From Candidatus Latescibacterota bacterium (GTDB lineage: Bacteria > Latescibacterota > UBA2968 > UBA8231), in NCBI GenBank assembly GCA_965261395.1, contig OZ253462.1:1888001-1952000 (forward strand): DNA of 64,000 nt. The letters are read 5' to 3'. Positions 1 to 64,000 of the stretch are shown here, one piece after another. A program made the position numbers and the translations under genes. The stretch's first letter is position 1. Each line of letters opens with the position of its first letter. Below the pieces are notes generated by a model. It made no database searches, was not told where the DNA came from, and worked only from the letters and a program-made list of their open reading frames with translations.

Positions 1-583
1 CGAGCACGTCGCCGAGCTGGTGGCCGCCACCGTCGAGCGCTGGGGCCGCCTCGACATCGTCGTGCCCAACGCCGGCATCAACGGAGTCTTCGCCCCTATC
101 GAGGACATCACCCCTGAGGAGTGGGATCAGACGCAGAACATCAACGTGCGCGGCACCTTCCTCACCGTTAAATACGCCATCCCCCACCTGCGCGCGGCTG
201 GCGGCGGCAGCATCGTCGTCTCCTCGGTCAACGGCAACCGCATCTTCTCCAATTTCGGCTTCACCTCGTATTCCTGCTCCAAGGCCGCCCAAGTGACCTT
301 CGCCAAAATGGCCGCGGTCGAGCTGGCGCAGTGGGACATTCGCATCAATGTCGTCTGCCCTGGTGCCACCAAAACCAGCATCGGCGAGAACACCTTTCCT
401 CGCAACATCGACAAGATTCGCATCCCCCGAGAGTTCCCCCAGGGCATGATCCCCCTACAACAACGCGCCGCCAGCGCCGAGGAGGTGGCCAACGCCATTC
501 TCTTTTTGGCGTCGGACGAGGCTAGCTATATCACGGGAACCGAGATGTATGTAGATGGGGCGCTGTCGCTGTTTCAGGGGTGA
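1..583 (+). CDS. SDR family oxidoreductase (5' end outside window)
   Basis: NAG motif, YSCSK catalytic YxxxK, C-terminal ITGTEMYVDG; reading frame open from window start. Confidence 0.9.
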   Translation, partial: EHVAELVAATVERWGRLDIVVPNAGINGVFAPIEDITPEEWDQTQNINVRGTFLTVKYAIPHLRAAGGGSIVVSSVNGNRIFSNFGFTSYSCSKAAQVTFAKMAAVELAQWDIRINVVCPGATKTSIGENTFPRNIDKIRIPREFPQGMIPLQQRAASAEEVANAILFLASDEASYITGTEMYVDGALSLFQG

Positions 584-620
584 GATTACGGGGTATAAGC
601 ACCTGTGGGACCCTTGCTTC

Positions 621-656
621 ATTGCATTATGAATTGCATTATGACTTGTATTATAA
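621..656. repeat. 12-bp tandem repeat ATTGCATTATGA x2 plus one degenerate copy
   Basis: Read directly; a second 12-bp duplication (TTCGTGCTATAC x2) lies at 785-808. Confidence 0.8.
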
Positions 657-1098
657 CGTGAGTTCGGGATAAGCAGAGGGGCAAAAGCTCGACAGGCTAG
701 TTTTTCGGTTCAAATTGAGCGCGCTTTGATCTTTAGTTGATCACCAAGCTCAAAACCAACATTTCTTGGTTGACAGAGGGAATTTTCGTGCTATACTTCG
801 TGCTATACTGTAAACGTATACATTACAAACGTATCTACTAAGCAAGTGCCACCAACCTAAAAACCAGCCTAAAAAGCGATGCACAACTCCAGTTAGAAGG
901 CCGCTTAACCCGAACTCACTTTATTATAAGCTGTTAGAGTATTCGGAATACTCTACGGAAAAGGTCGCAAAAAAAGCCAATCTCCGTTTGACGAAACGGA
1001 CATTCCCTGTCCGGTTTGAGTGTATCTTTATCCGACGGAAGATCGGGCCATGCCGACACCGACATGGACCCAAATCGAAATTACAGGAGGCTGATCCC

Positions 1099-3263
1099 AT
1101 GAAAACTCTCGTTCGTCATTCCGCCCTTTTCACGTTAATCGGCCTTATTCTCTCGCCGCTGGCGATGGCCCATGCGTCAGAAACTGCAGACCATAACGTA
1201 ATGCTAAGGGTTGTACGCGTTACTCCAGATTGGATGCCTTTTGCCTCTGCAAGTGGATGGACTCGAGCTGTCCCACTAAGGGAGAGTGAAATTCTCAAAT
1301 TTTATGAAGTGGCTATATGGGACGAAACTTCTTCGGTGCATCTTTATGAACTCCCCAATGATTACGAAGCGCACGACGAAGCGCACGACGAGGTTTGGGA
1401 TGGTCAATCTTATGTGCGAGTACCTGATGAAGAAAGGATTGCCTATCGGGAGCAATTCCTGATAAGCAAATATACAGACATGCCACAAGCTTCTACCGAC
1501 GAGAGAAGTGCCTTCCTAAAATCGGCATTCATGGATATCGCATCATATCTGGTGAGTCGGCATCCAAATTCAGACCATCATTTGGAATACTATGGACATG
1601 GAGGGCCTGGAGGTGCGCTTTTTGAGGTGCAGTTGAAGTATGATCACGCTCATGAGTTTCTGAATTTCTGGAGCCAGTCATTGGGGAAGCCATTAGGCGT
1701 GATTGACATGGGGGACCGTGTACCAAAGGCAGTTTCACCGATATAGATAATTTCTGTACGTCTGCAAGATATTACGTCGCTTCGGATCTGCCCAATGGGG
1801 GATACACATTAGATAATTGGGATTTTGAGAAACACCAAGAAACCAGACCTGACGTACAATATCATAATCTGTTTTCCGTCAACGCAAATCTCGAAGAAGC
1901 ATTAAAAGGTCGTATCGACTTGAAGAGAACGAGATACGAAGGTTCGAGAAACAATATGATAACAAATCGAATCCCTCGAGCGAATTATCTCTATTCGTGT
2001 GCTGAATTTAACAAATTTAGCCCTAACTTCAAATCATTCTTCTCCAGTGCAGGTGTTGATTATCGTAGAGGCGATGACTTATACCAGTATCTGATTGATA
2101 ACAATGCTTCGCCAACTCTTGTCGAACAGTTTAACAAAGTAATTGTGCATAAGGTGGACAATAAAGATTTCTTTGAATGGAGCGAAGTACGCAATGGAAT
2201 GCTAATGCCCGTTCCGGGGCTTCTATTTCGGCCGCTGGGCAGCGAGCCGGGGACCAACACCGTTGCGGCCACCGTTGAGGGGCTTGAAGCAGAGACCTTT
2301 ACAGCTACGGCTATCGAGCAAACTCCCCATAGCCTGACGAAGGTCTCCGGCGATGGACAAGAAGGGCTGGCCGGCATTGCATTAGCCGCGCCGTTTGTCG
2401 TTTCAGTGTTGGATGAGGATGACGAGGCGATTGCCGGGGTGGTCGTCACCTTTTCGGTCACCGGCGGTGGGGGGATTCTCTCGTCCACCACCGCCACCAC
2501 CGATGCCAACGGCCAAGCTACCACGACGCTAACGCTGACACTGGGCAGCGATGCGGAGACCACCACCGTTGCGGCTACTGTTGAGGGGCTTGAATCCGTG
2601 ACCTTTACCGTTACCGCCGTCGGGCAAGCAACTCCCGACAGTCTGGCGAAGGTCTCCGGCGATGGACAAGAAGGGCTGGCTGGCGCGGTGTTGGCTGAGC
2701 CATTTGTGGTTTCGGTGTTGGATGAGGATGGCGCGGCGATTGCCGGAGCGGTCGTCACCTTTTCGGTCACCGCCGGTGGGGGGACGCTGTCGGCCACTAC
2801 CGCTACTACCGATGCCAACGGCCAAGCCAGAAGCAGGCTGACGCTGGGCAGCGATGCGGGGACCAACACGGTTTCGGCCACTGTTGAGGGGCTGGAGCCG
2901 GTGACCTTTACCGCTACCGGGCAAAAGTCGCCTTTCGCTAGTCTTTTCGACCTTTTTGGGGGTGGCAAGCTGGTGGCCTTGCCCGATAGCCCGCAGTTGG
3001 CGCAAAATGCGCCCAATCCCTTCAACAGCCAGACGGTTCTTGCCTACTTCTTGCCCGCCCCCGGTCCGACGCACGTGGAAGTATTCGCGCTGAACGGGCA
3101 ACGGGTGGTGGTCTTGCACCAAGGGCCGCAGCAGGCCGGCTATCACCGACTCCATTGGGACGCTCGGGACGACGCAGGTCGCCCTGTCGCCAGCGGCATG
3201 TACCTATACAGGCTAGTGACCGACGAAGTCGTGTTGACGCGCAAGCTCATCCTGCTGCGTTGA
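1099..3263 (+). CDS. Secreted clostripain-like (clan CD) peptidase domain + Big_1-type Ig repeats + FlgD-like C-terminal domain; frameshift at ~1711
   Basis: GGAGG RBS and signal peptide at 1099; YYGHGG motif; adding one G to the G-run at 1710-1714 gives DMGGPC and an open frame into ORF 1920-3263; QNAPNPFN...ASGMYLYRL C-terminus. Confidence 0.7.
2331..2919 (+). repeat. Intragenic tandem repeat (~309 bp unit) encoding invasin/intimin-like Ig domains
   Basis: SLxKVSGDGQEGLAG...TTDANGQA repeated from 2331 and 2640. Confidence 0.85.
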
Positions 3264-3286
3264 TTGTGGTCGCGCAGGGCCGCCCG

Positions 3287-4063
3287 TCAAAAAGCCGTCG
3301 GCCGGCCCTGCGCTCCATCCACTGGGATCATCGCTCCATTGATCCAATTCGCGCGCTCGGACACCAGAAACGCCACCACATCCGCCACCTCTTCTGGCGT
3401 CCCCAAGCGCCCAGCGGGCAGATCCCGTTCCACAAACTGTGCAAAGCGCTCGGGCTGCTCCTCCTGAAAACGCGCCCATCCACCGCCGGAAAAAAATATC
3501 GATCCCGGCGCGACGGTGTTGACCCGCACCCCGCATTCGGCCAACTCCAGCGCCAGCGCACCGGCGAGAAAAATCTCTGCGGCCTTCGCGCTTCCATACT
3601 GTGCCTTGGGGCCGGGCTTCCACCCCGAGATCGACGAGACGATCACCACCGCGCCCCCACCGCGCTGCCGCATGTAGGGCAGCGCCGCCCGCGTCGTGCG
3701 CACGGCGTGGAGCACGTTTAGATCAAAGGTTTCCTCCCAGTCCTCATCAGTGGTTTCGAGCAGGCTCTGTCCGCCGGCCGCCCCACCCACATTGTTGACC
3801 AAAATATCCACGCCTCCCCACTCGGCCGCGCAGCGCTCGACAACGGCTTCCACGTCCGACCGCGAGCGCACATCGGCAACCTCGGCGATGGCTTCAGCCC
3901 CAGTGGCCCGCACTTGTTGCAATGCGCGTTCGAGCAGCTCTTGGTCGCGGGCGCAAATCGCCACCTTGCACCCCTCATTAGCCAGCGCCAACGCAATCGC
4001 CCGGCCAATTCCCCGACTCCCTCCAGTTATCAGGGCAATTTTGTCTTTCAGTCCTAGATCCAT
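3287..4063 (-). CDS. SDR family oxidoreductase
   Basis: TGGSRGIG, NNVG, YGSAK motifs. Confidence 0.9.
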   Translation of the reverse strand: MDLGLKDKIALITGGSRGIGRAIALALANEGCKVAICARDQELLERALQQVRATGAEAIAEVADVRSRSDVEAVVERCAAEWGGVDILVNNVGGAAGGQSLLETTDEDWEETFDLNVLHAVRTTRAALPYMRQRGGGAVVIVSSISGWKPGPKAQYGSAKAAEIFLAGALALELAECGVRVNTVAPGSIFFSGGGWARFQEEQPERFAQFVERDLPAGRLGTPEEVADVVAFLVSERANWINGAMIPVDGAQGRPTAF

Positions 4064-5211
4064 TACGACCTCCTTTGTGCAAAACGGGAAAGACGCAGGA
4101 ATTCGATGGGATGTTTGGTATCGCCATCCAGCGCCAATTCAGCCAAAATTTCGCCTACCACCGAAGCGAATTTGAAGCCGTGGCCGGAAAAACCCGCCCC
4201 CAGCACCACGGCCGGGCATTCGGGGTGGATGTCCAAAACGAAGTTCTTATCTGGCGTCAGCGAATACATGCAGGTGGCGTGTTTGCTCAGCTCTGGTTGC
4301 AGCGCGGGAAAGAACCGCGCGAGAAAATCGAGGACGCAGGGCTGATCGCCTTCAGCCAAGGCGCGATTGAGGCGGAGCGGGTCGGCTACCGGGTCGTGCG
4401 ACACATTGTGCTCGGCCAACTTTAGGCCCCACGGCGCTTCGGCGGGGAAACCATAGAAGTACTGTTCGCCGTCAGCGATGAAGAAGCAGGGGAACGCACC
4501 GCGCGCGTATTGCTCCACGCCGCGCCCTTGGTACCACAACTGCACCTTGCGCACCACGCACGCCGCGACGCCTAGTCGGCATAGCTCCGGCACCGCCCAA
4601 GCCCCGGTTGCCAGCACCAACCGCGCGGCGAGCAAGCGTCGGCGCTCGGTTTCCACTACCACTCCTTCACCCTCGCGCCGCCAAGACAGCATGACCTCCC
4701 CGTCGTAGAGCTTTGCGCCGTGCTTCCGGGCCAACGCGACATGCCGACGGACGCAGTCCTCGACCCGGAGAAAGCCGCCTAGGGGATCGTAAAAGCCACT
4801 CCATTCCTCGGGCAAGGCCAAGCCGGGGTAACGCGCGCCAATGGCTGCTGTATCGAGTTGTTCGTGCGGCAGGTCGTGCGCCTGATAACAGGCTGCCTGT
4901 CCCTGCATCGCCTCCGCGTCGGGATCGCCGGCCACCAGTAACCCGACGCGGGCAAAAAGTTCCCCCGCCTCTTCGGCCTCTAGCTCCTCCCACAGCGCGT
5001 AGGCCCGGTGCAACAGGGGCACGTAGTCGGGATGCTCCATATAGGCTTTGCGGATGATGCGAGTGTCCCCGTGCGAAGACCCTTGGTCGTGGGCTATGCC
5101 AAAGCGCTCTACCGCGCAGGCGCGGATGCCGCGACGCGCCAAGTGGTACAGCGCGGCACTGCCCATGCCGCCGGCCCCTGCGACGATGACATCGTATTGT
5201 TCTGTGATCAT
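4063..5211 (-). CDS. solA: N-methyl-L-tryptophan/monomeric sarcosine oxidase family
   Basis: GAGGMG FAD motif, GSSHGDTRIIR, CMY, GFSGHGFKF. Confidence 0.85.
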   Translation of the reverse strand: MITEQYDVIVAGAGGMGSAALYHLARRGIRACAVERFGIAHDQGSSHGDTRIIRKAYMEHPDYVPLLHRAYALWEELEAEEAGELFARVGLLVAGDPDAEAMQGQAACYQAHDLPHEQLDTAAIGARYPGLALPEEWSGFYDPLGGFLRVEDCVRRHVALARKHGAKLYDGEVMLSWRREGEGVVVETERRRLLAARLVLATGAWAVPELCRLGVAACVVRKVQLWYQGRGVEQYARGAFPCFFIADGEQYFYGFPAEAPWGLKLAEHNVSHDPVADPLRLNRALAEGDQPCVLDFLARFFPALQPELSKHATCMYSLTPDKNFVLDIHPECPAVVLGAGFSGHGFKFASVVGEILAELALDGDTKHPIEFLRLSRFAQRRS

Positions 5212-5362
5212 TATCGATTATACCTCCACCTATTTCCCCAAGAGAAAAGGGCCTTGATTCAAACTTCAAACTTCCCCCATCGTCCGCAACCCACAACTTG
5301 ACGCTGCTAGCCCTAACCGCGATACTTTTTTGTCTATATCAACTCCAACTCAGGGCTTACCC

Positions 5363-5926
5363 GTGCGCATCGTCACTGGCACTTATCGCGGTCGGCAGAT
5401 TCCCTCCGGGCGACGCCTGCGCCAGATCCGCCTCACGTCCACGCGCCTCAAAGAAGCCGTATTCTCCATGCTCGGTCCCAACTTAAAGGGCCGCACCTTC
5501 CTCGATCTGTGTGCTGGCTCGGGCCAGATGGGACTCGAAGCGCTGAGCCGGGGCGCGAGCGTCGAGCTCAACGAGCCAGATCACCGGCGGCGACAGCATA
5601 TCCGCGCGCTGCTCTACCAATGGAAAGCCGGCGTCGCGGGCCTACACTCGCTCAAGGCCCAACACCTCATCCCCCAATTGGCAGCGACCGGCCGCCGCTT
5701 CGACATCGTGTACGCCGACCCCCCATACCACGCTCGCTACTGCGGTGCCCCGCTCCTGCTCGGCCTAATCGAAACTCTCGGGGAATCCGCGCTCTTTAAC
5801 GACGCGGGCCTGCTGTTCGTGCAGCACCAAATCGACTTGGACGTGCCCGAGCAGAGTGGTCGCCTCGCGCTCACCCAACAACGGACCTACGGCAATACCG
5901 CCCTCAGCATCTATAGCCTCACCTAA
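5363..5926 (+). CDS. rsmD: 16S rRNA m2G966 methyltransferase RsmD family
   Basis: RIVTGTYRGR, LDLCAGSG, EALSRGA, DPPY; GTG start inferred. Confidence 0.85.
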   Translation: MRIVTGTYRGRQIPSGRRLRQIRLTSTRLKEAVFSMLGPNLKGRTFLDLCAGSGQMGLEALSRGASVELNEPDHRRRQHIRALLYQWKAGVAGLHSLKAQHLIPQLAATGRRFDIVYADPPYHARYCGAPLLLGLIETLGESALFNDAGLLFVQHQIDLDVPEQSGRLALTQQRTYGNTALSIYSLT

Positions 5927-5930
5927 TCCC

Positions 5931-7028
5931 ATGAAAATCACTCACGTCGAAGCCATACCCGTGCGCGTGCCAAGGCCGCAGCCTTTCCAAAGCAGCCTCG
6001 GCACGCACCAAGCCTCTGAAAACGCCGTCGTCTTAATCCACACCGATGCCGGCCTCACCGGCCTCGGCGAAGCCTCCAGCATCTGGGACCGCCGCGGACG
6101 CGGGGAAAGCGAGGCCATCAACGGGCTGCTCGCCGATGTGCTCCGTGGTTTGGACCCGCGCCGCATCCGCGAGATCGCCGACCGCATGAATCAGGTCCTC
6201 CACCACTCCTTCCCGGCCAAGGCCGGCATTGAAATGGCCCTCTACGACTTGGTCGGCAAAGCCTGCGGCGTGCCCGTTTACCAACTGCTAGGTGGCCTAG
6301 TCCGCGACCGCGTGTTGCTGAGTCATTCGCTGTCCATGGGCGATCCCACAGCCATTGCCGCCCAAGCCCAGAGCCTAGTGGCGCAAGGGTACAAGACCCT
6401 CAAGGCCAAGATCGGGCGGGACATTCGCGCCGACCTAGCCGTGCTCGCAGCCGTGCGCAACGCAATCGGCAGTGAGGTCGTCCTGCGCGTAGATGCCAAC
6501 ATGGGCTGGTCCTCCGCCAAGGAAGCCCTGCGCCACATCGAGGCAATCGCAGACTTTGACTTGGAGCTGGTCGAGCAGCCCTTAGCAGCCGACGACTTAG
6601 AGGGATTGCGCTTTGTCCGCGAGCGCGTCTCGCTGCCCATCATGGCCGACGAGAGCGTTTGGACCCCGGCCGACGCCCTCAACTGCATCCGCCACCAAGC
6701 CGTCGATGTCTTCAACGTGTACGTGTCGGAAGCCGGCGGCTTGGGTGCGGCCGCGCGCATCTTCGCCATTGCCGAAGCGGCGCGCCTGCCCTGTATCATC
6801 GGCAGTATGCCCGAGCTGGGGATCGGCACGGCGGCCCAAGCCCACCTCGCCTTTGCCATGCCCAACTTGGGCTACGCCAGCGACGTGAACGGCTGCGTCT
6901 ATCACAGCGGCGACGTCATCCGCGAAAAGCTGCCCATCGCCGATGGGTACATCCTCCCGCCAGCCGGCCCGGGCCTCGGCGTCACCCTCGACGAGGACGC
7001 ACTCGCAGAATATCGCTGCGACCGCTGA
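5931..7028 (+). CDS. Muconate cycloisomerase/dipeptide epimerase-like enolase superfamily enzyme
   Basis: KAKIG (KxK), DAN, EQP, DES metal ligands, GPGLG. Confidence 0.85.
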   Translation: MKITHVEAIPVRVPRPQPFQSSLGTHQASENAVVLIHTDAGLTGLGEASSIWDRRGRGESEAINGLLADVLRGLDPRRIREIADRMNQVLHHSFPAKAGIEMALYDLVGKACGVPVYQLLGGLVRDRVLLSHSLSMGDPTAIAAQAQSLVAQGYKTLKAKIGRDIRADLAVLAAVRNAIGSEVVLRVDANMGWSSAKEALRHIEAIADFDLELVEQPLAADDLEGLRFVRERVSLPIMADESVWTPADALNCIRHQAVDVFNVYVSEAGGLGAAARIFAIAEAARLPCIIGSMPELGIGTAAQAHLAFAMPNLGYASDVNGCVYHSGDVIREKLPIADGYILPPAGPGLGVTLDEDALAEYRCDR

Positions 7029-7780
7029 TGCGCTTCCGGCCCTGTATCGACCTGCACGAGGGGCGAGTCAAGCAGATCGTCGGCACCAGCCTACGCGACG
7101 GCATTGCCCCCCAAACCCACTTCATCGCCCCCCATCCTCCGGCTTACTTTGCGGCACGCTATGGCCGCGACCAGCTCTTCGGCGGCCACGTCATCATGCT
7201 CGGCCTAGGCAACGAGGACGCGGCCGCACAGGCATTGGCCGCCTTCCCCGAAGGCTTGCAAATCGGCGGCGGCATCCGCCCCGACAACGCCGCGGCTTGG
7301 CTCAGCCGTGGTGCCGCGCAGGTGATCGTCACTTCCTATGTCTTTAGCGACGGCCAGCTTCACCGTAGCCGATTGGCACACATGGTGGCTGCGGTGGGGC
7401 GCGAGCGACTGGTCTTAGACCTTAGTTGCAGCAAACGCGATGGGAGCTACGTGGTGATGACCAACCGCTGGCAAAAGGCCACGGACTTTGCGCTCAGCGC
7501 GGACAACTTGGCACTCCTCGCCGAGTCTTGCAGCGAATTCCTCATTCACGCCACCGGGGTCGAGGGCAAGCAGCAGGGAGTCGATGCCGAACTCGTCGCG
7601 CTCTTGGGCGAGATCGCGACGCTGCCGACGACGTATGCCGGCGGCGTGTGTAGCATCGCGGACATCGAGATTATCCGCCGGCTCGGCCAAGGGAAACTGG
7701 ATTTTACGGTGGGAGCAGCGCTGGATATTTTCGGAGGGACAGGGCTGCGCTACGAGGATATGGTATTGATTCGCGGTTAG
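7028..7780 (+). CDS. hisA: ProFAR isomerase, His6 (eukaryote-like) type
   Basis: MRFRPCIDLHEGRVKQIVG, GGHVIMLG, LVLDLSC, EFLIHA..VEGK. Confidence 0.85.
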   Translation: MRFRPCIDLHEGRVKQIVGTSLRDGIAPQTHFIAPHPPAYFAARYGRDQLFGGHVIMLGLGNEDAAAQALAAFPEGLQIGGGIRPDNAAAWLSRGAAQVIVTSYVFSDGQLHRSRLAHMVAAVGRERLVLDLSCSKRDGSYVVMTNRWQKATDFALSADNLALLAESCSEFLIHATGVEGKQQGVDAELVALLGEIATLPTTYAGGVCSIADIEIIRRLGQGKLDFTVGAALDIFGGTGLRYEDMVLIRG

Positions 7781-9114
7781 TGCCCAGACAGCTTAAACAG
7801 ATTGATCGCCGTAAAATTAATAATCGCCCAGATCGTAAACAGCAGTGCCAACTCGGTCCACAGCGACATCCGCTCGTCTTTGGGCACCCGCATCGCCAGA
7901 TGCAGCACCGCGTAGGCCATCGGGATCAGCAACAAATTGTTGGCATTGGCCCCTTTGAGTACAAAGTCGAGGGTGCGCGGATCGAACAATATGAAAAGCA
8001 GCCAGCCAAACGGGAAGCCAATTTGGAAAATGCGGATCCAGCGGCGGTAGCCCTCTTCTTCGGCGAGCGCGCTCACCCCTAGTTGTCGCAGAAAGTCGGC
8101 ACCGATCCGCCCCGAAGAAGCAGCGAAGACCAGCAGCGTGGAAAAAAGCGTGCAAAATCCCCCGAACATAAAGAGATAATACGCCCCGCCGCCGAGGCTC
8201 TCGGTGAAAATTAGCGAGACTTGCTCGACGACCTTCATGCCTTCGGGCAGGACTTGTAGCTGATTGAGCACCGACGCGCCCAGCAGGTAATACGCGCAAG
8301 TGACCGCCAGCGCAATGCCCGTACACACGCCCGCATCTGTGACCAAGACCCGCATCCAGCCCCGGTAGCGCGCCTGCCATTCGGGGCTATCGTCTTTTGG
8401 CCCGACGAAATCCGGGTAGCCTTTTTCCACGATCCAATAGGGATACATGAAAAGCTCGACTGCGGTTGCGCCGACCGACCCCATCACCGCAAGGGCCACA
8501 AACGCGCCTTCGGCTGGCATGGCAAAGCGGAAGCCCGAGGCGATTTGCGCGCTGCTGATTGCGTAGCTCGTACCTTGCAGTGCGAGCACCGAGCCGACGA
8601 CGACCAAGCTGAAGGTCGCCACCAGCACAGCGACCATTTTCTCCAAGTCGCCGTATAGCCCTCGCCACAGCAAAACCGACATGGCGAGGAAGATTACTAC
8701 CGCCCATATCTGTTCGGACGCAAAGGGGAAAACCGCGACCATCAGCCCGGCCACCGACCCCAAGATGCCGATGACGGCCACCGTCACCGAGAAGTAGCCT
8801 ACCACGCACAGCCAAGCGATCCACGAGGTGCCGCGCCAGCGCGCGCCCGGCACTTGGTCGAGGATTTGCACGGTACTGCTCTTGCGCAACAGGCACTGCC
8901 GGCCCAATTCGAGCTGAATCACAAATTTGACCAAACAGGCCAAGATCACGCCCCAGAGGAAGACAAAGCCGACCTCGGCTCCCATCCGCGTCGTCACCAA
9001 CAACTCGCCTGAGCCAACCACCGACCCAGAGACAACGACGCCGGGACCGATATTGCGTAAGAAGCCACCAAAATGAGTCGGGGCCTCGCGGATGCTGCTT
9101 TGCGTGCTGTCCAT
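7777..9114 (-). CDS. NRAMP-like secondary transporter
   Basis: IGPGVVVSGSVVGSGEL motif, about 11 hydrophobic segments. Confidence 0.75.
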   Translation of the reverse strand: MDSTQSSIREAPTHFGGFLRNIGPGVVVSGSVVGSGELLVTTRMGAEVGFVFLWGVILACLVKFVIQLELGRQCLLRKSSTVQILDQVPGARWRGTSWIAWLCVVGYFSVTVAVIGILGSVAGLMVAVFPFASEQIWAVVIFLAMSVLLWRGLYGDLEKMVAVLVATFSLVVVGSVLALQGTSYAISSAQIASGFRFAMPAEGAFVALAVMGSVGATAVELFMYPYWIVEKGYPDFVGPKDDSPEWQARYRGWMRVLVTDAGVCTGIALAVTCAYYLLGASVLNQLQVLPEGMKVVEQVSLIFTESLGGGAYYLFMFGGFCTLFSTLLVFAASSGRIGADFLRQLGVSALAEEEGYRRWIRIFQIGFPFGWLLFILFDPRTLDFVLKGANANNLLLIPMAYAVLHLAMRVPKDERMSLWTELALLFTIWAIINFTAINLFKLSGH

Positions 9115-9202
9115 GTATTGCGCTCCGTTTTGTCGTCTGGGGCCGCGAGCGTCTCGCCTGCAAAAGCGGCTTTAAGATAGGGACTTACTAACCGTTGGCC
9201 AC

Positions 9203-10027
9203 TCAAAAACCAGCCACAATCCCCCGCAACCCCTCGGCATATTGCCCAAGCACTGCATCGGCCCGATCGCCGCTGCCGCGCTTATAGATCACTTCCACCG
9301 AGCAATACCCAGCAAATCCAGCCTCAGCGAGTAGGCGCAGCGGCTCGGCGTGATCGAATACACCCGCGCCCAGCACATCGCTGACCTGCACCTTGCCATC
9401 GACGATCATCCCGTCGTGGGCGTGGATGTGGCGTGTGTGCGCGCCCAGCAGCCGGAAGCTCTCGGCTGGCTCTTCCAACATTCGCTGCGTGTGCATAAAA
9501 TCCCACAGTACCTGCAAATTCGGGTGCCCAGCCCGCTCGACGACCGCGCGCACCGGGGCCGAGCAGCACCAATCGTCATGCGTCTCCAGCAGCAACGTCA
9601 CACCGCGTCCAGCCGCCACAGGCAATACCTGCGCAAAACCCTCCACCACGTAATCGACGACCGCAGTCCATTCGCGGCTCCGGTCGCGCTGGCCGCCGAA
9701 AACCCGCATCAAGCCACAGCCCAAATCAGCCGCTAGGTCAATGTACTTTTTTACGTCCTCCACGTGCCCGGCCCGCTCCGCCGCGTCGGGCACCGCCATC
9801 CGCGCACCCGTAGCAATACAACAAATTTCCAAGCCCTCGTCTTCCATTCGCCGGCGAATTTCTCGCCGCTCTTTGGCCGCAAGCGCAGCCTCAATGCCGC
9901 AGGCATGATCCCACTCGACTCGCGGCTCAAATCCCTGATAGCCGTGCCGCTTCATGCCGGCGACGACCTCGTCCAAGGTCCAGTCCGGACATGCGCTGCT
10001 CATAGTCGCCAATCTGATCATTGTCAC
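9203..10027 (-). CDS. Sugar phosphate isomerase/epimerase (xylose-isomerase-like TIM barrel)
   Basis: LLETHD, WDFMH, HIHAHD, SVE metal ligands. Confidence 0.85.
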   Translation of the reverse strand: MTMIRLATMSSACPDWTLDEVVAGMKRHGYQGFEPRVEWDHACGIEAALAAKERREIRRRMEDEGLEICCIATGARMAVPDAAERAGHVEDVKKYIDLAADLGCGLMRVFGGQRDRSREWTAVVDYVVEGFAQVLPVAAGRGVTLLLETHDDWCCSAPVRAVVERAGHPNLQVLWDFMHTQRMLEEPAESFRLLGAHTRHIHAHDGMIVDGKVQVSDVLGAGVFDHAEPLRLLAEAGFAGYCSVEVIYKRGSGDRADAVLGQYAEGLRGIVAGF

Positions 10028-10134
10028 TTATTCTCCTCATTAGCGTTGCGGATTTAACGAATGGACAGGAGAGACGGGATTTTATTGTTTTATCCCATCC
10101 CATTTAAACACCCTCAATTGATGCAAGGCCCCTC

Positions 10135-11130
10135 ATGCAAATCGGCACTACCCTCACTCGCTTCATCATCGAAGAAGAGCGGCAGCACCCCGAAGCCACC
10201 GGCGAATTCACCGGCTTGCTCACCGACCTGAGCATTGCCGCCAAAATCATCGCCCGCGACGTCAACAAGGCCGGTCTCGCCGAGGTAATGGGCATCACCG
10301 GCCGCACCAACGTCCACGGCGAAGAGGTGCAAAAACTCGACGAGTTCGCCAATGCGCTCATCATCAGCACCACCGACCACACCGGGCGGCTGGCCGGCAT
10401 GGCCTCCGAAGAGATGGAAGACATTTACCCCATCCCGGAAAAACACCCGCGCGGCAACTACATCCTCGTCTTCGATCCGGTTGACGGCTCGTCCAATATA
10501 GACGTGAACGTCTCCATCGGCACCATCTTCTCCATCTACCGCAAGACAAGCACCGACAGCGTTGCCCACAGCGACTTCCTCCGCCGCGGCCGCGAGCAAG
10601 TCTGCGCCGGCTACATCATCTACGGCTCCAGCACTATGCTGGTTTATACCACCGGCAGCGGCAGCCACGGCTTTACCCTCGACCCAAGCCTCGGCGAATT
10701 TCTGCTTTCCAACGAGCACATCGAAATCCCCAGGAAAGGTCAGTACTACAGCGCCAACGAGGGCAATTATCCCAGGTGGGATGCGCCGGTGCGCCGCTAC
10801 GTCGATCAGCTCAAAGAAGGTCCGCAATCCTACTCGGCGCGCTACATCGGCTCGCTCGTGGCCGACTTCCACCGCAACCTGCTCAAGGGCGGCATCTTCC
10901 TCTACCCCGGCGACAGCAAGTCGCCCAACGGCAAGCTGCGGCTCTTGTACGAAGCGGCCCCTCTCGCCTTTGTCGTCGAACAAGCTGGCGGCGCGGCCTC
11001 CAACGGAACCCAGCCCATCATGGACTTGCAGGCGACCGAGCTGCACCAACGGACGCCGCTGTTCATCGGCAGCAGAGACGACGTGACCACACTGGAGCAA
11101 TTCGTGCGCGGCGAGCGGGGAACAGCGTGA
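10135..11130 (+). CDS. fbp: Fructose-1,6-bisphosphatase class 1
   Basis: [35 protein letters not shown]. Confidence 0.96.
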
Positions 11131-12267
11131 AAATCACGGCCATCAAACTCTCGGTTTTCGAGCTTCCAGCCACCACTCCCCTCTTCGATCTAGAGCGTGT
11201 CCCCTACGGCCATCGCACCCGCTGGCAGGCCTGCGGCCACCGCCGCGCCGAGGCTCCCATACACGTGCTGCACGTGCTGACCGACGAAGGCTTGGAGGGC
11301 GTCTGTACGGTCGGCGACGCCCGCTACCAGACCATGGCGCCGCGAAGAACTGGAGGCCCTGCGAATCATGGCTGTCGGCCAAGACCCGCTCGACCGCGAG
11401 CGGCTCGACGACAAGCTGCGCTGGGCTACCCGCTCGCTCTTTTCGCGCCCAGGCTGGCACGGGGCTTTCGACAATTGCCTCTGGGACATCGCCGGGCAAG
11501 CCGCCGGCCTCCCGGTCTGCGCCCTAATCGGCCGGGCGCGTCCGCGCTGCCGGGCCTATTACAACTTCCCCTCCGGCAGTTTCGACGCCGCCTTGGAAGG
11601 GGCGGACCAAGCGCTCGCAGCGGGCTTTGTGGCTCTCAAAGACCACTGGTCCGGCCTCCCGGACACCAACATCGCGTGGTCGCGTGCCATCCGCGATCAC
11701 GTCGGTCCCGACATCGATCTGTTGCACGACGCGGCCGGCAGCCCCTACACTCTGCGCGAAGCCCTGCGCGTTGGCCGCGCGTTGGAAGAACTCGACTACG
11801 GCTGGTTCGAGGAAGCGATTTCCGACCGCGACCTCCAAGGCTTGCAAACGCTGTGCGCCGAACTCGATATCCCAGTCATGGCCCTTGAGACCCTGATGCA
11901 CGACTACGAGATCTGCACCGCTTGGGTCCGCGCCGAGGCCACGGATCTCGTCCGCGCCAATGCCCGCCACGGCACCACGGCCACCCTCAAACTCGCCGAT
12001 TTAGCCGCTGCTTACCGAACCACCATCGAATTCAACGGCCCGGGCGGCCTTTTTGGTCTAGTCCACGCCCACCTAGTCTGCGCCCTGCAAAACACCACAT
12101 ACTACGAGTATTTCCCCGGTGGTAGCCGCGACGAAATCGGCCGCGAGATCGGCCTGCTCAATCCCCCGCTGCCCGTCGATGGCCACATCACGCCACCGGC
12201 TGGCCCCGGCTGGGGAGCCGAGTGGGACCGGGCTTATTTCGCCAAGAAGCGCGTGGCCGAATGGTAA
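11127..12267 (+). CDS. Mandelate racemase/MLE family enzyme; frameshift at ~11336
   Basis: GTG start VKITAIKL; removing one G at ACCATGGCGC joins to ...[18 protein letters not shown] of ORF 11368-12267. Confidence 0.75.
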
Positions 12268-12344
12268 ATCGCCATTGGTTGAAGCCCGTGACCCTGTTCA
12301 CTAAGTTACGGAGCAGACACCCATCACTTAGGGAGTAACCCACC

Positions 12345-13055
12345 GTGAACCTCAACGCCGCCCAAGTCCACTCCTACCGCGCCCAAGGCTACCTCGTCGT
12401 GCCGGAGGTATTCGCTCCCGACCAAGCCGAGGCCATGATTGGGCACTACATGGAGCTGCGCGCCCAAGGCCCCCATCCGGGCGACAGCGGCGGTACCGAC
12501 GACCGACCCGACGATCCCAATCACACCTACCCGCGCATGATCAACATGCACGACTGGGACCCCGCCAGTGCCACTTGGGCCACCCGCCCCGATCTGCTCG
12601 CCGCGGTCGAACAACTCATCGACGACGAGCCTGTCCTGCGCCAGACGATGCTCTACTTCAAGCCACCCGGCGGCCGCGGACAGGGCCTGCACCAAGACGA
12701 GCAGTACATCACTACCAAACCGCTGATCGGCCTGTGGATCGCCCTCGACCCGTCCGATGCTGCCGTCGGCCAGATGGTCGTCGTCCCCGGCTCGCACGGC
12801 CAACTCCGGCCCGTTGAAGAGGCCGACACGTATGTTTCTTTCACCCGCGCTCAGAGCCAGCTACCTCCCGGGGCCGCAATCGTCGGCCTCGACATGGCTC
12901 CCGGCGACGGCCTCTTCTTCGACGGCAAAACCATCCACGGCTCCTACCCCAACCAGACCGCCAACCGCTGGCGGCGCAGTTTTATCAGCCACTATATCGG
13001 CAAACATGCCGAGCACTTCGAGCCGCCCCAAGGCTTTCACGTGGCGCACGTGTGA
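12345..13055 (+). CDS. Phytanoyl-CoA dioxygenase (PhyH) family Fe(II)/2OG oxygenase
   Basis: LHQD HxD motif, VVPGSH, IHGS..N...R. Confidence 0.9.
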   Translation: MNLNAAQVHSYRAQGYLVVPEVFAPDQAEAMIGHYMELRAQGPHPGDSGGTDDRPDDPNHTYPRMINMHDWDPASATWATRPDLLAAVEQLIDDEPVLRQTMLYFKPPGGRGQGLHQDEQYITTKPLIGLWIALDPSDAAVGQMVVVPGSHGQLRPVEEADTYVSFTRAQSQLPPGAAIVGLDMAPGDGLFFDGKTIHGSYPNQTANRWRRSFISHYIGKHAEHFEPPQGFHVAHV

Positions 13056-13064
13056 GACCCCGCC

Positions 13065-13877
13065 ATGGCCTTCGCCTTTTCCGACCACCACATCGACGAG
13101 TACCGTACGCAGGGCTACACGGTCTTCCACCAAATCCTGCCGCCCTCACTGGTCGCCGACCTACGCCGAGTCTGCGACCAGGCGCGGGACTTGGCTCGTC
13201 AACAGCGCGGCCCCCAAGCCCAGCGCTTGCAGCCGATTGCCGACTTTCCGCTCGACCAGCAGCCCCTCGCCGACTACGTCGCGCTCCCGGCGCTCAACGA
13301 CGCTCTGCACCGCTTGCTCTCGCCGGCGTTTCGCGTCGGCGGCCCGCAGGTCATGGGCGTGCTCTTCGAGCCAGCCGAGTGGCCTTGGTGTACCCACTGG
13401 CATCGCGACTGGCGCGACAATATGCCCGGCTTGGAGCTGGCGAGTTGGGACGAAAACTTTGCCGACGACCGCTACTTCAACCAAGTCAACTGCGCCCTGT
13501 ACGCTGACTCGTGCACGTGGGTCGTCCCCGGCAGCCACCTGCGCCGCGACCTACCGTGCGAAGTAGCGTGCTTCCCCGAGCGCCCCATCGCCACGCCCGA
13601 TCTCGAAGGACAATCCGCTACCGAACGCGAGTGGACCTGCCTCGGTTACACAAAAAGTATGCCCGGTGCCCGGCAGCTCTTCCTCGACGCCGGCGACTTC
13701 TGCCTCTACCGCAATACGCTATGGCACATCGGCAACTACGTGCCCTACGCCAAAAGGGCGACCCTGCACGACGCAGTAGATACCGACGAGTTTGTGGCGT
13801 GGCGCGACGAGACCTTGCGCCTAGTCCAAGCGCGGCGAGCGGCGGGACACGGGATGGAAAATCCCAATCATGGCTAA
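13065..13877 (+). CDS. PhyH family Fe(II)/2OG oxygenase
   Basis: WHRD, VVPGSH, LWHIG...R. Confidence 0.85.
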   Translation: MAFAFSDHHIDEYRTQGYTVFHQILPPSLVADLRRVCDQARDLARQQRGPQAQRLQPIADFPLDQQPLADYVALPALNDALHRLLSPAFRVGGPQVMGVLFEPAEWPWCTHWHRDWRDNMPGLELASWDENFADDRYFNQVNCALYADSCTWVVPGSHLRRDLPCEVACFPERPIATPDLEGQSATEREWTCLGYTKSMPGARQLFLDAGDFCLYRNTLWHIGNYVPYAKRATLHDAVDTDEFVAWRDETLRLVQARRAAGHGMENPNHG

Positions 13878-14193
13878 AAACAGCCGCCTCATATATTCCT
13901 CTGATACCGGCCGCGTAGCGCAGCAAAAAAAGCAAGATGCGGCACCCACCGGCGACGGCATCGCCCGCGTGCGCCGCGAGAAAAAGGGCCGCGGCGGCAA
14001 GACTGTCACCACGGTCTCGGGTCTGCGGCTGTCCGCAGCCGAACTGAAGGCCCTCGCCTCCGAACTCAAGCGCAAATGCGGCAGCGGTGGGTCGGTCGTC
14101 GATCGCGTAATAGAAATTCAGGGGGACAAAGTGGATGTCGTGCTCGCCGAGCTAGCCAAGCGCGGCTATCAGGCCAAGCGCGCGGGCGGCTGA
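13870..14193 (+). CDS. yciH: SUI1 family translation factor YciH
   Basis: REKKGRGGKTVT, LKRKCGSGG, IEIQGD. Confidence 0.93.
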   Translation: MAKNSRLIYSSDTGRVAQQKKQDAAPTGDGIARVRREKKGRGGKTVTTVSGLRLSAAELKALASELKRKCGSGGSVVDRVIEIQGDKVDVVLAELAKRGYQAKRAGG

Positions 14194-14799
14194 TTACTCC
14201 AGCTCGAACACAAACGGCAGGCTGACCCACACCGGGACGGCGCGGTCGTTTTGCACAGCCGGCACGAACTCCCAAGCCTTGGCGGCCTGCGCCACCACGC
14301 GATGAAAGACCTGCGGCCCCTCGATGCGGTCGATGTGCTCGACCCGCCCCTCTCGACCCACCAACACCCGCGCAAAAACCTTGCCCTCCACCAGTGCTCT
14401 CCGCGCACTGTCGGGATAGGCCGGCATAACCTTCTTAAACACTTTCGGCGGCTGCTCCACCATCCACAACTCCGCGATTTCCTCTTCCGCCTCGAAAGGA
14501 AACTCGGTCACCACCACGGGTGGGGGCAGCTTATGCTCGCGCATGGGCCGCGCGTACGCCACCGGCTCGATGCGCCGGACCGGCGGCGGCGGTGGCAAGG
14601 GCAGCCGCATCTCCGTCTCAGGAACAAATTCCAGCTCGATAACCGCAGGCCGCTGCACGGGCCTGTTCGCGTCGAACACAATCTGCGGATCAATCGCCAC
14701 CACCGCGGCCAGCAACAAGACCACAAGCCCCGCCGAAGCCCACAGATCCCGCATGTAGGTTCGCTTGAGGTCTGCATCTTTGCTCTTCAGCCGGATCAT
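14194..14799 (-). CDS. TonB family energy transducer
   Basis: N-terminal TM, Pro-rich linker, YP..ARR..VEGKV, WEFVPA. Confidence 0.8.
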   Translation of the reverse strand: MIRLKSKDADLKRTYMRDLWASAGLVVLLLAAVVAIDPQIVFDANRPVQRPAVIELEFVPETEMRLPLPPPPPVRRIEPVAYARPMREHKLPPPVVVTEFPFEAEEEIAELWMVEQPPKVFKKVMPAYPDSARRALVEGKVFARVLVGREGRVEHIDRIEGPQVFHRVVAQAAKAWEFVPAVQNDRAVPVWVSLPFVFELE

Positions 14800-14812
14800 G
14801 CTGGCCTCGGCA

Positions 14813-16090
14813 TCAACTAGAGGGAGGAATTTGCTTGCCTTGCGGATCTTGCTCGGCGCTGATTTGCGCGTCCAACTCGGCGGCCAGCTCGCCGCCGATA
14901 AAGTGCTCAATCGCGTCGGCCGGGTCGTGGACGTGATCTTCGGGCAGGCCCAAATGGCTCATATAGGTCTCCCAAAGCCGGTGATGGCGCAACAAGCGCA
15001 GCGCGGTTTGTTGGCCCTTTGCCGACAATTCGACCACGCCATTCGCCTGTACCAGCAGTTGCCGCCGCTGCAGATTGCCAAACGCCAGCCGCGCCAGCAG
15101 ATTCCAAACGGCCGCCGCCGCTACCAGCTCGGCGGGCCGCAGCCCAGCGCCCTCGGCCTCCTTCTCCTTGCGCCGCACTAGCGCGAGCAGCATGTGATCT
15201 TGCGCCACTTGTAGCGACAGCCGCACGCGCTGATAGACCCGCGCCAGCACGCCCTGATTGGGTGAAAAAAGCAGGGAAAAGAGGAATATCCCGCCGATGA
15301 CCACCACCATAGCGCCGGCGATGGAGCTATTCCAGAAGCTGGCCAAAAAATAACCCGCCACGGCCGAGGCCATCCCAAAGAACACGGCCAACCCTATCAC
15401 CGCGATGAGCCGGTCGCTCCACAGGTAGGCGGCGGCTCCAGGCACGATCAGCATGGCCACGACCAAAATCGCGCCCACGGACTCAAACGACGCCACCGTG
15501 GTCAGCGCCACCAACCCCATCAACAGATAGTGCATCAGCGCGGCGTTGATCCCCACCGACATGGCCATGGCCGGATCGAACGCGGAGATCTTGAATTCCT
15601 TGTACAAGAGCGCGATCACAATCAGGTTAATCGCCAGCACCGCGCCCAATATCCACACCGGCCGCGGCCCCAGCGACTCGTCTTCCCACAGCAGCAGATC
15701 CCAGGGAGTATAGGCGATCTCGCCGTAGAGCACGCACTCCTGATCGAGATCCACTTGACCGGCATACGCGGTGATGATCACCACGCCCAGCGCGAAAAGC
15801 GCGGTAAACACAATGCCGATGGCCGCATCCTCTTGCACGCGCCACCGCCGGTGGAATGCCTCGACCAACAGCGTGGTCAACAAGCCGAAGGCGGCAGCAC
15901 CCAAAAACATCGGCAGCACCGCGCGGCTGCCCGACAACAGGAAGGCCACGGCGATCCCAGGCAGCACGGCGTGGCTCAAAGCGTCGCCCAACAGCGACAT
16001 CTTGCGCAGCACCAAGAAGGTGCCCAACAGGGCGCAGGACGCGGTGACCAACACGCCGGTGAGCACGATCCAGAAAGCACCTTCGATCAC
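14813..16090 (-). CDS. Mn/Zn/Fe ABC permease (TroD/MntD-like) with C-terminal DtxR-like domain
   Basis: DALSHAVLPG, VDLD..CVLYGE; C-terminal RHHRLWETY...A..IEH; GTG start inferred. Confidence 0.88.
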   Translation of the reverse strand: MIEGAFWIVLTGVLVTASCALLGTFLVLRKMSLLGDALSHAVLPGIAVAFLLSGSRAVLPMFLGAAAFGLLTTLLVEAFHRRWRVQEDAAIGIVFTALFALGVVIITAYAGQVDLDQECVLYGEIAYTPWDLLLWEDESLGPRPVWILGAVLAINLIVIALLYKEFKISAFDPAMAMSVGINAALMHYLLMGLVALTTVASFESVGAILVVAMLIVPGAAAYLWSDRLIAVIGLAVFFGMASAVAGYFLASFWNSSIAGAMVVVIGGIFLFSLLFSPNQGVLARVYQRVRLSLQVAQDHMLLALVRRKEKEAEGAGLRPAELVAAAAVWNLLARLAFGNLQRRQLLVQANGVVELSAKGQQTALRLLRHHRLWETYMSHLGLPEDHVHDPADAIEHFIGGELAAELDAQISAEQDPQGKQIPPSS

Positions 16091-17415
16091 TCGCGGCCTC
16101 CCCGGCGGTAGTGGCTGCCGGTGCCGTGGATATTGACGATCCGGGCCGGGTCTAGCCCTTGCTCGCGCTGGAGGATGTCCTCTAGCTGGGCGATGATTTC
16201 CGGCGTCAGCAAGTGCTCGACTTCGTCGGCGGGCCGATCCACGTGATCGGCGTCGAGTATGGCCCGGTAGTACAAATAGTGCTCCCACAAACGGTGTGAT
16301 TTGACCACGAAAAGCCCTTCCTCCGCGCCTAGGGCCATCAGGGCGAAACGCTCACTTTGATCGGATACTAGTCCCTTTTTGGCGAGCCGCCGCCCGAGGC
16401 GTTTGACCCGGTCCGGCGACAGGCCCATCTCAATGGCCAACTCCTCCACGGCCAAGGAGCGGCTCGTCCCCTGCTTCTCTTGCAGCTCGATGCAGGCGCG
16501 CAAAAAGTGCTGTCGGCTCTCGCGGTGGCTGTTGTGCCGCTGCCTGCGCCACCGCGCCAACACCCCTCGCCGAGGCGCAAAAAGAGCCGAGACCACAAAG
16601 CACAAGGTGGCGATGAGTACCATCACCGGGCCGGTGGGAATCCGCGGCACCAAGGAGCTGATGAAGGTGCCGACGATGCCCGACAACCCCCCGAAAGCAG
16701 CGGCGAGCAACACCATCTTGTGCAACTGCTCGGTCCAAAAGCGAGCTGCCACGGCGGGCGTGATGAGCATGGCCGCAATCAGCACCACGCCTACGGCCTG
16801 CAAGCCGACGATCACCGTCAGCGCGATCAACCCCATCAGCAAGGCGTCGATCCAGCGGGACGAGTAGCCGAGCGTCTGCAAAAAGTCCGCGTCGAAAATC
16901 AGCGCCTTGAACTCCTTAAAAAACAAGGCCAACGCGAGGATGATGAAGCCCGCCAGCACGCTCATTACGCGCAGGTCGTCATCCACCAGTGAGGCTGCCT
17001 GCCCAAAGAGGAACTTGTCCAAGCCGCTCTGATTGCCCGTGCCGACCCGCTGAACGTGGGTCAACAGCACGATCCCCACGCCAAAAAATACCGATAGCAC
17101 AATGCCGATGGCCGCATCCGCTTTGATGCGGGTAAAGTTGATGATGAACTGCATCACCAACACGCCGAGCACCCCGGAAATCGCCGCGCCCGTCAGCAGC
17201 ACCGGCAGGGCCTTGCTCCCAGTCCACAAATAGGCCAACGCTACCCCGGGCAAGGCCGCGTGCGCCAGCGCGTCGCCGACGAGGCTCCGCCGCCGCAACA
17301 CCGCAAACGACCCCAGCAACCCCCCGGTCGCGCCGATCAGCAGGGAGCCGATCAGCACGAAGCGCACGTTGGCGTCGGCCAAGCTCAAAAAGCGCAGGGC
17401 ATTTTCGACTAGCAT
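16087..17415 (-). CDS. Mn/Zn/Fe ABC permease (TroC/MntC-like) with C-terminal DtxR-like domain
   Basis: DALAHAALPG, LFGQAA; C-terminal SHRLWEHYL...ADEVEH. Confidence 0.88.
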   Translation of the reverse strand: MLVENALRFLSLADANVRFVLIGSLLIGATGGLLGSFAVLRRRSLVGDALAHAALPGVALAYLWTGSKALPVLLTGAAISGVLGVLVMQFIINFTRIKADAAIGIVLSVFFGVGIVLLTHVQRVGTGNQSGLDKFLFGQAASLVDDDLRVMSVLAGFIILALALFFKEFKALIFDADFLQTLGYSSRWIDALLMGLIALTVIVGLQAVGVVLIAAMLITPAVAARFWTEQLHKMVLLAAAFGGLSGIVGTFISSLVPRIPTGPVMVLIATLCFVVSALFAPRRGVLARWRRQRHNSHRESRQHFLRACIELQEKQGTSRSLAVEELAIEMGLSPDRVKRLGRRLAKKGLVSDQSERFALMALGAEEGLFVVKSHRLWEHYLYYRAILDADHVDRPADEVEHLLTPEIIAQLEDILQREQGLDPARIVNIHGTGSHYRRGGRE

Positions 17416-17417
17416 CG

Positions 17418-18188
17418 TCAGCCCTCGCGCCGCTGCTCAGCTATGGCTTGGGCGGCCTGCGAGAGCACGGTCAGCCGGCCCCCATAGGTCTTTTGCAGGT
17501 TGCCGTCGGTAAAGACCTCGCGGGTTGGGCCGGACGCCACGACCCGCATATTGAGCATGATGACCCAATCGAAATATTCGGTTACGGTCTGCAAGTCGTG
17601 GTGTACGACCAAGATGGTTTTTCCCTGCTCGCGCAGGGTGACCAAGCTGGCGATGATCGCGCGCTCGGTCGCCGCATCCACGCCGGCAAGAGGCTCGTCC
17701 ATGATGTAGATGCGGGCCTCTTGGGCTAAGGCGCGGGCGAGAAAGACCCGCTGCTGTTGGCCGCCCGATAGCTGGCTTATTTGCCGCTCGGCAAAGGGGG
17801 CCATGTCCACCTCGTCGAGGGCCGCCCAAGCCAAGCGGCGATCTTCCTTGCTCGGCCGCCGCATCCATCCCACGTGGCCGTAGCGGCCCATCAGCACCAC
17901 GTCGAGCGCGTTGATCGGGAAATCCCAATCCACGGACTCGCGCTGCGGCACATAGCCGATGATCTTGCGCATCTGGCTGTAGTCCTCGCCATAGATCTTG
18001 ACCCACCCCGACGCCTTGGGCACGAGGTCCATAACGGCCTTGATCATGGTGCTTTTGCCCGAGCCGTTGGGACCGATGATGCCCACGAGCTGCCCTTCGG
18101 GCACATCGAGATCGACGTCCCACAGCACCGGCTTCTTGTGGTAGGCAATGGTCATGTCGTGGATCTGGATGGGATGGGGAACGCTCAT
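17418..18188 (-). CDS. Metal ABC transporter ATP-binding protein (TroB-like)
   Basis: GPNGSGKS, LSGGQQQR, MDEP, VHHD. Confidence 0.92.
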   Translation of the reverse strand: MSVPHPIQIHDMTIAYHKKPVLWDVDLDVPEGQLVGIIGPNGSGKSTMIKAVMDLVPKASGWVKIYGEDYSQMRKIIGYVPQRESVDWDFPINALDVVLMGRYGHVGWMRRPSKEDRRLAWAALDEVDMAPFAERQISQLSGGQQQRVFLARALAQEARIYIMDEPLAGVDAATERAIIASLVTLREQGKTILVVHHDLQTVTEYFDWVIMLNMRVVASGPTREVFTDGNLQKTYGGRLTVLSQAAQAIAEQRREG

Positions 18189-19081
18189 TGCAAGGCTCCC
18201 ACCATGGTGTTGACGTTGCTTTCGACCATGCCCACATAGGTGTCGGCACCGCTGCCGGCGGCCCCCATCGCATCCGAGTATAGGGTGCCACCTATTTTCA
18301 CTTGGAAGCCGCGGCCCAAGCACCCTTCGCGCACGGCCTCAATCGAGCGCACGGGTACGCTGCTCTCGACGAATATGGCCTTGACCTCGCGCTCCACGAT
18401 TAGATCGACTAGCCGGGTGACGTCGTTGACCCCGTAATCGGCCACCGTGGAAATGCCTTGCAGGCCGATGACCTCCACTCCGTAGGCCCGGCCAAAATAG
18501 CCAAAGGCATCGTGGGCCGTAATCAGCACGCGGCTAGCCTCCGGCAGCATCTCGACCTGCTCGACGACCCATTGGTGCAGCGAGTCGAGGCGCGCTCGGT
18601 AGCGGGTGCCGTTCTGGCGATAGACCGACGCCCCGTCTGGGTCCAGTGCGCTCAGGCGAGCCACGACCGGCTCGATCGTCTGCGCCCACAGCGATACGTC
18701 GAACCATATATGGGGATCGAAGTTGCCCTCGAATTCCGGAGGACGCAGCAAGCGCTCCTCTGGTATTTTCTTGGCAACGGCCAACACCTGTTTGCTGCGG
18801 GCCATTTTGGCGAAGATGTTTTCCATCTTGCCTTCGAGAAAAAGGCCGTTGAAGAGAATCAAATCTGCACCCGTCAGCTTGGCCAAATCGCCTTGCGATG
18901 CCTTGTAGTAATGAGGATCGACGCCCGGACCCATCATCCCGACCACCGCGATGCGGTCGCCGCCGATATTGCGGGCGAGGTCGGCCACCATTCCGGTAGT
19001 ACACACCACCTCAATCCGCCCGTCTCCGCGCTCGGGAGCATCGCAACCCAACGCGCACAACAAAATAAAAATCCAGAACAT
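18185..19081 (-). CDS. Metal ABC substrate-binding lipoprotein (TroA-like)
   Basis: Lipobox ALGC, DPHYY, DPHIW, HDAFGYF, YSDAMG. Confidence 0.92.
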   Translation of the reverse strand: MFWIFILLCALGCDAPERGDGRIEVVCTTGMVADLARNIGGDRIAVVGMMGPGVDPHYYKASQGDLAKLTGADLILFNGLFLEGKMENIFAKMARSKQVLAVAKKIPEERLLRPPEFEGNFDPHIWFDVSLWAQTIEPVVARLSALDPDGASVYRQNGTRYRARLDSLHQWVVEQVEMLPEASRVLITAHDAFGYFGRAYGVEVIGLQGISTVADYGVNDVTRLVDLIVEREVKAIFVESSVPVRSIEAVREGCLGRGFQVKIGGTLYSDAMGAAGSGADTYVGMVESNVNTMVGALQ

Positions 19082-19100
19082 GGTCCCTTGCTTATCCAAT

Positions 19101-19144
19101 TTTAGTTGCATACAAAAATAAAATTTAGTCATGGCTAAAAATTT
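19101..19144. promoter_or_regulatory. Putative MntR/TroR operators
   Basis: Palindrome TTTAG-TCATGG-CTAAA (19124-19139) and degenerate TTTAG-TTGCAT-ACAAA (19101-19116) between the divergent transporter and regulator. Confidence 0.7.
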
Positions 19145-19207
19145 GTCAAGGTCATTGATAAATCTGTTTTTGGCCCTATCTTAAGAACGAGGCAAGGCAC
19201 GTAACCT

Positions 19208-19888
19208 GTGGAGGTAAGGGGATTGCTTACTCAGGCTATTGAGGACTATCTCAAGACGATCTACAAACTGCAGCACAGCGACGAGCCCGGTGGGCGCGTC
19301 ACCACCTCGGTGATTGCCAGCCGCATGGAAGTGGCCGCGGCCTCGGCGACCAACATGATCAAGAAACTCGCCGAGATGAATTTGCTCATGTACACGCCAT
19401 ACCGAGGGGTCGAGCTAACGGCTAGCGGCGAGAAGATCGCCTTGGAGACCATCCGCCACCACCGCTTGATCGAGCTGTATCTCAGCCAAGCGTTGGGTTA
19501 TTCTTGGGACCAAATAGACGCCGAGGCCGACCGCCTAGAGCACGCTATTTCCGAGGAGTTTGAGGATCGCATCGACGAGGCTTTGGGCTATCCGACCGTC
19601 GGCGCTCACGGCGAGCCGATCCCCACCAAGCAAGGCCAGATCGAGCACCCGAAGTACCGCCGTCTCTCCGAGCTACAAGACGGCCAATCCGCAGTCATCC
19701 GCCGAGTCAGCGACCGCAACCCCCAGATGCTGCGCTATATGGAAAATTTGCACTTGCTCTTGGGCACCCGAATCGAAGTCACCGCTAGGGCACCCTTTAA
19801 CGGCCCGCTGCAATTGAAGATCGATGCTGCCAAGGAGGTGTCGCTGGGGCTGGAAGTGGCTGGTAGTATTTTCGTCGAAGCCGACTAA
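19208..19888 (+). CDS. mntR: DtxR/MntR family metalloregulator with FeoA-like domain
   Basis: EDYLKTIY, RHHRLIE, EADRLEH, HGEPIP. Confidence 0.9.
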   Translation: MEVRGLLTQAIEDYLKTIYKLQHSDEPGGRVTTSVIASRMEVAAASATNMIKKLAEMNLLMYTPYRGVELTASGEKIALETIRHHRLIELYLSQALGYSWDQIDAEADRLEHAISEEFEDRIDEALGYPTVGAHGEPIPTKQGQIEHPKYRRLSELQDGQSAVIRRVSDRNPQMLRYMENLHLLLGTRIEVTARAPFNGPLQLKIDAAKEVSLGLEVAGSIFVEAD

Positions 19889-20538
19889 GAGCCTTCTTCC
19901 TGACCCCCGGTGTGCCCATTGGAAGACGAGAGGCGATGGAGCTTGCTTTCCGCCTCCAGCAGGGGGATCATTTGATCAAAGTACGCGCAGAGCGCGTGTA
20001 GGCGGCCATTTTCGGTCGTCATTTCTAGCAGTCGTTGCCTAATCCCCAAGTCGAGGCCCGTCACTTGGGCGATTTGAAAGGCGCTTTGCAGCGGCCCTAC
20101 TTCGGCCCGCGCGCCGGTCACTTCTTCGAGTTGCCCCACCAATTTCTCTAAGGCTGCAACGGCCTTGGCCAAGAGCACTGGATCTGTCGGCTCCTCGGCG
20201 TCATCTACGTACTCTACCCACGCCTCTAAGTAGGGCTTGCCCTCGGCGATGCGAGCAATGCGAAAGCGTCGCGCGCCGCGGACGATGATGTTGAGTCGGC
20301 CATCGTCGAACTCGTCGAGCACTTTGGCCAACAGCATCGCGCAGCCCACCTCGCCCTGCACCTCGCGGTCTTCCCCCAGAATCATGCCAATGGGCAGGTC
20401 CTCGCCGCGCTCGTCAGCCGCCCGCACATCGGCGAGCAGCTGCTTGTAGCGCGGCTCAAATATGTGCAGGGGCACGATTTGGCCGGGGAAGACGACCACC
20501 GGCAAGGGAAAGAGTGGGATCGGATTGCGATCTAGCAT
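19885..20538 (-). CDS. Lon N-terminal substrate-binding domain protein
   Basis: IPLFPL.VVVFPG..VPLHIFEPRY. Confidence 0.88.
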   Translation of the reverse strand: MLDRNPIPLFPLPVVVFPGQIVPLHIFEPRYKQLLADVRAADERGEDLPIGMILGEDREVQGEVGCAMLLAKVLDEFDDGRLNIIVRGARRFRIARIAEGKPYLEAWVEYVDDAEEPTDPVLLAKAVAALEKLVGQLEEVTGARAEVGPLQSAFQIAQVTGLDLGIRQRLLEMTTENGRLHALCAYFDQMIPLLEAESKLHRLSSSNGHTGGQEEGS

Positions 20539-20592
20539 GGACGCGTCGTGTTGGGTTGGTTGGTAAGAGCAAATTAAACCGCCGATACCGGA

Positions 20593-21608
20593 GTGGGCAA
20601 GCGGCTCGTCGGCAGGAGCAGCCTTGCTCCTGCTAGGCTTCGATCTGCTGCGACGCTGGTCGCGGCCGGTTTGCACCAAGCGTGGTTCAAATACATCGGC
20701 TCGGGAAAGAATATCCGCACCGCCGATCTCCCCGTTGCCTTGAACAAGAAGTCGGCCCACTGCTTCCTCGCGGCCCCCGACGACCTCTCCATAGCCCATG
20801 CCTTGCGCTGGGGTCAAGTCTTGGGGCAAGGCGGCAGTCCGGCGTTGGCGCGGGCGGTGATTGGCACCCGGCTGGGCCAGTCGTTTGAAAACGAGGATTT
20901 TTGGTCCACCGCGATCCTGTTTTTTGTCAATAATCCCATGCTCGACCCGGCCCACGTCGGTCCCATCGTCGATTTTATTTACGATCAGAAATACGTGCCG
21001 CAGCAAATCGTCCTGCCCGGTGGTGGCGTCGAGCAGAGGCCGCCGGCGCAGCCGAACTTCTCGATGAAGAGTCGCAGCATCCCCAAGCTGTTGCGCCAAG
21101 TTGACGAGTGGCACGAAGCGCTGGCTCGGCAGGTGCTGCCACCCGATGCAGACGCCGAGCCAGACAGAGCTGGTGGCAAAAAGAGCCGCGTCCGGCCTAT
21201 GTCTTGGGGAGCTTCGAGTATCGGCGAATTCGAGCAGAAGCAGGAGGACAAGCCACTCGGCGAGACCCTCACCTGGAGCATCAAGGAGCTGCTCCCAACC
21301 ACGAACTGGGGGCCGAGGGCCGCGAAATGGGCCACTGCGTCTATACCTACGCCAAGAGCTGCCGCAACGGCAGTACCTCGATCTGGTCCCTCGGCGTAGA
21401 AGACGGCAAAGGCCACCGCCACCGCATCCTCACCATCGCCGTCGATCCACGCAGCCGCGCCATCACCCAAATCCGCGGCCGCTACAATGTCCTGCCCAGC
21501 GCCAAAAACAAAAAGAACTTAGAGCGCGCCTACCAGAAGATGCTGCTCCGCTCGCAGAACGTGCTCGGGCAGTGGATGAGCCGCGAATTCATCAGCAAGC
21601 GCTGCTGA
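20593..21608 (+). pseudogene. PcfJ-like domain protein, frameshifted at ~21295 (possibly also 5'-truncated)
   Basis: LLRQVDEWH then, in the next frame, EL..EGREMGHCVYTY...ITQIRGRYN. Confidence 0.6.
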
Positions 21609-21665
21609 TTTTCTCTCGCAGTACGGCCAATACCTCGGCGACCTCCTGACAATCCGTGGGAAGAC

Positions 21666-21694
21666 TTGTAGAGTGAACGGTATTACCGTACACT
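21666..21694 (+). promoter_or_regulatory. higBA promoter with overlapping operator palindrome
   Basis: TTGTAG-17bp-TACACT; palindrome ACGGTA-T-TACCGT at 21677-21689. Confidence 0.65.
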
Positions 21695-21715
21695 TAGAGC
21701 ATGATTATTTAGAGC

Positions 21716-22006
21716 ATGATTATTCGCTCTGTCCACCACCGAGGATTGCGCCGGTTGATCGAAGACGACAATCCCCGGTTCCTGCAACACAACTTGGTTG
21801 ACCGAGTGCGCAAGATCTTGACGGCACTGATTTTGGCAGAGGAATTGGACAGATTCATTGCCGATGCGCCTCGTGGCTGGCGCGTCCATCGGCTCTCAGG
21901 TGACCGGCAGGACGAATGGAGCATTTCGGTATCCGGCAATTGGCGGATCACCTTTGCAGAAGAGGACGGCTATATCGACCGCTTGAACTTGGAGGACTAC
22001 CACTAA
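21716..22006 (+). CDS. higB: HigB (RelE/ParE family) toxin
   Basis: HRGLRRL, HRLSGDR, WSISVSGNWRITF, LEDYH. Confidence 0.9.
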   Translation: MIIRSVHHRGLRRLIEDDNPRFLQHNLVDRVRKILTALILAEELDRFIADAPRGWRVHRLSGDRQDEWSISVSGNWRITFAEEDGYIDRLNLEDYH

Positions 22007-22311
22007 TGGCTACCGACGGCATCAAAGTGAACATGACCCCTTCGCATCCGGGCGACTTCATTCGCACAGAAATCATCGAGGAGTTGGGCCTAAACGTGAC
22101 GAGAGCAGCCGAAATTCTAGGAGTTCGGCGGGCAACGCTTTCGGACTTGCTGAACGGCAACGCCGCGCTATCGCCGGAGATGGCACTGCGCATCGAAAAA
22201 GCATTCGGCGTGGGCATGGACATGTTGCTGCGGATGCAGGCTTGGTATGACGCCTCGCAGATGCGCGCCCGTGCAAATGAGATCAGCGTCCAGCGTTATG
22301 AGCCTGTCTGA
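22006..22311 (+). CDS. higA: HigA antitoxin
   Basis: HPGDFIR, HTH, LSPEMALRIEKAFG, LLRMQ; coupled to higB stop. Confidence 0.92.
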   Translation: MATDGIKVNMTPSHPGDFIRTEIIEELGLNVTRAAEILGVRRATLSDLLNGNAALSPEMALRIEKAFGVGMDMLLRMQAWYDASQMRARANEISVQRYEPV

Positions 22312-22356
22312 GCTAGGTAACTGACAACAAAATCTATACTGAAAAGGAGTAATCGG

Positions 22357-22866
22357 ATGCCGTATCGTAACAAAGTGTTCATCTCGTTCGATGGGGACAA
22401 TGATATTCATTATTACCGACTGATGTGTGCATGGAAACAGAATGATCGCACAGACTTCAACTTTTTCGACGCGCATGACATCAACACCGCAAGGGACACC
22501 AGCACCGAAGAAACAATCAAGAGGCGACTCAGTGAACGTCTTGCGAATGCGTATGTTGTAGTTTCCCTGATAGGTGAGCACACACGGTATCACTATAAAT
22601 TCGTCCGATGGGAACTAGAGCAGGCGATCACACGTAATTTGCCGATAGTTGGCGTCAACCTTAACGGACGGCGATCCCAAGACACTATGCTTTGTCCACC
22701 CATTATTCGTGATAAGTTGGCAATTCACATTAGTTTCAATGCAGCGATTCTCCAATACGCTCTCGAGGACTGGCCCACCAAACACACAAATTACAAAAGA
22801 AACAACAAAATAGGACCGTACTATTATTCGCAAGAAGTCTACACACGTCTGGGACTACCACCATGA
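22357..22866 (+). CDS. thsB: TIR-domain protein (ThsB/DUF1863-like)
   Basis: KVFISF, VSLIGEHT, FVRWELEQAI catalytic Glu, PIVGVNLNG; lower GC. Confidence 0.8.
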   Translation: MPYRNKVFISFDGDNDIHYYRLMCAWKQNDRTDFNFFDAHDINTARDTSTEETIKRRLSERLANAYVVVSLIGEHTRYHYKFVRWELEQAITRNLPIVGVNLNGRRSQDTMLCPPIIRDKLAIHISFNAAILQYALEDWPTKHTNYKRNNKIGPYYYSQEVYTRLGLPP

Positions 22867-23807
22867 ACCTTATTAAGAGATATGTAACTAAGGGCCACAT
22901 ATCCATAGCTCTATTCCGTCATCTCTCGCGTCTTGCCCTTATCAGATCTCTCCTTGAAGCGTTCGGAGTTTTGTGGCTCATTGTTGAGTCTTCATCATTT
23001 TTCTTTTTATCGTTTGGAGATCTTGTTAAGTCCTACTGGTGGTTATTCCTGCTTGGTGGCGCTGCCCTCGGCGTGTATCGCGCTCTGCCGAAATCCACAG
23101 CATCCTCACGCATTCAGGGCACAGACTCGTTCATTGAGCTGCGTATCACTGATATGTTCAGTGTGCCGGCAGCATTTATAATACCCTGTAATCGAACATT
23201 CGATACGAGTCTCGAGGATCGTATTATTTCCCCAAAAAGTACTCAAGGGCAATTTACACAGCTCTTCTTTGCTAACTCTCGGGATGAATTGGATAAAAAG
23301 ATATGTATGAGCATCGATAGTACCGAAGGGACTACGCTCGACAGAAACAACAAACCATATGGGAAGCAAATCGAATTCCCGATAGGCACTGTCGCGGAAG
23401 TCTCGTCCGGTGAAAAAATCGCTTATCTTGTCGCCATTAGCTCCCTCAACGAGCACAAGAAAGCAATCGCGTCGACAGAGGATATCCTTGATGCTCTACC
23501 CGCGATATGGGAATTTATCCGCACAAGGGGCGAGTTCGTACCCCTCTGCTGTCCAATCCTTGGTTCCAAGTTTAGTCGCGTAAAAGCGACCCGGGAAGAT
23601 TTAACTCGTGAAATCATTAAATCGTTCGTCTCCGCTTGTCGTGCAGGTCACTTCTGCGAGAAACTAACGATTGCAATCGCTCCATCAGACTTTATGACTG
23701 GCAAAATCAACCTTGAAACACTCCGGCGGTTTTTGGAGCATGAATGCTTGTATCCTGTAGCACTATCTTCAGATTTAGCTAGCGCCCCCACCGGAACTCC
23801 AGCATAG
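22863..23807 (+). CDS. thsA: Two-TM + Macro domain effector (Thoeris type II ThsA-like)
   Basis: Two N-terminal hydrophobic helices; IPCNRTFDT, IISPKSTQGQF, FPIGTVA, PILGS; overlaps the TIR gene by 4 nt. Confidence 0.72.
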   Translation: MNLIKRYVTKGHISIALFRHLSRLALIRSLLEAFGVLWLIVESSSFFFLSFGDLVKSYWWLFLLGGAALGVYRALPKSTASSRIQGTDSFIELRITDMFSVPAAFIIPCNRTFDTSLEDRIISPKSTQGQFTQLFFANSRDELDKKICMSIDSTEGTTLDRNNKPYGKQIEFPIGTVAEVSSGEKIAYLVAISSLNEHKKAIASTEDILDALPAIWEFIRTRGEFVPLCCPILGSKFSRVKATREDLTREIIKSFVSACRAGHFCEKLTIAIAPSDFMTGKINLETLRRFLEHECLYPVALSSDLASAPTGTPA

Positions 23808-23835
23808 AGAAATACACCTAATATCTTGCTCTCGC

Positions 23836-24138
23836 ATGGAAAACACATACTTCGTCCCAGCCGACACCGAGCACGTCGCCCGAGAAAAAAACAAGGCCAA
23901 GGTGCTACGCCGCTCCCAGTGGTGGAAGCGCAAACGGGCCGCCGGCCAATGCCACTACTGCCAGCAGTCGTTTGCGCCCGAAGATCTGACCATGGATCAC
24001 GTGGTGCCACTCATCCGCGGCGGCCGCACCACCAAGTCCAACGTGGTGCCTTGCTGCAAGCACTGCAACAGCCAAAAGCAACACCTGCTTCCCGTCGAAT
24101 GGACGGCCTATTTAGAGCGGCTGCGCGGCGAAGGCTAG
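23836..24138 (+). CDS. HNH endonuclease
   Basis: CHYC, LTMDHVVP, NVVPCCKHCN. Confidence 0.9.
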   Translation: MENTYFVPADTEHVAREKNKAKVLRRSQWWKRKRAAGQCHYCQQSFAPEDLTMDHVVPLIRGGRTTKSNVVPCCKHCNSQKQHLLPVEWTAYLERLRGEG

Positions 24139-25076
24139 TGATAGTCCACAATGTCGGCTATAGCCGCGGCTACTTCCTCGGCCACTTCCGCCGGCACCCG
24201 CGGATTGAACGGGCCGCCCTCGCCGCCATCCACATCGCTGAACCCTCCCAAGTGCATGGCCTCAACCACAGCGGAGTAGTTATACATGCGGCCGTTGCGG
24301 AAGCGAATTTCCTCTAGGGCCGCGAGCTGGTTTTCGATCTGCTGCGACGTGGCAAAATCGCCTCGGCGCTGGGCGTTGTTGATCTCGTCTGAAGCGCGGG
24401 CGAAGGCCACATTGATCCCCGACGTATGCCCTTTAGTGCCGCGCTCAGCCGGCCCAGTCGAACGGTCCCCCACACCCCATATCACCAGCGCAGCTCCCTC
24501 CTGTACGTCGGCGACAATCGGCTCAACGTCCTCGACCGTGGTGCCGATCTTCAGCCCCACGAAGTGCTCTGATTCGTTCATCAGCCGCACGGCTATGTCA
24601 CGCTCGGCTTGGTTGCGCAGGTAGTAGAGCAACTTGGCCCCGCACGAACGCCCCAACCGCTCGGCAAAATCCACGTAGTACGCAAAAATGCCCTCTGGAT
24701 TGGCCACGCCAGTAAGCGGCATAACGAGATAGACACCCGGGGGATATTCGAGCGCGGCCTCCCGCTCGATCAACCGCTCGGCATCCCCAACCGGATTGGG
24801 GGCAATCCCAGACATCAGCACCCCGCGCCCCCCCATCTGCTCGCCGGTAAAGCCCAACAACCGCACTTGCTCGTCCGCGCTAATGTGGTGGATCAAGCTA
24901 GTCCCGGCGATGCCAATCACCCGGGGCCGGTCGCCGTCCAAGTGATTGTTCTCCATTAAGTAGTTGATGTTCTTGGCGTGGGCCTCATAGTCGATTTGCC
25001 CGCCGCGAAAGGGGACCACCGGGATGGAGGTAACCGAGTTTAGCGCGTCGAGTAGGTCTTCTCTTTGCAATGGCAT
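24135..25076 (-). CDS. Divergent DHDPS/NAL family lyase
   Basis: IPVVPF..GQIDY, LLYY, VGLKIG Schiff-base Lys, GHTSG. Confidence 0.7.
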   Translation of the reverse strand: MPLQREDLLDALNSVTSIPVVPFRGGQIDYEAHAKNINYLMENNHLDGDRPRVIGIAGTSLIHHISADEQVRLLGFTGEQMGGRGVLMSGIAPNPVGDAERLIEREAALEYPPGVYLVMPLTGVANPEGIFAYYVDFAERLGRSCGAKLLYYLRNQAERDIAVRLMNESEHFVGLKIGTTVEDVEPIVADVQEGAALVIWGVGDRSTGPAERGTKGHTSGINVAFARASDEINNAQRRGDFATSQQIENQLAALEEIRFRNGRMYNYSAVVEAMHLGGFSDVDGGEGGPFNPRVPAEVAEEVAAAIADIVDYH

Positions 25077-25109
25077 GTTTAACCTCAACTGTGTTAGGTG
25101 GCGATGAAT

Positions 25110-26186
25110 TCAACGCTCGGGTGCGAAGCGGCGCATGTCGCGCCCTGGGGTTCCCTCGGCGATCCAGTGAGCGACGATTTGGCCGGTAATCGGGCCTAAT
25201 AAGACGCCGTTTTTGTAGTGCCCAGAGGCCACGAAAACCCTCGGCGCATCCGTCAGCGGGCCGATGAGCGGACGCCCGCCTCGGGGCTTGGGCCGCAGAC
25301 CAGCCTGCTGGCGCGACAGCGGCAAGCACCTCCCCAGCGCGGAGCGTACCTGCGCGGCGAACTCCGCCGCGGCCGCGCAGGTCGTTTCCAGCCGAAAGCC
25401 GACCTCTTCCAACGTCGATCCCGCGATTGTTTCGCCGCCGTCTGGAATGAGGTAGCGTCCGTTTACCCTCACTAGGTGGCGTAGCGGGGCACCGGCAAAA
25501 CGCGCTTGTTGGCCCCGCACCGGACGCAACGCGACTCGGGCACCGAGCTGCGCGGCCAAACCGGTGGTCCACGCCCCAGCCGCCAAGACCGCAAAGTCGG
25601 CGCGATGGGTTCCGCTAGTGGTGGCGACCTCGACGGTCTCGCCCTCTTGGGCAATGCGCCAGACACGCTCACCCCAAGCGGCAGACGCGCCCCGCTGGGC
25701 GGCAGACGCCCAAAGCGCCGCGCCCAACTTGAGGGGATCCACCCGGTGATCGTCGGCAAAATACAGACCCTCGCAGCCGCCGTCCAACGCTGGCTCCGCA
25801 CCGCGCAAGGCCCGCTCGTCGAGCCGCTCGACCCGACCGCCGCGCGTGCGGTTGAAGCGCCAGACCTCCTCTAGCTGGGATGCGTCGGCAAAAAGCTCGA
25901 TGCCGCCGAGGGGACGCCAGCCCACGTCTGCGTCTATATCTTCTTCTAGATCGCAAGCCAGCCGGGCGTGCAGGGCGTGGCCATCGCGGAAAAGCTGAGC
26001 GTAGGAATTGTCGCCGCCGTTGCAGTGGGTGAGGACGCCCAAAGAGGCCCGGCTCGTGGATGAACCTGCGGCGATCCCCTCGTCGAGCAGGACGACCTTA
26101 GCACCTTGCCGCGCGAGGAAGTAGGCCGTCGAGCGGCCAATGATACCGGCCCCGACGACCAACACGCGCGCGCCCGCAAGGGCCAT
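25110..26186 (-). CDS. Glycine oxidase/D-amino acid oxidase-like FAD oxidoreductase
   Basis: GAGIIG, PVRGQ, GLRP, GHYKNGVLL. Confidence 0.85.
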   Translation of the reverse strand: MALAGARVLVVGAGIIGRSTAYFLARQGAKVVLLDEGIAAGSSTSRASLGVLTHCNGGDNSYAQLFRDGHALHARLACDLEEDIDADVGWRPLGGIELFADASQLEEVWRFNRTRGGRVERLDERALRGAEPALDGGCEGLYFADDHRVDPLKLGAALWASAAQRGASAAWGERVWRIAQEGETVEVATTSGTHRADFAVLAAGAWTTGLAAQLGARVALRPVRGQQARFAGAPLRHLVRVNGRYLIPDGGETIAGSTLEEVGFRLETTCAAAAEFAAQVRSALGRCLPLSRQQAGLRPKPRGGRPLIGPLTDAPRVFVASGHYKNGVLLGPITGQIVAHWIAEGTPGRDMRRFAPER

Positions 26187-27356
26187 CTAACGACCGACGA
26201 TCGGCGGCAGGTTGGTCGTCGGGCAGGCGCGCGGGCCGCTCACCGGATAGCCCATATCCGCGAGGACGCAGTTGATTTGAGCCTCTAGCTTGAGCAGGTA
26301 CTCCTGTTCGGCCGCGCTGCTCGACGCGCGCGCTGGGCCTACGTCAAAGCCGCGGGCCGCCACGCCGGTCTTGAAGCCCTCTGGGAAGTTGACGCCGAGG
26401 AGCATCAAGTTAATGAGGTCGAGGATGCGGTATTGCAGTTCGCGGGCCCGCTTGATGTCGCCGCTTTTGGCCTTTTCATAAAGCTCGACAATCACCTCTG
26501 GGACGATGCCCGAGGTGGCGATGGTGCCTCCGCTAGCGCCCATGAGCACTGAGGGGAACACGATTTCCTCGCAACCGGTCATTACCACGTAGTCGGGGCG
26601 TTGTTGGCGCAGGCGGTGCATAGTGTTGAGCAGCCGTGGCAGGTCGCGGCTGGAGTCCTTGGTGCCGAAGATCCGCTCGTAGGGCAAGAGCCGCTCCATC
26701 AAATCTATCGACAGCTCTTGGGTAAATTGCGGAATATTGTACAGCAGGATGTCCAGCGGCGATTCTTCGGCAATTTCGGCGAAGTACTCGAAGAGGCTCT
26801 CAGTGGAAATCTCATAGTAATAGGGGGGCATTAGCGCAATGGCATCCACGCCGAGCGAGGCGTAGTATTCAGCCATCTTGAGCACGTCGCGCAAATTGGC
26901 CTCGCTGGCTCCGGCCAAGACGGGTATGCGCCCCGCGTTGACCTCGCAGACCAGCCGCACCACGTCTTGGCGCTCCTCCCGCGACAGGCGCGCGAACTCG
27001 CCGGTGCTGCCGTTGGGGTACAGCCCGTGGAGCCCAGCCTCGATCAGCCAGTTGATGTAGCGCTCCATCTCGGCGTGGTTGATCCCGTTCTGGCGGTCGA
27101 AAAGGATGAGATTGGGGCAGAAGATGCCAGCAAATGCCTTGCGACCGTCGGCGCGAGCAACCGCTGGTGCCGATATTGGCGTTGGGGGGGTTTGGCTGCT
27201 GGCTTCTCGACGCACGACCTCAACACCTTGAGCGCGCAAAAAGTCCTGCGCCGAGGGCGTCAGCTTGGCCCCCGGGCCGAGCTCGACCTGCCGTTCGCCA
27301 GCCAGGCGACCCTCCAAGGTCTGAGCGGTAATTACTGCATCGTCAATCCGAATCAT
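26187..27356 (-). CDS. DHDPS/NAL family aldolase with N-terminal extension (candidate BMC signature enzyme)
   Basis: NGSTGE, PPYY, LLYNIP, GTKDSS; ~70 aa N-terminal addition. Confidence 0.85.
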   Translation of the reverse strand: MIRIDDAVITAQTLEGRLAGERQVELGPGAKLTPSAQDFLRAQGVEVVRREASSQTPPTPISAPAVARADGRKAFAGIFCPNLILFDRQNGINHAEMERYINWLIEAGLHGLYPNGSTGEFARLSREERQDVVRLVCEVNAGRIPVLAGASEANLRDVLKMAEYYASLGVDAIALMPPYYYEISTESLFEYFAEIAEESPLDILLYNIPQFTQELSIDLMERLLPYERIFGTKDSSRDLPRLLNTMHRLRQQRPDYVVMTGCEEIVFPSVLMGASGGTIATSGIVPEVIVELYEKAKSGDIKRARELQYRILDLINLMLLGVNFPEGFKTGVAARGFDVGPARASSSAAEQEYLLKLEAQINCVLADMGYPVSGPRACPTTNLPPIVGR

Positions 27357-27370
27357 TTTTCGCGTCCTCG

Positions 27371-28525
27371 CTAAACGTGCGGCAGGCGGCCTTCGAGGCC
27401 GCTGTAGGGCTGCGGAATGGCGTAGGCCGAGACCAGTTCTCCGTGTGCGACGGCCTCCTGCCGGCCCGCCTCTATGGCGACCTGCACGGCACCGACATCG
27501 CCGCGGACGACCGCGGCCGTCAAGTAGTACCCCACCTTATAGGCCCCCTCGTATTCGACGGAAGCGGCTTTGAGCATCCGATCGACGGCCCGCACCAAGG
27601 CCACGGTGCTGCGCGTCTCAATCAGCCCCATAGCCTGCCGCGCACCCGGCCCAAGGCCCTCGGCCGCAGTGGCAAAGCGGGCGACTAGCGCGGAATCGGG
27701 CCGCGAGACTACAGCCGAGGCGTCGAGCTGGCCCAAGGCCGTAGCGGCCTCAGCACCGGCGCGCACGGCGGCCTGCACGTCGTCGAGTTGGCCGGTGGCC
27801 AGCGCGGCAATCCGCCCACCGCTGCCGATGCTCAAGCGCTCGATTTGGACATCCGCGGCCTTGAGCATGGCGTCGGCGCTGCCCACGACCGCGGCGTAAC
27901 CAATGGTCTCTATGAGGCCCAAGGCACCAGTGGCGCGCGGTGTGACCGGTGGCGCGGGCGGCAGCAGAGGGCCTAGTCCTTCGCTGGGCTGGGGCAAAAC
28001 AAGGGTCGCGTACACGGTGCCAAGCCGCTCGGCTGCTTGCCGGCCAGCTTCTAGCGCTGTCTGCACGGCCGCCACATCGCCAAAGACCGGTGCGTGACAC
28101 AGGGCACCACCGATGAAGGCCCAACCCCCTAGCTCCACTTGGGCGGCCTTGAGCATGGCGTCGGTGCCAGCCACTAGCGGCGTCAGGCCCTGCGTCTCCA
28201 ACAGGCCAAGCGCTCGCGGCTGTACCGGTTCGGCACCGAGGCCGGTTGCGTGGGGCATGGCGTCCATGGCGCGCGCATCCGGCCTCGGCACCACTCGCGC
28301 GCCAATCAATTCGCCGGTGCGGTTCGCCTCGACCTCGCCGACGCGAATGGCCGCCTCCACGTCAGCCACTTGGCCGGCAATTACTACGGTGAGCCAACCC
28401 GAGCCAATGCCGTGCCGACCACAGAGGCGTACCTCAGCGGCCTTGAGCATGGCGTCGGTGGAAGCCATTAGCGACGCCATGCCGCGCGTCTCCAGCATGC
28501 CGATCGCTCCGCTAGACACCGCCAC
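27371..28525 (-). CDS. BMC shell protein with four tandem BMC domains
   Basis: Four domain starts: AIGMLETRG, ALGLLETQG, ALGLIETIG, AMGLIETRS, each with D.MLKAA and ending (P/S)xP; start may be GTG at 28519. Confidence 0.88.
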   Translation of the reverse strand: MAVSSGAIGMLETRGMASLMASTDAMLKAAEVRLCGRHGIGSGWLTVVIAGQVADVEAAIRVGEVEANRTGELIGARVVPRPDARAMDAMPHATGLGAEPVQPRALGLLETQGLTPLVAGTDAMLKAAQVELGGWAFIGGALCHAPVFGDVAAVQTALEAGRQAAERLGTVYATLVLPQPSEGLGPLLPPAPPVTPRATGALGLIETIGYAAVVGSADAMLKAADVQIERLSIGSGGRIAALATGQLDDVQAAVRAGAEAATALGQLDASAVVSRPDSALVARFATAAEGLGPGARQAMGLIETRSTVALVRAVDRMLKAASVEYEGAYKVGYYLTAAVVRGDVGAVQVAIEAGRQEAVAHGELVSAYAIPQPYSGLEGRLPHV

Positions 28526-29096
28526 CTCCCATCGGCACGGCGTATGCGGCCAAAACCTCGGGTCGCGGCTGCGGAATCAGTGCCGTGCCCAGCAAGTGCT
28601 CGCAGCCCGCGAGCAGCTTTTGCGCGACGGCTATGGCTTCGGTTACGGCCCCTACGTCCCCCAAGACCAGCGAACACACCACGCGGTCGTGGACCGTCAG
28701 CACGTTGATTACTTCGACGGCAGCCGTCTTGACCATCTGATCGTTGGTGTGAATGTGAGCTCCGTAGCCGCGCGTCTCAACCAACCCCAAGGCACCGGCG
28801 GGAAAATCGCTGCGGGTGCTGATTGGAAAATTGACGAAATGGAAGCAGGCAGCGGCGGGCTGGTTTAGAGGGACGGCCACCACGTGTTCTACCACGCCGC
28901 GGGCCGCTTCTTCGCCGCTTTGCAGCGCGGCGGCCACATCGCTGATCGACCCGGTAAAAAAGGCCGTGGTATAACCGCCAATTGACGACCAGCCTGCGAG
29001 CTGCACGTCCGCAGCCTTGCAGGCCGCATCTGCACCCACAATGGCGGCGGCCACGCCCTGCACCTCGATCATGCCGACTGCTGGGGACCCGGCCAT
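28512..29096 (-). CDS. Tandem two-domain BMC shell protein (divergent)
   Basis: AVGMIEVQG...DAACKAA and ALGLVETRG...DQMVKTA...GDVGAV. Confidence 0.85.
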   Translation of the reverse strand: MAGSPAVGMIEVQGVAAAIVGADAACKAADVQLAGWSSIGGYTTAFFTGSISDVAAALQSGEEAARGVVEHVVAVPLNQPAAACFHFVNFPISTRSDFPAGALGLVETRGYGAHIHTNDQMVKTAAVEVINVLTVHDRVVCSLVLGDVGAVTEAIAVAQKLLAGCEHLLGTALIPQPRPEVLAAYAVPMGGGGV

Positions 29097-29099
29097 AGC

Positions 29100-29549
29100 T
29101 CAGTCTGCCAGCCGGTGAATTACTAGCTCGGTGATCTGCTCAACTAAGGCTTCCGGGTCGGTGGCTTGGCCCTGCTCGATTTGTTGCAGAAGCGTCTTGT
29201 AGCGGTTGCAGCCCTCGCAGCTCGCCTCGGGGTCGCCCGCCTTCTTGCGCTGGTGGACGGCGCAATCGCCGCAGCGCGACGGCTCGACGTACCCCGAGCC
29301 AAACTCCTCGTGCTGGCAGCCGCAGGCGCGGTCGGGATGCTCGCACCGGCCCGCGTCCGCAACGCCGTCGGCGGCTGCCGCAACGGCCGCGCCGCGACTT
29401 AGCTGCAACCGGTGCTGGCGGATGTAATCCCAAGCCGTCGGCGTCAAGATGGCGCTGGGGGCCACCTTGAGTGCCCGCTCGCCCTTGTGCTCGCGCCCGA
29501 GCAAATCGCCGGTGACGACTGGGGCGTCGATGTGCAAAGCCTCGGCCAC
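29100..29549 (-). CDS. BMC-associated Cys-rich hypothetical protein with C-terminal encapsulation-peptide-like helix
   Basis: AILTPTAWDYIR N-domain; 7 Cys including CGDC and CEGC; DPEALVEQITELVIHRL. Confidence 0.75.
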   Translation of the reverse strand: MAEALHIDAPVVTGDLLGREHKGERALKVAPSAILTPTAWDYIRQHRLQLSRGAAVAAAADGVADAGRCEHPDRACGCQHEEFGSGYVEPSRCGDCAVHQRKKAGDPEASCEGCNRYKTLLQQIEQGQATDPEALVEQITELVIHRLAD

Positions 29550-29553
29550 TTAG

Positions 29554-29817
29554 CTAACCAATGTGGTCTGTCAGCCCCTCAGTCGGGCGGGGAATCACGT
29601 GGACGCTGCGCAGCTCGCCGATGCGCTGGGCGGCTTGCGCTCCTGCATCTACCGCCGCTTTGACAGCCGCTACGTCGCCTTCGACTAGAACGGTAATTAG
29701 GCCACTGCCCACGCGCTTTTGGCCCGCATAGCTCACGTCGGCGGTTTTCAACATGGCGTCGAGGGCTTCGACGACGCAGACCAAACCACGGGTCTCAACC
29801 ATACCCAATGCTTTCAT
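29554..29817 (-). CDS. BMC-H hexameric shell protein (EutM/PduA-like)
   Basis: [32 protein letters not shown]. Confidence 0.95.
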
Positions 29818-29833
29818 TATTTGTCTCCTCTAC

Positions 29834-30394
29834 CTACAAGTACAACGCGACGAGATCGTCGTGGGGGCGGGGAATCACGTGCTGCGACACGAGCTCGCCC
29901 ACGCGCTCGGCCGCCTCGGCACCAACGCTGACCGAAGCCTGCACCGAGCCGACGTCGCCACTGACCATGACGGTAATGTACCCGCCGCCGATGTCCTGGA
30001 GCTTGACGACCTCCACATCGGCGGCCTTGCTCATGGCGTCGGCTGCTTCGATTACGCCGATGGCCCCCTTCGTCTCAATGAGGCCCAAGGCGCGGACGCG
30101 ACCATCGCTGTCGTCGCTGTCGCTGCGCTCGGGCACGACGGCCGTCAACTCGCTGTGCGGGCGGGGAATCACGTGCACCGAATGCACCTCCCCAACCTTG
30201 GCCGCCGCGGCCGAGCCGGCATCCACAGCCGACTTGACGGCCGCCACATCGCCCGAGCAAAACACTGTCACCAAGCCGGAGCCGACCCTGTCCCAGCCCA
30301 AAAGCTGTACGCTGGCGGCCTTGGCCATGGCGTCGCCGGCCTCGACGATCCCGACCAGCCCCACCGTTTCTACCATGCCTATTGCATCCGACAT
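29834..30394 (-). CDS. Tandem two-domain BMC shell protein (two PduA-like domains)
   Basis: AIGMVETVG...VIPRP and ALGLIETKG...VIPRP. Confidence 0.92.
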   Translation of the reverse strand: MSDAIGMVETVGLVGIVEAGDAMAKAASVQLLGWDRVGSGLVTVFCSGDVAAVKSAVDAGSAAAAKVGEVHSVHVIPRPHSELTAVVPERSDSDDSDGRVRALGLIETKGAIGVIEAADAMSKAADVEVVKLQDIGGGYITVMVSGDVGSVQASVSVGAEAAERVGELVSQHVIPRPHDDLVALYL

Positions 30395-30431
30395 CCCTTA
30401 CCTCCTGAAGTAATTGTGCGGATTTTTGCGT

Positions 30432-31112
30432 TCAACGCTCCAAATATACCTTGCGGGCATGTACCAAATCAATCGCATTGCCCTCGTCTGTGTCGATGTG
30501 AACCTCTAGGCGCTCGCGCTCGCTGACTCGACAGATCAGCCCTTCCAGCACCCCACCCTGATCGCCTTCTACTACCAGCCGCAGCAAGTCCCCCGGGCCG
30601 ACCCCGTAGTACGCAGCCTCGGCCGGGTTTAGATGAACGTGGCGGGCGGCCCGGATCACTCCGTGCGCAAGCTCCAGCCCTCCGGCCGGCCCCACCAAGT
30701 AGCAGCCCGGCGTCTCCTCGATGTTGCCACTGAGCCGCACCGGCGCGTCAATGCCCAAAAAGCGGGCGTCCGTAAAGGCCAGCTCCACTTGGTTGTAATC
30801 GCGCAATGGGCCGAGGATGCGGACATTGGGAATCACCTGCTTGCGCGGGCCGAAAACCGACACCGTCTGCTCGGCGGCGAAAGCACCCCCCTGGTACAAG
30901 GTCTTCTGCACGGTCAGCTCGGCACCCGCGCCGAAGAGCGCGTCCATTGCCTCTTGGTTGAGGTGGACGTGGCGGGCGGACATATTGACGACCAGCCTCG
31001 GGGCTGGAGGTGCCTGCTCTAGCTGAGCGTCGGGCAGGTGATCGTACACCACCCGGCGCACCAGCGCCTCAATCTGCTTGCGGTCCAATCCAGCCGCTGG
31101 TGCAACGTCCAT
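30432..31112 (-). CDS. pduL: Phosphate acyltransferase PduL with N-terminal encapsulation peptide
   Basis: SARHVHL, VRILGP, RHVHL, VHIDTDEGNA; IEALVRRVV helix. Confidence 0.93.
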   Translation of the reverse strand: MDVAPAAGLDRKQIEALVRRVVYDHLPDAQLEQAPPAPRLVVNMSARHVHLNQEAMDALFGAGAELTVQKTLYQGGAFAAEQTVSVFGPRKQVIPNVRILGPLRDYNQVELAFTDARFLGIDAPVRLSGNIEETPGCYLVGPAGGLELAHGVIRAARHVHLNPAEAAYYGVGPGDLLRLVVEGDQGGVLEGLICRVSERERLEVHIDTDEGNAIDLVHARKVYLER

Positions 31113-31115
31113 CGC

Positions 31116-31430
31116 CTATCCTTCGCGGCTCAGTTGCCGACAGTCGAAGTCTTTGCCCATAGCCTGTAGCGAATCGACGATCCCGACGATTACCGCGTCG
31201 GCTGGCACATCGCCCAAGTCCGGGGCGATCCGCGACGAGCTGCCCTGCACCAAAATCACCAACTCGCCCTTGCCCGCTTGCACCGCATCGATGCAGACCA
31301 TATCCCGCCCCGTCAGCACCAGACCATGCTCGCGCACCGACGCGATTTCAACGACTAAGAGCTTCTTGCCGTTGAGGCTCGGAACCTTGGCCGTGGAAAC
31401 CAAATGCCCTTTGACTTGGCCTAAGAGCAT
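31116..31430 (-). CDS. BMC-P vertex pentamer EutN/CcmL
   Basis: G.LVST.K...L.G.KLL, DAVQAGKGE.V, GSSSR, DAVIVGIVD. Confidence 0.93.
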   Translation of the reverse strand: MLLGQVKGHLVSTAKVPSLNGKKLLVVEIASVREHGLVLTGRDMVCIDAVQAGKGELVILVQGSSSRIAPDLGDVPADAVIVGIVDSLQAMGKDFDCRQLSREG

Positions 31431-32842
31431 CAGGTGATGCGGAAGTAGTCGACGAGGGCACAGCGGCGCTGGCGGGTAAAAGTCCGCGGTGAAGTCAGGC
31501 CCTCGCCCGTAGGCCCAGCGATGGAGTACGTCCCAAAGCCCTCGCCGCCCAAGCCAACCCCAGCGTAGGAGGGGCCGTTCTTGACGAAAATAGTGGTATC
31601 TACGGCGCGGGCCATGTTGTGCATGTTTTCGATGTTGCGCGAATGGATCACGGCCGTGTGCCCATAGCCGTGCTCGGAGATGACGGCCTCGCGGATGGCT
31701 TGGTCGATGTTGGGAACCCGCACGATCGGCAGAAAGGGCATCATCTGCTCCTCGCGCACAAAAATGTGGTTGGCATCGGTCTCGCCAATGAGCATGCGCA
31801 GCGACGAGTCGAGCCGGAGGCCGATGCGCTCGCCCAGCACGGCAGCGTCGCGCCCCACCAACTCGCGGTTGGCCGCGAGATGCCCGTCTGGCCCTTCGAC
31901 AAAGGCCACCTGCGCGAGGGCCTCAATCTGCCGTGCGTCGAGCTCATATGCATTGTATTGGACCATCAGCCGCTTGAGCTCGTCGGCAATGGAGGCGACG
32001 GCAAAGACCTGCTTCTCGCCGATGCAGAGAATGTTGTTATCGAAGCCCCCCCCGTCGATGATGTCGCGCGCGGCCTTGGCTAAATCGGCGGTTTCATCGA
32101 CGACCGCGGGCGGATTACCTGGTCCGGCGACGATGGCCTTTTTGGGGCTACCCAGCGCGGCCTTGGCCACGCCCGGCCCGCCTGTGACCAGCAGCAGGCG
32201 GACGCCTGGGTGGTTGAACAATTCGTTGGCCGTCTCAATGGTCGGCGTTTCGACCGCGGTCACCAAGTTGGCCGGCCCGCCGGCTGCGACGATGGCTTGA
32301 TTGATCAAGTCCACCGCGAACATGGAGACCTTGCGGCCCGCCGGATGTACGTTGAAGACGACCGAGTTACCCGCGGCGATAATGCAAATGGCGTTGTTGA
32401 CCATCGTCGGCACGGGATGCGTCGATGGAGTGACCGCGCCGATGACCCCGTAGGGGGCCATTTCGACTACGGTCAGCCCGTGATCGCCGGTCCACGAAGT
32501 GGCCTCTAGGTCTTCGACGCCGGGCGTGGTGTCGGCCGCGACTTGGTGCTTGAGGATCTTGTCTTCCAACCGCCCCATGCCCGTCTCGGCCAAGGCCCGC
32601 CGCGAAAACTCCTCGGCGTGGACGTGCACCGTCTGCCGGAGGGCCTCGACGATCTTTTTGCGCTCCTCCAGCGACAGGGCCACCAACTGCTGCTGGGCGC
32701 GGGTCGCGCCTTGGACGGCCGCGTCGATCGTCGCGAAGACGCCGGTGTTCCCGCTCTCGCTGCCGTTCCCGCCGCTGACGACGCGCTGCACCACTTCTTC
32801 GACTATCTTGCGTACGTGTTCTTCGCTGACGTTTTGAGGCAC
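31430..32842 (-). CDS. CoA-acylating aldehyde dehydrogenase (EutE/PduP-like) with encapsulation peptide
   Basis: VRKIVEEVV helix, TGDHGLT, AGPGNPP, FDNNILCIGEK, TGEGLTS. Confidence 0.93.
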   Translation of the reverse strand: MPQNVSEEHVRKIVEEVVQRVVSGGNGSESGNTGVFATIDAAVQGATRAQQQLVALSLEERKKIVEALRQTVHVHAEEFSRRALAETGMGRLEDKILKHQVAADTTPGVEDLEATSWTGDHGLTVVEMAPYGVIGAVTPSTHPVPTMVNNAICIIAAGNSVVFNVHPAGRKVSMFAVDLINQAIVAAGGPANLVTAVETPTIETANELFNHPGVRLLLVTGGPGVAKAALGSPKKAIVAGPGNPPAVVDETADLAKAARDIIDGGGFDNNILCIGEKQVFAVASIADELKRLMVQYNAYELDARQIEALAQVAFVEGPDGHLAANRELVGRDAAVLGERIGLRLDSSLRMLIGETDANHIFVREEQMMPFLPIVRVPNIDQAIREAVISEHGYGHTAVIHSRNIENMHNMARAVDTTIFVKNGPSYAGVGLGGEGFGTYSIAGPTGEGLTSPRTFTRQRRCALVDYFRIT

Positions 32843-32979
32843 GCTCTTTTCCTCGGGTTGTGTTTAATATTTAGCATGGGGAAAATAGGCGGCCCCACCC
32901 CAAGCGTCAAGGTTATTTGACGGGCTGCCAGCCCTGCCTTAAGGTTTGTGCAAGTGCTGGAAAAACAAAGGAGAAAGAC

Positions 32980-33783
32980 ATGCGCATCATCCGCTTTATC
33001 GACGCTGAAGACGCCGTCCGTTGGGGCCTCGAAGCCGAGGAGGGCCAAGCCTCCGTCCTCACCGGCGATCTATTCGCAGAACTAGTGCCCACGGACGAAC
33101 AGGTAGCCGTCAAAAGGCGGCTCGCCCCGCTCGCCCCGACCAACATTTTCTGCATTGGGCTAAACTATCGAGAACACGCGGCCGAATCCGGCCTCGAGCC
33201 GCCCGAGCAGCCCGTAGTCTTTGCCAAGCCCACGAGCGCGGTCTGCGGCCCGGGCGACCCGATCCTGCTGCCAGCCTGCTGTCGCCGCGGCCCGGAAGTT
33301 GACTACGAGTGCGAGCTCGCAGTGGTGATCGGCAAAGCCGCCCGCAACGTCTCCCGCGCCGACGCCCTCAGCCACGTGCTCGGATACACGTGCGCCAACG
33401 ACGTCTCGGCCCGCAAGTGGCAGCTCAACGGCGGCGGCGGCCAGTGGATCCGCGGCAAGGGCTTTGACACCTTCTGCCCTTTGGGGCCGGTGCTGGTCAC
33501 TGCCGACGAAATCCCCGACCCGCAAACCCTCGGCATCCGCACGATCCTCAACGGCGCGACCATGCAGGACCACACCACCGGCGACATGATCTTCCCGGTC
33601 GCCGAACTGATCGAATTTCTCAGCGAAGATACGACCTTGCTGCCGGGCACGGTCATTCTCACCGGTACCCCGCAGGGCGTGGGCTTTGCGCGCAAGCCGC
33701 CCGTGTGGCTCGCAGCCGGCGACGAGGTAATCGTGGAAATAGACCAGATCGGCCGGCTGCAAAATCCAGTGGAGGCAGCCTAG
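32980..33783 (+). CDS. Fumarylacetoacetate hydrolase family protein
   Basis: CIGLNY, DYECEL, NDVSAR, GKGFDTFCP, ILTGTP. Confidence 0.92.
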   Translation: MRIIRFIDAEDAVRWGLEAEEGQASVLTGDLFAELVPTDEQVAVKRRLAPLAPTNIFCIGLNYREHAAESGLEPPEQPVVFAKPTSAVCGPGDPILLPACCRRGPEVDYECELAVVIGKAARNVSRADALSHVLGYTCANDVSARKWQLNGGGGQWIRGKGFDTFCPLGPVLVTADEIPDPQTLGIRTILNGATMQDHTTGDMIFPVAELIEFLSEDTTLLPGTVILTGTPQGVGFARKPPVWLAAGDEVIVEIDQIGRLQNPVEAA

Positions 33784-33786
33784 GGT

Positions 33787-34107
33787 TCACGCCTCCTTGA
33801 ACATCCCGAAGGCAAAGGCTTCGGGTAACTCCTCGAAGATGATCTGCCCCTCGTCGTCGGTCTCCAACAATTGGGCCATGTAGTCGTACCACTTTTCTAG
33901 GATGGGAACTTGGCGGCTCTTGAGCCAGTCTTCCTCAGTGGGGGCGACCGCGTGGATGACGAGGTGTTCGCCCAAGCGATAGATGGCCATGCTGACCTCG
34001 TTGTCGGTCATGCTGTCGGCGATTTCGGGCCACAGGTCGTCGTGGGCCTGTTTGTACTCGGCGTACGCGTCGGGGCGCAGCCGCATGCCTAAGCCAATCG
34101 AATACAT
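33787..34107 (-). CDS. L-rhamnose mutarotase family
   Basis: EYKQAHDDLWPEI, KWYDYMA. Confidence 0.8.
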   Translation of the reverse strand: MYSIGLGMRLRPDAYAEYKQAHDDLWPEIADSMTDNEVSMAIYRLGEHLVIHAVAPTEEDWLKSRQVPILEKWYDYMAQLLETDDEGQIIFEELPEAFAFGMFKEA

Positions 34108-34681
34108 AATGGTCTCCTTGGTCGTTAGAGGATTCGCGCCGTCCAACGCGGACGACGATGTCGTGGTGATTGATAAATATGCGGATTAATTAAGAGATAT
34201 TCAGAAAATGACGTAAAGTGCCTTTTTTTCTATTCTTAGGTATTTTTTCCTTGACAATATATCACCTTGAAAGTGAAACTAAAAGGCAATCAAGAACCGT
34301 GCAAAGCAAATTGCACATCACCATAGAGAGGAGGGCCTCAAGTAATGATTCTCTTCGCACATCAATTCTCGTGTAGTACTCTTAGGAGCCAGCTCCCCGA
34401 CGGGGGCGGCCATAAGGTCCCAAATATGCGGGCTAAAAACAGCATCCGAGCGTTGCGCGTTCGTCCCAATCCCTAGAATACACGCACGACTCTTCAGGTT
34501 GCGTGCATCGGCTGGCTAAAACGCCCAGCCGAATCGGGAATTCACCTCGCATTCGCAATGTAATCGTCTCAGGCGATTGACCGCGCGTGCAAGGGCTTTC
34601 CCACGGGGTTTTCGGGACAGCGCTTTCGATAAGGAGGGCACTTTTGCGTCCCGGAAACCGGCGATACATCGAACTCGATAT

Positions 34682-34704
34682 AGCCGCTTTCCAGCGGCTT
34701 TTTT
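34682..34704 (+). terminator. Rho-independent terminator-like hairpin
   Basis: AGCCGCT-TTCC-AGCGGCT followed by a T-run. Confidence 0.55.
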
Positions 34705-34792
34705 AATGGCTGCGGCGCAAAAATGCTGCGGCTTTTTTCGTTGAATTTCGTCGAACTTTGCACCAATTGAAGATCTGGAGAGAACACAACTC

Positions 34793-35050
34793 ATGCGCAA
34801 AATCGAGCCAGAACGCATCAAGCGCGCGGCGCGCATCTACGCGAGCAACCAAGAAGCCAGCCGTGCGCTGGGTATCGCCCCGGGCAGTTTCAGCCGGCTT
34901 TGCCGGCTCTACAACATCGAGACCCCCTATGCGCGTAAGCGCCGGCGGCGCGAGGAGTTCTGCCGCCAGCGCGACGACGATCTCTTAGAAGATATCGACC
35001 TCGACCTGCAAGAGATGGAGGCGCTAGAGGAGGTGCTCAACCTCAACTAA
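34793..35050 (+). CDS. Small HTH-like hypothetical protein with acidic tail
   Basis: GGAG RBS; EASRALGIAPGSFSRLC helix-turn-helix pattern. Confidence 0.7.
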   Translation: MRKIEPERIKRAARIYASNQEASRALGIAPGSFSRLCRLYNIETPYARKRRRREEFCRQRDDDLLEDIDLDLQEMEALEEVLNLN

Positions 35051-35078
35051 ATAGGCATCGCATATCGCTCGGTTAGTG

Positions 35079-35121
35079 GGGAGTTGGTGGACGTTTTCGT
35101 CCGCTAGCTCCCCGCTTTTTT
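35079..35121 (+). terminator. Rho-independent terminator
   Basis: GGGAGTTGGTGGACG-TTTT-CGTCCGCTAGCTCCC hairpin, then a T-run. Confidence 0.65.
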
Positions 35122-35172
35122 GTTGTAATCCAAGCGCTGACCTTTATTAGATGCCAAAACAAGGAGGAGATC

Positions 35173-37818
35173 ATGGCTAGCGCGAAATCGTTGCAGCGGC
35201 TCTGCCGCCAAACCTTGCCGCTGATGTTGCAGGCGGCGAATGGACGAGAAATGATGGGGGCGGTGCGGGAAGTGGTCGCTACCGATCGCTGGAATTCGTT
35301 TGACCGCTTTCACGAGACGACCGCGACGCTGGTGCGGCGGTACGAGGCCGCCGGGGCGCGCGCCGAGGTCGAAGCGATTCAGACGGGAGGGCGGATCGGC
35401 TCTGGGCGGTGGATCATCCAGGAGGCGGCCGATGTCCAAGGAGCAACCGTCGATGTGGTGCATCCAGTCGCGGAGCGGGTACTGGATTGGCAGGTCAACC
35501 CCTGGCACCTCATCCAATGGAGCGCAGCGACGCCACCGGGCGGCTTGCGGCTGCGGCTATTTATCCTCGACCACGTTGAGGAAATCGAGCGGCAGCCGGC
35601 CGACGGACTCGCCGGAGCGCTCGTGCTGACGAAACTAGACCCGCGCACTCACCTCAAGCTGCTCGCCGATAAGGGCGCTGCTGCGGTCATCTCCGACCAA
35701 CAGGTTCCCAACCTGCCCGATGCAGTCGCCTGGACCAAGTTCGGGTGGGGCGCGATCCCCCCGCAGCAGGGAACGGCGCGCCTAGTGGGCTTTGCGATCT
35801 CTGCCAGACAAGGAGCACAGCTCAGACGGCTGGCACAGCAGCATGGAGTGCTGACGGTACAGGTGGTGGCCGATGTCCGCAAATACGTGGGCAGCCACGA
35901 TGTGGTTAGCGGAATCATCGCCGGAGCCGACGACCCCCAAGACGAAGTTTGGGTCATTGCCCATAGCGCCGAGCCGGGGGCCGTAGATAACGCGTCGGGC
36001 GTAGCTGTGACCTTGGAAATCGCCCGAATAATCGAAGGGCTTATCCAAGCCGGCGAGATCGAGCGACCGAAGCGCACCATCCGCCTGCTCAACGCGTACG
36101 AGTGTTACGGGTTTTTTGCTTACCTAGAGCGGACGCGGAGATTGCAGACGCCGTTGGCCGGTGCTTGTATCGACACGGTCGGATCCCGGCCCGAAGTCTG
36201 CGACGGCCGCTTGGAGTGGCACGGGACGATCCCAATGTCGGCCAGTTTCGTCGATCGCGTCGGCGCGGCGATCCTGCGCGCCGGAGTGCGGCAGCACCAA
36301 CCCGGCTACCGCGTATATCCGGCGCACTTTATGTCCACTTCCGACACCCTGATCGGCGACCCGCAATACGGATTCCCCTGTCCCTGGCTGACGACGCACC
36401 ACCAAAAGAGCGGGCGCGGCTTTGATGCCTATCACTCTTCGGCCGACGTGGAAAAATTGCTCAGTCCCAAGGGCCTGGAGACCTGCGCCGCCGCTATGGC
36501 GGCCTATGTGTACTACTTGGCCGACATCGGTAGTGCGGAGGTGGGGGAACTGGTCCGCACCGAAAACGAGTACTTTCTCGGGGTGCTAAAACGCCAAAAA
36601 GGCTCCCGCGTTGAAGCCGAGTACACCCGCGACGCGCACAGCCGCAGTATGCAGCGACTGACGCGCTGGCTCTGGGGCGGTGGGCGCAGCGAGGTCATGG
36701 GAGCAATCGCCGAGGGCAAGCGACAAATTGCGGCAGCCTCCGAGGACATATCACCGACAAAGCGCCCGCGCCGACCTGCCGAGGCGCGGCTGGTACCCCA
36801 GCGCACGGCGGTGCTCTCGCCGACGGCGGAGAACGCGCCGGAGGCCATAAGCAAGCGCATCGCCGCCACGCAGCTTACCCCTTGGGCGCTGTTTTGGGCC
36901 GATGGCCGCCGCAGCTTGGGCGAAATCGCCGAGCGCATCGCCTGCGAGGAGGCCGACTCCGGCGCAGGACCGCGGCAGCAAGCAAAAGAGCCTATCGCCA
37001 TAGACCGGGTCCACGCCTACTTTGCGGCCCACGCCGAATTGGGTTACGCCCAGTTGATCGACCCAGCCAATATGATCGGCCGCAAGGAACTGGTGAGGGA
37101 TTTGCGTCGCTTGGGCGTCGCCCCGGGCATGGACCTGATGGTACACAGTTCCCTCTCGGCCATCGGCTTTGTGGAGGGCGGTGCCGAGACCGTCGTCGAT
37201 GCGCTCTTGCAAGCCGTCGGCAAGCGCGGAACCCTACTGGCCCCCTCGTTCAATCACCGCGTGGCGACTGTCTTCAACCGGCTGGCCACTCCCACCACTA
37301 ACGGCGCGATCCCGGACGCGCTATGGCGGCGCGCCGAGGCCGAGCGCAGCGCGCATCCTACCCATGCGGTAGCGGCGATCGGGCCGCAGGCCAGACACTA
37401 CTGCCGTGGCCATCTCGAAGCCGGCATCTGGGCCGCGGATAGCCCGATCGGCAAATTGGTACACGGCGGCGGCTATATCCTCGCGCTGGGTACGACGCAC
37501 GACACCAGCACGGCCTACCACATAGCCGAGATGTCCGTGCCCTGCGGCTGCATCGAGTCCTTTGCTCTCCCGGACCGGATCGTGCGCCAAAACGGAGCTG
37601 TGGAGGAGGTCTTGGGGCTAGCCTTTCGCAGCGGCCACTGCCCAGTCCCAACCCACAAGCTGGACTCAACACTCGACCGGAGGAAGTTGCAGCGGCGGGG
37701 TAAGGTGGGGCAGGCCGAATGCGAATTAGTAAAGGCCCACGACCTGTGGCAGGTGCGGCGCGAACACTTGCGGCGCGTCTGTCCCACCTGCACCGTCAAA
37801 CCCCAAGCCGCGCGGTGA
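35173..37818 (+). CDS. M28/DUF4910-like metallopeptidase fused to AAC(3)/YokD family N-acetyltransferase
   Basis: AH..PGAVDNASG, YHSSAD; C-terminal LMVHSSLS, HPTHAVAAIG, STAYHIAE. Confidence 0.8.
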   Translation: MASAKSLQRLCRQTLPLMLQAANGREMMGAVREVVATDRWNSFDRFHETTATLVRRYEAAGARAEVEAIQTGGRIGSGRWIIQEAADVQGATVDVVHPVAERVLDWQVNPWHLIQWSAATPPGGLRLRLFILDHVEEIERQPADGLAGALVLTKLDPRTHLKLLADKGAAAVISDQQVPNLPDAVAWTKFGWGAIPPQQGTARLVGFAISARQGAQLRRLAQQHGVLTVQVVADVRKYVGSHDVVSGIIAGADDPQDEVWVIAHSAEPGAVDNASGVAVTLEIARIIEGLIQAGEIERPKRTIRLLNAYECYGFFAYLERTRRLQTPLAGACIDTVGSRPEVCDGRLEWHGTIPMSASFVDRVGAAILRAGVRQHQPGYRVYPAHFMSTSDTLIGDPQYGFPCPWLTTHHQKSGRGFDAYHSSADVEKLLSPKGLETCAAAMAAYVYYLADIGSAEVGELVRTENEYFLGVLKRQKGSRVEAEYTRDAHSRSMQRLTRWLWGGGRSEVMGAIAEGKRQIAAASEDISPTKRPRRPAEARLVPQRTAVLSPTAENAPEAISKRIAATQLTPWALFWADGRRSLGEIAERIACEEADSGAGPRQQAKEPIAIDRVHAYFAAHAELGYAQLIDPANMIGRKELVRDLRRLGVAPGMDLMVHSSLSAIGFVEGGAETVVDALLQAVGKRGTLLAPSFNHRVATVFNRLATPTTNGAIPDALWRRAEAERSAHPTHAVAAIGPQARHYCRGHLEAGIWAADSPIGKLVHGGGYILALGTTHDTSTAYHIAEMSVPCGCIESFALPDRIVRQNGAVEEVLGLAFRSGHCPVPTHKLDSTLDRRKLQRRGKVGQAECELVKAHDLWQVRREHLRRVCPTCTVKPQAAR

Positions 37819-37890
37819 ATAGATCGCTCCCCGTATGGCCAGCACCTCCAGGGCAGCCAAAACGACGGACTCACCGATGCCGCCGGCCGC

Positions 37891-38049
37891 TCTCATCTGA
37901 TTTTGCGTTTTGGCGGGGCGGCGCACTATCGGACGAGCCAGCATTTCTTTATGGGCCTGATCATGGGCGAGGCCCTGTGCAACGGGCTGTGGCTGGTCAT
38001 CGACTACTTCACCGGCAAGGTCGGCAACGCTGTCTTTATTCTGGGGTGA
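37891..38049 (+). pseudogene. 3' remnant of a membrane protein gene
   Basis: LILRFGGAAHYRTSQHFFMGLIMGEALCNGLWLVIDYFTGKVGNAVFILG*, with no start codon upstream in frame. Confidence 0.55.
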
Positions 38050-38137
38050 TCCCATATTCCTTGACAGCCCTGTACGAGTGGAACTACCAGCGTCAACTCT
38101 TGCGTCTTTATTCTGGGGTGACCCGCATTCCTTGACA
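38032..38137 (+). repeat. ~35-bp imperfect direct repeat (38032-38066, 38104-38137)
   Basis: GTCTTTATTCTGGGGTGA...ATTCCTTGACA occurs twice. Confidence 0.85.
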
Positions 38138-38169
38138 TTGGGGGCGGGCGGGGCTATCTCTTTTGCCCT

Positions 38170-39459
38170 ATGAAGCGACTCATCTTTTTCCTAGTAGCAG
38201 CGCTCGCCGCCTGCGTCGGCCCTTTCGCCGGCAAGAAGGTTCCGCCTTGGCTTGCGCCCTCCCCCGTGCTCACAGCGACCTTCTCCAGCGAGGAAGCCGC
38301 CGCGCATCTGGTCTGGCACCCGGTGTCTTCAGCGGGCTTTCTCTACGGCGAAATTCAGCGCGCCGCAGGGGGAGAGTTCGCAGCCATAGCGCGCGTGGAA
38401 TCCGTGGCCGACACCACCTTTACAGACGCCGACCTGTGGGCCAACACGCATTACAGCTACCGGATAGTCATCTTCTTCGGTGAGGACGAGACCGTACACG
38501 AACTGGTCAGCACAACGGCCGCGGGCGGATTCCACCGCCGCATCGCAAGCTGGGCACTGGACGAGGGCGTGGCCCCCACGCGGCTAGCCATCGGCCGCAA
38601 CGGCACGGTCTTTGTCGTCGGCGCGGGCGAGGGACGCGTCGAGCGCTTCGACCGCGCGGGGCACGCTTTGGACGCATGGGTCTATACCACTGAGCCTCTA
38701 GCCTGTATGGAAACAAGTGCGCTAGACGGGCCGGCGCTGGCCTTCGACGACGACGACCACCTCTACGTGGTGTACAACCTACACCGCCCGAGCCAGAAGC
38801 CAGAGGCCTTTTGGGCGAAATTCGCCCCGGATGGTCGGCTGTTGTGGACGCGTCCACTAGCCGGGCTGTTCGCCCGCCACATCGTCATCGACGGCGATGC
38901 CATCTACATCGAGAGCATCAGCCAATTGCAGCTATTCGACCAAGCCGGCGAGCAGCAGGTCCAGTACGCCATCCCGGCCCTGCTGGTGGCCAGTCTGCGG
39001 CTTTGGCAAGGGCGATTCGCCGCGCTGATTGAGCCATTGGCCCTGCGCGCCGGCGACTGGCAGGCACCCCGGCTAGTCGTGTACGACGACCCGCAGCGCG
39101 CCGCGGCCAGCCGCGTCATTGGCCGCGATCCCAAATCGTATCAGGACCGCGGCAGCGGGCTTTTACTGCGGCCCACTGATTTTGCCGTCGATGAAGCGGC
39201 TGATCGGGCTTTCGTGGTTAACGCCGGCCACAGCCGCATCGAGGTGTTCCAGCAAGGACACTACCTGACGCGCTGGGGTGAGGAAGGCGACGGGGAAGAC
39301 CAGTTCCGCTTCAAGGGCCGCCTCCAAGTCATCGTCGATATGGCCACTGGCAAAGAGGGTGAGCGCGAGGTGGTAGCCGGCGGCATTGCCCGCGACGCCG
39401 AGGGGTTCATTTATGTGGCCGATACGTTCAACGATCGGATTCATAAGTTCCAACCATGA
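38170..39459 (+). CDS. Lipoprotein with FN3-like and NHL/beta-propeller domains
   Basis: Lipobox LAAC; FTDADL..NTHYSYRI; IYVADTFNDRIHKF. Confidence 0.75.
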   Translation: MKRLIFFLVAALAACVGPFAGKKVPPWLAPSPVLTATFSSEEAAAHLVWHPVSSAGFLYGEIQRAAGGEFAAIARVESVADTTFTDADLWANTHYSYRIVIFFGEDETVHELVSTTAAGGFHRRIASWALDEGVAPTRLAIGRNGTVFVVGAGEGRVERFDRAGHALDAWVYTTEPLACMETSALDGPALAFDDDDHLYVVYNLHRPSQKPEAFWAKFAPDGRLLWTRPLAGLFARHIVIDGDAIYIESISQLQLFDQAGEQQVQYAIPALLVASLRLWQGRFAALIEPLALRAGDWQAPRLVVYDDPQRAAASRVIGRDPKSYQDRGSGLLLRPTDFAVDEAADRAFVVNAGHSRIEVFQQGHYLTRWGEEGDGEDQFRFKGRLQVIVDMATGKEGEREVVAGGIARDAEGFIYVADTFNDRIHKFQP

Positions 39460-40391
39460 GGGCCTCACTCGCGTTTCTATTGCTGGCCTTGCTGTACAGC
39501 GAGGGCCAAGCCCAGCTCCAAGACAAGCGGGGGTACAATCTCTGGGCCAAAGAGAAGATCCGCTACCTCAACGCCAAGGTCACCATCAACCCTTACAACC
39601 CGCAACTGCGCGTCCTCCTCGCCAACGCGTACTTTGACGACGGGCAAAAGTACGAGGCCAAAAGGCTGTTGCTCGAAGCCTTGCAACTCGACCCCAACTA
39701 CGCCGAGGCGCATTGCAATCTCGCAGTCATGCTCCACGGCCAGGGATACGACCGCGAGGCTAAGCACCACTATGAGGAAGCCCTGCGGCTGGATTCGCTG
39801 ATGGTCGAAGCCATGGCCGGGCTGGGGACCTTGCTCTGCCGCACTGAGCACCAAGCCGAGGGCCTCGAATACCTCGAAAAAGTCATCGCGATTCAGCCCG
39901 ACCACGTCGGTGCTCGCTTCAACATGGCCGTGGCGTATCACAAGGTCGGCGACTTCAAAAAGTCCATCGAACACCTAGAGACCTTGTTGCAGGTCGATTT
40001 CCAGTATCGCGGTGCGCGCCGCGCGCTGGCTCGCGCTTATTACAGCCTTGGGCTCGTGCGGCTGCAAGCCCAACAGCCCGAGTTGGCACTCGCCGCGCTG
40101 GCCCAGGCCGTCGAATACGAGCAAGACAACAAGAGCATGTTCTTCGCCAAGGGCCTCGCCCACCTCGACAGCGGCGACCTCACTGAGGCCGAAGCTGCCT
40201 TTAAGCAGGTCATCGCGCTGTCCGGAGATCACATCCCAGCCCTGCACAACCTCGGCGTGATCTGCGAAAAGACCGAGCGATATGCGGAAGCCGTCCAATA
40301 CTACGGTAAAATCCAGCAACTAGCCCCTCATCTAGCGACGATCGAAGCGGTCAAACACGCCTCGTACGATGTGAATTACTTGGTCGAATGA
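39456..40391 (+). CDS. Secreted TPR protein
   Basis: Signal peptide; repeated ALxLDP/AHxNL TPR units. Confidence 0.88.
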   Translation: MRASLAFLLLALLYSEGQAQLQDKRGYNLWAKEKIRYLNAKVTINPYNPQLRVLLANAYFDDGQKYEAKRLLLEALQLDPNYAEAHCNLAVMLHGQGYDREAKHHYEEALRLDSLMVEAMAGLGTLLCRTEHQAEGLEYLEKVIAIQPDHVGARFNMAVAYHKVGDFKKSIEHLETLLQVDFQYRGARRALARAYYSLGLVRLQAQQPELALAALAQAVEYEQDNKSMFFAKGLAHLDSGDLTEAEAAFKQVIALSGDHIPALHNLGVICEKTERYAEAVQYYGKIQQLAPHLATIEAVKHASYDVNYLVE

Positions 40392-40508
40392 GTTTGACTT
40401 TTGCTCGGCTAACGCGTACAATTCGTATTCTTTGTGAGTCGCTTTAGCGGCTACTTTTTGGTGGTGCCGATGACGCCACCACCATCCCATCTCCTTTAGG
40501 CGAGAGCA

Positions 40509-40727
40509 ATGGCTAAAGAAGAAGCAATCGAAGTCCAAGCAGTGGTCAAAGAGGCCCTGCCCAACGGCTTTTTCAAGTGCGAGATGGAGAACAGCCACAA
40601 GATCATGGCCCATGTCTCCGGCAAGATGCGCAAGTACTACATTCGCGTGCTGCCGGGCGACCAGGTCACCGTGGCCCTTTCGCCCTATGATTTGAGCCGC
40701 GGACGCATCACTTTCCGCAATCGCTGA
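40509..40727 (+). CDS. infA: Translation initiation factor IF-1
   Basis: [26 protein letters not shown]. Confidence 0.97.
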
Positions 40728-40784
40728 GACGCCGCACGACCACCCAAGTGCCGTCTCGATGAGCCTCACACCAGACCAAGGCAC

Positions 40785-42359
40785 ATGGAGAGGAACCAGA
40801 CCAGTACGCATCGGGCTTGGCCCTTCCAAGAGGCGGCACAGATCGTCAAGCAGCGCCGGCCCAGCGGGGACCGCCCGGTACTATTCGAGACCGGCTTTGG
40901 CCCCAGCGGCTTCCCCCATCTAGGGCACTTTTCAGAAGGCGTCCGCACCTCTTGGGTGCGCAACGCCTGTGAATACCTCTACGGGACAAAAACCCGCCTA
41001 CTCTGCTTCAGCGACGACATGGATGGCCTGCGCAAGGTGCCTAGCAACTTGCCGCAGCCCGAGATGCTCGCCGCCCACCTCGGCAAACCCCTACACGCCG
41101 TCCCAGATCCCTTTGGTTGCTGTGCGAGTTTCAGCGACCATATGAACGCCAAGCTGTGCGAGTTTTTCGACGCCTCCGGCTTTGACTACGAGTTTCAAAG
41201 CTCGCGCGAAGCCTACGTGCGCGGCGACTTCGACGAAGGGCTTTCGATTCTCCTAGAAAAAGCCGAAGAAGTTCGCCAAATCATCGTGCCGACGCTGCGG
41301 GAACAAAATCGCCAGCACTGGTCGCCCTTCTTTCCGATTTGTACCAACTGTGGCTCGATCATGGCCACGCGCGTCACCGCCTACCATCCCAGCCGGGGCA
41401 GCGTGAGCTTTACTTGCGACCTCGATACCGGCCCCTACACCGGGTGTGGCGAGAGCGGCGAGCAGTCGGTGCTCGACGGCAGTGCCAAGGTGGGCTGGAA
41501 AGTCGATTGGGCCCTGCGCTGGTACACCTACGAGGTCGATTATGAAATGTACGGCAAAGACCTCGTCGACTCGGTTCGCCAGTCCTCCCGCATCGTGCGC
41601 CTGATGGGCAAGCAGCAGCCGGTCGGCTTGTGCTACGAGTTTTTTCTCGACGAGGAAGGGCGGGGATTGGCGAGCAGCGCCGGCCGCATGGGGGTGACAG
41701 TAGATGCGTGGAAGGCGTACGCGCCGATAGAATCCCTGCTCTTTTTCTTGTTCCAGAATCCCAAGCGGGCCAAGCGGCTGCACTGGGATATCGTCCCCAA
41801 GTGCGTTGATGACTATCTCGATGCGCTGCGGCGCTATCCCGAAATGGCAACGGAGAAGCAGCCCGAGCAGGCCGTGTGGCATATCGGCGACTGCGGCAAG
41901 GACGTACCCGAGTACGCATCCCGGATCAACTTCTCGACAGTCAACAATCTGATCGCAGCCTTGGGAGTGGATTCGGTCGAGGTGTTGGGCGACTATCTGG
42001 CGCGCTACGATGCGCAGGCTTCTACTTATCCCCAGGTAACGCAGGCGCTGGTGGAGAAGGGGCTTAATTACTACCGAGACGTGGTGCTGCCGAACAAGCA
42101 GTTTCGTCCGCCCACGGACGAGGAGCGGGCGCTGCTAGGACAGTTGGCCGAGCGGCTGAACGCGACCAACGGGGCCACCGAGGAAGAGTTGCAGGCCATT
42201 CCGTTCGACTTGGCCCGCGAGGCCGGAGTATCCCCCAAGTCGCTGTTTCGGATGTTTTACGAGGTGGTGCTGGGGCAGGAGCAAGGGCCGCGGTTTGGGT
42301 CGCTTGTGCAGCTAGTGGGGCGGGAACAGGTGGTGCAGATGGTGCGGGAGAAAGCGTAG
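40785..42359 (+). CDS. lysS: Class I lysyl-tRNA synthetase
   Basis: FETGFGPSG.PH, DDMDGLRKVP, WKVDWALRW, YEMYGKD, QGPRFG. Confidence 0.9.
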   Translation: MERNQTSTHRAWPFQEAAQIVKQRRPSGDRPVLFETGFGPSGFPHLGHFSEGVRTSWVRNACEYLYGTKTRLLCFSDDMDGLRKVPSNLPQPEMLAAHLGKPLHAVPDPFGCCASFSDHMNAKLCEFFDASGFDYEFQSSREAYVRGDFDEGLSILLEKAEEVRQIIVPTLREQNRQHWSPFFPICTNCGSIMATRVTAYHPSRGSVSFTCDLDTGPYTGCGESGEQSVLDGSAKVGWKVDWALRWYTYEVDYEMYGKDLVDSVRQSSRIVRLMGKQQPVGLCYEFFLDEEGRGLASSAGRMGVTVDAWKAYAPIESLLFFLFQNPKRAKRLHWDIVPKCVDDYLDALRRYPEMATEKQPEQAVWHIGDCGKDVPEYASRINFSTVNNLIAALGVDSVEVLGDYLARYDAQASTYPQVTQALVEKGLNYYRDVVLPNKQFRPPTDEERALLGQLAERLNATNGATEEELQAIPFDLAREAGVSPKSLFRMFYEVVLGQEQGPRFGSLVQLVGREQVVQMVREKA

Positions 42360-42430
42360 CGCATACAGGGATATTCGCGGAATTGCGAGGGTGCGGTAGG
42401 TGCCGCGCCCTCTTTTTTATGGAGCGAACC

Positions 42431-43366
42431 GTGGGAGAGCAACAGGACCTTTTTCCCGAGATCATGCCGCCGGCCAAGCCTCGGCACGCCGGGCGGATGC
42501 AGCAGGTGCAGGAGGGGCTGCCCGCGCAGCTTTTTTTGGGGACGACGAGTTGGTCGAATGAGGATTGGGAAGGACTGATCTATCCAGAGGGCTGCGCCGC
42601 GGCCGATTACATCGAACACTACGCCAAGGTCTTCAGAAGTGTGGAGATCGACTCGACTTGGTATCGGGTGCCGACGCCCAAGGCGATAGAGGGGTGGCTA
42701 CGGCGGACGCCGCCACACTTTCGCTTTACCGCCAAAATTCCCCGCGTGATCAGTCACGAGAAAATGCTCATGGACTGCATGGGGGAAATGGAATCCTTCC
42801 TCGACGCGATGGCCCCGCTGGGCGAGCGGTTGGGGCCGCTGCTGATGCAGTTTCCATACATTGCGCGGGGACAGGACGCGCACGAAAACGAGTACGGCAG
42901 CGCGTTCACCGAGCGCCTAGCGGCATTTTTGCCGCAGCTACCTACGGGCGAGTTTAGCTTTGCGGTGGAGGTGCGCAACGGAAGCTGGCTGCGGGCGGAA
43001 CTGTTGGACTTGCTGCGCGAACACGGGGTGGCGCTGGTGTTGAATAACTACTACACCATGCCGAGCTTAGCCGACACTACCAAGCGCGTCGATCCCATAA
43101 CGGCCGACTTTCTCTACGTGCGCTTTTTGGGAGACCGCAAAAAGATGGACGCCTATGTCGAAGAGCGGATTAGCCGCGGCGAGCAGGAGCGGCATTGGGA
43201 CCGCCTCGTCTGGGACCGCGCCGCCGAGACCCAGCAGTGGGCACAACAGGTGCGGGAGTTGGCACAGGCCGCGCCGGAACGGCCCGCGTACGTGTTTTTC
43301 AACAACCACTACGCCGGATACGCGCCCGGTTCACTCGGCCTTTTTGCCCAGGCATGGAAGGAATGA
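42431..43366 (+). CDS. DUF72 family protein
   Basis: GTTSW, VEIDSTWYR, FTAKIP, VEVRN, YVFFNNHY; start uncertain (42419 or 42431). Confidence 0.88.
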   Translation: MGEQQDLFPEIMPPAKPRHAGRMQQVQEGLPAQLFLGTTSWSNEDWEGLIYPEGCAAADYIEHYAKVFRSVEIDSTWYRVPTPKAIEGWLRRTPPHFRFTAKIPRVISHEKMLMDCMGEMESFLDAMAPLGERLGPLLMQFPYIARGQDAHENEYGSAFTERLAAFLPQLPTGEFSFAVEVRNGSWLRAELLDLLREHGVALVLNNYYTMPSLADTTKRVDPITADFLYVRFLGDRKKMDAYVEERISRGEQERHWDRLVWDRAAETQQWAQQVRELAQAAPERPAYVFFNNHYAGYAPGSLGLFAQAWKE

Positions 43367-43372
43367 GCGACA

Positions 43373-43450
43373 ACTTCGCCGTCGAGACCGGGTTTGTCGC
43401 GAACGGCGAGATAGCCCACTTCTTGCACCCAAGGGTCGGCGACGAGTTCG
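43373..43450. repeat. 78-bp copy of the 3' region of the enolase-family gene (46047-46124)
   Basis: Direct comparison, 4 mismatches by my count. Confidence 0.88.
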
Positions 43451-43500
43451 GTTAGCGAGGATGGGACGGACTATACACGGTTAATGAACATATAATGATG

Positions 43501-43542
43501 AAGCGGCGCGGCTCTAATCGGGAGCCGCGCCGCTTGTCTTTT
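43501..43542 (+). terminator. Strong hairpin/terminator
   Basis: AAGCGGCGCGGCTC...GAGCCGCGCCGCTT followed by GTCTTTT. Confidence 0.65.
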
Positions 43543-43710
43543 GAGCCCATACTCTACCCCATTCTCCTGCAATATACCCTTCTGAAGCTGCTACAAGTTA
43601 GGATCCAAGTTCAGCATTGGGAATCCATCCGCAAAATTGTGATATGTAGTGGATACTAGATGATTTTTTTGAAAAATATCATTTTTTATTTGCACTTTAT
43701 TTGCAATATA

Positions 43711-43734
43711 TGTATTATTAGTTCAAGTAGTACA
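43711..43734. promoter_or_regulatory. Putative YtrA-type GntR operator
   Basis: TGTATTA-N10-TAGTACA inverted repeat just upstream of the regulator. Confidence 0.65.
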
Positions 43735-43751
43735 AGATAAGGAGCATATTT

Positions 43752-44132
43752 ATGGAAATAGTCATCGACACCAGCGATTCAGTGCCGGTGTTTGCTCAAT
43801 TGATCGATCAAATCAAAAAGGCCGTTCTCAGCGGTGAACTTAGCTCAGGGGCTGCCTTGCCTTCCATCCGGCAACTTGCAAACGACATGGGTCTGAACCA
43901 CAACACGGTGGCCAAGGCTTATCGGCTATTGGAACGCGATGCGGTCATTGAAACCAAAGGATATCGCGGTACGTTCATCCACCCGGACGCCAAGGCCAAT
44001 AGCGCTGTCGATTTAAACGCATGGGTGACGTCCACATTAAGCGAAACAATCAAGACATTAAGAGGATCCGGCGCAACGGATTCCGAAATCCGGATTGCAT
44101 TCGGGAATGTCATGAATAACCGAGACCAGTGA
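43752..44132 (+). CDS. GntR family regulator, YtrA subfamily
   Basis: PVFAQL, LPSIRQLA, NHNTVAKAY; short C-terminus. Confidence 0.9.
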   Translation: MEIVIDTSDSVPVFAQLIDQIKKAVLSGELSSGAALPSIRQLANDMGLNHNTVAKAYRLLERDAVIETKGYRGTFIHPDAKANSAVDLNAWVTSTLSETIKTLRGSGATDSEIRIAFGNVMNNRDQ

Positions 44133-44142
44133 GGAGCTAGCG

Positions 44143-45201
44143 ATGCCAGACAACATCTTATTTTACGCCGTATTTCTGAGCCAGATTCTTCTTCTTTCTT
44201 TTTATTTTCCTAGAAAAATGCTCAAGCGGATAAGTTACGTGCTCGCAACGTACCCGCCATCGCAATATCCCAAGCTCTACCCGGAACCGATCGAATATTA
44301 CGAGAAAGCGCGGCGCAATTACCGAAATTTAAACGTGGGTGTACTGCTAGTTGGCTTGTCGTTGCTAGCGGTGCTCTTAGGCAATTCGCGTAGTGGTGAA
44401 TGGGACGTAGGCAATTTCGTGTTTCCGTATTTTATGATCCAGTTTTTCCCTATGATGCTCCTAGAAATAAGGTCTTTCAAATATTATCGGCTGATGAGAA
44501 AAGCCGATTCGCGCACCACTCGCAAGGCCGAGCTGCAACCCCGCCATTTGTTTGATTTTATTTCACCTACAATGATCGGCTTGGCAGTACTGGTGTATTT
44601 CGCTTTTATAGCGCTCATTCTCTATATCCGACAATTCGACTTCCCCTGGTTTGGCGGATATTGGAATATCGTCGGAGTGACCGCGGGCAATGTCTTTTTT
44701 GCGGCAATAGTGGTCTGGAACATGTATGGGAAAAAACTGGACCCGTACCAGGCCTATGAAGATCGCAAAAGGCAAATAGAACTCGTCGTGCAACAGATGG
44801 TTTTTATGAGTATTGCGGCGACGACGTTTATGGCGCTAGAAGTGGTCCTAGCCAGTCTGGATCTGCGCGATCTCCAGCCTACGGCGATGAGTCTGTATTT
44901 TCAGTTAATAGCCGTGGTCTGCTTGCGGACCCTGCGCATAGACAACATAAATTTTGCGGTGTATAAAGGAGACCCCTCCCAAGAAAGGACTGAAATACGG
45001 AACTATGCGGCGAGTGCCCACAATCTTGCCGGCGTGGGTCTATGGGTAGGTCTAGGTCTAGGTCTATTATTCGGTGTTCTTATTCTCCTAGAAGGCGGGA
45101 CCGTAAAAGGTTTTGTAATGGGAGTGGGGATTGGGACGGTTTTGGGGATAGTTATCGGCAGCTTCTTAGAATGGCGAAGGGGCACTTCCCCAACGGTATG
45201 A
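44143..45201 (+). CDS. Polytopic membrane protein of unknown function
   Basis: About 9 hydrophobic segments; GAGGAG RBS; lower GC. Confidence 0.8.
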   Translation: MPDNILFYAVFLSQILLLSFYFPRKMLKRISYVLATYPPSQYPKLYPEPIEYYEKARRNYRNLNVGVLLVGLSLLAVLLGNSRSGEWDVGNFVFPYFMIQFFPMMLLEIRSFKYYRLMRKADSRTTRKAELQPRHLFDFISPTMIGLAVLVYFAFIALILYIRQFDFPWFGGYWNIVGVTAGNVFFAAIVVWNMYGKKLDPYQAYEDRKRQIELVVQQMVFMSIAATTFMALEVVLASLDLRDLQPTAMSLYFQLIAVVCLRTLRIDNINFAVYKGDPSQERTEIRNYAASAHNLAGVGLWVGLGLGLLFGVLILLEGGTVKGFVMGVGIGTVLGIVIGSFLEWRRGTSPTV

Positions 45202-45219
45202 CCGTTCGGATCTGGTTTA

Positions 45220-46017
45220 CTAGCCATCGGCAACGCCGGGCAGGGTCGAGGTGCTGAGCAGACCGCCATCGACATCGAGCGCGACTCCGGTCAAGAAGGA
45301 CGATTCCTCGGCGAGGAAAAACAGAATGGCGTTGACGACATCGTCCTCGGTGGGGTTGCGGCCGAGCGGGATATCCGCCGCCGTCGCGGCGAGGATCGCT
45401 GCGTTGGCCGTGCCGGTCGCCTGTCGTTTGTAGGCGAGTACGTCTTGGCCCATGCCGGTGGTCGAGACGCCGACCGGACAGACGCAGTTGACGGTGACGC
45501 CGGCGGGGGCTAGTTCGCCGGCCAGCGCCTTGCTCAAGCCGACGACGCCGAACTTGGCGGCGCAATAGGAGGCGATCAGCGCGCAGCCGATCTTGGACAC
45601 GTCCGAGCCGATATTGACGATGCGGCCGCGCTGACCGCTTTGGCGCAGGAGCGGGGCGGCGGCCTGGCAGCAGAGGAAAACCCCCTTGAGGTCAATGTCG
45701 ATGACCCGATCCCAATCCGCTTCGGTGGTTTCTGCCAAGGAGCCGAAGTGGATGACACCGGCGGAATTGACGAGGGCGTCCAACCCCCCAAAGCGCGTCT
45801 GGCAGGCGGCTACGGTCTGTTGGACGGATGTCGGCGAGGTGACATCGAGCACTAGGGCCAGCACGCGGTCGCTGTGCAATTCATCGGCGGTCGCCCGTAG
45901 TTTTTCGCCGTCGATATCGGCGATGGCGACTTGGGCACCTTGGGCGAGCAGGGCCTTGGCGGTGCTCAGGCCGAAGCCGCTGGCCCCGCCGGTAATCAGC
46001 GCGCGTCTAGGCTTCAA
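45220..46017 (-). CDS. SDR family oxidoreductase
   Basis: TGGASGFG, NSAG, YCAAK; TTG start inferred. Confidence 0.88.
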   Translation of the reverse strand: MKPRRALITGGASGFGLSTAKALLAQGAQVAIADIDGEKLRATADELHSDRVLALVLDVTSPTSVQQTVAACQTRFGGLDALVNSAGVIHFGSLAETTEADWDRVIDIDLKGVFLCCQAAAPLLRQSGQRGRIVNIGSDVSKIGCALIASYCAAKFGVVGLSKALAGELAPAGVTVNCVCPVGVSTTGMGQDVLAYKRQATGTANAAILAATAADIPLGRNPTEDDVVNAILFFLAEESSFLTGVALDVDGGLLSTSTLPGVADG

Positions 46018-47137
46018 AGTGATATTTCTCGACGATGTCTTCGTTGACTTCGACGCCGAGACCGGGTTTGTCGCGGACGGCGAGATAGCCCGCTTCTTGC
46101 ACCCAAGGGTCGGCGACGAGTTCGTGTTGCATTGGGGACGCATGAGGTTTGAAGTCGAGGGCGACCCCGTGAGTCGAGTTGGCCATTAGGTGTAGGCTGG
46201 CGGCGGTGTTGAGCGCGCTGCTCCAGGTGTGGGCGCTCCACTGTAGATTCTCGGCCTCGATCAGCTTGATATACTGGCGGCAGCCGGTGATGCCGTGACA
46301 GCGGCCCGGATCCATTTGGATCACGTCGACGCCGCCCGAATGGATCAGGCGGCGATAGCTGTCGAGGTCCCATTCGTCCTCGCCGGTGCCGATCGGCGTC
46401 GAGGTCGCGTCGCGTAGCCGAGCGTGAGCGTCGAGGTCCGAGGGCAGTAGGGGCTGTTCGATCCAGCGCAGGCGGTAGGGTTCCAAGTCGCGGAAGCGCT
46501 GGATCGCGGTATTGAGGTCCCAAATATTGCGCGCACCGGGGGTGTCGACGATGAGTTCGAGTTCGTCGCCGATGACTTCGCGGACCCGGCGGACCATGTC
46601 GATGTCTTTATTGCGGTCGAGCCCGAAGACGGCTTCGGGCCGCATGCCCCAACCCGCTTTGACCACCTCGTAGCCTTGCGCTTTGAGCCAGCGAAACTCG
46701 TCGAGGGTCCAGTCGACATCTTCCATGTCGAAGATAAAGGAGGCCATGGCGACGACCTTGTCGTGGAGCTGGCCGCCGAGCAGCCGGCAGACGGGTTGTC
46801 CGAGCGCTTTGCCGGCGAGGTCCCATAGCGCCATGTCGATGGCGCTGATGGCGAAGGCGGCGATGCCTTCGGGACCGTACCACCAGACGTGGTCGCGCAT
46901 TGCATGCCAGTGGCGCTCGACATCGAGGGCGTTTGCGCCGATTAAGAGAGGCGCTAGGCCTTGTTCGACGATGAGCTTGCTCGCCAAGGTCGCCTCGCGA
47001 AATTGCGAGATGCACTCGCCCCAGCCGATCTGGCCGTCCTCGCCCTCGATGCGGACGAGAGTGATATAGCGTTCGATGCCCTTGTAGTGGGGCTCGGGAT
47101 AGGCCAGGGGGTAGGCTTGGATTTGCTGGATTTTCAC
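46007..47137 (-). CDS. Mandelate racemase subgroup enzyme (acid-sugar dehydratase-like)
   Basis: SAIDMALWDL.GK, WIEQP, GEDE, SAH, KPGLG. Confidence 0.88.
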   Translation of the reverse strand: MKIQQIQAYPLAYPEPHYKGIERYITLVRIEGEDGQIGWGECISQFREATLASKLIVEQGLAPLLIGANALDVERHWHAMRDHVWWYGPEGIAAFAISAIDMALWDLAGKALGQPVCRLLGGQLHDKVVAMASFIFDMEDVDWTLDEFRWLKAQGYEVVKAGWGMRPEAVFGLDRNKDIDMVRRVREVIGDELELIVDTPGARNIWDLNTAIQRFRDLEPYRLRWIEQPLLPSDLDAHARLRDATSTPIGTGEDEWDLDSYRRLIHSGGVDVIQMDPGRCHGITGCRQYIKLIEAENLQWSAHTWSSALNTAASLHLMANSTHGVALDFKPHASPMQHELVADPWVQEAGYLAVRDKPGLGVEVNEDIVEKYHFEA

Positions 47138-47304
47138 GATAGTGGTCCTCTTTAGCAGTGATCTGTAGGTGGCTCAACTACCTCTATTTCAGGATAGACG
47201 AATACGACGCTGTGGCGGCGATTTGAATTTGAAATCGAGTCTAGTCCCTCTCAATCCGCGACCGGCACCGGCGGCGTACATAAAGCGGCTGGGCAGCGTT
47301 GCCT

Positions 47305-47616
47305 CTATTCGGGCAGCACTATTTGGGGATCGTCGGGATCGGGGCGGTAGAGGAGTAGGGTGTTGCCCAAAACCTGCACTAGATGTGCCTCGGTAGCGGC
47401 GGCAAGCTGCTCGCCGGCTTCGCGGCGGTCGAGTGGGCTGTTGCGCTCGCAGCGCACCTTGACCAACTCGCTGTTGGCGTAGGCTTCGTTGAGCGAGCGG
47501 ATAACGGCGGCGGAAAGGCCCTCTTTGCCCAAGTACACGGTCGGGCGTAGCGCGTTGCCTAAGCCGCGCAAGTGGCGGCGGTCTTTGCCGCGCAGCTTAG
47601 GTGAAAAGTCTGTCAT
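47305..47616 (-). CDS. yhbY: YhbY/CRM RNA-binding protein
   Basis: LRGLG..L.P, GKEG, ELVKV, VQVLG...LLYR. Confidence 0.9.
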   Translation of the reverse strand: MTDFSPKLRGKDRRHLRGLGNALRPTVYLGKEGLSAAVIRSLNEAYANSELVKVRCERNSPLDRREAGEQLAAATEAHLVQVLGNTLLLYRPDPDDPQIVLPE

Positions 47617-47731
47617 GATCTATCGGCTCTATCTGTAGCGGCTTGTTAAGCCCTGACAGATATGACTTGTCCTTTGCTTCAAAAAGTGGCCTCAGTTTGT
47701 ACGGTATATTCTCGTCAAGCAGCACGCGCAT
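47597..47731 (-). pseudogene. Truncated DUF5615/PIN-like toxin (44 codons)
   Basis: MRVLLDENIP start overlapping the DUF433 stop, then unrelated-looking sequence and early TAA. Confidence 0.65.
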
Positions 47732-47927
47732 CCGCTACTTCCAGCGTCATCTCTAGATAGGCGATGGCTTGCTCACGTGATACAGTGGGGAAGTCTGCAA
47801 GGAATTTGTCGAGCGAGTCCCCAGCGACAATATGCTGAATCAAAATTTCAACGGGAACGCGGGTTCCGGCAAAAACTAAGGTGCCGTTCATAACCGCCGG
47901 ATTACGGGAGATAATTGCCTTTTTCAT
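47715..47927 (-). CDS. DUF433 antitoxin-like protein
   Basis: P.VMNG..VFAGTRVPV, FLADFPTV. Confidence 0.9.
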   Translation of the reverse strand: MKKAIISRNPAVMNGTLVFAGTRVPVEILIQHIVAGDSLDKFLADFPTVSREQAIAYLEMTLEVADARAA

Positions 47928-48041
47928 AGGTTGAACCTCCGTCTCTAAGGCTGAGGTGCAAAGTGCGATAGCCTAGGCATTGAATATAGACGCGCCCGCC
48001 GCTCTTGTCGAAGTGGAACGATTTTTGCCGTTGGACTTGGT

Positions 48042-50441
48042 ATGTCCGCGAGCAAAAAGACGCGACGACGACCCGCATTGTGGACGGCCCTCGGATTCGG
48101 AATCGGCATTTTCTTGGGGCGGACCGTGGAGATGGGCTTGGTCGCAGCAGCGGCTCTAAGCGGGTTGGCCTTTCTCGGCGCGGCTGTATGCTTCTACCGC
48201 CAGGCACGTTGGGCAGGTTGGTTGCTGTGGATGACCGTCGTCCTGTTAGGCGCGCTGCGTTACCACATCGACACAGCCCTGTCCCCTTTGCCGCACCTAG
48301 TCGCGCTCGAGGTCTTTGGCCAGCGCGGCGTGGTCACCGGACGCATCGTCCAAGAGCCGGAGCGCGGCGACGAGCGAGTGCGCTTTGCCATAGAGCTGGA
48401 ACAGGTGGTCGCTGACAGCGCCATCTACCACTTGGGCGGACAGGTGCTAGTCACGGTGAAAGACGTGTACTTGCCAGCCGACTACGGCGACCGCGTGTCC
48501 CTGCGCGGGAGGCTACAAAGGCCCCGACCAGTCCGCAATCCAGGCGGCTTCGACTACCGAGCCTTTTTAGCCCAGCAGGATATCTACGGCACACTTTTCA
48601 TTGGCAAACCCGAGCAGGTCGTTTCCGTAGAGCGCTTGCCCGGGCACTGGCTGTACGAAGGCGTGGTGCTGCCCCTCAGACGCGCCGTGCGCCAGAGCAT
48701 TGAGCGCAATCTCGCAGGAGCACCGGCCGGGCTGTTGTTGGGCGTGCTCTTGGGAGAGAAGCAGCGGATTCCCGAGGAGGTGCGCGCTGCGTTTCGCAGC
48801 ACCGGGCTGGCGCACGCGCTGGTGGTCAGCGGACTCCACGTCGGGATGGTGGGCGGGTTTTTCTTCTTCGGGTTCCGGCTCCTGCGGCTCGCCGATCGGC
48901 CAAGTTCCGCGGCCACCATCGCCGCGCTGGTGCTCTATGCCCTCGCAACCGGGGCGCAGGTGCCGGTGGTGCGGGCGGTGCTGATGGGAGCGGTGGTGCT
49001 GTTGGGGCGGGTGCTCCGGCGGCAGGGCGACATTTACAACACCCTTGGGCTGGCGGCGCTAGCGATCTTGGTGATATGGCCAGAGAGTCCGTGGAGCCTG
49101 AGCTTCCAACTCTCCTTTGGCGCGACGTGGGCCATCGTCGCCTTGCACGGGCCGCTCGCCTCGCTTTTCCCCGCAACCTATCAACGCGCCGATAGCCGAG
49201 TCGGCCGCTGGATCGCCACTCCGCTGTGCGCCTCGCTGGCGGCCCAGCTCGGCACTGGGCCTTTGATCGCCTATTCCTTTCAACAGCTAGCCTTGGGGGC
49301 CGTGGTGGCCAATATAGTGGTAGTGCCGCTCTTGGCGCTCGCTGTGGGCTTGGGCCTGCTGGCCGCATTGACGGGGTGGATTTTGCCCTGGATAGCCACC
49401 GCGTTCAACGCCGCCAATTACTTGGTCCTCGTGGGGCTGATCGAGCTAGTCTCGTGGTGGGCCGCGCTGCCCTTTGCGTCTGTGACGGTGCCGCGCCCGG
49501 GGATGCTCTTCGTCGCAGTGACCGCCGCGCTCTGCCTACTCGGCCCACTCCTACCCCACAGGGCGTGGGCGCGCAAGGCCGCCATCTTCACAGCCCTCAT
49601 CTGGCTCAATGTCGCGGTGTGGTCCTACGCGCTCCGCTCCCGCGACTTGGAAATCGTCTTTTTGGACGTGGGGCAAGGCGACGCGGCTTTGGTGCGCTTC
49701 CCCAACGGCAAAACCATGGTCGTCGATGGCGGCCAGCGCAGCGAATACTTCGACCACGGCGAACAGGTGCTGTTGCCTTTCTTGCGCTACATGGGCGTCC
49801 GGCGGGTCGATATCGTCGTGGCTTCGCATCCGCACAACGACCATATCGGCGGGCTGGTAGCCCTGCTGGAGCAAATGGAAGTCGGCCACTTTCTCGACAG
49901 CGGGCAAGGCTATGGCTCGTGGACAGCGCGGCGGCTGCAGGAACTCATCGCCGAGCGGGGGGTACGCTACCACCGAGTCGCGGCGGGCGACAGCTTGGCG
50001 GGCTTGGGCGGGGTCGCGGGGCTGGTCCTACATCCGACTGCGGACTTTGTCGATACAGACGGCAACTCCCCTTTTGGCCTCAATAACGGCTCGGTAGCCT
50101 TTAGCTTGCAGCACGGAGCCGTGCGGGTGCTCTTTACCGGCGACGTAGAGCAGGAGACCGATCCTTCGATTCTCGCTTGGGGAGCGCGGCTGCAAGCGCA
50201 ATTGCTCAAGGTGGCTCACCACGGCTCGCGCACCTCGTCGCAGCCGCTTTTTGTCGCGGCGGTTGCGCCCGCAGTGGCGGTAATGTCGCTGGGGGAGGGC
50301 AACAAGTTCAAACACCCGGCCCCGGAGGTCGTCGCGCGCTACACAGCGCACGGGGCGCGGGTACTGCGCACCGACCACACCGGCGCGGTGCAAGTGCGGA
50401 TTGACGGCACGGGCATGGCCGTGCAGACGATGCTGGAGTGA
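48042..50441 (+). CDS. comEC: Competence protein ComEC/Rec2
   Basis: RNPGGFDY, AHALVVSGLHVG, FQLSF, LDVGQGD, SHPHNDH, HHGS. Confidence 0.95.
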   Translation: MSASKKTRRRPALWTALGFGIGIFLGRTVEMGLVAAAALSGLAFLGAAVCFYRQARWAGWLLWMTVVLLGALRYHIDTALSPLPHLVALEVFGQRGVVTGRIVQEPERGDERVRFAIELEQVVADSAIYHLGGQVLVTVKDVYLPADYGDRVSLRGRLQRPRPVRNPGGFDYRAFLAQQDIYGTLFIGKPEQVVSVERLPGHWLYEGVVLPLRRAVRQSIERNLAGAPAGLLLGVLLGEKQRIPEEVRAAFRSTGLAHALVVSGLHVGMVGGFFFFGFRLLRLADRPSSAATIAALVLYALATGAQVPVVRAVLMGAVVLLGRVLRRQGDIYNTLGLAALAILVIWPESPWSLSFQLSFGATWAIVALHGPLASLFPATYQRADSRVGRWIATPLCASLAAQLGTGPLIAYSFQQLALGAVVANIVVVPLLALAVGLGLLAALTGWILPWIATAFNAANYLVLVGLIELVSWWAALPFASVTVPRPGMLFVAVTAALCLLGPLLPHRAWARKAAIFTALIWLNVAVWSYALRSRDLEIVFLDVGQGDAALVRFPNGKTMVVDGGQRSEYFDHGEQVLLPFLRYMGVRRVDIVVASHPHNDHIGGLVALLEQMEVGHFLDSGQGYGSWTARRLQELIAERGVRYHRVAAGDSLAGLGGVAGLVLHPTADFVDTDGNSPFGLNNGSVAFSLQHGAVRVLFTGDVEQETDPSILAWGARLQAQLLKVAHHGSRTSSQPLFVAAVAPAVAVMSLGEGNKFKHPAPEVVARYTAHGARVLRTDHTGAVQVRIDGTGMAVQTMLE

Positions 50442-50450
50442 GGGATGCGC

Positions 50451-51539
50451 CTAGTCTTGCAGCCCCAATTCGGGCCGCTCAATCAAGGACCGCAGGCGGT
50501 CGAGGAAACGGGCCGCCGCGCCGTTTTCGAGCAGTCGGCTCTCAACCGTCAGGCTTAAAGCGATCAACGCTCGTGGCACCACTCGGCCCTCGCGCACGGC
50601 CGGGCGCTCGGCAATGCGCCCCAGTCCCAAGGTCGCGTGGTAGGGTGGACGGAGGATCGGGGTAAAGGCGTCGATGCCGTACATGCCGAAGTTGGCGATG
50701 GCAAAGGTGCCACCCTGCGTGGCCTCCGGCTTCAAGACACGCCGCCGCACCTGAAGCGCTAGGGAGCGCGCCGCGGCCGCGAGTTCGGCCCAGCTCTTGG
50801 TATGCGCGTCGCGGATAACCGGAGTCACCAAATCTTCGCCCGTATCTACGGCGAGGCTGAGATGGACGGCCTCAGTCTCTGCGGCATTCAACTGAGGATG
50901 CTCGGCCAAGGCGACGACCACCAGCTTGGCAATCAGATGGTGATAGGCAGGTGCCGGTGCACCCTCCGCCTTGAGCAGCGGGCGCAACGTCACCAACTCG
51001 GTGGCGTCTGCTTCGGTAGTCAGGATCGCGGGGGCCGCTTGGCCACTGCGGACGGCAGCCGCGCGGACATCGCGCTCGACGATCCGGCCCGTGCGGCCGC
51101 TGCCGGTGAGCGCGCGCCATTCCACCCCGAGCGCCGAGGCCACGCGCCGGGCGCGTGGGCTGATGGTCGGCTCTCCGGAACGGGCCGGCGCAGGGGTTGG
51201 GGCCGGCTCTGGCTTTGCTACGGGCGCGGGTTCCGCAGGCGTTGGCACCGATTCTACTGAGGGAGTTGAGGCTGGTGCGGTCGGCATTTCCTCGCCGGGC
51301 TGCAACAGATAACCCAACAGGGTACCCACCGGCACGGTATCGCCGGGTTGGGGCGCGTCCGGGGGAATGCACAGGATGCCACCGGAGAAGGTCTCGATCT
51401 CGTTGAGGGCCTTGTCGCTTTCCACCGTAAAGAGGATTTCGCCCGCCTCGACTGTGTCGCCATCGGCTTTGAGCCACTCGACGAGGGTGCCCTCCTCCAT
51501 GGTCCACCCCAAGCGGGGCATTGCGATTGCCTCGGCCAT
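50451..51539 (-). CDS. 2-oxoacid dehydrogenase E2-like protein with degenerate catalytic domain
   Basis: Lipoyl VESDKA, PSBD SPRARR..GRI; LTVESRLLEN in place of DHRxxDG. Confidence 0.8.
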   Translation of the reverse strand: MAEAIAMPRLGWTMEEGTLVEWLKADGDTVEAGEILFTVESDKALNEIETFSGGILCIPPDAPQPGDTVPVGTLLGYLLQPGEEMPTAPASTPSVESVPTPAEPAPVAKPEPAPTPAPARSGEPTISPRARRVASALGVEWRALTGSGRTGRIVERDVRAAAVRSGQAAPAILTTEADATELVTLRPLLKAEGAPAPAYHHLIAKLVVVALAEHPQLNAAETEAVHLSLAVDTGEDLVTPVIRDAHTKSWAELAAAARSLALQVRRRVLKPEATQGGTFAIANFGMYGIDAFTPILRPPYHATLGLGRIAERPAVREGRVVPRALIALSLTVESRLLENGAAARFLDRLRSLIERPELGLQD

Positions 51540-51548
51540 GACTTGCTC

Positions 51549-52526
51549 TTACTCGGCCATCAAGTCGCGGATGGCCCGTTCGATGTCCTTCCTGTTGGGC
51601 GCGACCACGGCCTCTAAAGGTGCGCTGTACGGCGTGGGCACGTGCGCGCCGTTGAGGCGGCGCACCGGCGCGTCGAGGTCGTCGAAGGCCCGGTCAACCA
51701 CTGCGGCGGCGATTTCTGCGCCCATGCCGCAGGGGGCAAAGGTCTCATCGACGATCAGCAGGCGGCCCGTCCGGTGTACGGATTCGAGCACAGTGTCGAT
51801 GTCGAGGGGGGACGTAGTGCGGGGGTCGATGACTTCGACCGAAATGCCCTCGCCGGACAGGGCCTCGGCGACTTGGAGCGTCTCGGGCACCATGGTCGTC
51901 AAAGCCACGACGGTCAGGTGCTCTCCGCGGCGGCAGACAGCGGCTTGGCCAAAGGGGATACAGTACTCCTCTTCCGGAACTTCGCCACGGCTGTTGAGCA
52001 AGGACTTGTGTTCGAGGAAGAGCACTGGGTCGTCGCCGCGCAGGGCCGTCTTGAGCAGGCCCTTGGCGTCGTACGGATTGGACGGCACCGCGACCTTGAA
52101 GCCGGGCAGATGCGTAAAGATCGGATAGTAATTGCCCGAGTGATGGGTGGCAGCCGCACCGCCGACGCCAATGCAGCCGCGCAGGACGATGGGCATTTTC
52201 AGGCGACCGCTGCTCATGTACTGCATCTTGGCGATCTGGTTGATCAGTTCGCCGAACGCATCGAGGATAAAGTCCAAGAACATGAAATCCACGACGGGCC
52301 GCGTACCGGTCATGGCCGCGCCAGCGCACAGACCGACGAAGCCGCGTTCGCATATTGGGGTGTCGCGCAGGCGCTCCGGGCCGTACAGGTCGAAGAGGCC
52401 GACGGTGGTGTTGAAGTTGCCGCCGCGCGGACCAACGCCCTCGCCAACGACGAAAATGGTCTCGTCGCGCGCCATCTCCTCGGCTAGGGCTTGGCGCGCC
52501 GCTTCTACATACGTGAGTTCGGGCAT
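51549..52526 (-). CDS. Acetoin/pyruvate dehydrogenase E1 beta
   Basis: DTPICE, DAKGLL, DPVLFLEHK, LDAPV.R. Confidence 0.92.
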   Translation of the reverse strand: MPELTYVEAARQALAEEMARDETIFVVGEGVGPRGGNFNTTVGLFDLYGPERLRDTPICERGFVGLCAGAAMTGTRPVVDFMFLDFILDAFGELINQIAKMQYMSSGRLKMPIVLRGCIGVGGAAATHHSGNYYPIFTHLPGFKVAVPSNPYDAKGLLKTALRGDDPVLFLEHKSLLNSRGEVPEEEYCIPFGQAAVCRRGEHLTVVALTTMVPETLQVAEALSGEGISVEVIDPRTTSPLDIDTVLESVHRTGRLLIVDETFAPCGMGAEIAAAVVDRAFDDLDAPVRRLNGAHVPTPYSAPLEAVVAPNRKDIERAIRDLMAE

Positions 52527-53524
52527 TACGCGCCGCCCCTTTGGCTAAAGACGTGGTCGGCCACGGTGGCCGGGTCGGGCCACGGGCTGTCGTGAGCAAA
52601 TTGCAGGGCCTCGGCGATTAGTGCGGTGACATCCGCGGTGATCGCGTCGAGTTCTTCTTGGCGGGCGTGGCCTACATCTAGCAGCCTCTGGGCAAAGGCC
52701 GGGATGGGATCGCGCTCTTTCCACTCGTCGATTTCTTCGGTGGAGCGATAGCCCCCGTCGCGCATTCCCTCGGCGTGTGGCCGGGTGCGGTAGGTCTTGC
52801 ACTCAAGGAGGGTCGGGCCGCCGCCTTGGCGCGCGCGCGTTAACGCTTCGTCGGCCGCCGCGTACACCGCAGCCACGTCATTGCCGTCGACAGCAATGCC
52901 GGGCAGTCCGTAGGCTGCGGCGCGGTTGGCCACCTGCGGATTGCGGGTGGTATCGACAAAGGCCACTTCCGTGGCGTAGAGGTTGTTTTCGCAGACGAAG
53001 AGCGCTGGCAACTGCCAGTTGGTCGCCAGGTTGATGCCCTCGTGGAAGGCTCCGTTGGCTACCGCCCCGTCGCCAAAGAAGGCCACGCCGACCTTGGGGA
53101 CGCCCAAGAGTTTAAAGGAGTAGCCAGCACCGGCGGCTTGGAGGATGCAGGGACCGACGATGCCGCTGGTGCCCATCATCCCCACTTGCGGCGAGAAAAG
53201 GTGCATAGAGCCGCCGCGCCCCTGCGAGCAGCCCGTGGCTTTGCCGAAAAGTTCGGCGATCAGCTCCTTGGGGGGGACGCCTTTGGCGAGGGCATGGCCG
53301 TGGCCGCGATGGGTGCTAAAAACCGCATCGTCGTCGTTGAGGTGAGCGCAAACGCCGGTGGCGATGGCTTCCTCGCCGACGTAGGTATGGCAAGCACCGG
53401 GAATCAAGCCGGCTTGGTAGGAACGAGCGAGCTGTTCTTCGCAGCGGCGGATGACCAGCATCTGGCGATAGAGCGCCAGACAGGTATCCTTGTCGGGCAG
53501 AACTGCTTCGGTTGAGGTAGGCAT
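52526..53524 (-). CDS. Acetoin/pyruvate dehydrogenase E1 alpha
   Basis: STHRGHGH, GRGGSMH, GDGA...ENN TPP motif. Confidence 0.92.
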   Translation of the reverse strand: MPTSTEAVLPDKDTCLALYRQMLVIRRCEEQLARSYQAGLIPGACHTYVGEEAIATGVCAHLNDDDAVFSTHRGHGHALAKGVPPKELIAELFGKATGCSQGRGGSMHLFSPQVGMMGTSGIVGPCILQAAGAGYSFKLLGVPKVGVAFFGDGAVANGAFHEGINLATNWQLPALFVCENNLYATEVAFVDTTRNPQVANRAAAYGLPGIAVDGNDVAAVYAAADEALTRARQGGGPTLLECKTYRTRPHAEGMRDGGYRSTEEIDEWKERDPIPAFAQRLLDVGHARQEELDAITADVTALIAEALQFAHDSPWPDPATVADHVFSQRGGA

Positions 53525-53625
53525 GGCGGCGAATATAGCGATTGTCCGCTGCCATGCCAAAGACATCCGTGGGATCTGTCGCTATAGTTCCCCATTGCGG
53601 GAGAAACGCCCGCGACCCAAGATCT

Positions 53626-54807
53626 CTACTGCGTTTCCCACACCGCCTTTTTGCGAAAGGCGTCGAGGTCCAAGTCGCCGCGGGCGTAGGCGTCAATAGC
53701 GGACTTGGGCACCTTGAGCAGTGCGCTGCGGGCGGAGAACGGGGAGCGATATTCGACGATGACGTGCTCATCGGCCTGGACTTGGTGGAGGGTCGCGCCG
53801 TAGTCGGCGACGGCTTCGACAATTTTGGCTTTGACGGTGGCGCGGGGCAAAGGGTTGGCAATGCGCATCGGGTCACTCATAAAAAATAGGGCACCTACGT
53901 CCGGCTGATACATCCCCAAAGTGCGTTGGATGCGTGACCAGGGAGGATACGAGCCGTGCCTAAAGACTTGGTCGAGGATGCCAGCCATGATGTCGATTTT
54001 CCTCAAGTCCTTGTACTCGGCAAAGGCGATGCGCTGGCGGAAGGTAACCGAATCGATCCGCCCCTCGCGAAAGGCGTCAATAGCAGATTTTTTGACGGTG
54101 GCCGCGATTGCAGCGGAGTGTACGTTATAGAAGCGGACGTGAACTTTGACTGGAGAATCTGCTTCTCCGACTGCCTCCGCTAGCGACTTGTCGATTTGGC
54201 CCCCCGCTACCAGCTTCTCTAGGGACTCCTGTAGGTACTCCCGCGCTTTAGCTATCGTTGGGATTTGCTCGTCGTCAATTGAGAAATGGAACTCGAAACG
54301 GGACTTCTTTAAAGAGTCAGGGACAGCCACGACTAATTCTTTAAAATCGAAGCGGCTCCCCCTAAGTTCAGGTATCGCTTCGACTTGCTTGGGAAGGTCG
54401 AAAGACACGGTATCTGCGACGGCGGGACGTGGGGGCCACTTAGGCTGATAGCAGACCGTTATCCGGTCGTCTTGGTCGAGTTGGCTGATAGTGCCGCCGT
54501 AGTCGCCCAGAAATTCGGCGAGCAGGTCGTGGATTGCAGCCAGCAATTCCCCCTGCGATAGCGATTTGTCCCATCTCTCCGCCCCAGGTGCTAGCCGAGC
54601 CGCCACAAAGAGCACCCCATAGCCGTCGAGATACAGGCCACGGGCACGGAAGTTAGCACCATCAGGCACGTCGTAATACAGGTTCTCGTTGGAGAGCACC
54701 CCCTCCATGATGCGGATGTCGCGCTGCATGCGCTGGGGATTGACGTCGGCGAGGCTGGTAGTGGCCATGAAGCCAGCGACTAGGATGGCGCGGTAGAGCG
54801 TGGTCAT
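53626..54807 (-). CDS. Secreted hypothetical protein
   Basis: Long ORF with signal peptide, GGAG RBS, downstream of the anti-sigma gene. Confidence 0.75.
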   Translation of the reverse strand: MTTLYRAILVAGFMATTSLADVNPQRMQRDIRIMEGVLSNENLYYDVPDGANFRARGLYLDGYGVLFVAARLAPGAERWDKSLSQGELLAAIHDLLAEFLGDYGGTISQLDQDDRITVCYQPKWPPRPAVADTVSFDLPKQVEAIPELRGSRFDFKELVVAVPDSLKKSRFEFHFSIDDEQIPTIAKAREYLQESLEKLVAGGQIDKSLAEAVGEADSPVKVHVRFYNVHSAAIAATVKKSAIDAFREGRIDSVTFRQRIAFAEYKDLRKIDIMAGILDQVFRHGSYPPWSRIQRTLGMYQPDVGALFFMSDPMRIANPLPRATVKAKIVEAVADYGATLHQVQADEHVIVEYRSPFSARSALLKVPKSAIDAYARGDLDLDAFRKKAVWETQ

Positions 54808-54816
54808 GGCAATCTC

Positions 54817-55425
54817 CTATGGGTTGGTATAGCGCGCTGCCGGCAGCACTTCCAGCACGGGTGCTTCGTTGCGACGCAAGTGGATGTAGATCTCGCGGTC
54901 GAACTGTTCGAACTGGCGGTTGATGAGCTGCAAGTCTTGGTAGCGCTGGGCTTGGATCTCGGTCAGCAAATGGTCGAGGACTCTCTGCTGTCGCACCTCA
55001 GAAGCCCGCAGAAGCTGGTTCATTAACGCGAGGGTGCCCTCCTGTGTCGCCAGCACTTCCGCCCGCGTGGGGGTTCGTCCGCCAGCGCTTCCCCCCCACT
55101 TGAGGTCGAGTTCGCCGGCGCGGTAGCTGAGTTCAAACTCCGGCCACGCCAAAAAGAGAGCCAGCGCAACCACCGCTACAGCAGCTAAACCCGCCATCAG
55201 GCGGAAGCGCCGACGCGGCACCTCGGCCTCGACAAACGTCAAGTCGAGGCGCGGAGCCTCGTCCGGCCAAGCTCGGAGCAATGCCTGTGTGCTAGCGAGC
55301 GCGTCGAGTTCGCGGCGGCACGTCGCACAAGTGGCCACGTGCTCTTTAATGCGCTCCTGCTCGCCTTCCTCGCATTCGCCGTAAAAAAAGGTGAGCAAGT
55401 CTTCTTTTCTTACGTTACAGTCCAT
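54817..55425 (-). CDS. Zinc-finger (HxxxCxxC) transmembrane anti-sigma factor
   Basis: HVATCATC, single TM, overlaps the sigma gene. Confidence 0.85.
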   Translation of the reverse strand: MDCNVRKEDLLTFFYGECEEGEQERIKEHVATCATCRRELDALASTQALLRAWPDEAPRLDLTFVEAEVPRRRFRLMAGLAAVAVVALALFLAWPEFELSYRAGELDLKWGGSAGGRTPTRAEVLATQEGTLALMNQLLRASEVRQQRVLDHLLTEIQAQRYQDLQLINRQFEQFDREIYIHLRRNEAPVLEVLPAARYTNP

Positions 55426-55972
55426 CTTCGTCAATGTCCCACTGGTTAAAGGTTTTTCGCAGGGCCTTAAGGCCGTAGTAAAGGCGCGATTTGACCGTGT
55501 TGATCGGGGCGTCGAGCACTTCGGCAATTTCCCGAAACTTCAGCCCCTCGTATTCCTTGAGCACCACGACGACGCGCTGTTCTTCGGGCAGGGTCTGCAA
55601 GGCGCGGTTGAGCAGATCGCGTAGCTCGTCCTTGTGCATATCGGCAGCTTGGCACAGTGCCGGATGGGGACCGCCGCTTGCTTCCTCATAGGCATCAAGC
55701 GAGACGTGCTGCGCTCGCTGGCGCAAATGGTCACGGCACAGATTGGCAGCGATCTGGTAGAGCCACGTAGAAAAGCGCTCGGGGTCGCGCAGTCGGTGCA
55801 ACTGGTCATAGGCGCGGATAAAGCTCTGCTGGCAGAGGTCTCGCGCTTCTTCGGAATCGCCGCTGTAGCGGAGCGCGAAGCGGTAGAGGCGGCCCTGCCA
55901 GCGCCAAACCAAGGCATTGAACGCTTGGTGCTGGCCGGCCTTGAAGCGCTGGATGAGATCGGCGTCGCTCAT
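55415..55972 (-). CDS. ECF sigma-70 factor
   Basis: ARDLCQ, FSTWLYQIA.N, EIAEVL...NTVKSRL. Confidence 0.93.
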   Translation of the reverse strand: MSDADLIQRFKAGQHQAFNALVWRWQGRLYRFALRYSGDSEEARDLCQQSFIRAYDQLHRLRDPERFSTWLYQIAANLCRDHLRQRAQHVSLDAYEEASGGPHPALCQAADMHKDELRDLLNRALQTLPEEQRVVVVLKEYEGLKFREIAEVLDAPINTVKSRLYYGLKALRKTFNQWDIDEDGL

Positions 55973-56055
55973 ACCCCTCTAAGACGAGGGACGAGCACAA
56001 AAAGTTTTACGCGAGGAAGATGTTAGCGAAAAAAGTAGCGGAAAAATTAAGACCA

Positions 56056-57006
56056 CTAGCGCCCCAGCCGCGCCAGCACGTGTATCCCAATCGCGGCGGC
56101 GGCCTCGTCCCAGAAGGGGGCCAACTCGCGGGCGGTAGCCGAGCCGTGCTGTTCGCTACAGAAGGAGAACGGTTCCTCCATCAAGCGGACTTGAGATTCC
56201 CACTGCGTCACTTCGAGGGTGGTTTCAATACAGGGCTTGAGGTCGAGGTTGGAGCCAGCGAAGCGGAGCTCGGCGATTCCGACCCGAAGTTGGTAGTCGG
56301 GGATCACGAGAGCGTTAGACTCGCGTTCGCGCATGGCCCAGCGAATGGCGTCCAATTCGGGTAGCCGCCGGACCAGTGCCGGCACGAGAAATCGCTGGAC
56401 TTCGCGGACCTGTTCGCGCACGAAGGCTTCGTCCTCGGTGTCAAAGAACAGGAAAAGGGGATCAAGCGCGACCTCAAAGGGGGTGGTATGGCCGACGACC
56501 AAGAAGTGCAGGAGTGGATCCCCCTGCTCTTGAGGTGCGCTGCTGGCGACCGCCCATGCGAGGGCTCTGAGGATATAGGCGCGGCTCTGGAAGAAGGGCA
56601 CCTTGGCCTTGCGCGCCACCTTTTTGATCCTCTTTTCGAGTAGGATGTTGTTTTCGTTGGCGAGCACACTGCGGCTCTCCTGGGCCAAATAGGCGATTAG
56701 CTTGCCAGCGCGCTCGGGCGCGATGTCTGGCCCGCCCTGCAAAAGCAGCATTCCCCAAGCATCCGTCTCGGCTTTGCGCTGAGCCATTAGTGAGTCGAGC
56801 ATTCCCTGGAGCCGGGGGCGCAACTCTTCTACGGGGACGCCACTTCCTTGCACGATCCTATTTAGGAGGTCCTGCGAATAGCTGGCCTGTTGTGCGAGTT
56901 GCTCTTGCAGGGTGGCGTAGAGTGTGCGACGCAGCGCTGCGTCGCCTTGGTCCGCTAGAGCCAAACCAGCGGTGGGCAGCAAGAAAGCAATGGCTAAGGC
57001 AATCAT
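56056..57006 (-). CDS. Secreted hypothetical protein
   Basis: Long ORF with signal peptide, overlaps the GNAT stop. Confidence 0.65.
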   Translation of the reverse strand: MIALAIAFLLPTAGLALADQGDAALRRTLYATLQEQLAQQASYSQDLLNRIVQGSGVPVEELRPRLQGMLDSLMAQRKAETDAWGMLLLQGGPDIAPERAGKLIAYLAQESRSVLANENNILLEKRIKKVARKAKVPFFQSRAYILRALAWAVASSAPQEQGDPLLHFLVVGHTTPFEVALDPLFLFFDTEDEAFVREQVREVQRFLVPALVRRLPELDAIRWAMRERESNALVIPDYQLRVGIAELRFAGSNLDLKPCIETTLEVTQWESQVRLMEEPFSFCSEQHGSATARELAPFWDEAAAAIGIHVLARLGR

Positions 57007-57569
57007 AGGTCAATCCAGTAGCGCAACTTCTCAACGCGCCGCGCCGGTTTGCGGCCCTCGGCGCGAAATGTTTGGCTGGGCATGGCCATCGCGCTCTCGA
57101 ATTGGCCGCCGTTGTGCTCGATGATCTTGCGCGAGCCAATGTTGTCCGAGTCACAGGTGACCAGCACGCGGCGCAGCCCAATCTCCCGCGATACTACCAG
57201 CGTCAGGGCGAGGATGGCCTTGCCGTAGCCGCGGCACCGCCGAGAGGGTCGGATGCTGTAGCCAATGTGCCCTCCGTAGGTGAGCAAATACGGGGTGCAA
57301 AGCTCGGGCCTTATGGAGGTTTGGCCGATGTACTCGCCATCGTGTACGAGCCAGAGCACTCGGTCCGGGTACGGCACCCGCGAACCCGTCGCATCGGCGA
57401 GGGCCTTGAGGTCGCGCACGAATTGCGGGAATTGGTCGGCGAGGGCGTCGCTGTCGTAGCCGAGGGATCGGGCGTACGTCGAGTCGAAACGGCCTTCAGC
57501 TAAGAACTCGGCCGCGCCCTCCAGGAAGCTATCCCGGTACAGGACGGAGGGGGTGGCGAGGGATTGCAT
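57003..57569 (-). CDS. GNAT family acetyltransferase
   Basis: GGHIGYSIRPS.R.RGYG, VTCD.DN.GSRKIIE.NGG. Confidence 0.9.
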   Translation of the reverse strand: MQSLATPSVLYRDSFLEGAAEFLAEGRFDSTYARSLGYDSDALADQFPQFVRDLKALADATGSRVPYPDRVLWLVHDGEYIGQTSIRPELCTPYLLTYGGHIGYSIRPSRRCRGYGKAILALTLVVSREIGLRRVLVTCDSDNIGSRKIIEHNGGQFESAMAMPSQTFRAEGRKPARRVEKLRYWIDL

Positions 57570-57800
57570 GATAGGTTGGATATAACATGGCTGGGCAGGA
57601 TTGCTTGGGGTGGGGCAAGGTAGGGAGTGGAGGTACGACCGTCAACTTAGCGGGACGCGCTTGCCGATTCGCAGGTGTGTATCTTAATTGGCTAATAGCT
57701 AAATCACCCCTCCCTTGGGAGCAGTCGGCGCATCAACCGCGACCGGTGGAGGCCGTATCTAAAGTGTATAACATGGCTTATCGACAGCGGAACTAAAACC

Positions 57801-59378
57801 ATGAGCAAAATCATCCAGCTCGACGAGATCTCAGTCGACGAGATTCTCCGCAACATGACGCCGGCCAGGCTCTACGAAGAAGCGCTGCGCCACGAGCGCG
57901 GCTCCATCATTTCCGACCAAGGCGCCCTCGTGGTTTCCTCGGGCAACAAGACCGGGCGCAGCCCCAGCGACAAGCGCATCGTCTTCGACCCACAGAGCAG
58001 CGCGGACATCTGGTGGGGGGCGGTCAACATCAAGCTCCAAAAGCACACCTTTATGATCAACCTAGCGCGCGCCATCGACTATCTCAACACCTGCGAGCGA
58101 TTGTACGTAGTCGATGGATTCGCCGGCTGGGATCCCCAATATCGGCTCAAAATTCGCGTGCTTTGCTCCCGCGCATACCACGCGCTCTTCATGCACAACA
58201 TGCTCATCCGCCCGTCCGAGGCCGAGCTGGCCCAATTCGAGACGCCGGATTTTACCATCTACAATGCCGGCCGCTTTCCGGCCAACCGCTACACCCCGGA
58301 GATGACCTCCTCGACCAGTATCGACCTGAGCTTCGAGCGCCGGGAAATGGTGATTTTGGGAACCGAGTACGCGGGCGAAATGAAAAAGGGCGTGTTCACG
58401 GTAATGAACTTCCTCATGCCCAGAGCCGGCCTGCTGCCCATGCACTGTTCGGCCAATGCGGGAACTAGCGGCGACACCGCGTTGTTCTTTGGCTTGTCGG
58501 GCACGGGTAAGACCACGCTCTCGACCAATCCGCAGCGGCGGTTGATCGGCGACGACGAGCACGTCTGGAGCGCGGAGGGAATTTTCAATATCGAGGGCGG
58601 CTGCTACGCCAAGTGCATCGACTTGACCCCGGAGCAAGAGCCTGAGATTTTTCGCGCCATCCGCTTTGGCACGGTCTTGGAAAACGTCGTCTGCGACGAG
58701 GAGAGCCGCCGAGTCGATTACGCCGACGGCACGGTCACCGAAAACACTCGCGCGGCCTATCCCATCGACTACATCCCCAACGCGGCGATCCCCTGCACAG
58801 GTGGCCATCCTCGCGACATTGTCTTCCTCACCTGCGATGCCTTCGGCGTGCTGCCGCCGGTCAGCCGCCTGACGCCCGACCAAGCCATGTACCACTTCAT
58901 GAGCGGGTACACGGCTAAAGTCGCCGGCACCGAGATGGGTGTCACCGAACCAGAGGTCACGTTTTCGGCCTGTTTTGGCGCGGCCTTCATGGTCTGTCAT
59001 CCGAACAAGTACGCCGCCCTGTTGGCCGACAAGATCCGCACCCACAACGCGCAGGTCTGGCTGGTCAACACGGGCTGGACGGGCGGGCCGTACGGGGTGG
59101 GTACGCGCCTCTCGCTCCAGCACACCCGGGCGATTATCAGCGCGATTCACGCCGGAGCCCTCGCCGACGCGCCCACAGAGCCGGACCCGCGCTTCGGTTT
59201 TGACGTGGTGTGCGCGTGTCCAGACGTGCCCAGCGCGCTGATGGTGCCGCGGCAGACTTGGGCCGACGGATCAGCTTATGACGAGCGCGCTGGTCAACTC
59301 GCCGAGCTATTCAAGGCCAACTTCGCCGCTTTTGAGGACGGGGCTTCAGCGTCCGTAAAGCGGGCCGGGCCGGCGTGA
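57801..59378 (+). CDS. pckA: Phosphoenolpyruvate carboxykinase (ATP)
   Basis: [37 protein letters not shown]. Confidence 0.97.
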
Positions 59379-59425
59379 GAATTTGCCACCCAACAAAACC
59401 TTTCATCACCCATAAGGAGGAATCA

Positions 59426-60748
<1,323 letters not shown>

Positions 60749-60758
60749 GTGGCACCCC

Positions 60759-61811
60759 ATGAACGTCGCCGTCCTGCTCTCCGGTGGGGTCGATAGCTCC
60801 GTGGCCTTGGCGCTTTTGAGCCGCCAAAAGGGTCTCGCGCTCAAAGCCTACTATCTCAAGATATGGCTCGAAGAGGAGCTGTCCTTCTTGGGGGATTGCC
60901 CTTGGGAGACGGACTTGGCCTATGCACGTGCGACCTGCGAGCGGCTGGGGGTGCCGCTTGAGATCGTGCCGCTGCAAAGCGAGTACCGGGCGCAGATCGT
61001 CGAGCACGCTCTCACCGAATTGCGCCGGGGACGCACGCCTAGCCCGGACATCTTTTGCAATCAGCGCATCAAGTTCGGGGCCTTTTATCAACGGGTGGCC
61101 GGTGAGTGCGACCAAATTGCTTCGGGGCACTACGCTCGCGTCGAGGAGGACGCGGGCGGCTATCGGCTCCGCCGCGCCCCTGACCCGGTCAAGGACCAGA
61201 CCTATTTCCTCTCTAACCTGAGTCAGGCGCAACTGGCCCACATCCGCTTCCCCATCGGCCACCTGCACAAAGACCAAGTGCGCGCCCACGCCGCTGAATT
61301 CGACCTGCCGGCCAAGAACCGCCCCGACAGCCAAGGCATGTGCTTTTTGGGCAAGATCAACTACCGGGACTTCGTCCGCTTCCACTTGGGAGAGGCTCGC
61401 GGCGACATCGTCGAGCAGGCGAGCGGGCAAAAGAAGGGCGAGCACCCCGGCTATTGGTTCTATACCATCGGCCAGCGGCACGGCCTGCAACTCGGCGGCG
61501 GCCCCTGGTATGTGATCGACAAAGACATCGCCAACAACATCGTGTACATCGCCCACGGCAGCGCGCCGACGCGAGCCGGACGCCGCGAGCTAATCGCCGA
61601 ACAAATCCATTGGATTGCCGGAGCACCGGAGCAGGCCGTGCTCCAAGTCAAGCTGCGGCATGGGCCGGCCCTGACTCCTTGTCAGGTGCAGATGCTCGCG
61701 CCAGATCGCGCCCACGTTGCCTTATCCACGCCCGACCCCGGCATTGCTCCAGGCCAGCACGCAGTGTTCTACGACGGTGACGTTTGCCTCGGCGGTGGTG
61801 TCATTGCCTAG
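60759..61811 (+). CDS. mnmA: tRNA 2-thiouridylase MnmA
   Basis: SGGVDSS, PDIFCN, GHYA, KDQTYFL, DSQGMCF, PGQ. Confidence 0.95.
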   Translation: MNVAVLLSGGVDSSVALALLSRQKGLALKAYYLKIWLEEELSFLGDCPWETDLAYARATCERLGVPLEIVPLQSEYRAQIVEHALTELRRGRTPSPDIFCNQRIKFGAFYQRVAGECDQIASGHYARVEEDAGGYRLRRAPDPVKDQTYFLSNLSQAQLAHIRFPIGHLHKDQVRAHAAEFDLPAKNRPDSQGMCFLGKINYRDFVRFHLGEARGDIVEQASGQKKGEHPGYWFYTIGQRHGLQLGGGPWYVIDKDIANNIVYIAHGSAPTRAGRRELIAEQIHWIAGAPEQAVLQVKLRHGPALTPCQVQMLAPDRAHVALSTPDPGIAPGQHAVFYDGDVCLGGGVIA

Positions 61812-62157
61812 CCTAGCAGCCCTATAAACGTCCTCTCGCAACCGTACGTGTCTCCGCCCGCACTATGGCGCATTATTATTTTCTTGATGCGCGTCTGATA
61901 ATACCGTATCTCTCTACAGTATCCAGCAGAATTATGGGTGCGGCGCTGAATGGTTCAGCTATTCTTGTACCGAGTTGACCAAGCTGCACCAAGCTACAGA
62001 TTCGATCCCGGCGAAGCGGCATATCTGCATATTCGATTTTTTCCGAGACAGTTTTTCTCCATTGGCGGTGTGGTTCCTGCGGCCGCGTTATATCTTCGGT
62101 GATCGTCACGGGAGGTTGAGGGCGCTGGTCGCTATCAACTTACTCTAGGAGGGAGAA

Positions 62158-62490
62158 ATGGCACTCAGAATTATCGTTGGCCTGACGGCTCTTGTGGCCA
62201 TCATTCAGGGCTTGGCAGGGGACCCGATCGCAGGGGGCATCCTGACGCTCGCGCTAGTCGTCCTAGGCCTAGTGTACGGGGCGATAGCGATTGATGCCGA
62301 GGACGCGACAGCCTACTTGGCAGTCACAATTGCGGTCGGCGCTGCCGCAAGTGCGAACGTGCTGGACCAGGATATTCTCGACATGATAGGCGATCGCCTA
62401 GACGCCATCGTCGATCAGGCCAGCATCGCTCTATACGCCGGCGCTATAACCATACTCATCAGGAGGACAATCAACCGGCTCAAGGGTTAA
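62158..62490 (+). CDS. Small membrane protein
   Basis: AGGAGG RBS, 3-4 hydrophobic segments. Confidence 0.7.
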   Translation: MALRIIVGLTALVAIIQGLAGDPIAGGILTLALVVLGLVYGAIAIDAEDATAYLAVTIAVGAAASANVLDQDILDMIGDRLDAIVDQASIALYAGAITILIRRTINRLKG

Positions 62491-62495
62491 AAACA

Positions 62496-62586
62496 GGCGG
62501 ATGAGCGGCTGCAAGCGCAAGTCCGCCTCGATACCCGACCAGCCATGCATGACGCGCGTTGCATCTGCGAGAGTGGGTGCAACGCG
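62496..62586. terminator. Two hairpins between convergent genes
   Basis: AGGCGGA...TCCGCCT and CGCGTTGCA...TGCAACGCG inverted repeats. Confidence 0.45.
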
Positions 62587-62612
62587 GTGTCGCTTGGTGT
62601 GCTTCTGCGATC

Positions 62613-63614
62613 CTATCTTGTCTTTTCTGCGCTGGCTCGACATCGCAGACGACGATTATCCACGTCCTTCGCCACCTCAACCATCACTTTGAGTGCCTCT
62701 TGGGAGCTCGCCTCGTGCTCATCGGGCTTCTGGTTCAGCCCCCACGACGAACCCATGATCTTGTCGCAGAAGGCACCCGCAAACATCCGCTCCTCGTTTT
62801 CCCCCAGCACGTCGCTGAAAATTGTCACCGCCTCAAGCAAGATCTCCCGCTTCTGCGCAGCGGTCTCTCCGAATCCCATCGCGTTGTTGATGAACCGGCC
62901 GACGTCCAGACACGAGGCACCGATGACACCCTTAGGATCAATCGCCATCCATCCGCGATCTGCGTCAGACAGAATATTCCAGTGATGGAGATCGCCGTGT
63001 AGCAGCATTTGGGGTTCATCCGGCTCCATCAGGACTTCCATCATGGACTCCACGCGCGGAATCTGCTCGATATAGCCCCGTGCTCTCTCGGAATCCTTGC
63101 AGCTTCTGGCGTCCTCAAACGCACCTTGCATCCAATCCATAAAGTGCGGCAGTGTGTGGTTCGACGGCGGCGGAGTCGCGTGTAAATCTTGGAGGATACG
63201 CGCGGTGATCTCACTTTGCGCGCGCGCGTTCTCAACAGAATCTAGCATCTTGCCAGGATGCAGTCGTTCGAGCAGCATGGCGTTGAGCGCTTGGTCGCAG
63301 TCGATGAGCCGGTTGATCCCACGGCCTTCATAAATAGCCAACGCTTCCATTTCCGAGCTGAAATCGTCGTGTGGGACCCCCACCTTGAGCACGGCCTCTG
63401 TTCCATTGCCCATCTCGACATAGGCGATATAGTTGGCCTTGATCTCCTCGGTCGGCCGACCGAGTGCTAGGCCCCATTTATCGCAGCATCGCCTGAGAAT
63501 GGACGGCAGTTCCTCAAGCCATGCCTCGCCTTCCTTTCCAAAGCCGCTGGTCGCGTATCGAAGGAATCTCTCGGGAAATTTCGGTGCGTCCGAATCGGTT
63601 GCGTCGATTGGCAT
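62613..63614 (-). CDS. APH(6)/hydroxyurea-type phosphotransferase family
   Basis: AVLKV, MLLERL.PG, LHGDLHH.NIL, AIDPKG. Confidence 0.88.
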   Translation of the reverse strand: MPIDATDSDAPKFPERFLRYATSGFGKEGEAWLEELPSILRRCCDKWGLALGRPTEEIKANYIAYVEMGNGTEAVLKVGVPHDDFSSEMEALAIYEGRGINRLIDCDQALNAMLLERLHPGKMLDSVENARAQSEITARILQDLHATPPPSNHTLPHFMDWMQGAFEDARSCKDSERARGYIEQIPRVESMMEVLMEPDEPQMLLHGDLHHWNILSDADRGWMAIDPKGVIGASCLDVGRFINNAMGFGETAAQKREILLEAVTIFSDVLGENEERMFAGAFCDKIMGSSWGLNQKPDEHEASSQEALKVMVEVAKDVDNRRLRCRASAEKTR

Positions 63615-63702
63615 CTGCCTCCCTCTTTCTCAAAGGATCGAGGTCAGCCGCCTACAGGGTGGCCGCCGGCCGCCGGGGGTTGCAGACGGCTTTTCAGGAG
63701 TT

Positions 63703-64000
63703 TTACTCAAACAGGGGATTTTTCGCCCGGGTTAGCGGCAGGTCCACGGGCCGTTCTTCGAGGATGGATTGGTACGCGCCGCACAGCACCTCCACGCCTC
63801 TAGCCGCCGTGGCTATGTCGCTCTGGGGTGCAGGACCCCCTTCCAAGGCCGCGAGCAACTGGTCGATGGAGGAGGGGCATTGATGGCCGTCCAGATACTG
63901 GTCGAGCGGGCGGGCCCGGCCGGTCTCAACGACTAGGCCGGCGCCCGGGTCGAGGAAGAAATTGGCCCCTTCGAATTCAACGGTCAAGGCGTTGCGCGGA
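63703..64000 (-). CDS. C-terminal part of probable Gfo/Idh/MocA oxidoreductase (5' outside window)
   Basis: ARGVEVLCGAYQS...RPVDLPL C-terminal pattern. Confidence 0.6.
   Translation of the reverse strand, partial: PRNALTVEFEGANFFLDPGAGLVVETGRARPLDQYLDGHQCPSSIDQLLAALEGGPAPQSDIATAARGVEVLCGAYQSILEERPVDLPLTRAKNPLFE

Follow-up and report, generated by a model that had tools for sequence, protein, structure and literature searches.

Metabolosomes of the PVM and PVM-like types are the fucose and rhamnose BMCs of Planctomycetes and Verrucomicrobia, and are expected to proceed through lactaldehyde (Axen et al. 2014, PMC4207490; PMC8217296). The catalogue of BMC types (Sutter, Melnicki, Schulz, Woyke and Kerfeld 2021, Nat Commun 12:3809; PMC8217296) keeps separate from PVM a type named MUF2, a metabolosome with an aldehyde dehydrogenase (AldDh) and no obvious signature enzyme, which is given no function and is listed in both a main and a satellite form. 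The table of names of the catalogue's custom HMMs (Supplementary Data 6) holds no DHDPS model. Two further systems bear on the present locus. In EutQ, from the Eut BMC of Salmonella, the shell is contacted by helices H1/H2 (residues 9-41) and the encapsulation peptides of the cargo by helices H3/H4 (Sci Adv 2025, PMC12487888), and in a non-phosphorylating route for L-fucose the final enzyme, L-KDF aldolase, forms pyruvate and L-lactaldehyde via a Lys Schiff base (PMC11199699).

Here we analysed a 64,000-nt stretch of DNA from a Candidatus Latescibacterota bacterium (GCA_965261395.1 OZ253462.1:1888001-1952000; host genome 6.55-Mb, completeness 95%), referred to as the window, from the start of which all coordinates are counted. 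The minus strand carries at 24135-32842 a tightly packed operon (n = 11 genes; intergenic gaps of -14 to ~40 nt) encoding AldDh, BMC-P, PduL, BMC-H, two tandem BMC proteins, a four-domain BMC fusion, a 149-aa protein, the aldolase-like DHDPS1, the oxidoreductase DAO and the DHDPS-like protein DHDPS2 (Table 1). Every locus gene named in an earlier note on this DNA is present, all on the minus strand save that of the FAH-family hydrolase (FAH). The lack of classical signature enzymes reported there was likewise borne out, as the ORFs scanned between 17418 and 42359 included no diol dehydratase, ethanolamine lyase, glycyl radical enzyme, class II aldolase, Fe-ADH or acetate kinase. The small HNH gene is convergent with the last operon gene, and its cluster was found in 48 sources, window counted. 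Encapsulation peptides were judged by eye only; on this basis, the N-terminus of AldDh resembles such peptides in having an amphipathic helix and, after it, a Gly/Ser linker, and PduL has an N-terminal extension of ~40 aa with an amphipathic, encapsulation-peptide-like helix.

Table 1. Genes of the operon and its immediate neighbours, in window coordinates.
Feature	Position	Strand	Domain and model matches
AldDh (acylating aldehyde dehydrogenase, 470 aa)	31430..32842	-	PF00171; NCBIfam PRK15398 655 bits, cut-off 403
BMC-P pentamer (vertex) protein, 104 aa	31116..31430	-	PF03319, 83.8 bits
PduL-type phosphotransacylase (PTAC), 226 aa	30432..31112	-	PF06130 219 bits, residues 42-215; NF011652 221.7 bits vs 209
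Tandem-domain BMC shell protein, 186 aa	29834..30394	-	PF00936, two stretches, 175.9 bits
BMC-H hexamer protein, 87 aa	29554..29817	-	PF00936, 94.2 bits
149-aa protein, candidate shell-cargo linker	29100..29549	-	no Pfam/NCBIfam match
Tandem-domain BMC-T shell protein, 194 aa	28512..29096	-	PF00936, two stretches; orthologue of Ts_hazel clade
Four-domain BMC fusion, single ORF, 384 aa	27371..28525	-	PF00936, four stretches, 258.9 bits
DHDPS1, DHDPS/NAL-family class I aldolase-like, 389 aa	26187..27356	-	PF00701 195 bits, residues 75-361
DAO-family FAD oxidoreductase, 358 aa, accessory gene	25110..26186	-	PF01266, 191 bits
Divergent DHDPS-like protein (DHDPS2), 317 aa, accessory gene	24135..25088	-	PF00701, 42.9 bits
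FAH-family hydrolase	32917..33783	+	PF01557, 257.6 bits
RhaM-like mutarotase-family protein	33787..34146	-	PF05336 53.7 bits; TIGR02625 42.7 bits, under cut-off 99.6
Small HNH-domain protein	23836..24138	+	PF14279 + PF01844

The shell proteins place this locus in the catalogue. In its BMC-Ts tree, CME20_01425, CME28_01115 and CME13_09850 are labelled 'bmcType=MUF2' and fall in clade Ts_hazel (PMC8217296). The first two are the orthologues of the window BMC-T in loci L026 (76% identity) and L029, and the third is in the cluster of L060. As judged from shell orthology, the locus is of the MUF2 type, which was catalogued before though its function is unsolved, and does not represent a new type. 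The metabolosome assignment of the earlier note, with a function not yet characterised, is supported; a new BMC type is not. As in the catalogued MUF2, AldDh and PTAC form the core here, and the main locus contains no recognised signature enzyme. The catalogued proteins stem from MAGs labelled 'Gemmatimonadetes', and the related loci that we found stem from MAGs labelled Latescibacterota or Gemmatimonadota. Main and satellite forms in the catalogue are consistent with two architectures among these loci, A and B, in the latter of which (~18 loci) DHDPS1, the four-domain BMC and BMC-T alone stay together.

In DHDPS1, a 50-aa N-terminal domain that is conserved and a Pro/Ala/Ser linker that varies precede the catalytic domain, which is followed by a conserved C-terminal tail of ~20 aa. 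Aligned with E. coli NanA, DapA and YagE (alignment A1), it has Y206 and K233 in columns without variation and retains the GSTGE motif, confirming that the catalytic Tyr and Lys are intact, as had been claimed; the residues expected of a class I aldolase of the DHDPS/NAL superfamily (Schiff-base Lys, Tyr, G-S/T-T-G-E) are hence all found. The earlier note had left room for a true DapA, which was rejected upon inspection: DHDPS1 scores 154 bits against the dapA model TIGR00674 (cut-off 206), a stronger candidate (234 bits) is encoded elsewhere in the genome, and a Phe occupies the column of DapA Arg138, which we take to be the residue that binds aspartate semialdehyde in the E. coli enzyme. N-acetylneuraminate lyase was also rejected (PRK04147, 164.9 vs 281; TIGR00683, 136.9 vs 382). 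DHDPS1 stays below all NCBIfam cut-offs and falls into no clear subfamily, with true DapA, KDG aldolase, YagE and NAL structures all matching at 96-130 bits.

Across 78 loci, DHDPS1 is 65-95% identical over its full length (~70% in architecture-B genomes). The four-domain BMC fusion lies directly upstream in 74 of 75 DHDPS1 loci, the lone exception being at a contig end, and the same fusion occurs in L045. The N-terminal domain of DHDPS1 (residues 2-49) is homologous to that of the 149-aa protein (BLASTP E 3e-9), in which the N-terminal beta-alpha-beta-alpha-beta domain is followed by a variable linker, then by a Cys-rich block and, at the C-terminus, by an amphipathic helix; residues 1-50 were modelled by AF2 with a pLDDT of 80-91, and 124 unnamed homologues were collected (alignment A5). 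All proteins of 213-681 aa found to share this domain are DHDPS orthologues (51/51 matches). Within DHDPS1 the domain is conserved and the adjoining linker differs in length between orthologues. The adjacency to the four-domain BMC, the domain shared with the 149-aa protein and the conservation of this domain relative to the linker together make it very probable that DHDPS1, a candidate cargo, is attached to the shell. These observations also weigh against a plain PVM-like compartment that draws its aldehyde from a class II aldolase alone, with DHDPS1, DAO and DHDPS2 as cytosolic neighbours. Such an arrangement would account for the full PVM-like set without DHDPS1 in the main locus of genome G016 and for the absence from DHDPS1 of a classical short amphipathic encapsulation peptide. 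Nevertheless, we regard it as unlikely, given that DHDPS1 keeps to two particular shell genes even as a separate three-gene locus and shares its N-terminal domain with a protein encoded among shell genes.

The class II aldolase itself, the sole PF00596 match in the genome, is encoded outside the main locus, ~0.9 kb from a satellite BMC-H gene and on the same strand. It extends 55 residues past the Pfam domain and ends in an amphipathic helix that, by eye, is like those of AldDh and PduL; the helix was again present in the two relatives inspected (81% and 56% identity). Orthologues with an identity of >=54% occur in 36 of the 40 genomes carrying DHDPS1 loci; two of the remaining four have a 34% match and two have none. 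Locus L097 repeats both the order BMC-H, membrane protein, class II aldolase and the C-terminal helix. In G016, the architecture-B genome that was inspected in full, a single run encodes PduL, an unknown protein, BMC-H, BMC-P, AldDh, two further BMC-P, the class II aldolase and acetate kinase. The enzyme remains below every NCBIfam cut-off (best 139 bits vs 250). The earlier note had proposed the DHDPS aldolase as the apparent signature enzyme and had named a satellite locus with a conventional signature enzyme as grounds for refuting this; the class II aldolase beside the satellite BMC-H is such a case, so that the operon aldolase is probably a second aldehyde source rather than the sole one. 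A DHDPS-family aldolase acting alone as signature enzyme of a new BMC type, with the class II aldolase left to ordinary cytosolic metabolism, could draw on DHDPS1 being the only aldehyde-forming candidate in the main operon, on the shell genes that always adjoin it, and on the lack of genome matches to fucose isomerase C-domain PF02952 and RhaA PF06134, the two families searched, that might feed a class II aldolase. We nonetheless find it quite unlikely in view of the BMC-H neighbour and recurrent encapsulation-peptide-like ending of the class II aldolase, its place in the AldDh/BMC-P/acetate kinase run of G016 and the prior cataloguing of the type as MUF2. The missing PF02952 and PF06134 matches leave the phosphorylated route without a recognised isomerase.

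Further components are dispersed over the genome. A BMC-P triplet and two further BMC-H genes are encoded elsewhere; the triplet follows LytB, and since LytB, BMC-P genes, FAH and AldDh are contiguous in distant relatives, we count it in the same system. The single acetate kinase gene is located at genome position 3.08 Mb, outside all BMC loci. An NAD+-recycling alcohol dehydrogenase was absent from every BMC locus examined, and all six Fe-ADH matches are elsewhere in the genome.

Of the accessory genes, DAO is closest to glycine oxidase ThiO (174 bits, under the cut-off of 250.8; PDB glycine oxidases, 97-107 bits), and DHDPS2 retains the Tyr and Lys columns in alignment A1 at 18% identity. 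Among the architecture-B genomes that keep DHDPS1, DAO orthologues were found in none (8/8; paralogues of 32-33% only), and DHDPS2 gave no match in the same 8/8. Both genes, named in the earlier note as parts of the locus, are dispensable; by their distribution, they are an accessory module of part of the lineage only. The absence of DAO where DHDPS1 is kept indicates that DHDPS1 does not depend on it. This bears on an amino- or imino-acid route for which bacterial hydroxyproline catabolism, with its DHDPS-family deaminase or aldolase, is the model: DAO would oxidise a D-amino or imino acid, and the DHDPS-family enzyme would act as deaminase or aldolase, delivering alpha-ketoglutarate semialdehyde or glyoxylate to AldDh. 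The DAO gene abuts DHDPS1 with zero gap in an operon that includes an aldehyde dehydrogenase, the affinity to glycine oxidases fits, and Supplementary Data 6 of the catalogue links a DAO model to another uncharacterised type, MIC6 (PMC8217296). Yet this route appears very improbable, as DHDPS1 occurs without DAO and DHDPS2, no Pro_racemase (PF05544) match was found in the 95% complete genome, and conserved genes at the locus include neither an amino-acid transporter nor an epimerase.

FAH and the rhamnose mutarotase, described earlier as adjacent, do both lie beside the operon; FAH is, however, divergent from AldDh rather than co-oriented, and the RhaM-like gene, convergent with FAH, is cut off by it from the operon. 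The FAH cluster comprised 34 sources, window counted, and the RhaM-like gene is retained at this place in the closer relatives alone (19 loci in the clustering). The best NCBIfam match of FAH, to 2,4-didehydro-3-deoxy-L-rhamnonate hydrolase, reaches 224.8 bits where 500 is the cut-off. The host genome has 83 MR_MLE_C and 14 DHDPS-family matches. In architecture B, the genes downstream of DHDPS1 include those for a galactonate-dehydratase equivalog (399 bits vs 311) and sugar-type dehydrogenases; this sugar-acid context is weak, because the genes are interleaved with a housekeeping DapF equivalog. We presume L-KDF aldolase to be a member of the DHDPS/NAL family. The Schiff-base chemistry proposed for DHDPS1, which retains Lys and Tyr, is the same; L-KDF aldolase is cytosolic and lacks the N-terminal domain that DHDPS1 has. 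It is plausible that the substrate of DHDPS1 is a 2-keto-3-deoxy sugar acid, cleaved to pyruvate and lactaldehyde.

Taken together, the gene content suggests, with about even confidence on our part, a PVM-like metabolosome of the MUF2 type that is distributed over at least four loci, with the window as main locus, and is fed by two aldolases. In its core, AldDh and PduL would convert a hydroxy-aldehyde, most likely L-lactaldehyde, via acyl-CoA to acyl-phosphate, from which the acetate kinase encoded elsewhere would yield ATP. One source of the aldehyde would be the class II aldolase of the FucA/RhaD-like family, which bears a C-terminal encapsulation-peptide-like helix and in G016 is encoded inside the AldDh locus, as in PVM. 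The other would be DHDPS1, a Schiff-base aldolase acting on a non-phosphorylated 2-keto-3-deoxy sugar acid to give pyruvate and the aldehyde, and held at the shell through the 50-residue domain that it shares with the linker-like 149-aa protein. More tentatively, MUF2 could be the first metabolosome to enclose a non-phosphorylative sugar-acid route: DHDPS1 would be tethered by a EutQ-N-like domain to dedicated shell tiles, namely the four-domain fusion and the special BMC-T, and would act alongside the class II aldolase. Two sugar routes would then converge on one encapsulated aldehyde-oxidising core, with the Cys-rich 149-aa protein as a new linker between shell and cargo. The catalogue's text and supplements, the locus diagrams of Supplementary Data 2 aside, mention neither the satellite with the class II aldolase nor the N-terminal domain common to two proteins nor the four-domain fusion (PMC8217296).

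Compared with PVM, the genome also encodes a class II aldolase (PF00596), AldDh, a PduL-type PTAC, acetate kinase and a BMC-P triplet. The PVM signature, a PF00596 aldolase near shell genes, is found at the satellite BMC-H locus, and AldDh, PTAC and acetate kinase are all present, the last outside the BMC loci. The PVM-like set forms a single run in G016, whereas here satellite loci encode the class II aldolase and the BMC-P triplet. A scan of ORFs in the window locus and in satellites L001, L002 and L112 showed neither a DeoR-family regulator nor an Ldh-like lactaldehyde reductase, and the host phylum differs from the Planctomycetes and Verrucomicrobia to which PVM is restricted. Compared with EutQ, the profile of the N-terminal domain of DHDPS1 and the 149-aa protein aligns to residues 3-44 of the E. 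coli protein, a weak likeness (hhalign E 0.011, probability 3.7%) for which BLASTP gives no match; in contrast to EutQ, there is no cupin domain, and the N-terminal domain is joined directly to an enzyme in one case and to a Cys-rich protein in the other. Relative to PVM, the added components here are DHDPS1, the fusion of four BMC domains, the Ts_hazel BMC-T and the 149-aa protein.

The operon in the window was read by ORF listing combined with Pfam and NCBIfam scans, and its adjacent genes overlap or are spaced by no more than about 40 nt. The gene content that the earlier note had described for this locus was borne out. The exception is the strand of the FAH hydrolase gene, which runs divergently from the aldehyde dehydrogenase gene (AldDh) and faces a convergent RhaM-like gene. 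Classical signature enzymes, Fe-ADH and acetate kinase were all absent from the ORFs scanned in 17418-42359. With the operon and FAH confirmed and these enzymes missing, the initial observation was thus correct, FAH strand excepted. The gene for an HNH-domain protein, which meets the end of the operon in convergent orientation, has no obvious microcompartment link; its cluster held 48 sources in ORF clustering, window included.

Coordinates and gene order of the features described (window positions unless marked as genome positions)
Feature	Position	Strand	Description
MR_MLE_C match	about 6354-7001		enolase superfamily
MR_MLE_C match	about 11596-12234		enolase superfamily
Low-GC stretch	21916-23807	+	GC 0.49 vs about 0.63 in surroundings
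HNH-domain protein	23836-24138	+	100 aa
Microcompartment operon	32842 down to 24135	-	genes 1 to 11
Gene 1		-	AldDh (PRK15398, 655 bits)
Genes 2, 3		-	BMC-P, then PduL (Pfam/NCBIfam)
Genes 4, 5		-	tandem-BMC protein, then BMC-H (Pfam/NCBIfam)
Gene 6		-	149-aa protein without family
Gene 7		-	second tandem-BMC protein
Gene 8	27371-28525	-	single ORF with four BMC domains (PF00936), 384 aa
Gene 9		-	DHDPS1, DHDPS-family, 389 aa
DHDPS1 C-terminal tail	about 26187-26250	-	about 20 residues, Pro-rich, one Cys
Genes 10, 11		-	DAO-family flavoenzyme, then weak DHDPS-like protein
M28/acetyltransferase-like fusion	35173-37818	+	881 aa; PF02522, 147.9 bits
Class I lysyl-tRNA synthetase	40785-42359	+	PF01921, 370 bits
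MR_MLE_C match	about 46037-46693		enolase superfamily
BMC-P triplet	genome 5.005 Mb		immediately follows LytB
BMC-H	genome 6.519 Mb		adjoins GFO/IDH/MocA oxidoreductase
BMC-H	genome 4.243 Mb		followed by membrane protein and class II aldolase, same strand
Acetate kinase	genome 3076000-3094000 (locus L111), within 5369-9484		directly after ManD-like sugar-acid dehydratase

Several further genes of the window were recorded. The low-GC stretch, which sits between the conserved HNH gene and a Lon-domain gene, encodes an HTH protein and a Thoeris-like defence pair made up of a TIR protein resembling ThsB and a Macro-domain protein resembling ThsA; neither member of the pair was found in the 77 related loci tabulated. 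The 881-aa fusion joins an M28 peptidase/DUF4910 region to an aminoglycoside 3-N-acetyltransferase-like domain and shows 76-79% identity in the closest relatives. Class I lysyl-tRNA synthetase is the rarer form of this enzyme in bacteria.

The window covers bases 1888001-1952000 of its source contig, a single sequence of 6.55 Mb, 95% complete by marker genes. Searching species-representative genomes with DHDPS1 yielded 78 loci with 65-95% identity across the whole 389 residues, nearly all of them in metagenome-assembled genomes (MAGs) labelled Candidatus Latescibacterota or, in some cases, Gemmatimonadota. Architectures were defined by tblastn with the window proteins and by ORF clustering, for which 75 loci had a usable DHDPS1. 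Architecture A, with AldDh no more than 10 kb away, accounts for 50 of the 75 loci, and most of the 50 retain the window gene order; more distant members have additional BMC-P genes and LytB contiguous with the locus. In architecture B (about 18 loci), BMC-T, the four-domain BMC gene and DHDPS1 alone remain grouped. The four-domain BMC gene adjoins DHDPS1 in 74/75 loci, and the lone exception begins at a contig end.

In the supplements to the catalogue of BMC locus types by Sutter et al. 2021 (PMC8217296), the BMC-Ts tree gives the label 'bmcType=MUF2' and the BMC-T clade Ts_hazel to several proteins, among them CME20_01425, CME28_01115 and CME13_09850. By exact look-up, the BMC-T orthologues in two of our related loci (L026 and L029) are CME20_01425 and CME28_01115, respectively, and the cluster of a third (L060) includes CME13_09850. 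The window locus belongs to MUF2 as one more member; the BMC type that the earlier note had regarded as possibly uncharacterised was therefore already catalogued. MUF2 is placed by Sutter et al. 2021 among the metabolosome types without a nameable aldehyde-forming enzyme, and a DHDPS model is absent from the custom HMM names of their Supplementary Data 6. In the literature searched, the name MUF2 is used by the 2021 catalogue and its preprint and nowhere else, and nothing was found that combined microcompartment with dihydrodipicolinate terms.

Aligned with E. coli NanA, DapA and YagE, DHDPS1 retains GSTGE, Y206 and K233, so that the catalytic Tyr and Lys are intact as first described, and carries Phe at the aligned position of the DapA Arg that binds aspartate semialdehyde. 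It scores under the cut-offs of the dapA, nanA, KDG-aldolase and KdgD models, and solved structures of several subfamilies give similar scores to it, so the subfamily is not separable in this way. Taken together, the motifs, the Phe for Arg and both sets of scores indicate that DHDPS1 is, as judged from its sequence, a Schiff-base enzyme and not a DapA; the Phe and the dapA score speak against the true DapA that the earlier note had named as an alternative. The C-terminal tail of DHDPS1 extends past the E. coli family members and is kept in 4/4 DHDPS1 orthologues aligned.

The first 50 residues of DHDPS1 have a homologous counterpart at the N-terminus of the shell operon's 149-aa protein (BLASTP E 3e-9). 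This N-domain is conserved among DHDPS1 orthologues, and the Pro/Ala/Ser linker that follows it differs in length. On proteins of 213-681 aa, it was carried by DHDPS orthologues in 51/51 matches of a word-based search, which may miss distant fusions. The 149-aa family comprises 124 homologues, none of them named; in its members the N-domain leads through a variable linker into a block with six conserved Cys, and an amphipathic helix forms the C-terminus. AlphaFold2 modelled the N-domain of the 149-aa protein as beta-alpha-beta-alpha-beta (pLDDT 80-91) and its middle poorly; Foldseek found no match of this model in the PDB at E <= 0.001, and Pfam at E <= 10 gave nothing useful for the N-domains. 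The ESM Atlas returned weak leads for the 149-aa protein, the best at 0.84 (unnamed clusters) and an EutQ-fragment cluster at 0.79, and because of the latter the N-domain was compared with EutQ. BLASTP gave no match between the two; the N-domain profile aligned weakly to E. coli EutQ residues 3-44 (hhalign E 0.011, probability 3.7%). H1/H2 of Salmonella EutQ (residues 9-41) is described as binding the shell in PMC12487888, and the possible likeness of the N-domain to this region is a lead only. Modelled as a complex with three chains of the neighbouring BMC-T, the DHDPS1 N-domain scored 0.00 in both runs, which were made without controls and weigh neither for nor against binding. Owing to its constant linkage with the four-domain BMC and BMC-T genes and to the shared, conserved N-domain, DHDPS1 looks like a part of the organelle. 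The four-domain BMC protein is a single ORF of 382-391 aa in relatives, and no mention of such a fusion was found in the portion of the catalogue text consulted. As four domains are insufficient to close one hexamer, a pair of linked pseudohexamers might be assembled from three chains.

Two operon genes are accessory, the DAO gene beside DHDPS1 and the one for the second DHDPS-like protein. In eight architecture-B genomes, DAO as query recovered paralogues of 32-33% identity only and the second DHDPS-like protein had no match; in-locus orthologues elsewhere are 38-92% and 61-95% identical, respectively. Pro_racemase had no match in the window genome. The missing architecture-B orthologues and the lack of a Pro_racemase match make it unlikely that DAO and DHDPS form an obligatory pathway of the hydroxyproline type, and this reading was ranked low.

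The genome contains 11 BMC-domain and 4 BMC-P matches, and three more BMC loci lie outside the window. LytB, BMC-P genes, FAH and AldDh are contiguous in distant relatives. The class II aldolase near the 4.243 Mb BMC-H gene is the genome's only one and falls under every NCBIfam cut-off. After the Pfam domain it has a 55-residue extension ending in an amphipathic helix, which by eye is similar in character to those at the N-termini of AldDh and PduL. Orthologues of at least 54% identity occur in 36/40 genomes with DHDPS1 loci; in the remaining four, two have a 34% match only and two, fragmentary MAGs, have none. Two of 30 returned aldolase neighbourhoods were inspected by hand. One (L097) retains BMC-H, membrane protein, aldolase and C-terminal helix. 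The other, from the architecture-B relative G016, runs PduL, unknown, BMC-H, BMC-P, AldDh, BMC-P, BMC-P, aldolase, acetate kinase, and its aldolase also bears an amphipathic-type C-terminal tail. This gene run has a layout like that of the fucose and rhamnose BMC of Planctomycetes and Verrucomicrobia (PVM), whose signature enzyme is a class II aldolase. Given the BMC-H linkage, the tail and the G016 run, a satellite locus supplies a conventional signature enzyme, an outcome that the earlier note had named as refuting its own reading. The only acetate kinase of the window genome also has an HpcH/HpaI-type aldolase and a DUF6772 protein in its vicinity; downstream of this group lie defence-like AAA_15/AAA_21, GmrSD and DUF499 genes.

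Clues to the substrate of the window metabolosome are all indirect. Of the 83 enolase-superfamily (MR_MLE_C) matches of the 6.55-Mb genome, three fall within the window; the genome also has 14 DHDPS-family matches. The 8 kb downstream of DHDPS1 in architecture B encode a galactonate-dehydratase equivalog, another MR_MLE protein, a Zn-dehydrogenase and an SDR, with PhyH proteins and a DapF equivalog interspersed among these sugar-acid genes. Beside the window operon, FAH has diketo-deoxy-rhamnonate hydrolase as its best NCBIfam match, under cut-off, and the RhaM-like gene is likewise under its cut-off. Neither a fucose isomerase C-domain nor RhaA was found in the genome. A non-phosphorylating L-fucose route described in PMC11199699 ends with an aldolase yielding pyruvate and L-lactaldehyde.

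On this genomic evidence, the window MUF2 locus most likely works in a PVM-like manner, in that a hydroxy-aldehyde would be oxidised to acyl-CoA and then converted to acyl-phosphate. Two putative sources of the aldehyde are the class II aldolase, suggested by synteny and its targeting-like tail, and DHDPS1 as a shell-tethered class I aldolase, suggested by the invariant shell-gene linkage and the shared N-terminal module. The 'unknown function' entry of MUF2 thereby becomes a testable hypothesis, and both the N-domain and the shell protein with four BMC domains are possible parts for engineered compartments. If the proposal is true, these organelles would be tied to the sugar-acid metabolism, itself greatly expanded in the window genome, and the known ways to load microcompartments would come to include a class I aldolase as well as targeting by a domain-type module.

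What the first reader, a model, noticed from the sequence alone, without database searches (positions are those of the whole stretch)
27371..29096. A 4-domain and a 2-domain BMC shell gene that together make one six-domain tile, one base from a single-chain hexamer
Seen: 27371-28525 encodes four consecutive BMC domains, and the overlapping upstream gene encodes two. Established: shell tiles are six-domain rings, built as 6x1 (BMC-H) or 3x2 (BMC-T), and four does not divide six. Inference: either a 2+4 heterodimer forms an asymmetric tile, or three tetra-domain chains form a double ring. Deleting one G from ATGGGAG (plus-strand CCC 28528-28530) fuses the genes (…AYAVPMEVAVSSGAIGM…). The resulting 19-aa linker compares with 20-22 aa at the other inter-domain junctions. 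The window has other single-base indels, so a true six-domain polypeptide is possible. A GGAGG before the second gene's GTG (28519) supports separate translation. The six pore-loop regions differ (GIGSG, FIGGA, SIGSG, KVGYY, SIGGY, TVHDR), implying an asymmetric pore.
Basis: partly seen in the sequence, partly recalled or inferred. Interest (0 to 1): 0.92.

Follow-up and report, generated by a model that had tools for sequence, protein, structure and literature searches.

The report
Two-plus-four-domain microcompartment shell tile
Two always-adjacent genes encode a two-domain and a four-domain microcompartment shell protein that most likely pair into one six-sided tile whose six domains all differ, a way of building shell tiles that the papers I could search do not describe.

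Summary
The minus-strand gene 27371-28519 (ORF open to 28525) has four PF00936 (BMC) domains, and the overlapping upstream gene 28512-29096 has two.

The split is real, not a one-base error. No indel appears in contigs of four independent runs. In 50 of 50 genome loci read by script the two-domain gene ends in a stop just before the four-domain gene, with at least four different junction designs. None of 83 genomes carrying the gene shows a fused frame. The single-chain hexamer reading is refuted.

The two genes co-occur in 83 of 83 genomes with the four-domain gene and are adjacent in 82. Each of the six domain positions forms its own conserved clade, with invariant position-specific pore loops and the edge lysine kept in all six.

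A complex prediction closes the ring D1-D2-D3-D4-D5-D6: score 0.84, best control 0.00. It may rest on likeness to solved BMC rings.

Best reading: a 1:1 heterodimeric pseudohexamer with an asymmetric pore, tied to a DHDPS-family aldolase gene downstream in 48 of 50 loci. I found no description in the searchable literature. It is a new variant of a known kind.

The parts
27371..28519 (-). Four-domain BMC shell gene (BMC4). It is 382 aa from the conserved GTG at 28519; the ORF is open to a second GTG at 28525, giving the 384-aa numbering used here.
   Evidence: Pfam PF00936 x4, E 1.9e-78. AF2 model pLDDT 91.6, pTM 0.90. The family runs to 55-98% identity with lengths mostly 369-396 aa. Start choice.
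28512..29096 (-). Two-domain BMC shell gene (BMC2), 194 aa, the partner.
   Evidence: Pfam PF00936 x2, E 2e-32. The family runs to 55-94% identity over 146-209 aa among the best 120 hits. It lies directly upstream of BMC4 in 50 of 50 loci.
28512..28529 (-). Coupling junction: GGAGG (28529-28525), GTG start of BMC4 (28519-28517), and an 8-nt overlap with the BMC2 TAG stop (28514-28512).
   Evidence: Sequence. The same design is found in L001-L007. Contigs of 3 runs bridge it without gaps.
28848..29081 (-). Domain D1 (BMC2 residues 6-83), pore loop SIGGY.
   Evidence: W36, G40, G41 and T43 invariant; edge lysine K27 invariant.
28545..28793 (-). Domain D2 (BMC2 residues 102-184), pore loop TVHDR.
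   Evidence: R138 and C141 invariant; H136 at 90% or more; edge lysine K123 invariant.
28274..28507 (-). Domain D3 (BMC4 residues 7-84), pore loop GIGSGW.
   Evidence: G41 invariant; H38, S42, G43 and W44 at 90% or more; K28 invariant. It touches D2 in the complex model.
27974..28216 (-). Domain D4 (BMC4 residues 104-184), pore loop FIGGA.
   Evidence: G134, W135, G139 and L142 invariant; K126 invariant.
27686..27925 (-). Domain D5 (BMC4 residues 201-280), pore loop SIGSGGR.
   Evidence: G236, G237 and R238 invariant; K222 invariant.
27389..27637 (-). Domain D6 (BMC4 residues 297-379), pore loop KVGYY.
   Evidence: K330 and Y333 invariant; K319 at 90% or more. It touches D1 in the complex model.
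26187..27356 (-). DHDPS/NAL-family class I aldolase-like enzyme, 389 aa, with a ~75-aa N-terminal extension. It is the likely encapsulated signature enzyme.
   Evidence: PF00701 E 1.3e-57 over residues 75-361. NCBIfam hits all fall below their cut-offs. It lies directly downstream of BMC4 in 48 of 50 loci.
29100..29549 (-). 149-aa Cys-rich protein of no family. Its N-terminal ~48 aa resemble the N-terminal extension of the DHDPS enzyme.
   Evidence: No Pfam family at E 0.01. BLASTP against the DHDPS N-terminus gives 35% identity over 48 aa, E 5e-09. Weak TIGR02536 hit, E 0.0025. It lies upstream of BMC2 in 39 of 50 loci.
29554..30394 (-). Ordinary BMC-H (29554-29817, 87 aa) and ordinary two-domain BMC-T (29834-30394, 186 aa).
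30432..32842 (-). Metabolosome core: PduL phosphotransacylase (30432-31112), BMC-P (31116-31430) and acylating aldehyde dehydrogenase (31430-32842).
   Evidence: PF06130, PF03319 and PF00171. NCBIfam PRK15398 at 655 bits against a cut-off of 403.
24135..26186 (-). Downstream operon genes: an FAD oxidoreductase of the DAO family (25110-26186) and a second, weak DHDPS-like protein (24135-25088).
   Evidence: Conserved in order in L001, L003, L005, L006 and L007.

Best explanation
BMC2 (domains D1-D2) and BMC4 (domains D3-D6) are two translationally coupled shell proteins. They most likely assemble 1:1 into one hexagonal shell tile, a heterodimeric pseudohexamer in which all six PF00936 domains are different. 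The tile keeps the edge lysine on all six sides, so it can sit in a facet among ordinary BMC-H and BMC-T tiles. Its centre is lined by six different, individually invariant loops (His/Asp/Arg, Tyr/Tyr, Trp, Arg and Gly-rich). This gives a single pore or binding site with no rotational symmetry.

I infer that it acts as a specialised gate, or a docking point, serving the DHDPS-family aldolase encoded next to it. That enzyme would make an aldehyde that the BMC aldehyde dehydrogenase and PduL then process.

Shown: the domain counts, that the split is real, the strict co-occurrence and adjacency, and the position-specific conservation. Predicted only: the ring. Inferred: the function of the pore.
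For: Domain counts of 4 and 2 come from Pfam, with a period of 96-97 aa as in the BMC-T of the same locus.

The split is real. No letters are left out or put in across 4 runs, and contigs of X2, X15 and X17 bridge the junction without gaps. In 50 of 50 genome loci, and in 10 of 10 loci from the contig scan, BMC2 ends in a stop. The junctions differ: an overlap of 5-14 nt in another frame, a gap of 8-26 nt in the third frame, an in-frame stop (L008, L135), and a 190-nt gap (L136).

Co-occurrence is strict. BMC4 was found in 83 of 168 genomes of the phylum and BMC2 in 84. All 83 genomes with BMC4 have BMC2. The one extra genome has a BMC2 match that stops at residue 160 in a 163-aa open frame, in an 85%-complete assembly of about 980 contigs. 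Adjacency on one strand holds in 82 of 83: 50 by script and 32 of the other 33 by coordinates. In G160 the two matches lie on different contigs.

Each of D1-D6 is a separate clade (25 rows each, SH-aLRT 95-100), so the six positions diverged before the family spread. Pore-loop residues and the edge lysine are invariant or at least 90% conserved in all six domains, while mean column identity is 61% and 69%.

The complex model supports binding but does not show it. The score was 0.84, 0.83 and 0.84 in three runs, and the best of 3 controls scored 0.00. That mark was reached by 58 of 80 solved complexes and 2 of 110 mismatched pairs. The runs agree in at least 91% of contacts, and the partner's pLDDT is at least 89. 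In the model D3 touches D2 and the BMC2 tail, and D6 touches D1. D5 does not touch BMC2 at all, and D4 does so only at G139. That pattern is ring closure.

The AF2 model of BMC4 alone has pLDDT 91.6 and pTM 0.90. Neighbouring domains superpose on chains of 6NER, a synthetic H. ochraceum BMC shell, with target TM-scores of 0.87-0.90.
Against: There is no experiment. The complex model belongs to a family with many solved hexamers and trimers, so the pass may reflect likeness to those rings rather than this particular pairing. My own alignments were used, so the calibration counts hold only roughly.

I did not fold the competing assemblies: a BMC2 homotrimer, three BMC4 chains, or BMC4 with the 186-aa BMC-T or with BMC-H. 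The model's preference among them is therefore unknown.

Adjacency and co-occurrence show joint function, not physical pairing. The genomes are close kin, so the counts overstate independence. The deep order of the six domains is unresolved (supports 13-87). The gate or docking function is inference from synteny only.
Confidence: 0.7

Rival explanations
1. The two proteins assemble separately. BMC2 forms an ordinary BMC-T-like homotrimer. BMC4 forms something else, for example three chains making two rings (stacked, or side by side so as to tie neighbouring tiles together).
For: Two-domain BMC proteins are known to form trimers (passages of PMC8217296 and PMC8007038). Four does not divide six. 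I ran no model of the homomeric forms.
Against: BMC4 is never found without BMC2 (83 of 83 genomes) and the genes are coupled. D1 and D2 are the most diverged domains, with the longest stems in the tree. Each of the six positions is separately conserved. The heterodimer model closes a ring with a score of 0.84 against 0.00 for controls.
Confidence: 0.15
2. BMC4 completes its ring with another partner: the ordinary 186-aa BMC-T of the locus, or two BMC-H monomers. BMC2 has a different role.
For: The locus also encodes a BMC-T and a BMC-H. I did not fold these pairings.
Against: In the more distant loci (L009) the module is BMC2-BMC4-DHDPS, with no BMC-T or BMC-H gene among the ten ORFs scanned within about 6 kb. 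BMC2 is the constant neighbour.
Confidence: 0.08
3. The split is a sequencing or assembly error, or a recent frameshift, in a single six-domain gene.
For: The frames differ by one base at a G run, and the break falls where a linker would be.
Against: No indel appears in 4 runs. The genome is one 6.55-Mb contig. The split is kept in 50 of 50 loci with several junction designs, including in-frame stops. No fused frame occurs in 83 genomes. Among the best 150 representatives only P0285 (569 aa) exceeds 450 aa, and it has 2 PF00936 stretches.
Confidence: 0.01

Closest known systems
BMC-T (standard tandem, BMC-Ts) shell proteins such as PduT
   Same: Tandem, non-permuted PF00936 domains in one chain. 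They form a pseudohexameric tile of six domains. BMC2 has exactly this two-domain layout, and the domain period of ~97 aa equals that of the BMC-T in this locus.
   Different: BMC-T is a homotrimer with threefold symmetry and two kinds of domain. Here the chains carry 4 and 2 domains and are predicted to pair 1:1, giving six kinds of domain and no symmetry. Foldseek aligns PduT poorly to the model (target TM-score 0.42-0.43).
Synthetic tandem-domain BMC-H of Haliangium ochraceum (PDB 6NER)
   Same: It is the best structural match. Two neighbouring domains of BMC4 superpose on its chains with target TM-scores of 0.87-0.90 and 42-43% identity.
   Different: It is engineered, has two domains and forms homotrimers. 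I link 6NER to the 'synthetic tandem-domain' paper from recall; I saw that title only in search listings.
CcmK3/CcmK4 heterohexamers of beta-carboxysomes
   Same: A tile made of more than one gene product, encoded by adjacent genes, and thought to tune permeability. This is recalled; the catalog passage mentions separate regulation of CcmK3/K4.
   Different: Those are single-domain chains mixing in variable ratio. Here the composition and order of all six positions are fixed by covalent linkage.
FRAG-type BMC loci of the 2021 catalog (PMC8217296)
   Same: Shell genes are scattered over the genome, there is a BMC-P triplet at a satellite site, the type occurs in Gemmatimonadetes, and an AldDh lies nearby without a named signature enzyme (passages; genome inventory).
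   Different: The main-text passages I read list only six shell protein types and mention no chain with more than two PF00936 domains. The supplements, which may list these proteins, were closed. I did not test assignment to a FRAG subtype.

Membership tests
BMC shell proteins (PF00936) | PF00936 domain above Pfam's gathering score | tested here: met
   258.9 bits (BMC4) and 111.4 bits (BMC2) against a cut-off of 24.5.
BMC shell proteins (PF00936) | BMC alpha/beta fold, with neighbouring domains placed as in a hexameric ring | tested here: met
   By prediction only. AF2 gives pLDDT 91.6 and pTM 0.90. Foldseek gives target TM-scores of 0.87-0.90 to 6NER tandem chains and 0.82-0.96 to single BMC-H chains.
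BMC shell proteins (PF00936) | Encoded with BMC-P and core metabolosome enzymes | tested here: met
   BMC-P, PduL and AldDh lie in the same operon.
BMC shell proteins (PF00936) | Conserved edge lysine (the D-A-M-x-K-A-A motif) for tile-to-tile contacts. Its role is recalled from the literature. | tested here: met
   K27, K123, K28, K126 and K222 are invariant and K319 is at 90% or more.
BMC shell proteins (PF00936) | Incorporation into a closed shell | not testable with these tools
   Needs expression and imaging.
BMC-T (tandem trimer) | Exactly two PF00936 domains per chain | tested here: not met
   BMC4 has four. BMC2 alone does meet it.
BMC-T (tandem trimer) | Homotrimeric assembly | not tested
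BMC-H (hexamer) | One PF00936 domain per chain | tested here: not met
Heterodimeric 2+4 pseudohexamer (proposed here) | Both genes always present together and adjacent | tested here: met
   83 of 83 genomes co-occur and 82 of 83 are adjacent.
Heterodimeric 2+4 pseudohexamer (proposed here) | The two chains close one six-domain ring | tested here: inconclusive
   The model passes (0.84 against 0.00) with contacts D2-D3 and D6-D1. It is a prediction in a family with solved rings, and the rival assemblies were not modelled.
Single-chain six-domain tile | One open frame through all six domains | tested here: not met
   A stop ends BMC2 in 50 of 50 loci, and no fused frame occurs in 83 genomes.

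The most novel reading that the evidence does not exclude
Higher-order tandem shell proteins would be a further class of microcompartment building block: heteromeric pseudohexamers in which covalent linkage fixes the identity and order of all six positions. That would give one fully asymmetric pore or docking site per tile. The class would include 2+4 in this phylum and possibly 3+3 elsewhere. Here the tile would be the dedicated gate or anchor for a DHDPS-family aldolase, whose N-terminal domain is shared with the neighbouring Cys-rich protein.
Probability: 0.35. Interest if true: 0.85.

Novelty: new variant of a known kind. Interest (0 to 1): 0.68.

Why it matters
Shell tiles are described as homo-oligomers of one-domain or two-domain chains, so every pore has six-fold or three-fold symmetry.

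A natural tile with six fixed, different positions would show that evolution can break that symmetry completely. A pore or docking site could then be shaped for one asymmetric molecule, or for one copy of a cargo protein.

It would also give engineers a natural template for tiles that can be modified at one defined position.

The pair is common in its phylum (83 of 168 genomes). It is tied to an enzyme that may name the function of an uncharacterised microcompartment type.

Tried and rejected
- **Other loci of the contig scan.** Of the 68 loci beyond L001-L011, I read 13 (L012-L021 except the unread ones, plus L018, L027, L069, L074). All were runs of separate one- or two-domain genes, not four-domain chains.
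- **Origin of the six domains.** I considered a triplicated BMC-T and a duplicated three-domain unit. Single-sequence identities (18-45%) and the domain tree (deep supports 13-87) do not decide between them.
- **Metagenome scan with the three-domain protein P0260.** It found only distant relatives: 9 loci, 40-52% identity in eight and a 29-residue piece at 69% in the ninth. The 3+3 idea could not be followed.
- **Long open frames.** Frames of 791, 604 and 590 aa around BMC4 in G150, G053 and G050 looked like fusions. They are chance extensions in a frame different from BMC2's.
- **RNA-library contigs.** X15 and X17 cover both genes. Contigs cannot show transcription or a single transcript, so I make no expression claim.
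- **Not done.** I did not fold a read-through of the in-frame stop of L008 or L135 as one chain.
- **N-terminal extension.** Pfam at E up to 10 found nothing in the DHDPS N-terminal extension.

Full report
**What is there**

On the minus strand the window carries a metabolosome operon:
- acylating aldehyde dehydrogenase, 31430-32842 (NCBIfam PRK15398, 655 bits against a cut-off of 403)
- BMC-P, 31116-31430
- PduL, 30432-31112
- an ordinary two-domain BMC-T, 29834-30394
- a BMC-H, 29554-29817
- a 149-aa Cys-rich protein, 29100-29549
- the two-domain gene BMC2, 28512-29096
- the four-domain gene BMC4, 27371-28519/28525
- a DHDPS-family enzyme with a ~75-aa N-terminal extension, 26187-27356
- a DAO-family flavoenzyme and a second, weak DHDPS-like protein

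Pfam counts four PF00936 stretches in BMC4 (E 1.9e-78) and two in BMC2 (E 2e-32). Domains recur every 96-97 residues, as in the BMC-T of the locus. The break between the genes falls where a linker would be.

The conserved start of BMC4 is the GTG at 28519, not the one at 28525. The latter is missing in L001, L004 and L006, and most database relatives are 382 aa. The overlap is therefore 8 nt, with GGAGG 5 nt upstream.

**Is the split real?**

Yes.
- The window's genome is a single 6.55-Mb contig.
- Contigs of four independent runs laid on 27300-29200 show no letters left out or put in. Records of X2, X15 and X17 bridge the junction without gaps. The X1 record ends 29 letters past 28530, which is marginal.
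- In 10 of 10 orthologous loci from the contig scan, and in 50 of 50 loci taken from 50 genomes of the phylum (the two sets may share genomes), BMC2 ends in a stop directly before BMC4 on the same strand.
- The junction design differs between lineages. Closer relatives have an overlap of 5-14 nt in another frame. More distant ones have a gap of 8-26 nt in the third frame. L008 and L135 have an in-frame stop, and L136 has a 190-nt spacer.
- Three long open frames around BMC4 (791, 604 and 590 aa) are chance extensions in a frame that is not BMC2's.
- No BMC2 row has an open frame above 404 aa. None of the 83 genomes has a fused gene.
- Among the best 150 representatives of 1.84 billion proteins, the only chain over 450 aa (P0285) has two PF00936 stretches.

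The one-base-from-a-single-chain reading is refuted.

**Do the two belong together?**

BMC4 was found in 83 of 168 genomes of the phylum: 64 of 75 in the window's own family (not counting G000), 16 of 22 and 2 of 31 in two others, and none elsewhere. BMC2 was found in 84.

Every genome with BMC4 has BMC2. The one extra genome has a BMC2 match that stops at residue 160 in a 163-aa open frame, in an 85%-complete assembly of about 980 contigs.

The genes are adjacent in 82 of 83 genomes: 50 by script and 32 of the remaining 33 by comparing coordinates. In G160 the two matches lie on different contigs of a 690-contig assembly. These genomes are kin, so the counts are not independent events. The different junction designs do show that the arrangement has been kept through change.

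**Six distinct positions**

I cut 25 family members into domains (the window plus every fifth of 117 in each family) and built a tree of 153 rows. Each of D1 to D6 is one clade (SH-aLRT 95-100). The order among them is unresolved, with supports of 13-87.

In alignments of 93 and 94 sequences (mean column identity 61% and 69%) the pore-loop residues are invariant or nearly so, and they are specific to each position:

| Domain | Conserved pore-loop residues |
|---|---|
| D1 | W36, G40, G41, T43 |
| D2 | H136, R138, C141 |
| D3 | H38, G41, S42, G43, W44 |
| D4 | G134, W135, G139, L142, H144 |
| D5 | G236, G237, R238 |
| D6 | K330, Y333 |

The lysine of the D-A-M-x-K-A-A motif is kept in all six domains. 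I recall, but did not test, that this lysine makes the tile-to-tile contacts in solved shells.

**Structure predictions**

BMC4 alone folds with pLDDT 91.6 and pTM 0.90 as four BMC folds. The best Foldseek matches are chains of 6NER, a synthetic H. ochraceum BMC shell. Two neighbouring domains superpose on them with target TM-scores of 0.87-0.90.

The complex job, using my alignments A1 and A2, gave the verdict that the model supports binding but does not show it.
- The score was 0.84, 0.83 and 0.84 in three runs. The best of 3 controls scored 0.00.
- That mark was reached by 58 of 80 solved complexes and 2 of 110 mismatched pairs.
- The runs agree in at least 91% of contacts, and the partner's pLDDT is at least 89.
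- BMC4 residues 8-95 (D3) touch BMC2 residues 110-143 and 188-193 (D2 and the tail). BMC4 residues 305-362 (D6) touch BMC2 residues 7-87 (D1).
- D5 makes no contact with BMC2, and D4 does so only at G139. This is the pattern of a closed ring D1-D2-D3-D4-D5-D6.

BMC hexamers and trimers are solved, so the pass may come from likeness. I did not fold the rival assemblies.

**Function**

The DHDPS-family gene follows BMC4 in 48 of 50 loci. The Cys-rich gene precedes BMC2 in 39 of 50 (47 hits, of which 8 are to the DHDPS N-terminus). In the distant locus L009 the module BMC2-BMC4-DHDPS stands apart from any other BMC gene within about 6 kb.

The N-terminal ~48 residues of the DHDPS enzyme and of the Cys-rich protein are alike: 35% identity, E 5e-09. 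They weakly match TIGR02536, an ethanolamine-utilisation protein family, at E 0.0025, below its cut-off.

I infer that the aldolase-like enzyme is the encapsulated signature enzyme, and that the asymmetric tile is its gate or anchor. Nothing here tests this.

**Comparison with the literature**

Full-text searches for chains with three, four, six or multiple BMC domains found nothing relevant. I read passages, not whole texts, of:
- the 2021 catalog, PMC8217296
- the 2014 taxonomy, PMC4207490
- MCPdb, PMC8007038
- the Latescibacteria paper, PMC4454575

The three BMC surveys describe only one- and two-domain shell chains; the Latescibacteria passages say nothing about domain number.

The catalog describes FRAG loci in Gemmatimonadetes with a BMC-P triplet. 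That matches this genome, which has a triplet at about 5.005 Mb and two satellite BMC-H genes. Supplements were closed and may list these proteins.

Public records name the relatives only as 'BMC domain-containing protein', CcmO, EutM or CcmL/EutN, from MAGs labelled Gemmatimonadota or Latescibacterota.

**Verdict**

This is a real, conserved, coupled 2+4 gene pair and most likely a heterodimeric pseudohexamer (confidence 0.7). It is a new variant of a known kind. The single-chain idea is refuted, and the 3x4 idea is untested.

Noticed in passing
P0250, P0254, P0257, P0260, P0266, P0262 (no window coordinates): Chains with three PF00936 domains (286-330 aa) exist in other lineages; 6 of the 10 proteins I scanned have three stretches. 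P0256 (not scanned against Pfam; it aligns to P0260 over 283 aa) and P0260 are 39% identical. They share the same longest-contig sizes (520993; members on a contig of 5151). That hints at a 3+3 pair encoded together. Named members are MAGs labelled Dehalococcoidia and Elusimicrobiota.
   Followed up: partly
window 27147-27356 (-) and 29400-29549 (-): The N-terminal ~48 aa of the DHDPS-family enzyme and of the 149-aa Cys-rich protein are homologous (35% identity, E 5e-09). They weakly resemble the C-terminus of TIGR02536 ethanolamine-utilisation proteins. This may be a shared targeting or docking domain.
   Followed up: partly
G000:C1 about 5004963-5005758, 4242952-4243179 and 6519307-6519534: Satellite shell genes in the window's genome: three BMC-P genes in tandem and two lone BMC-H genes. 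This is the FRAG-like pattern of the 2021 catalog.
   Followed up: partly
window 22357-23807 (+): A Thoeris-like pair just beside the operon: a ThsB TIR-like protein (PF08937, E 7e-19) followed by a protein with a ThsA Macro domain (PF20016, E 2e-45).
   Followed up: no
window 35173-37818 (+): An 881-aa protein joining an M28 peptidase/DUF4910 region to an aminoglycoside 3-N-acetyltransferase-family domain (PF02522, E 4.5e-43).
   Followed up: no
L004 1629-5986; also L098 and L107: In L004 about 4.3 kb separates the Cys-rich gene from BMC2, where the window has 3 nt. In L098 and L107 the Cys-rich gene is not found upstream within the locus. This may be an insertion.
   Followed up: no
G097 contigs C118 and C304: One genome holds two BMC2-BMC4 pairs of different identity to the window (BMC2 48% and 78%). 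This may be two strains in one bin, or a duplication.
   Followed up: no
window 32917-33783 (+): A fumarylacetoacetate-hydrolase-family gene is divergently placed next to the AldDh and conserved in L003, L005, L006 and L007. It may bear on the pathway's substrate.
   Followed up: no
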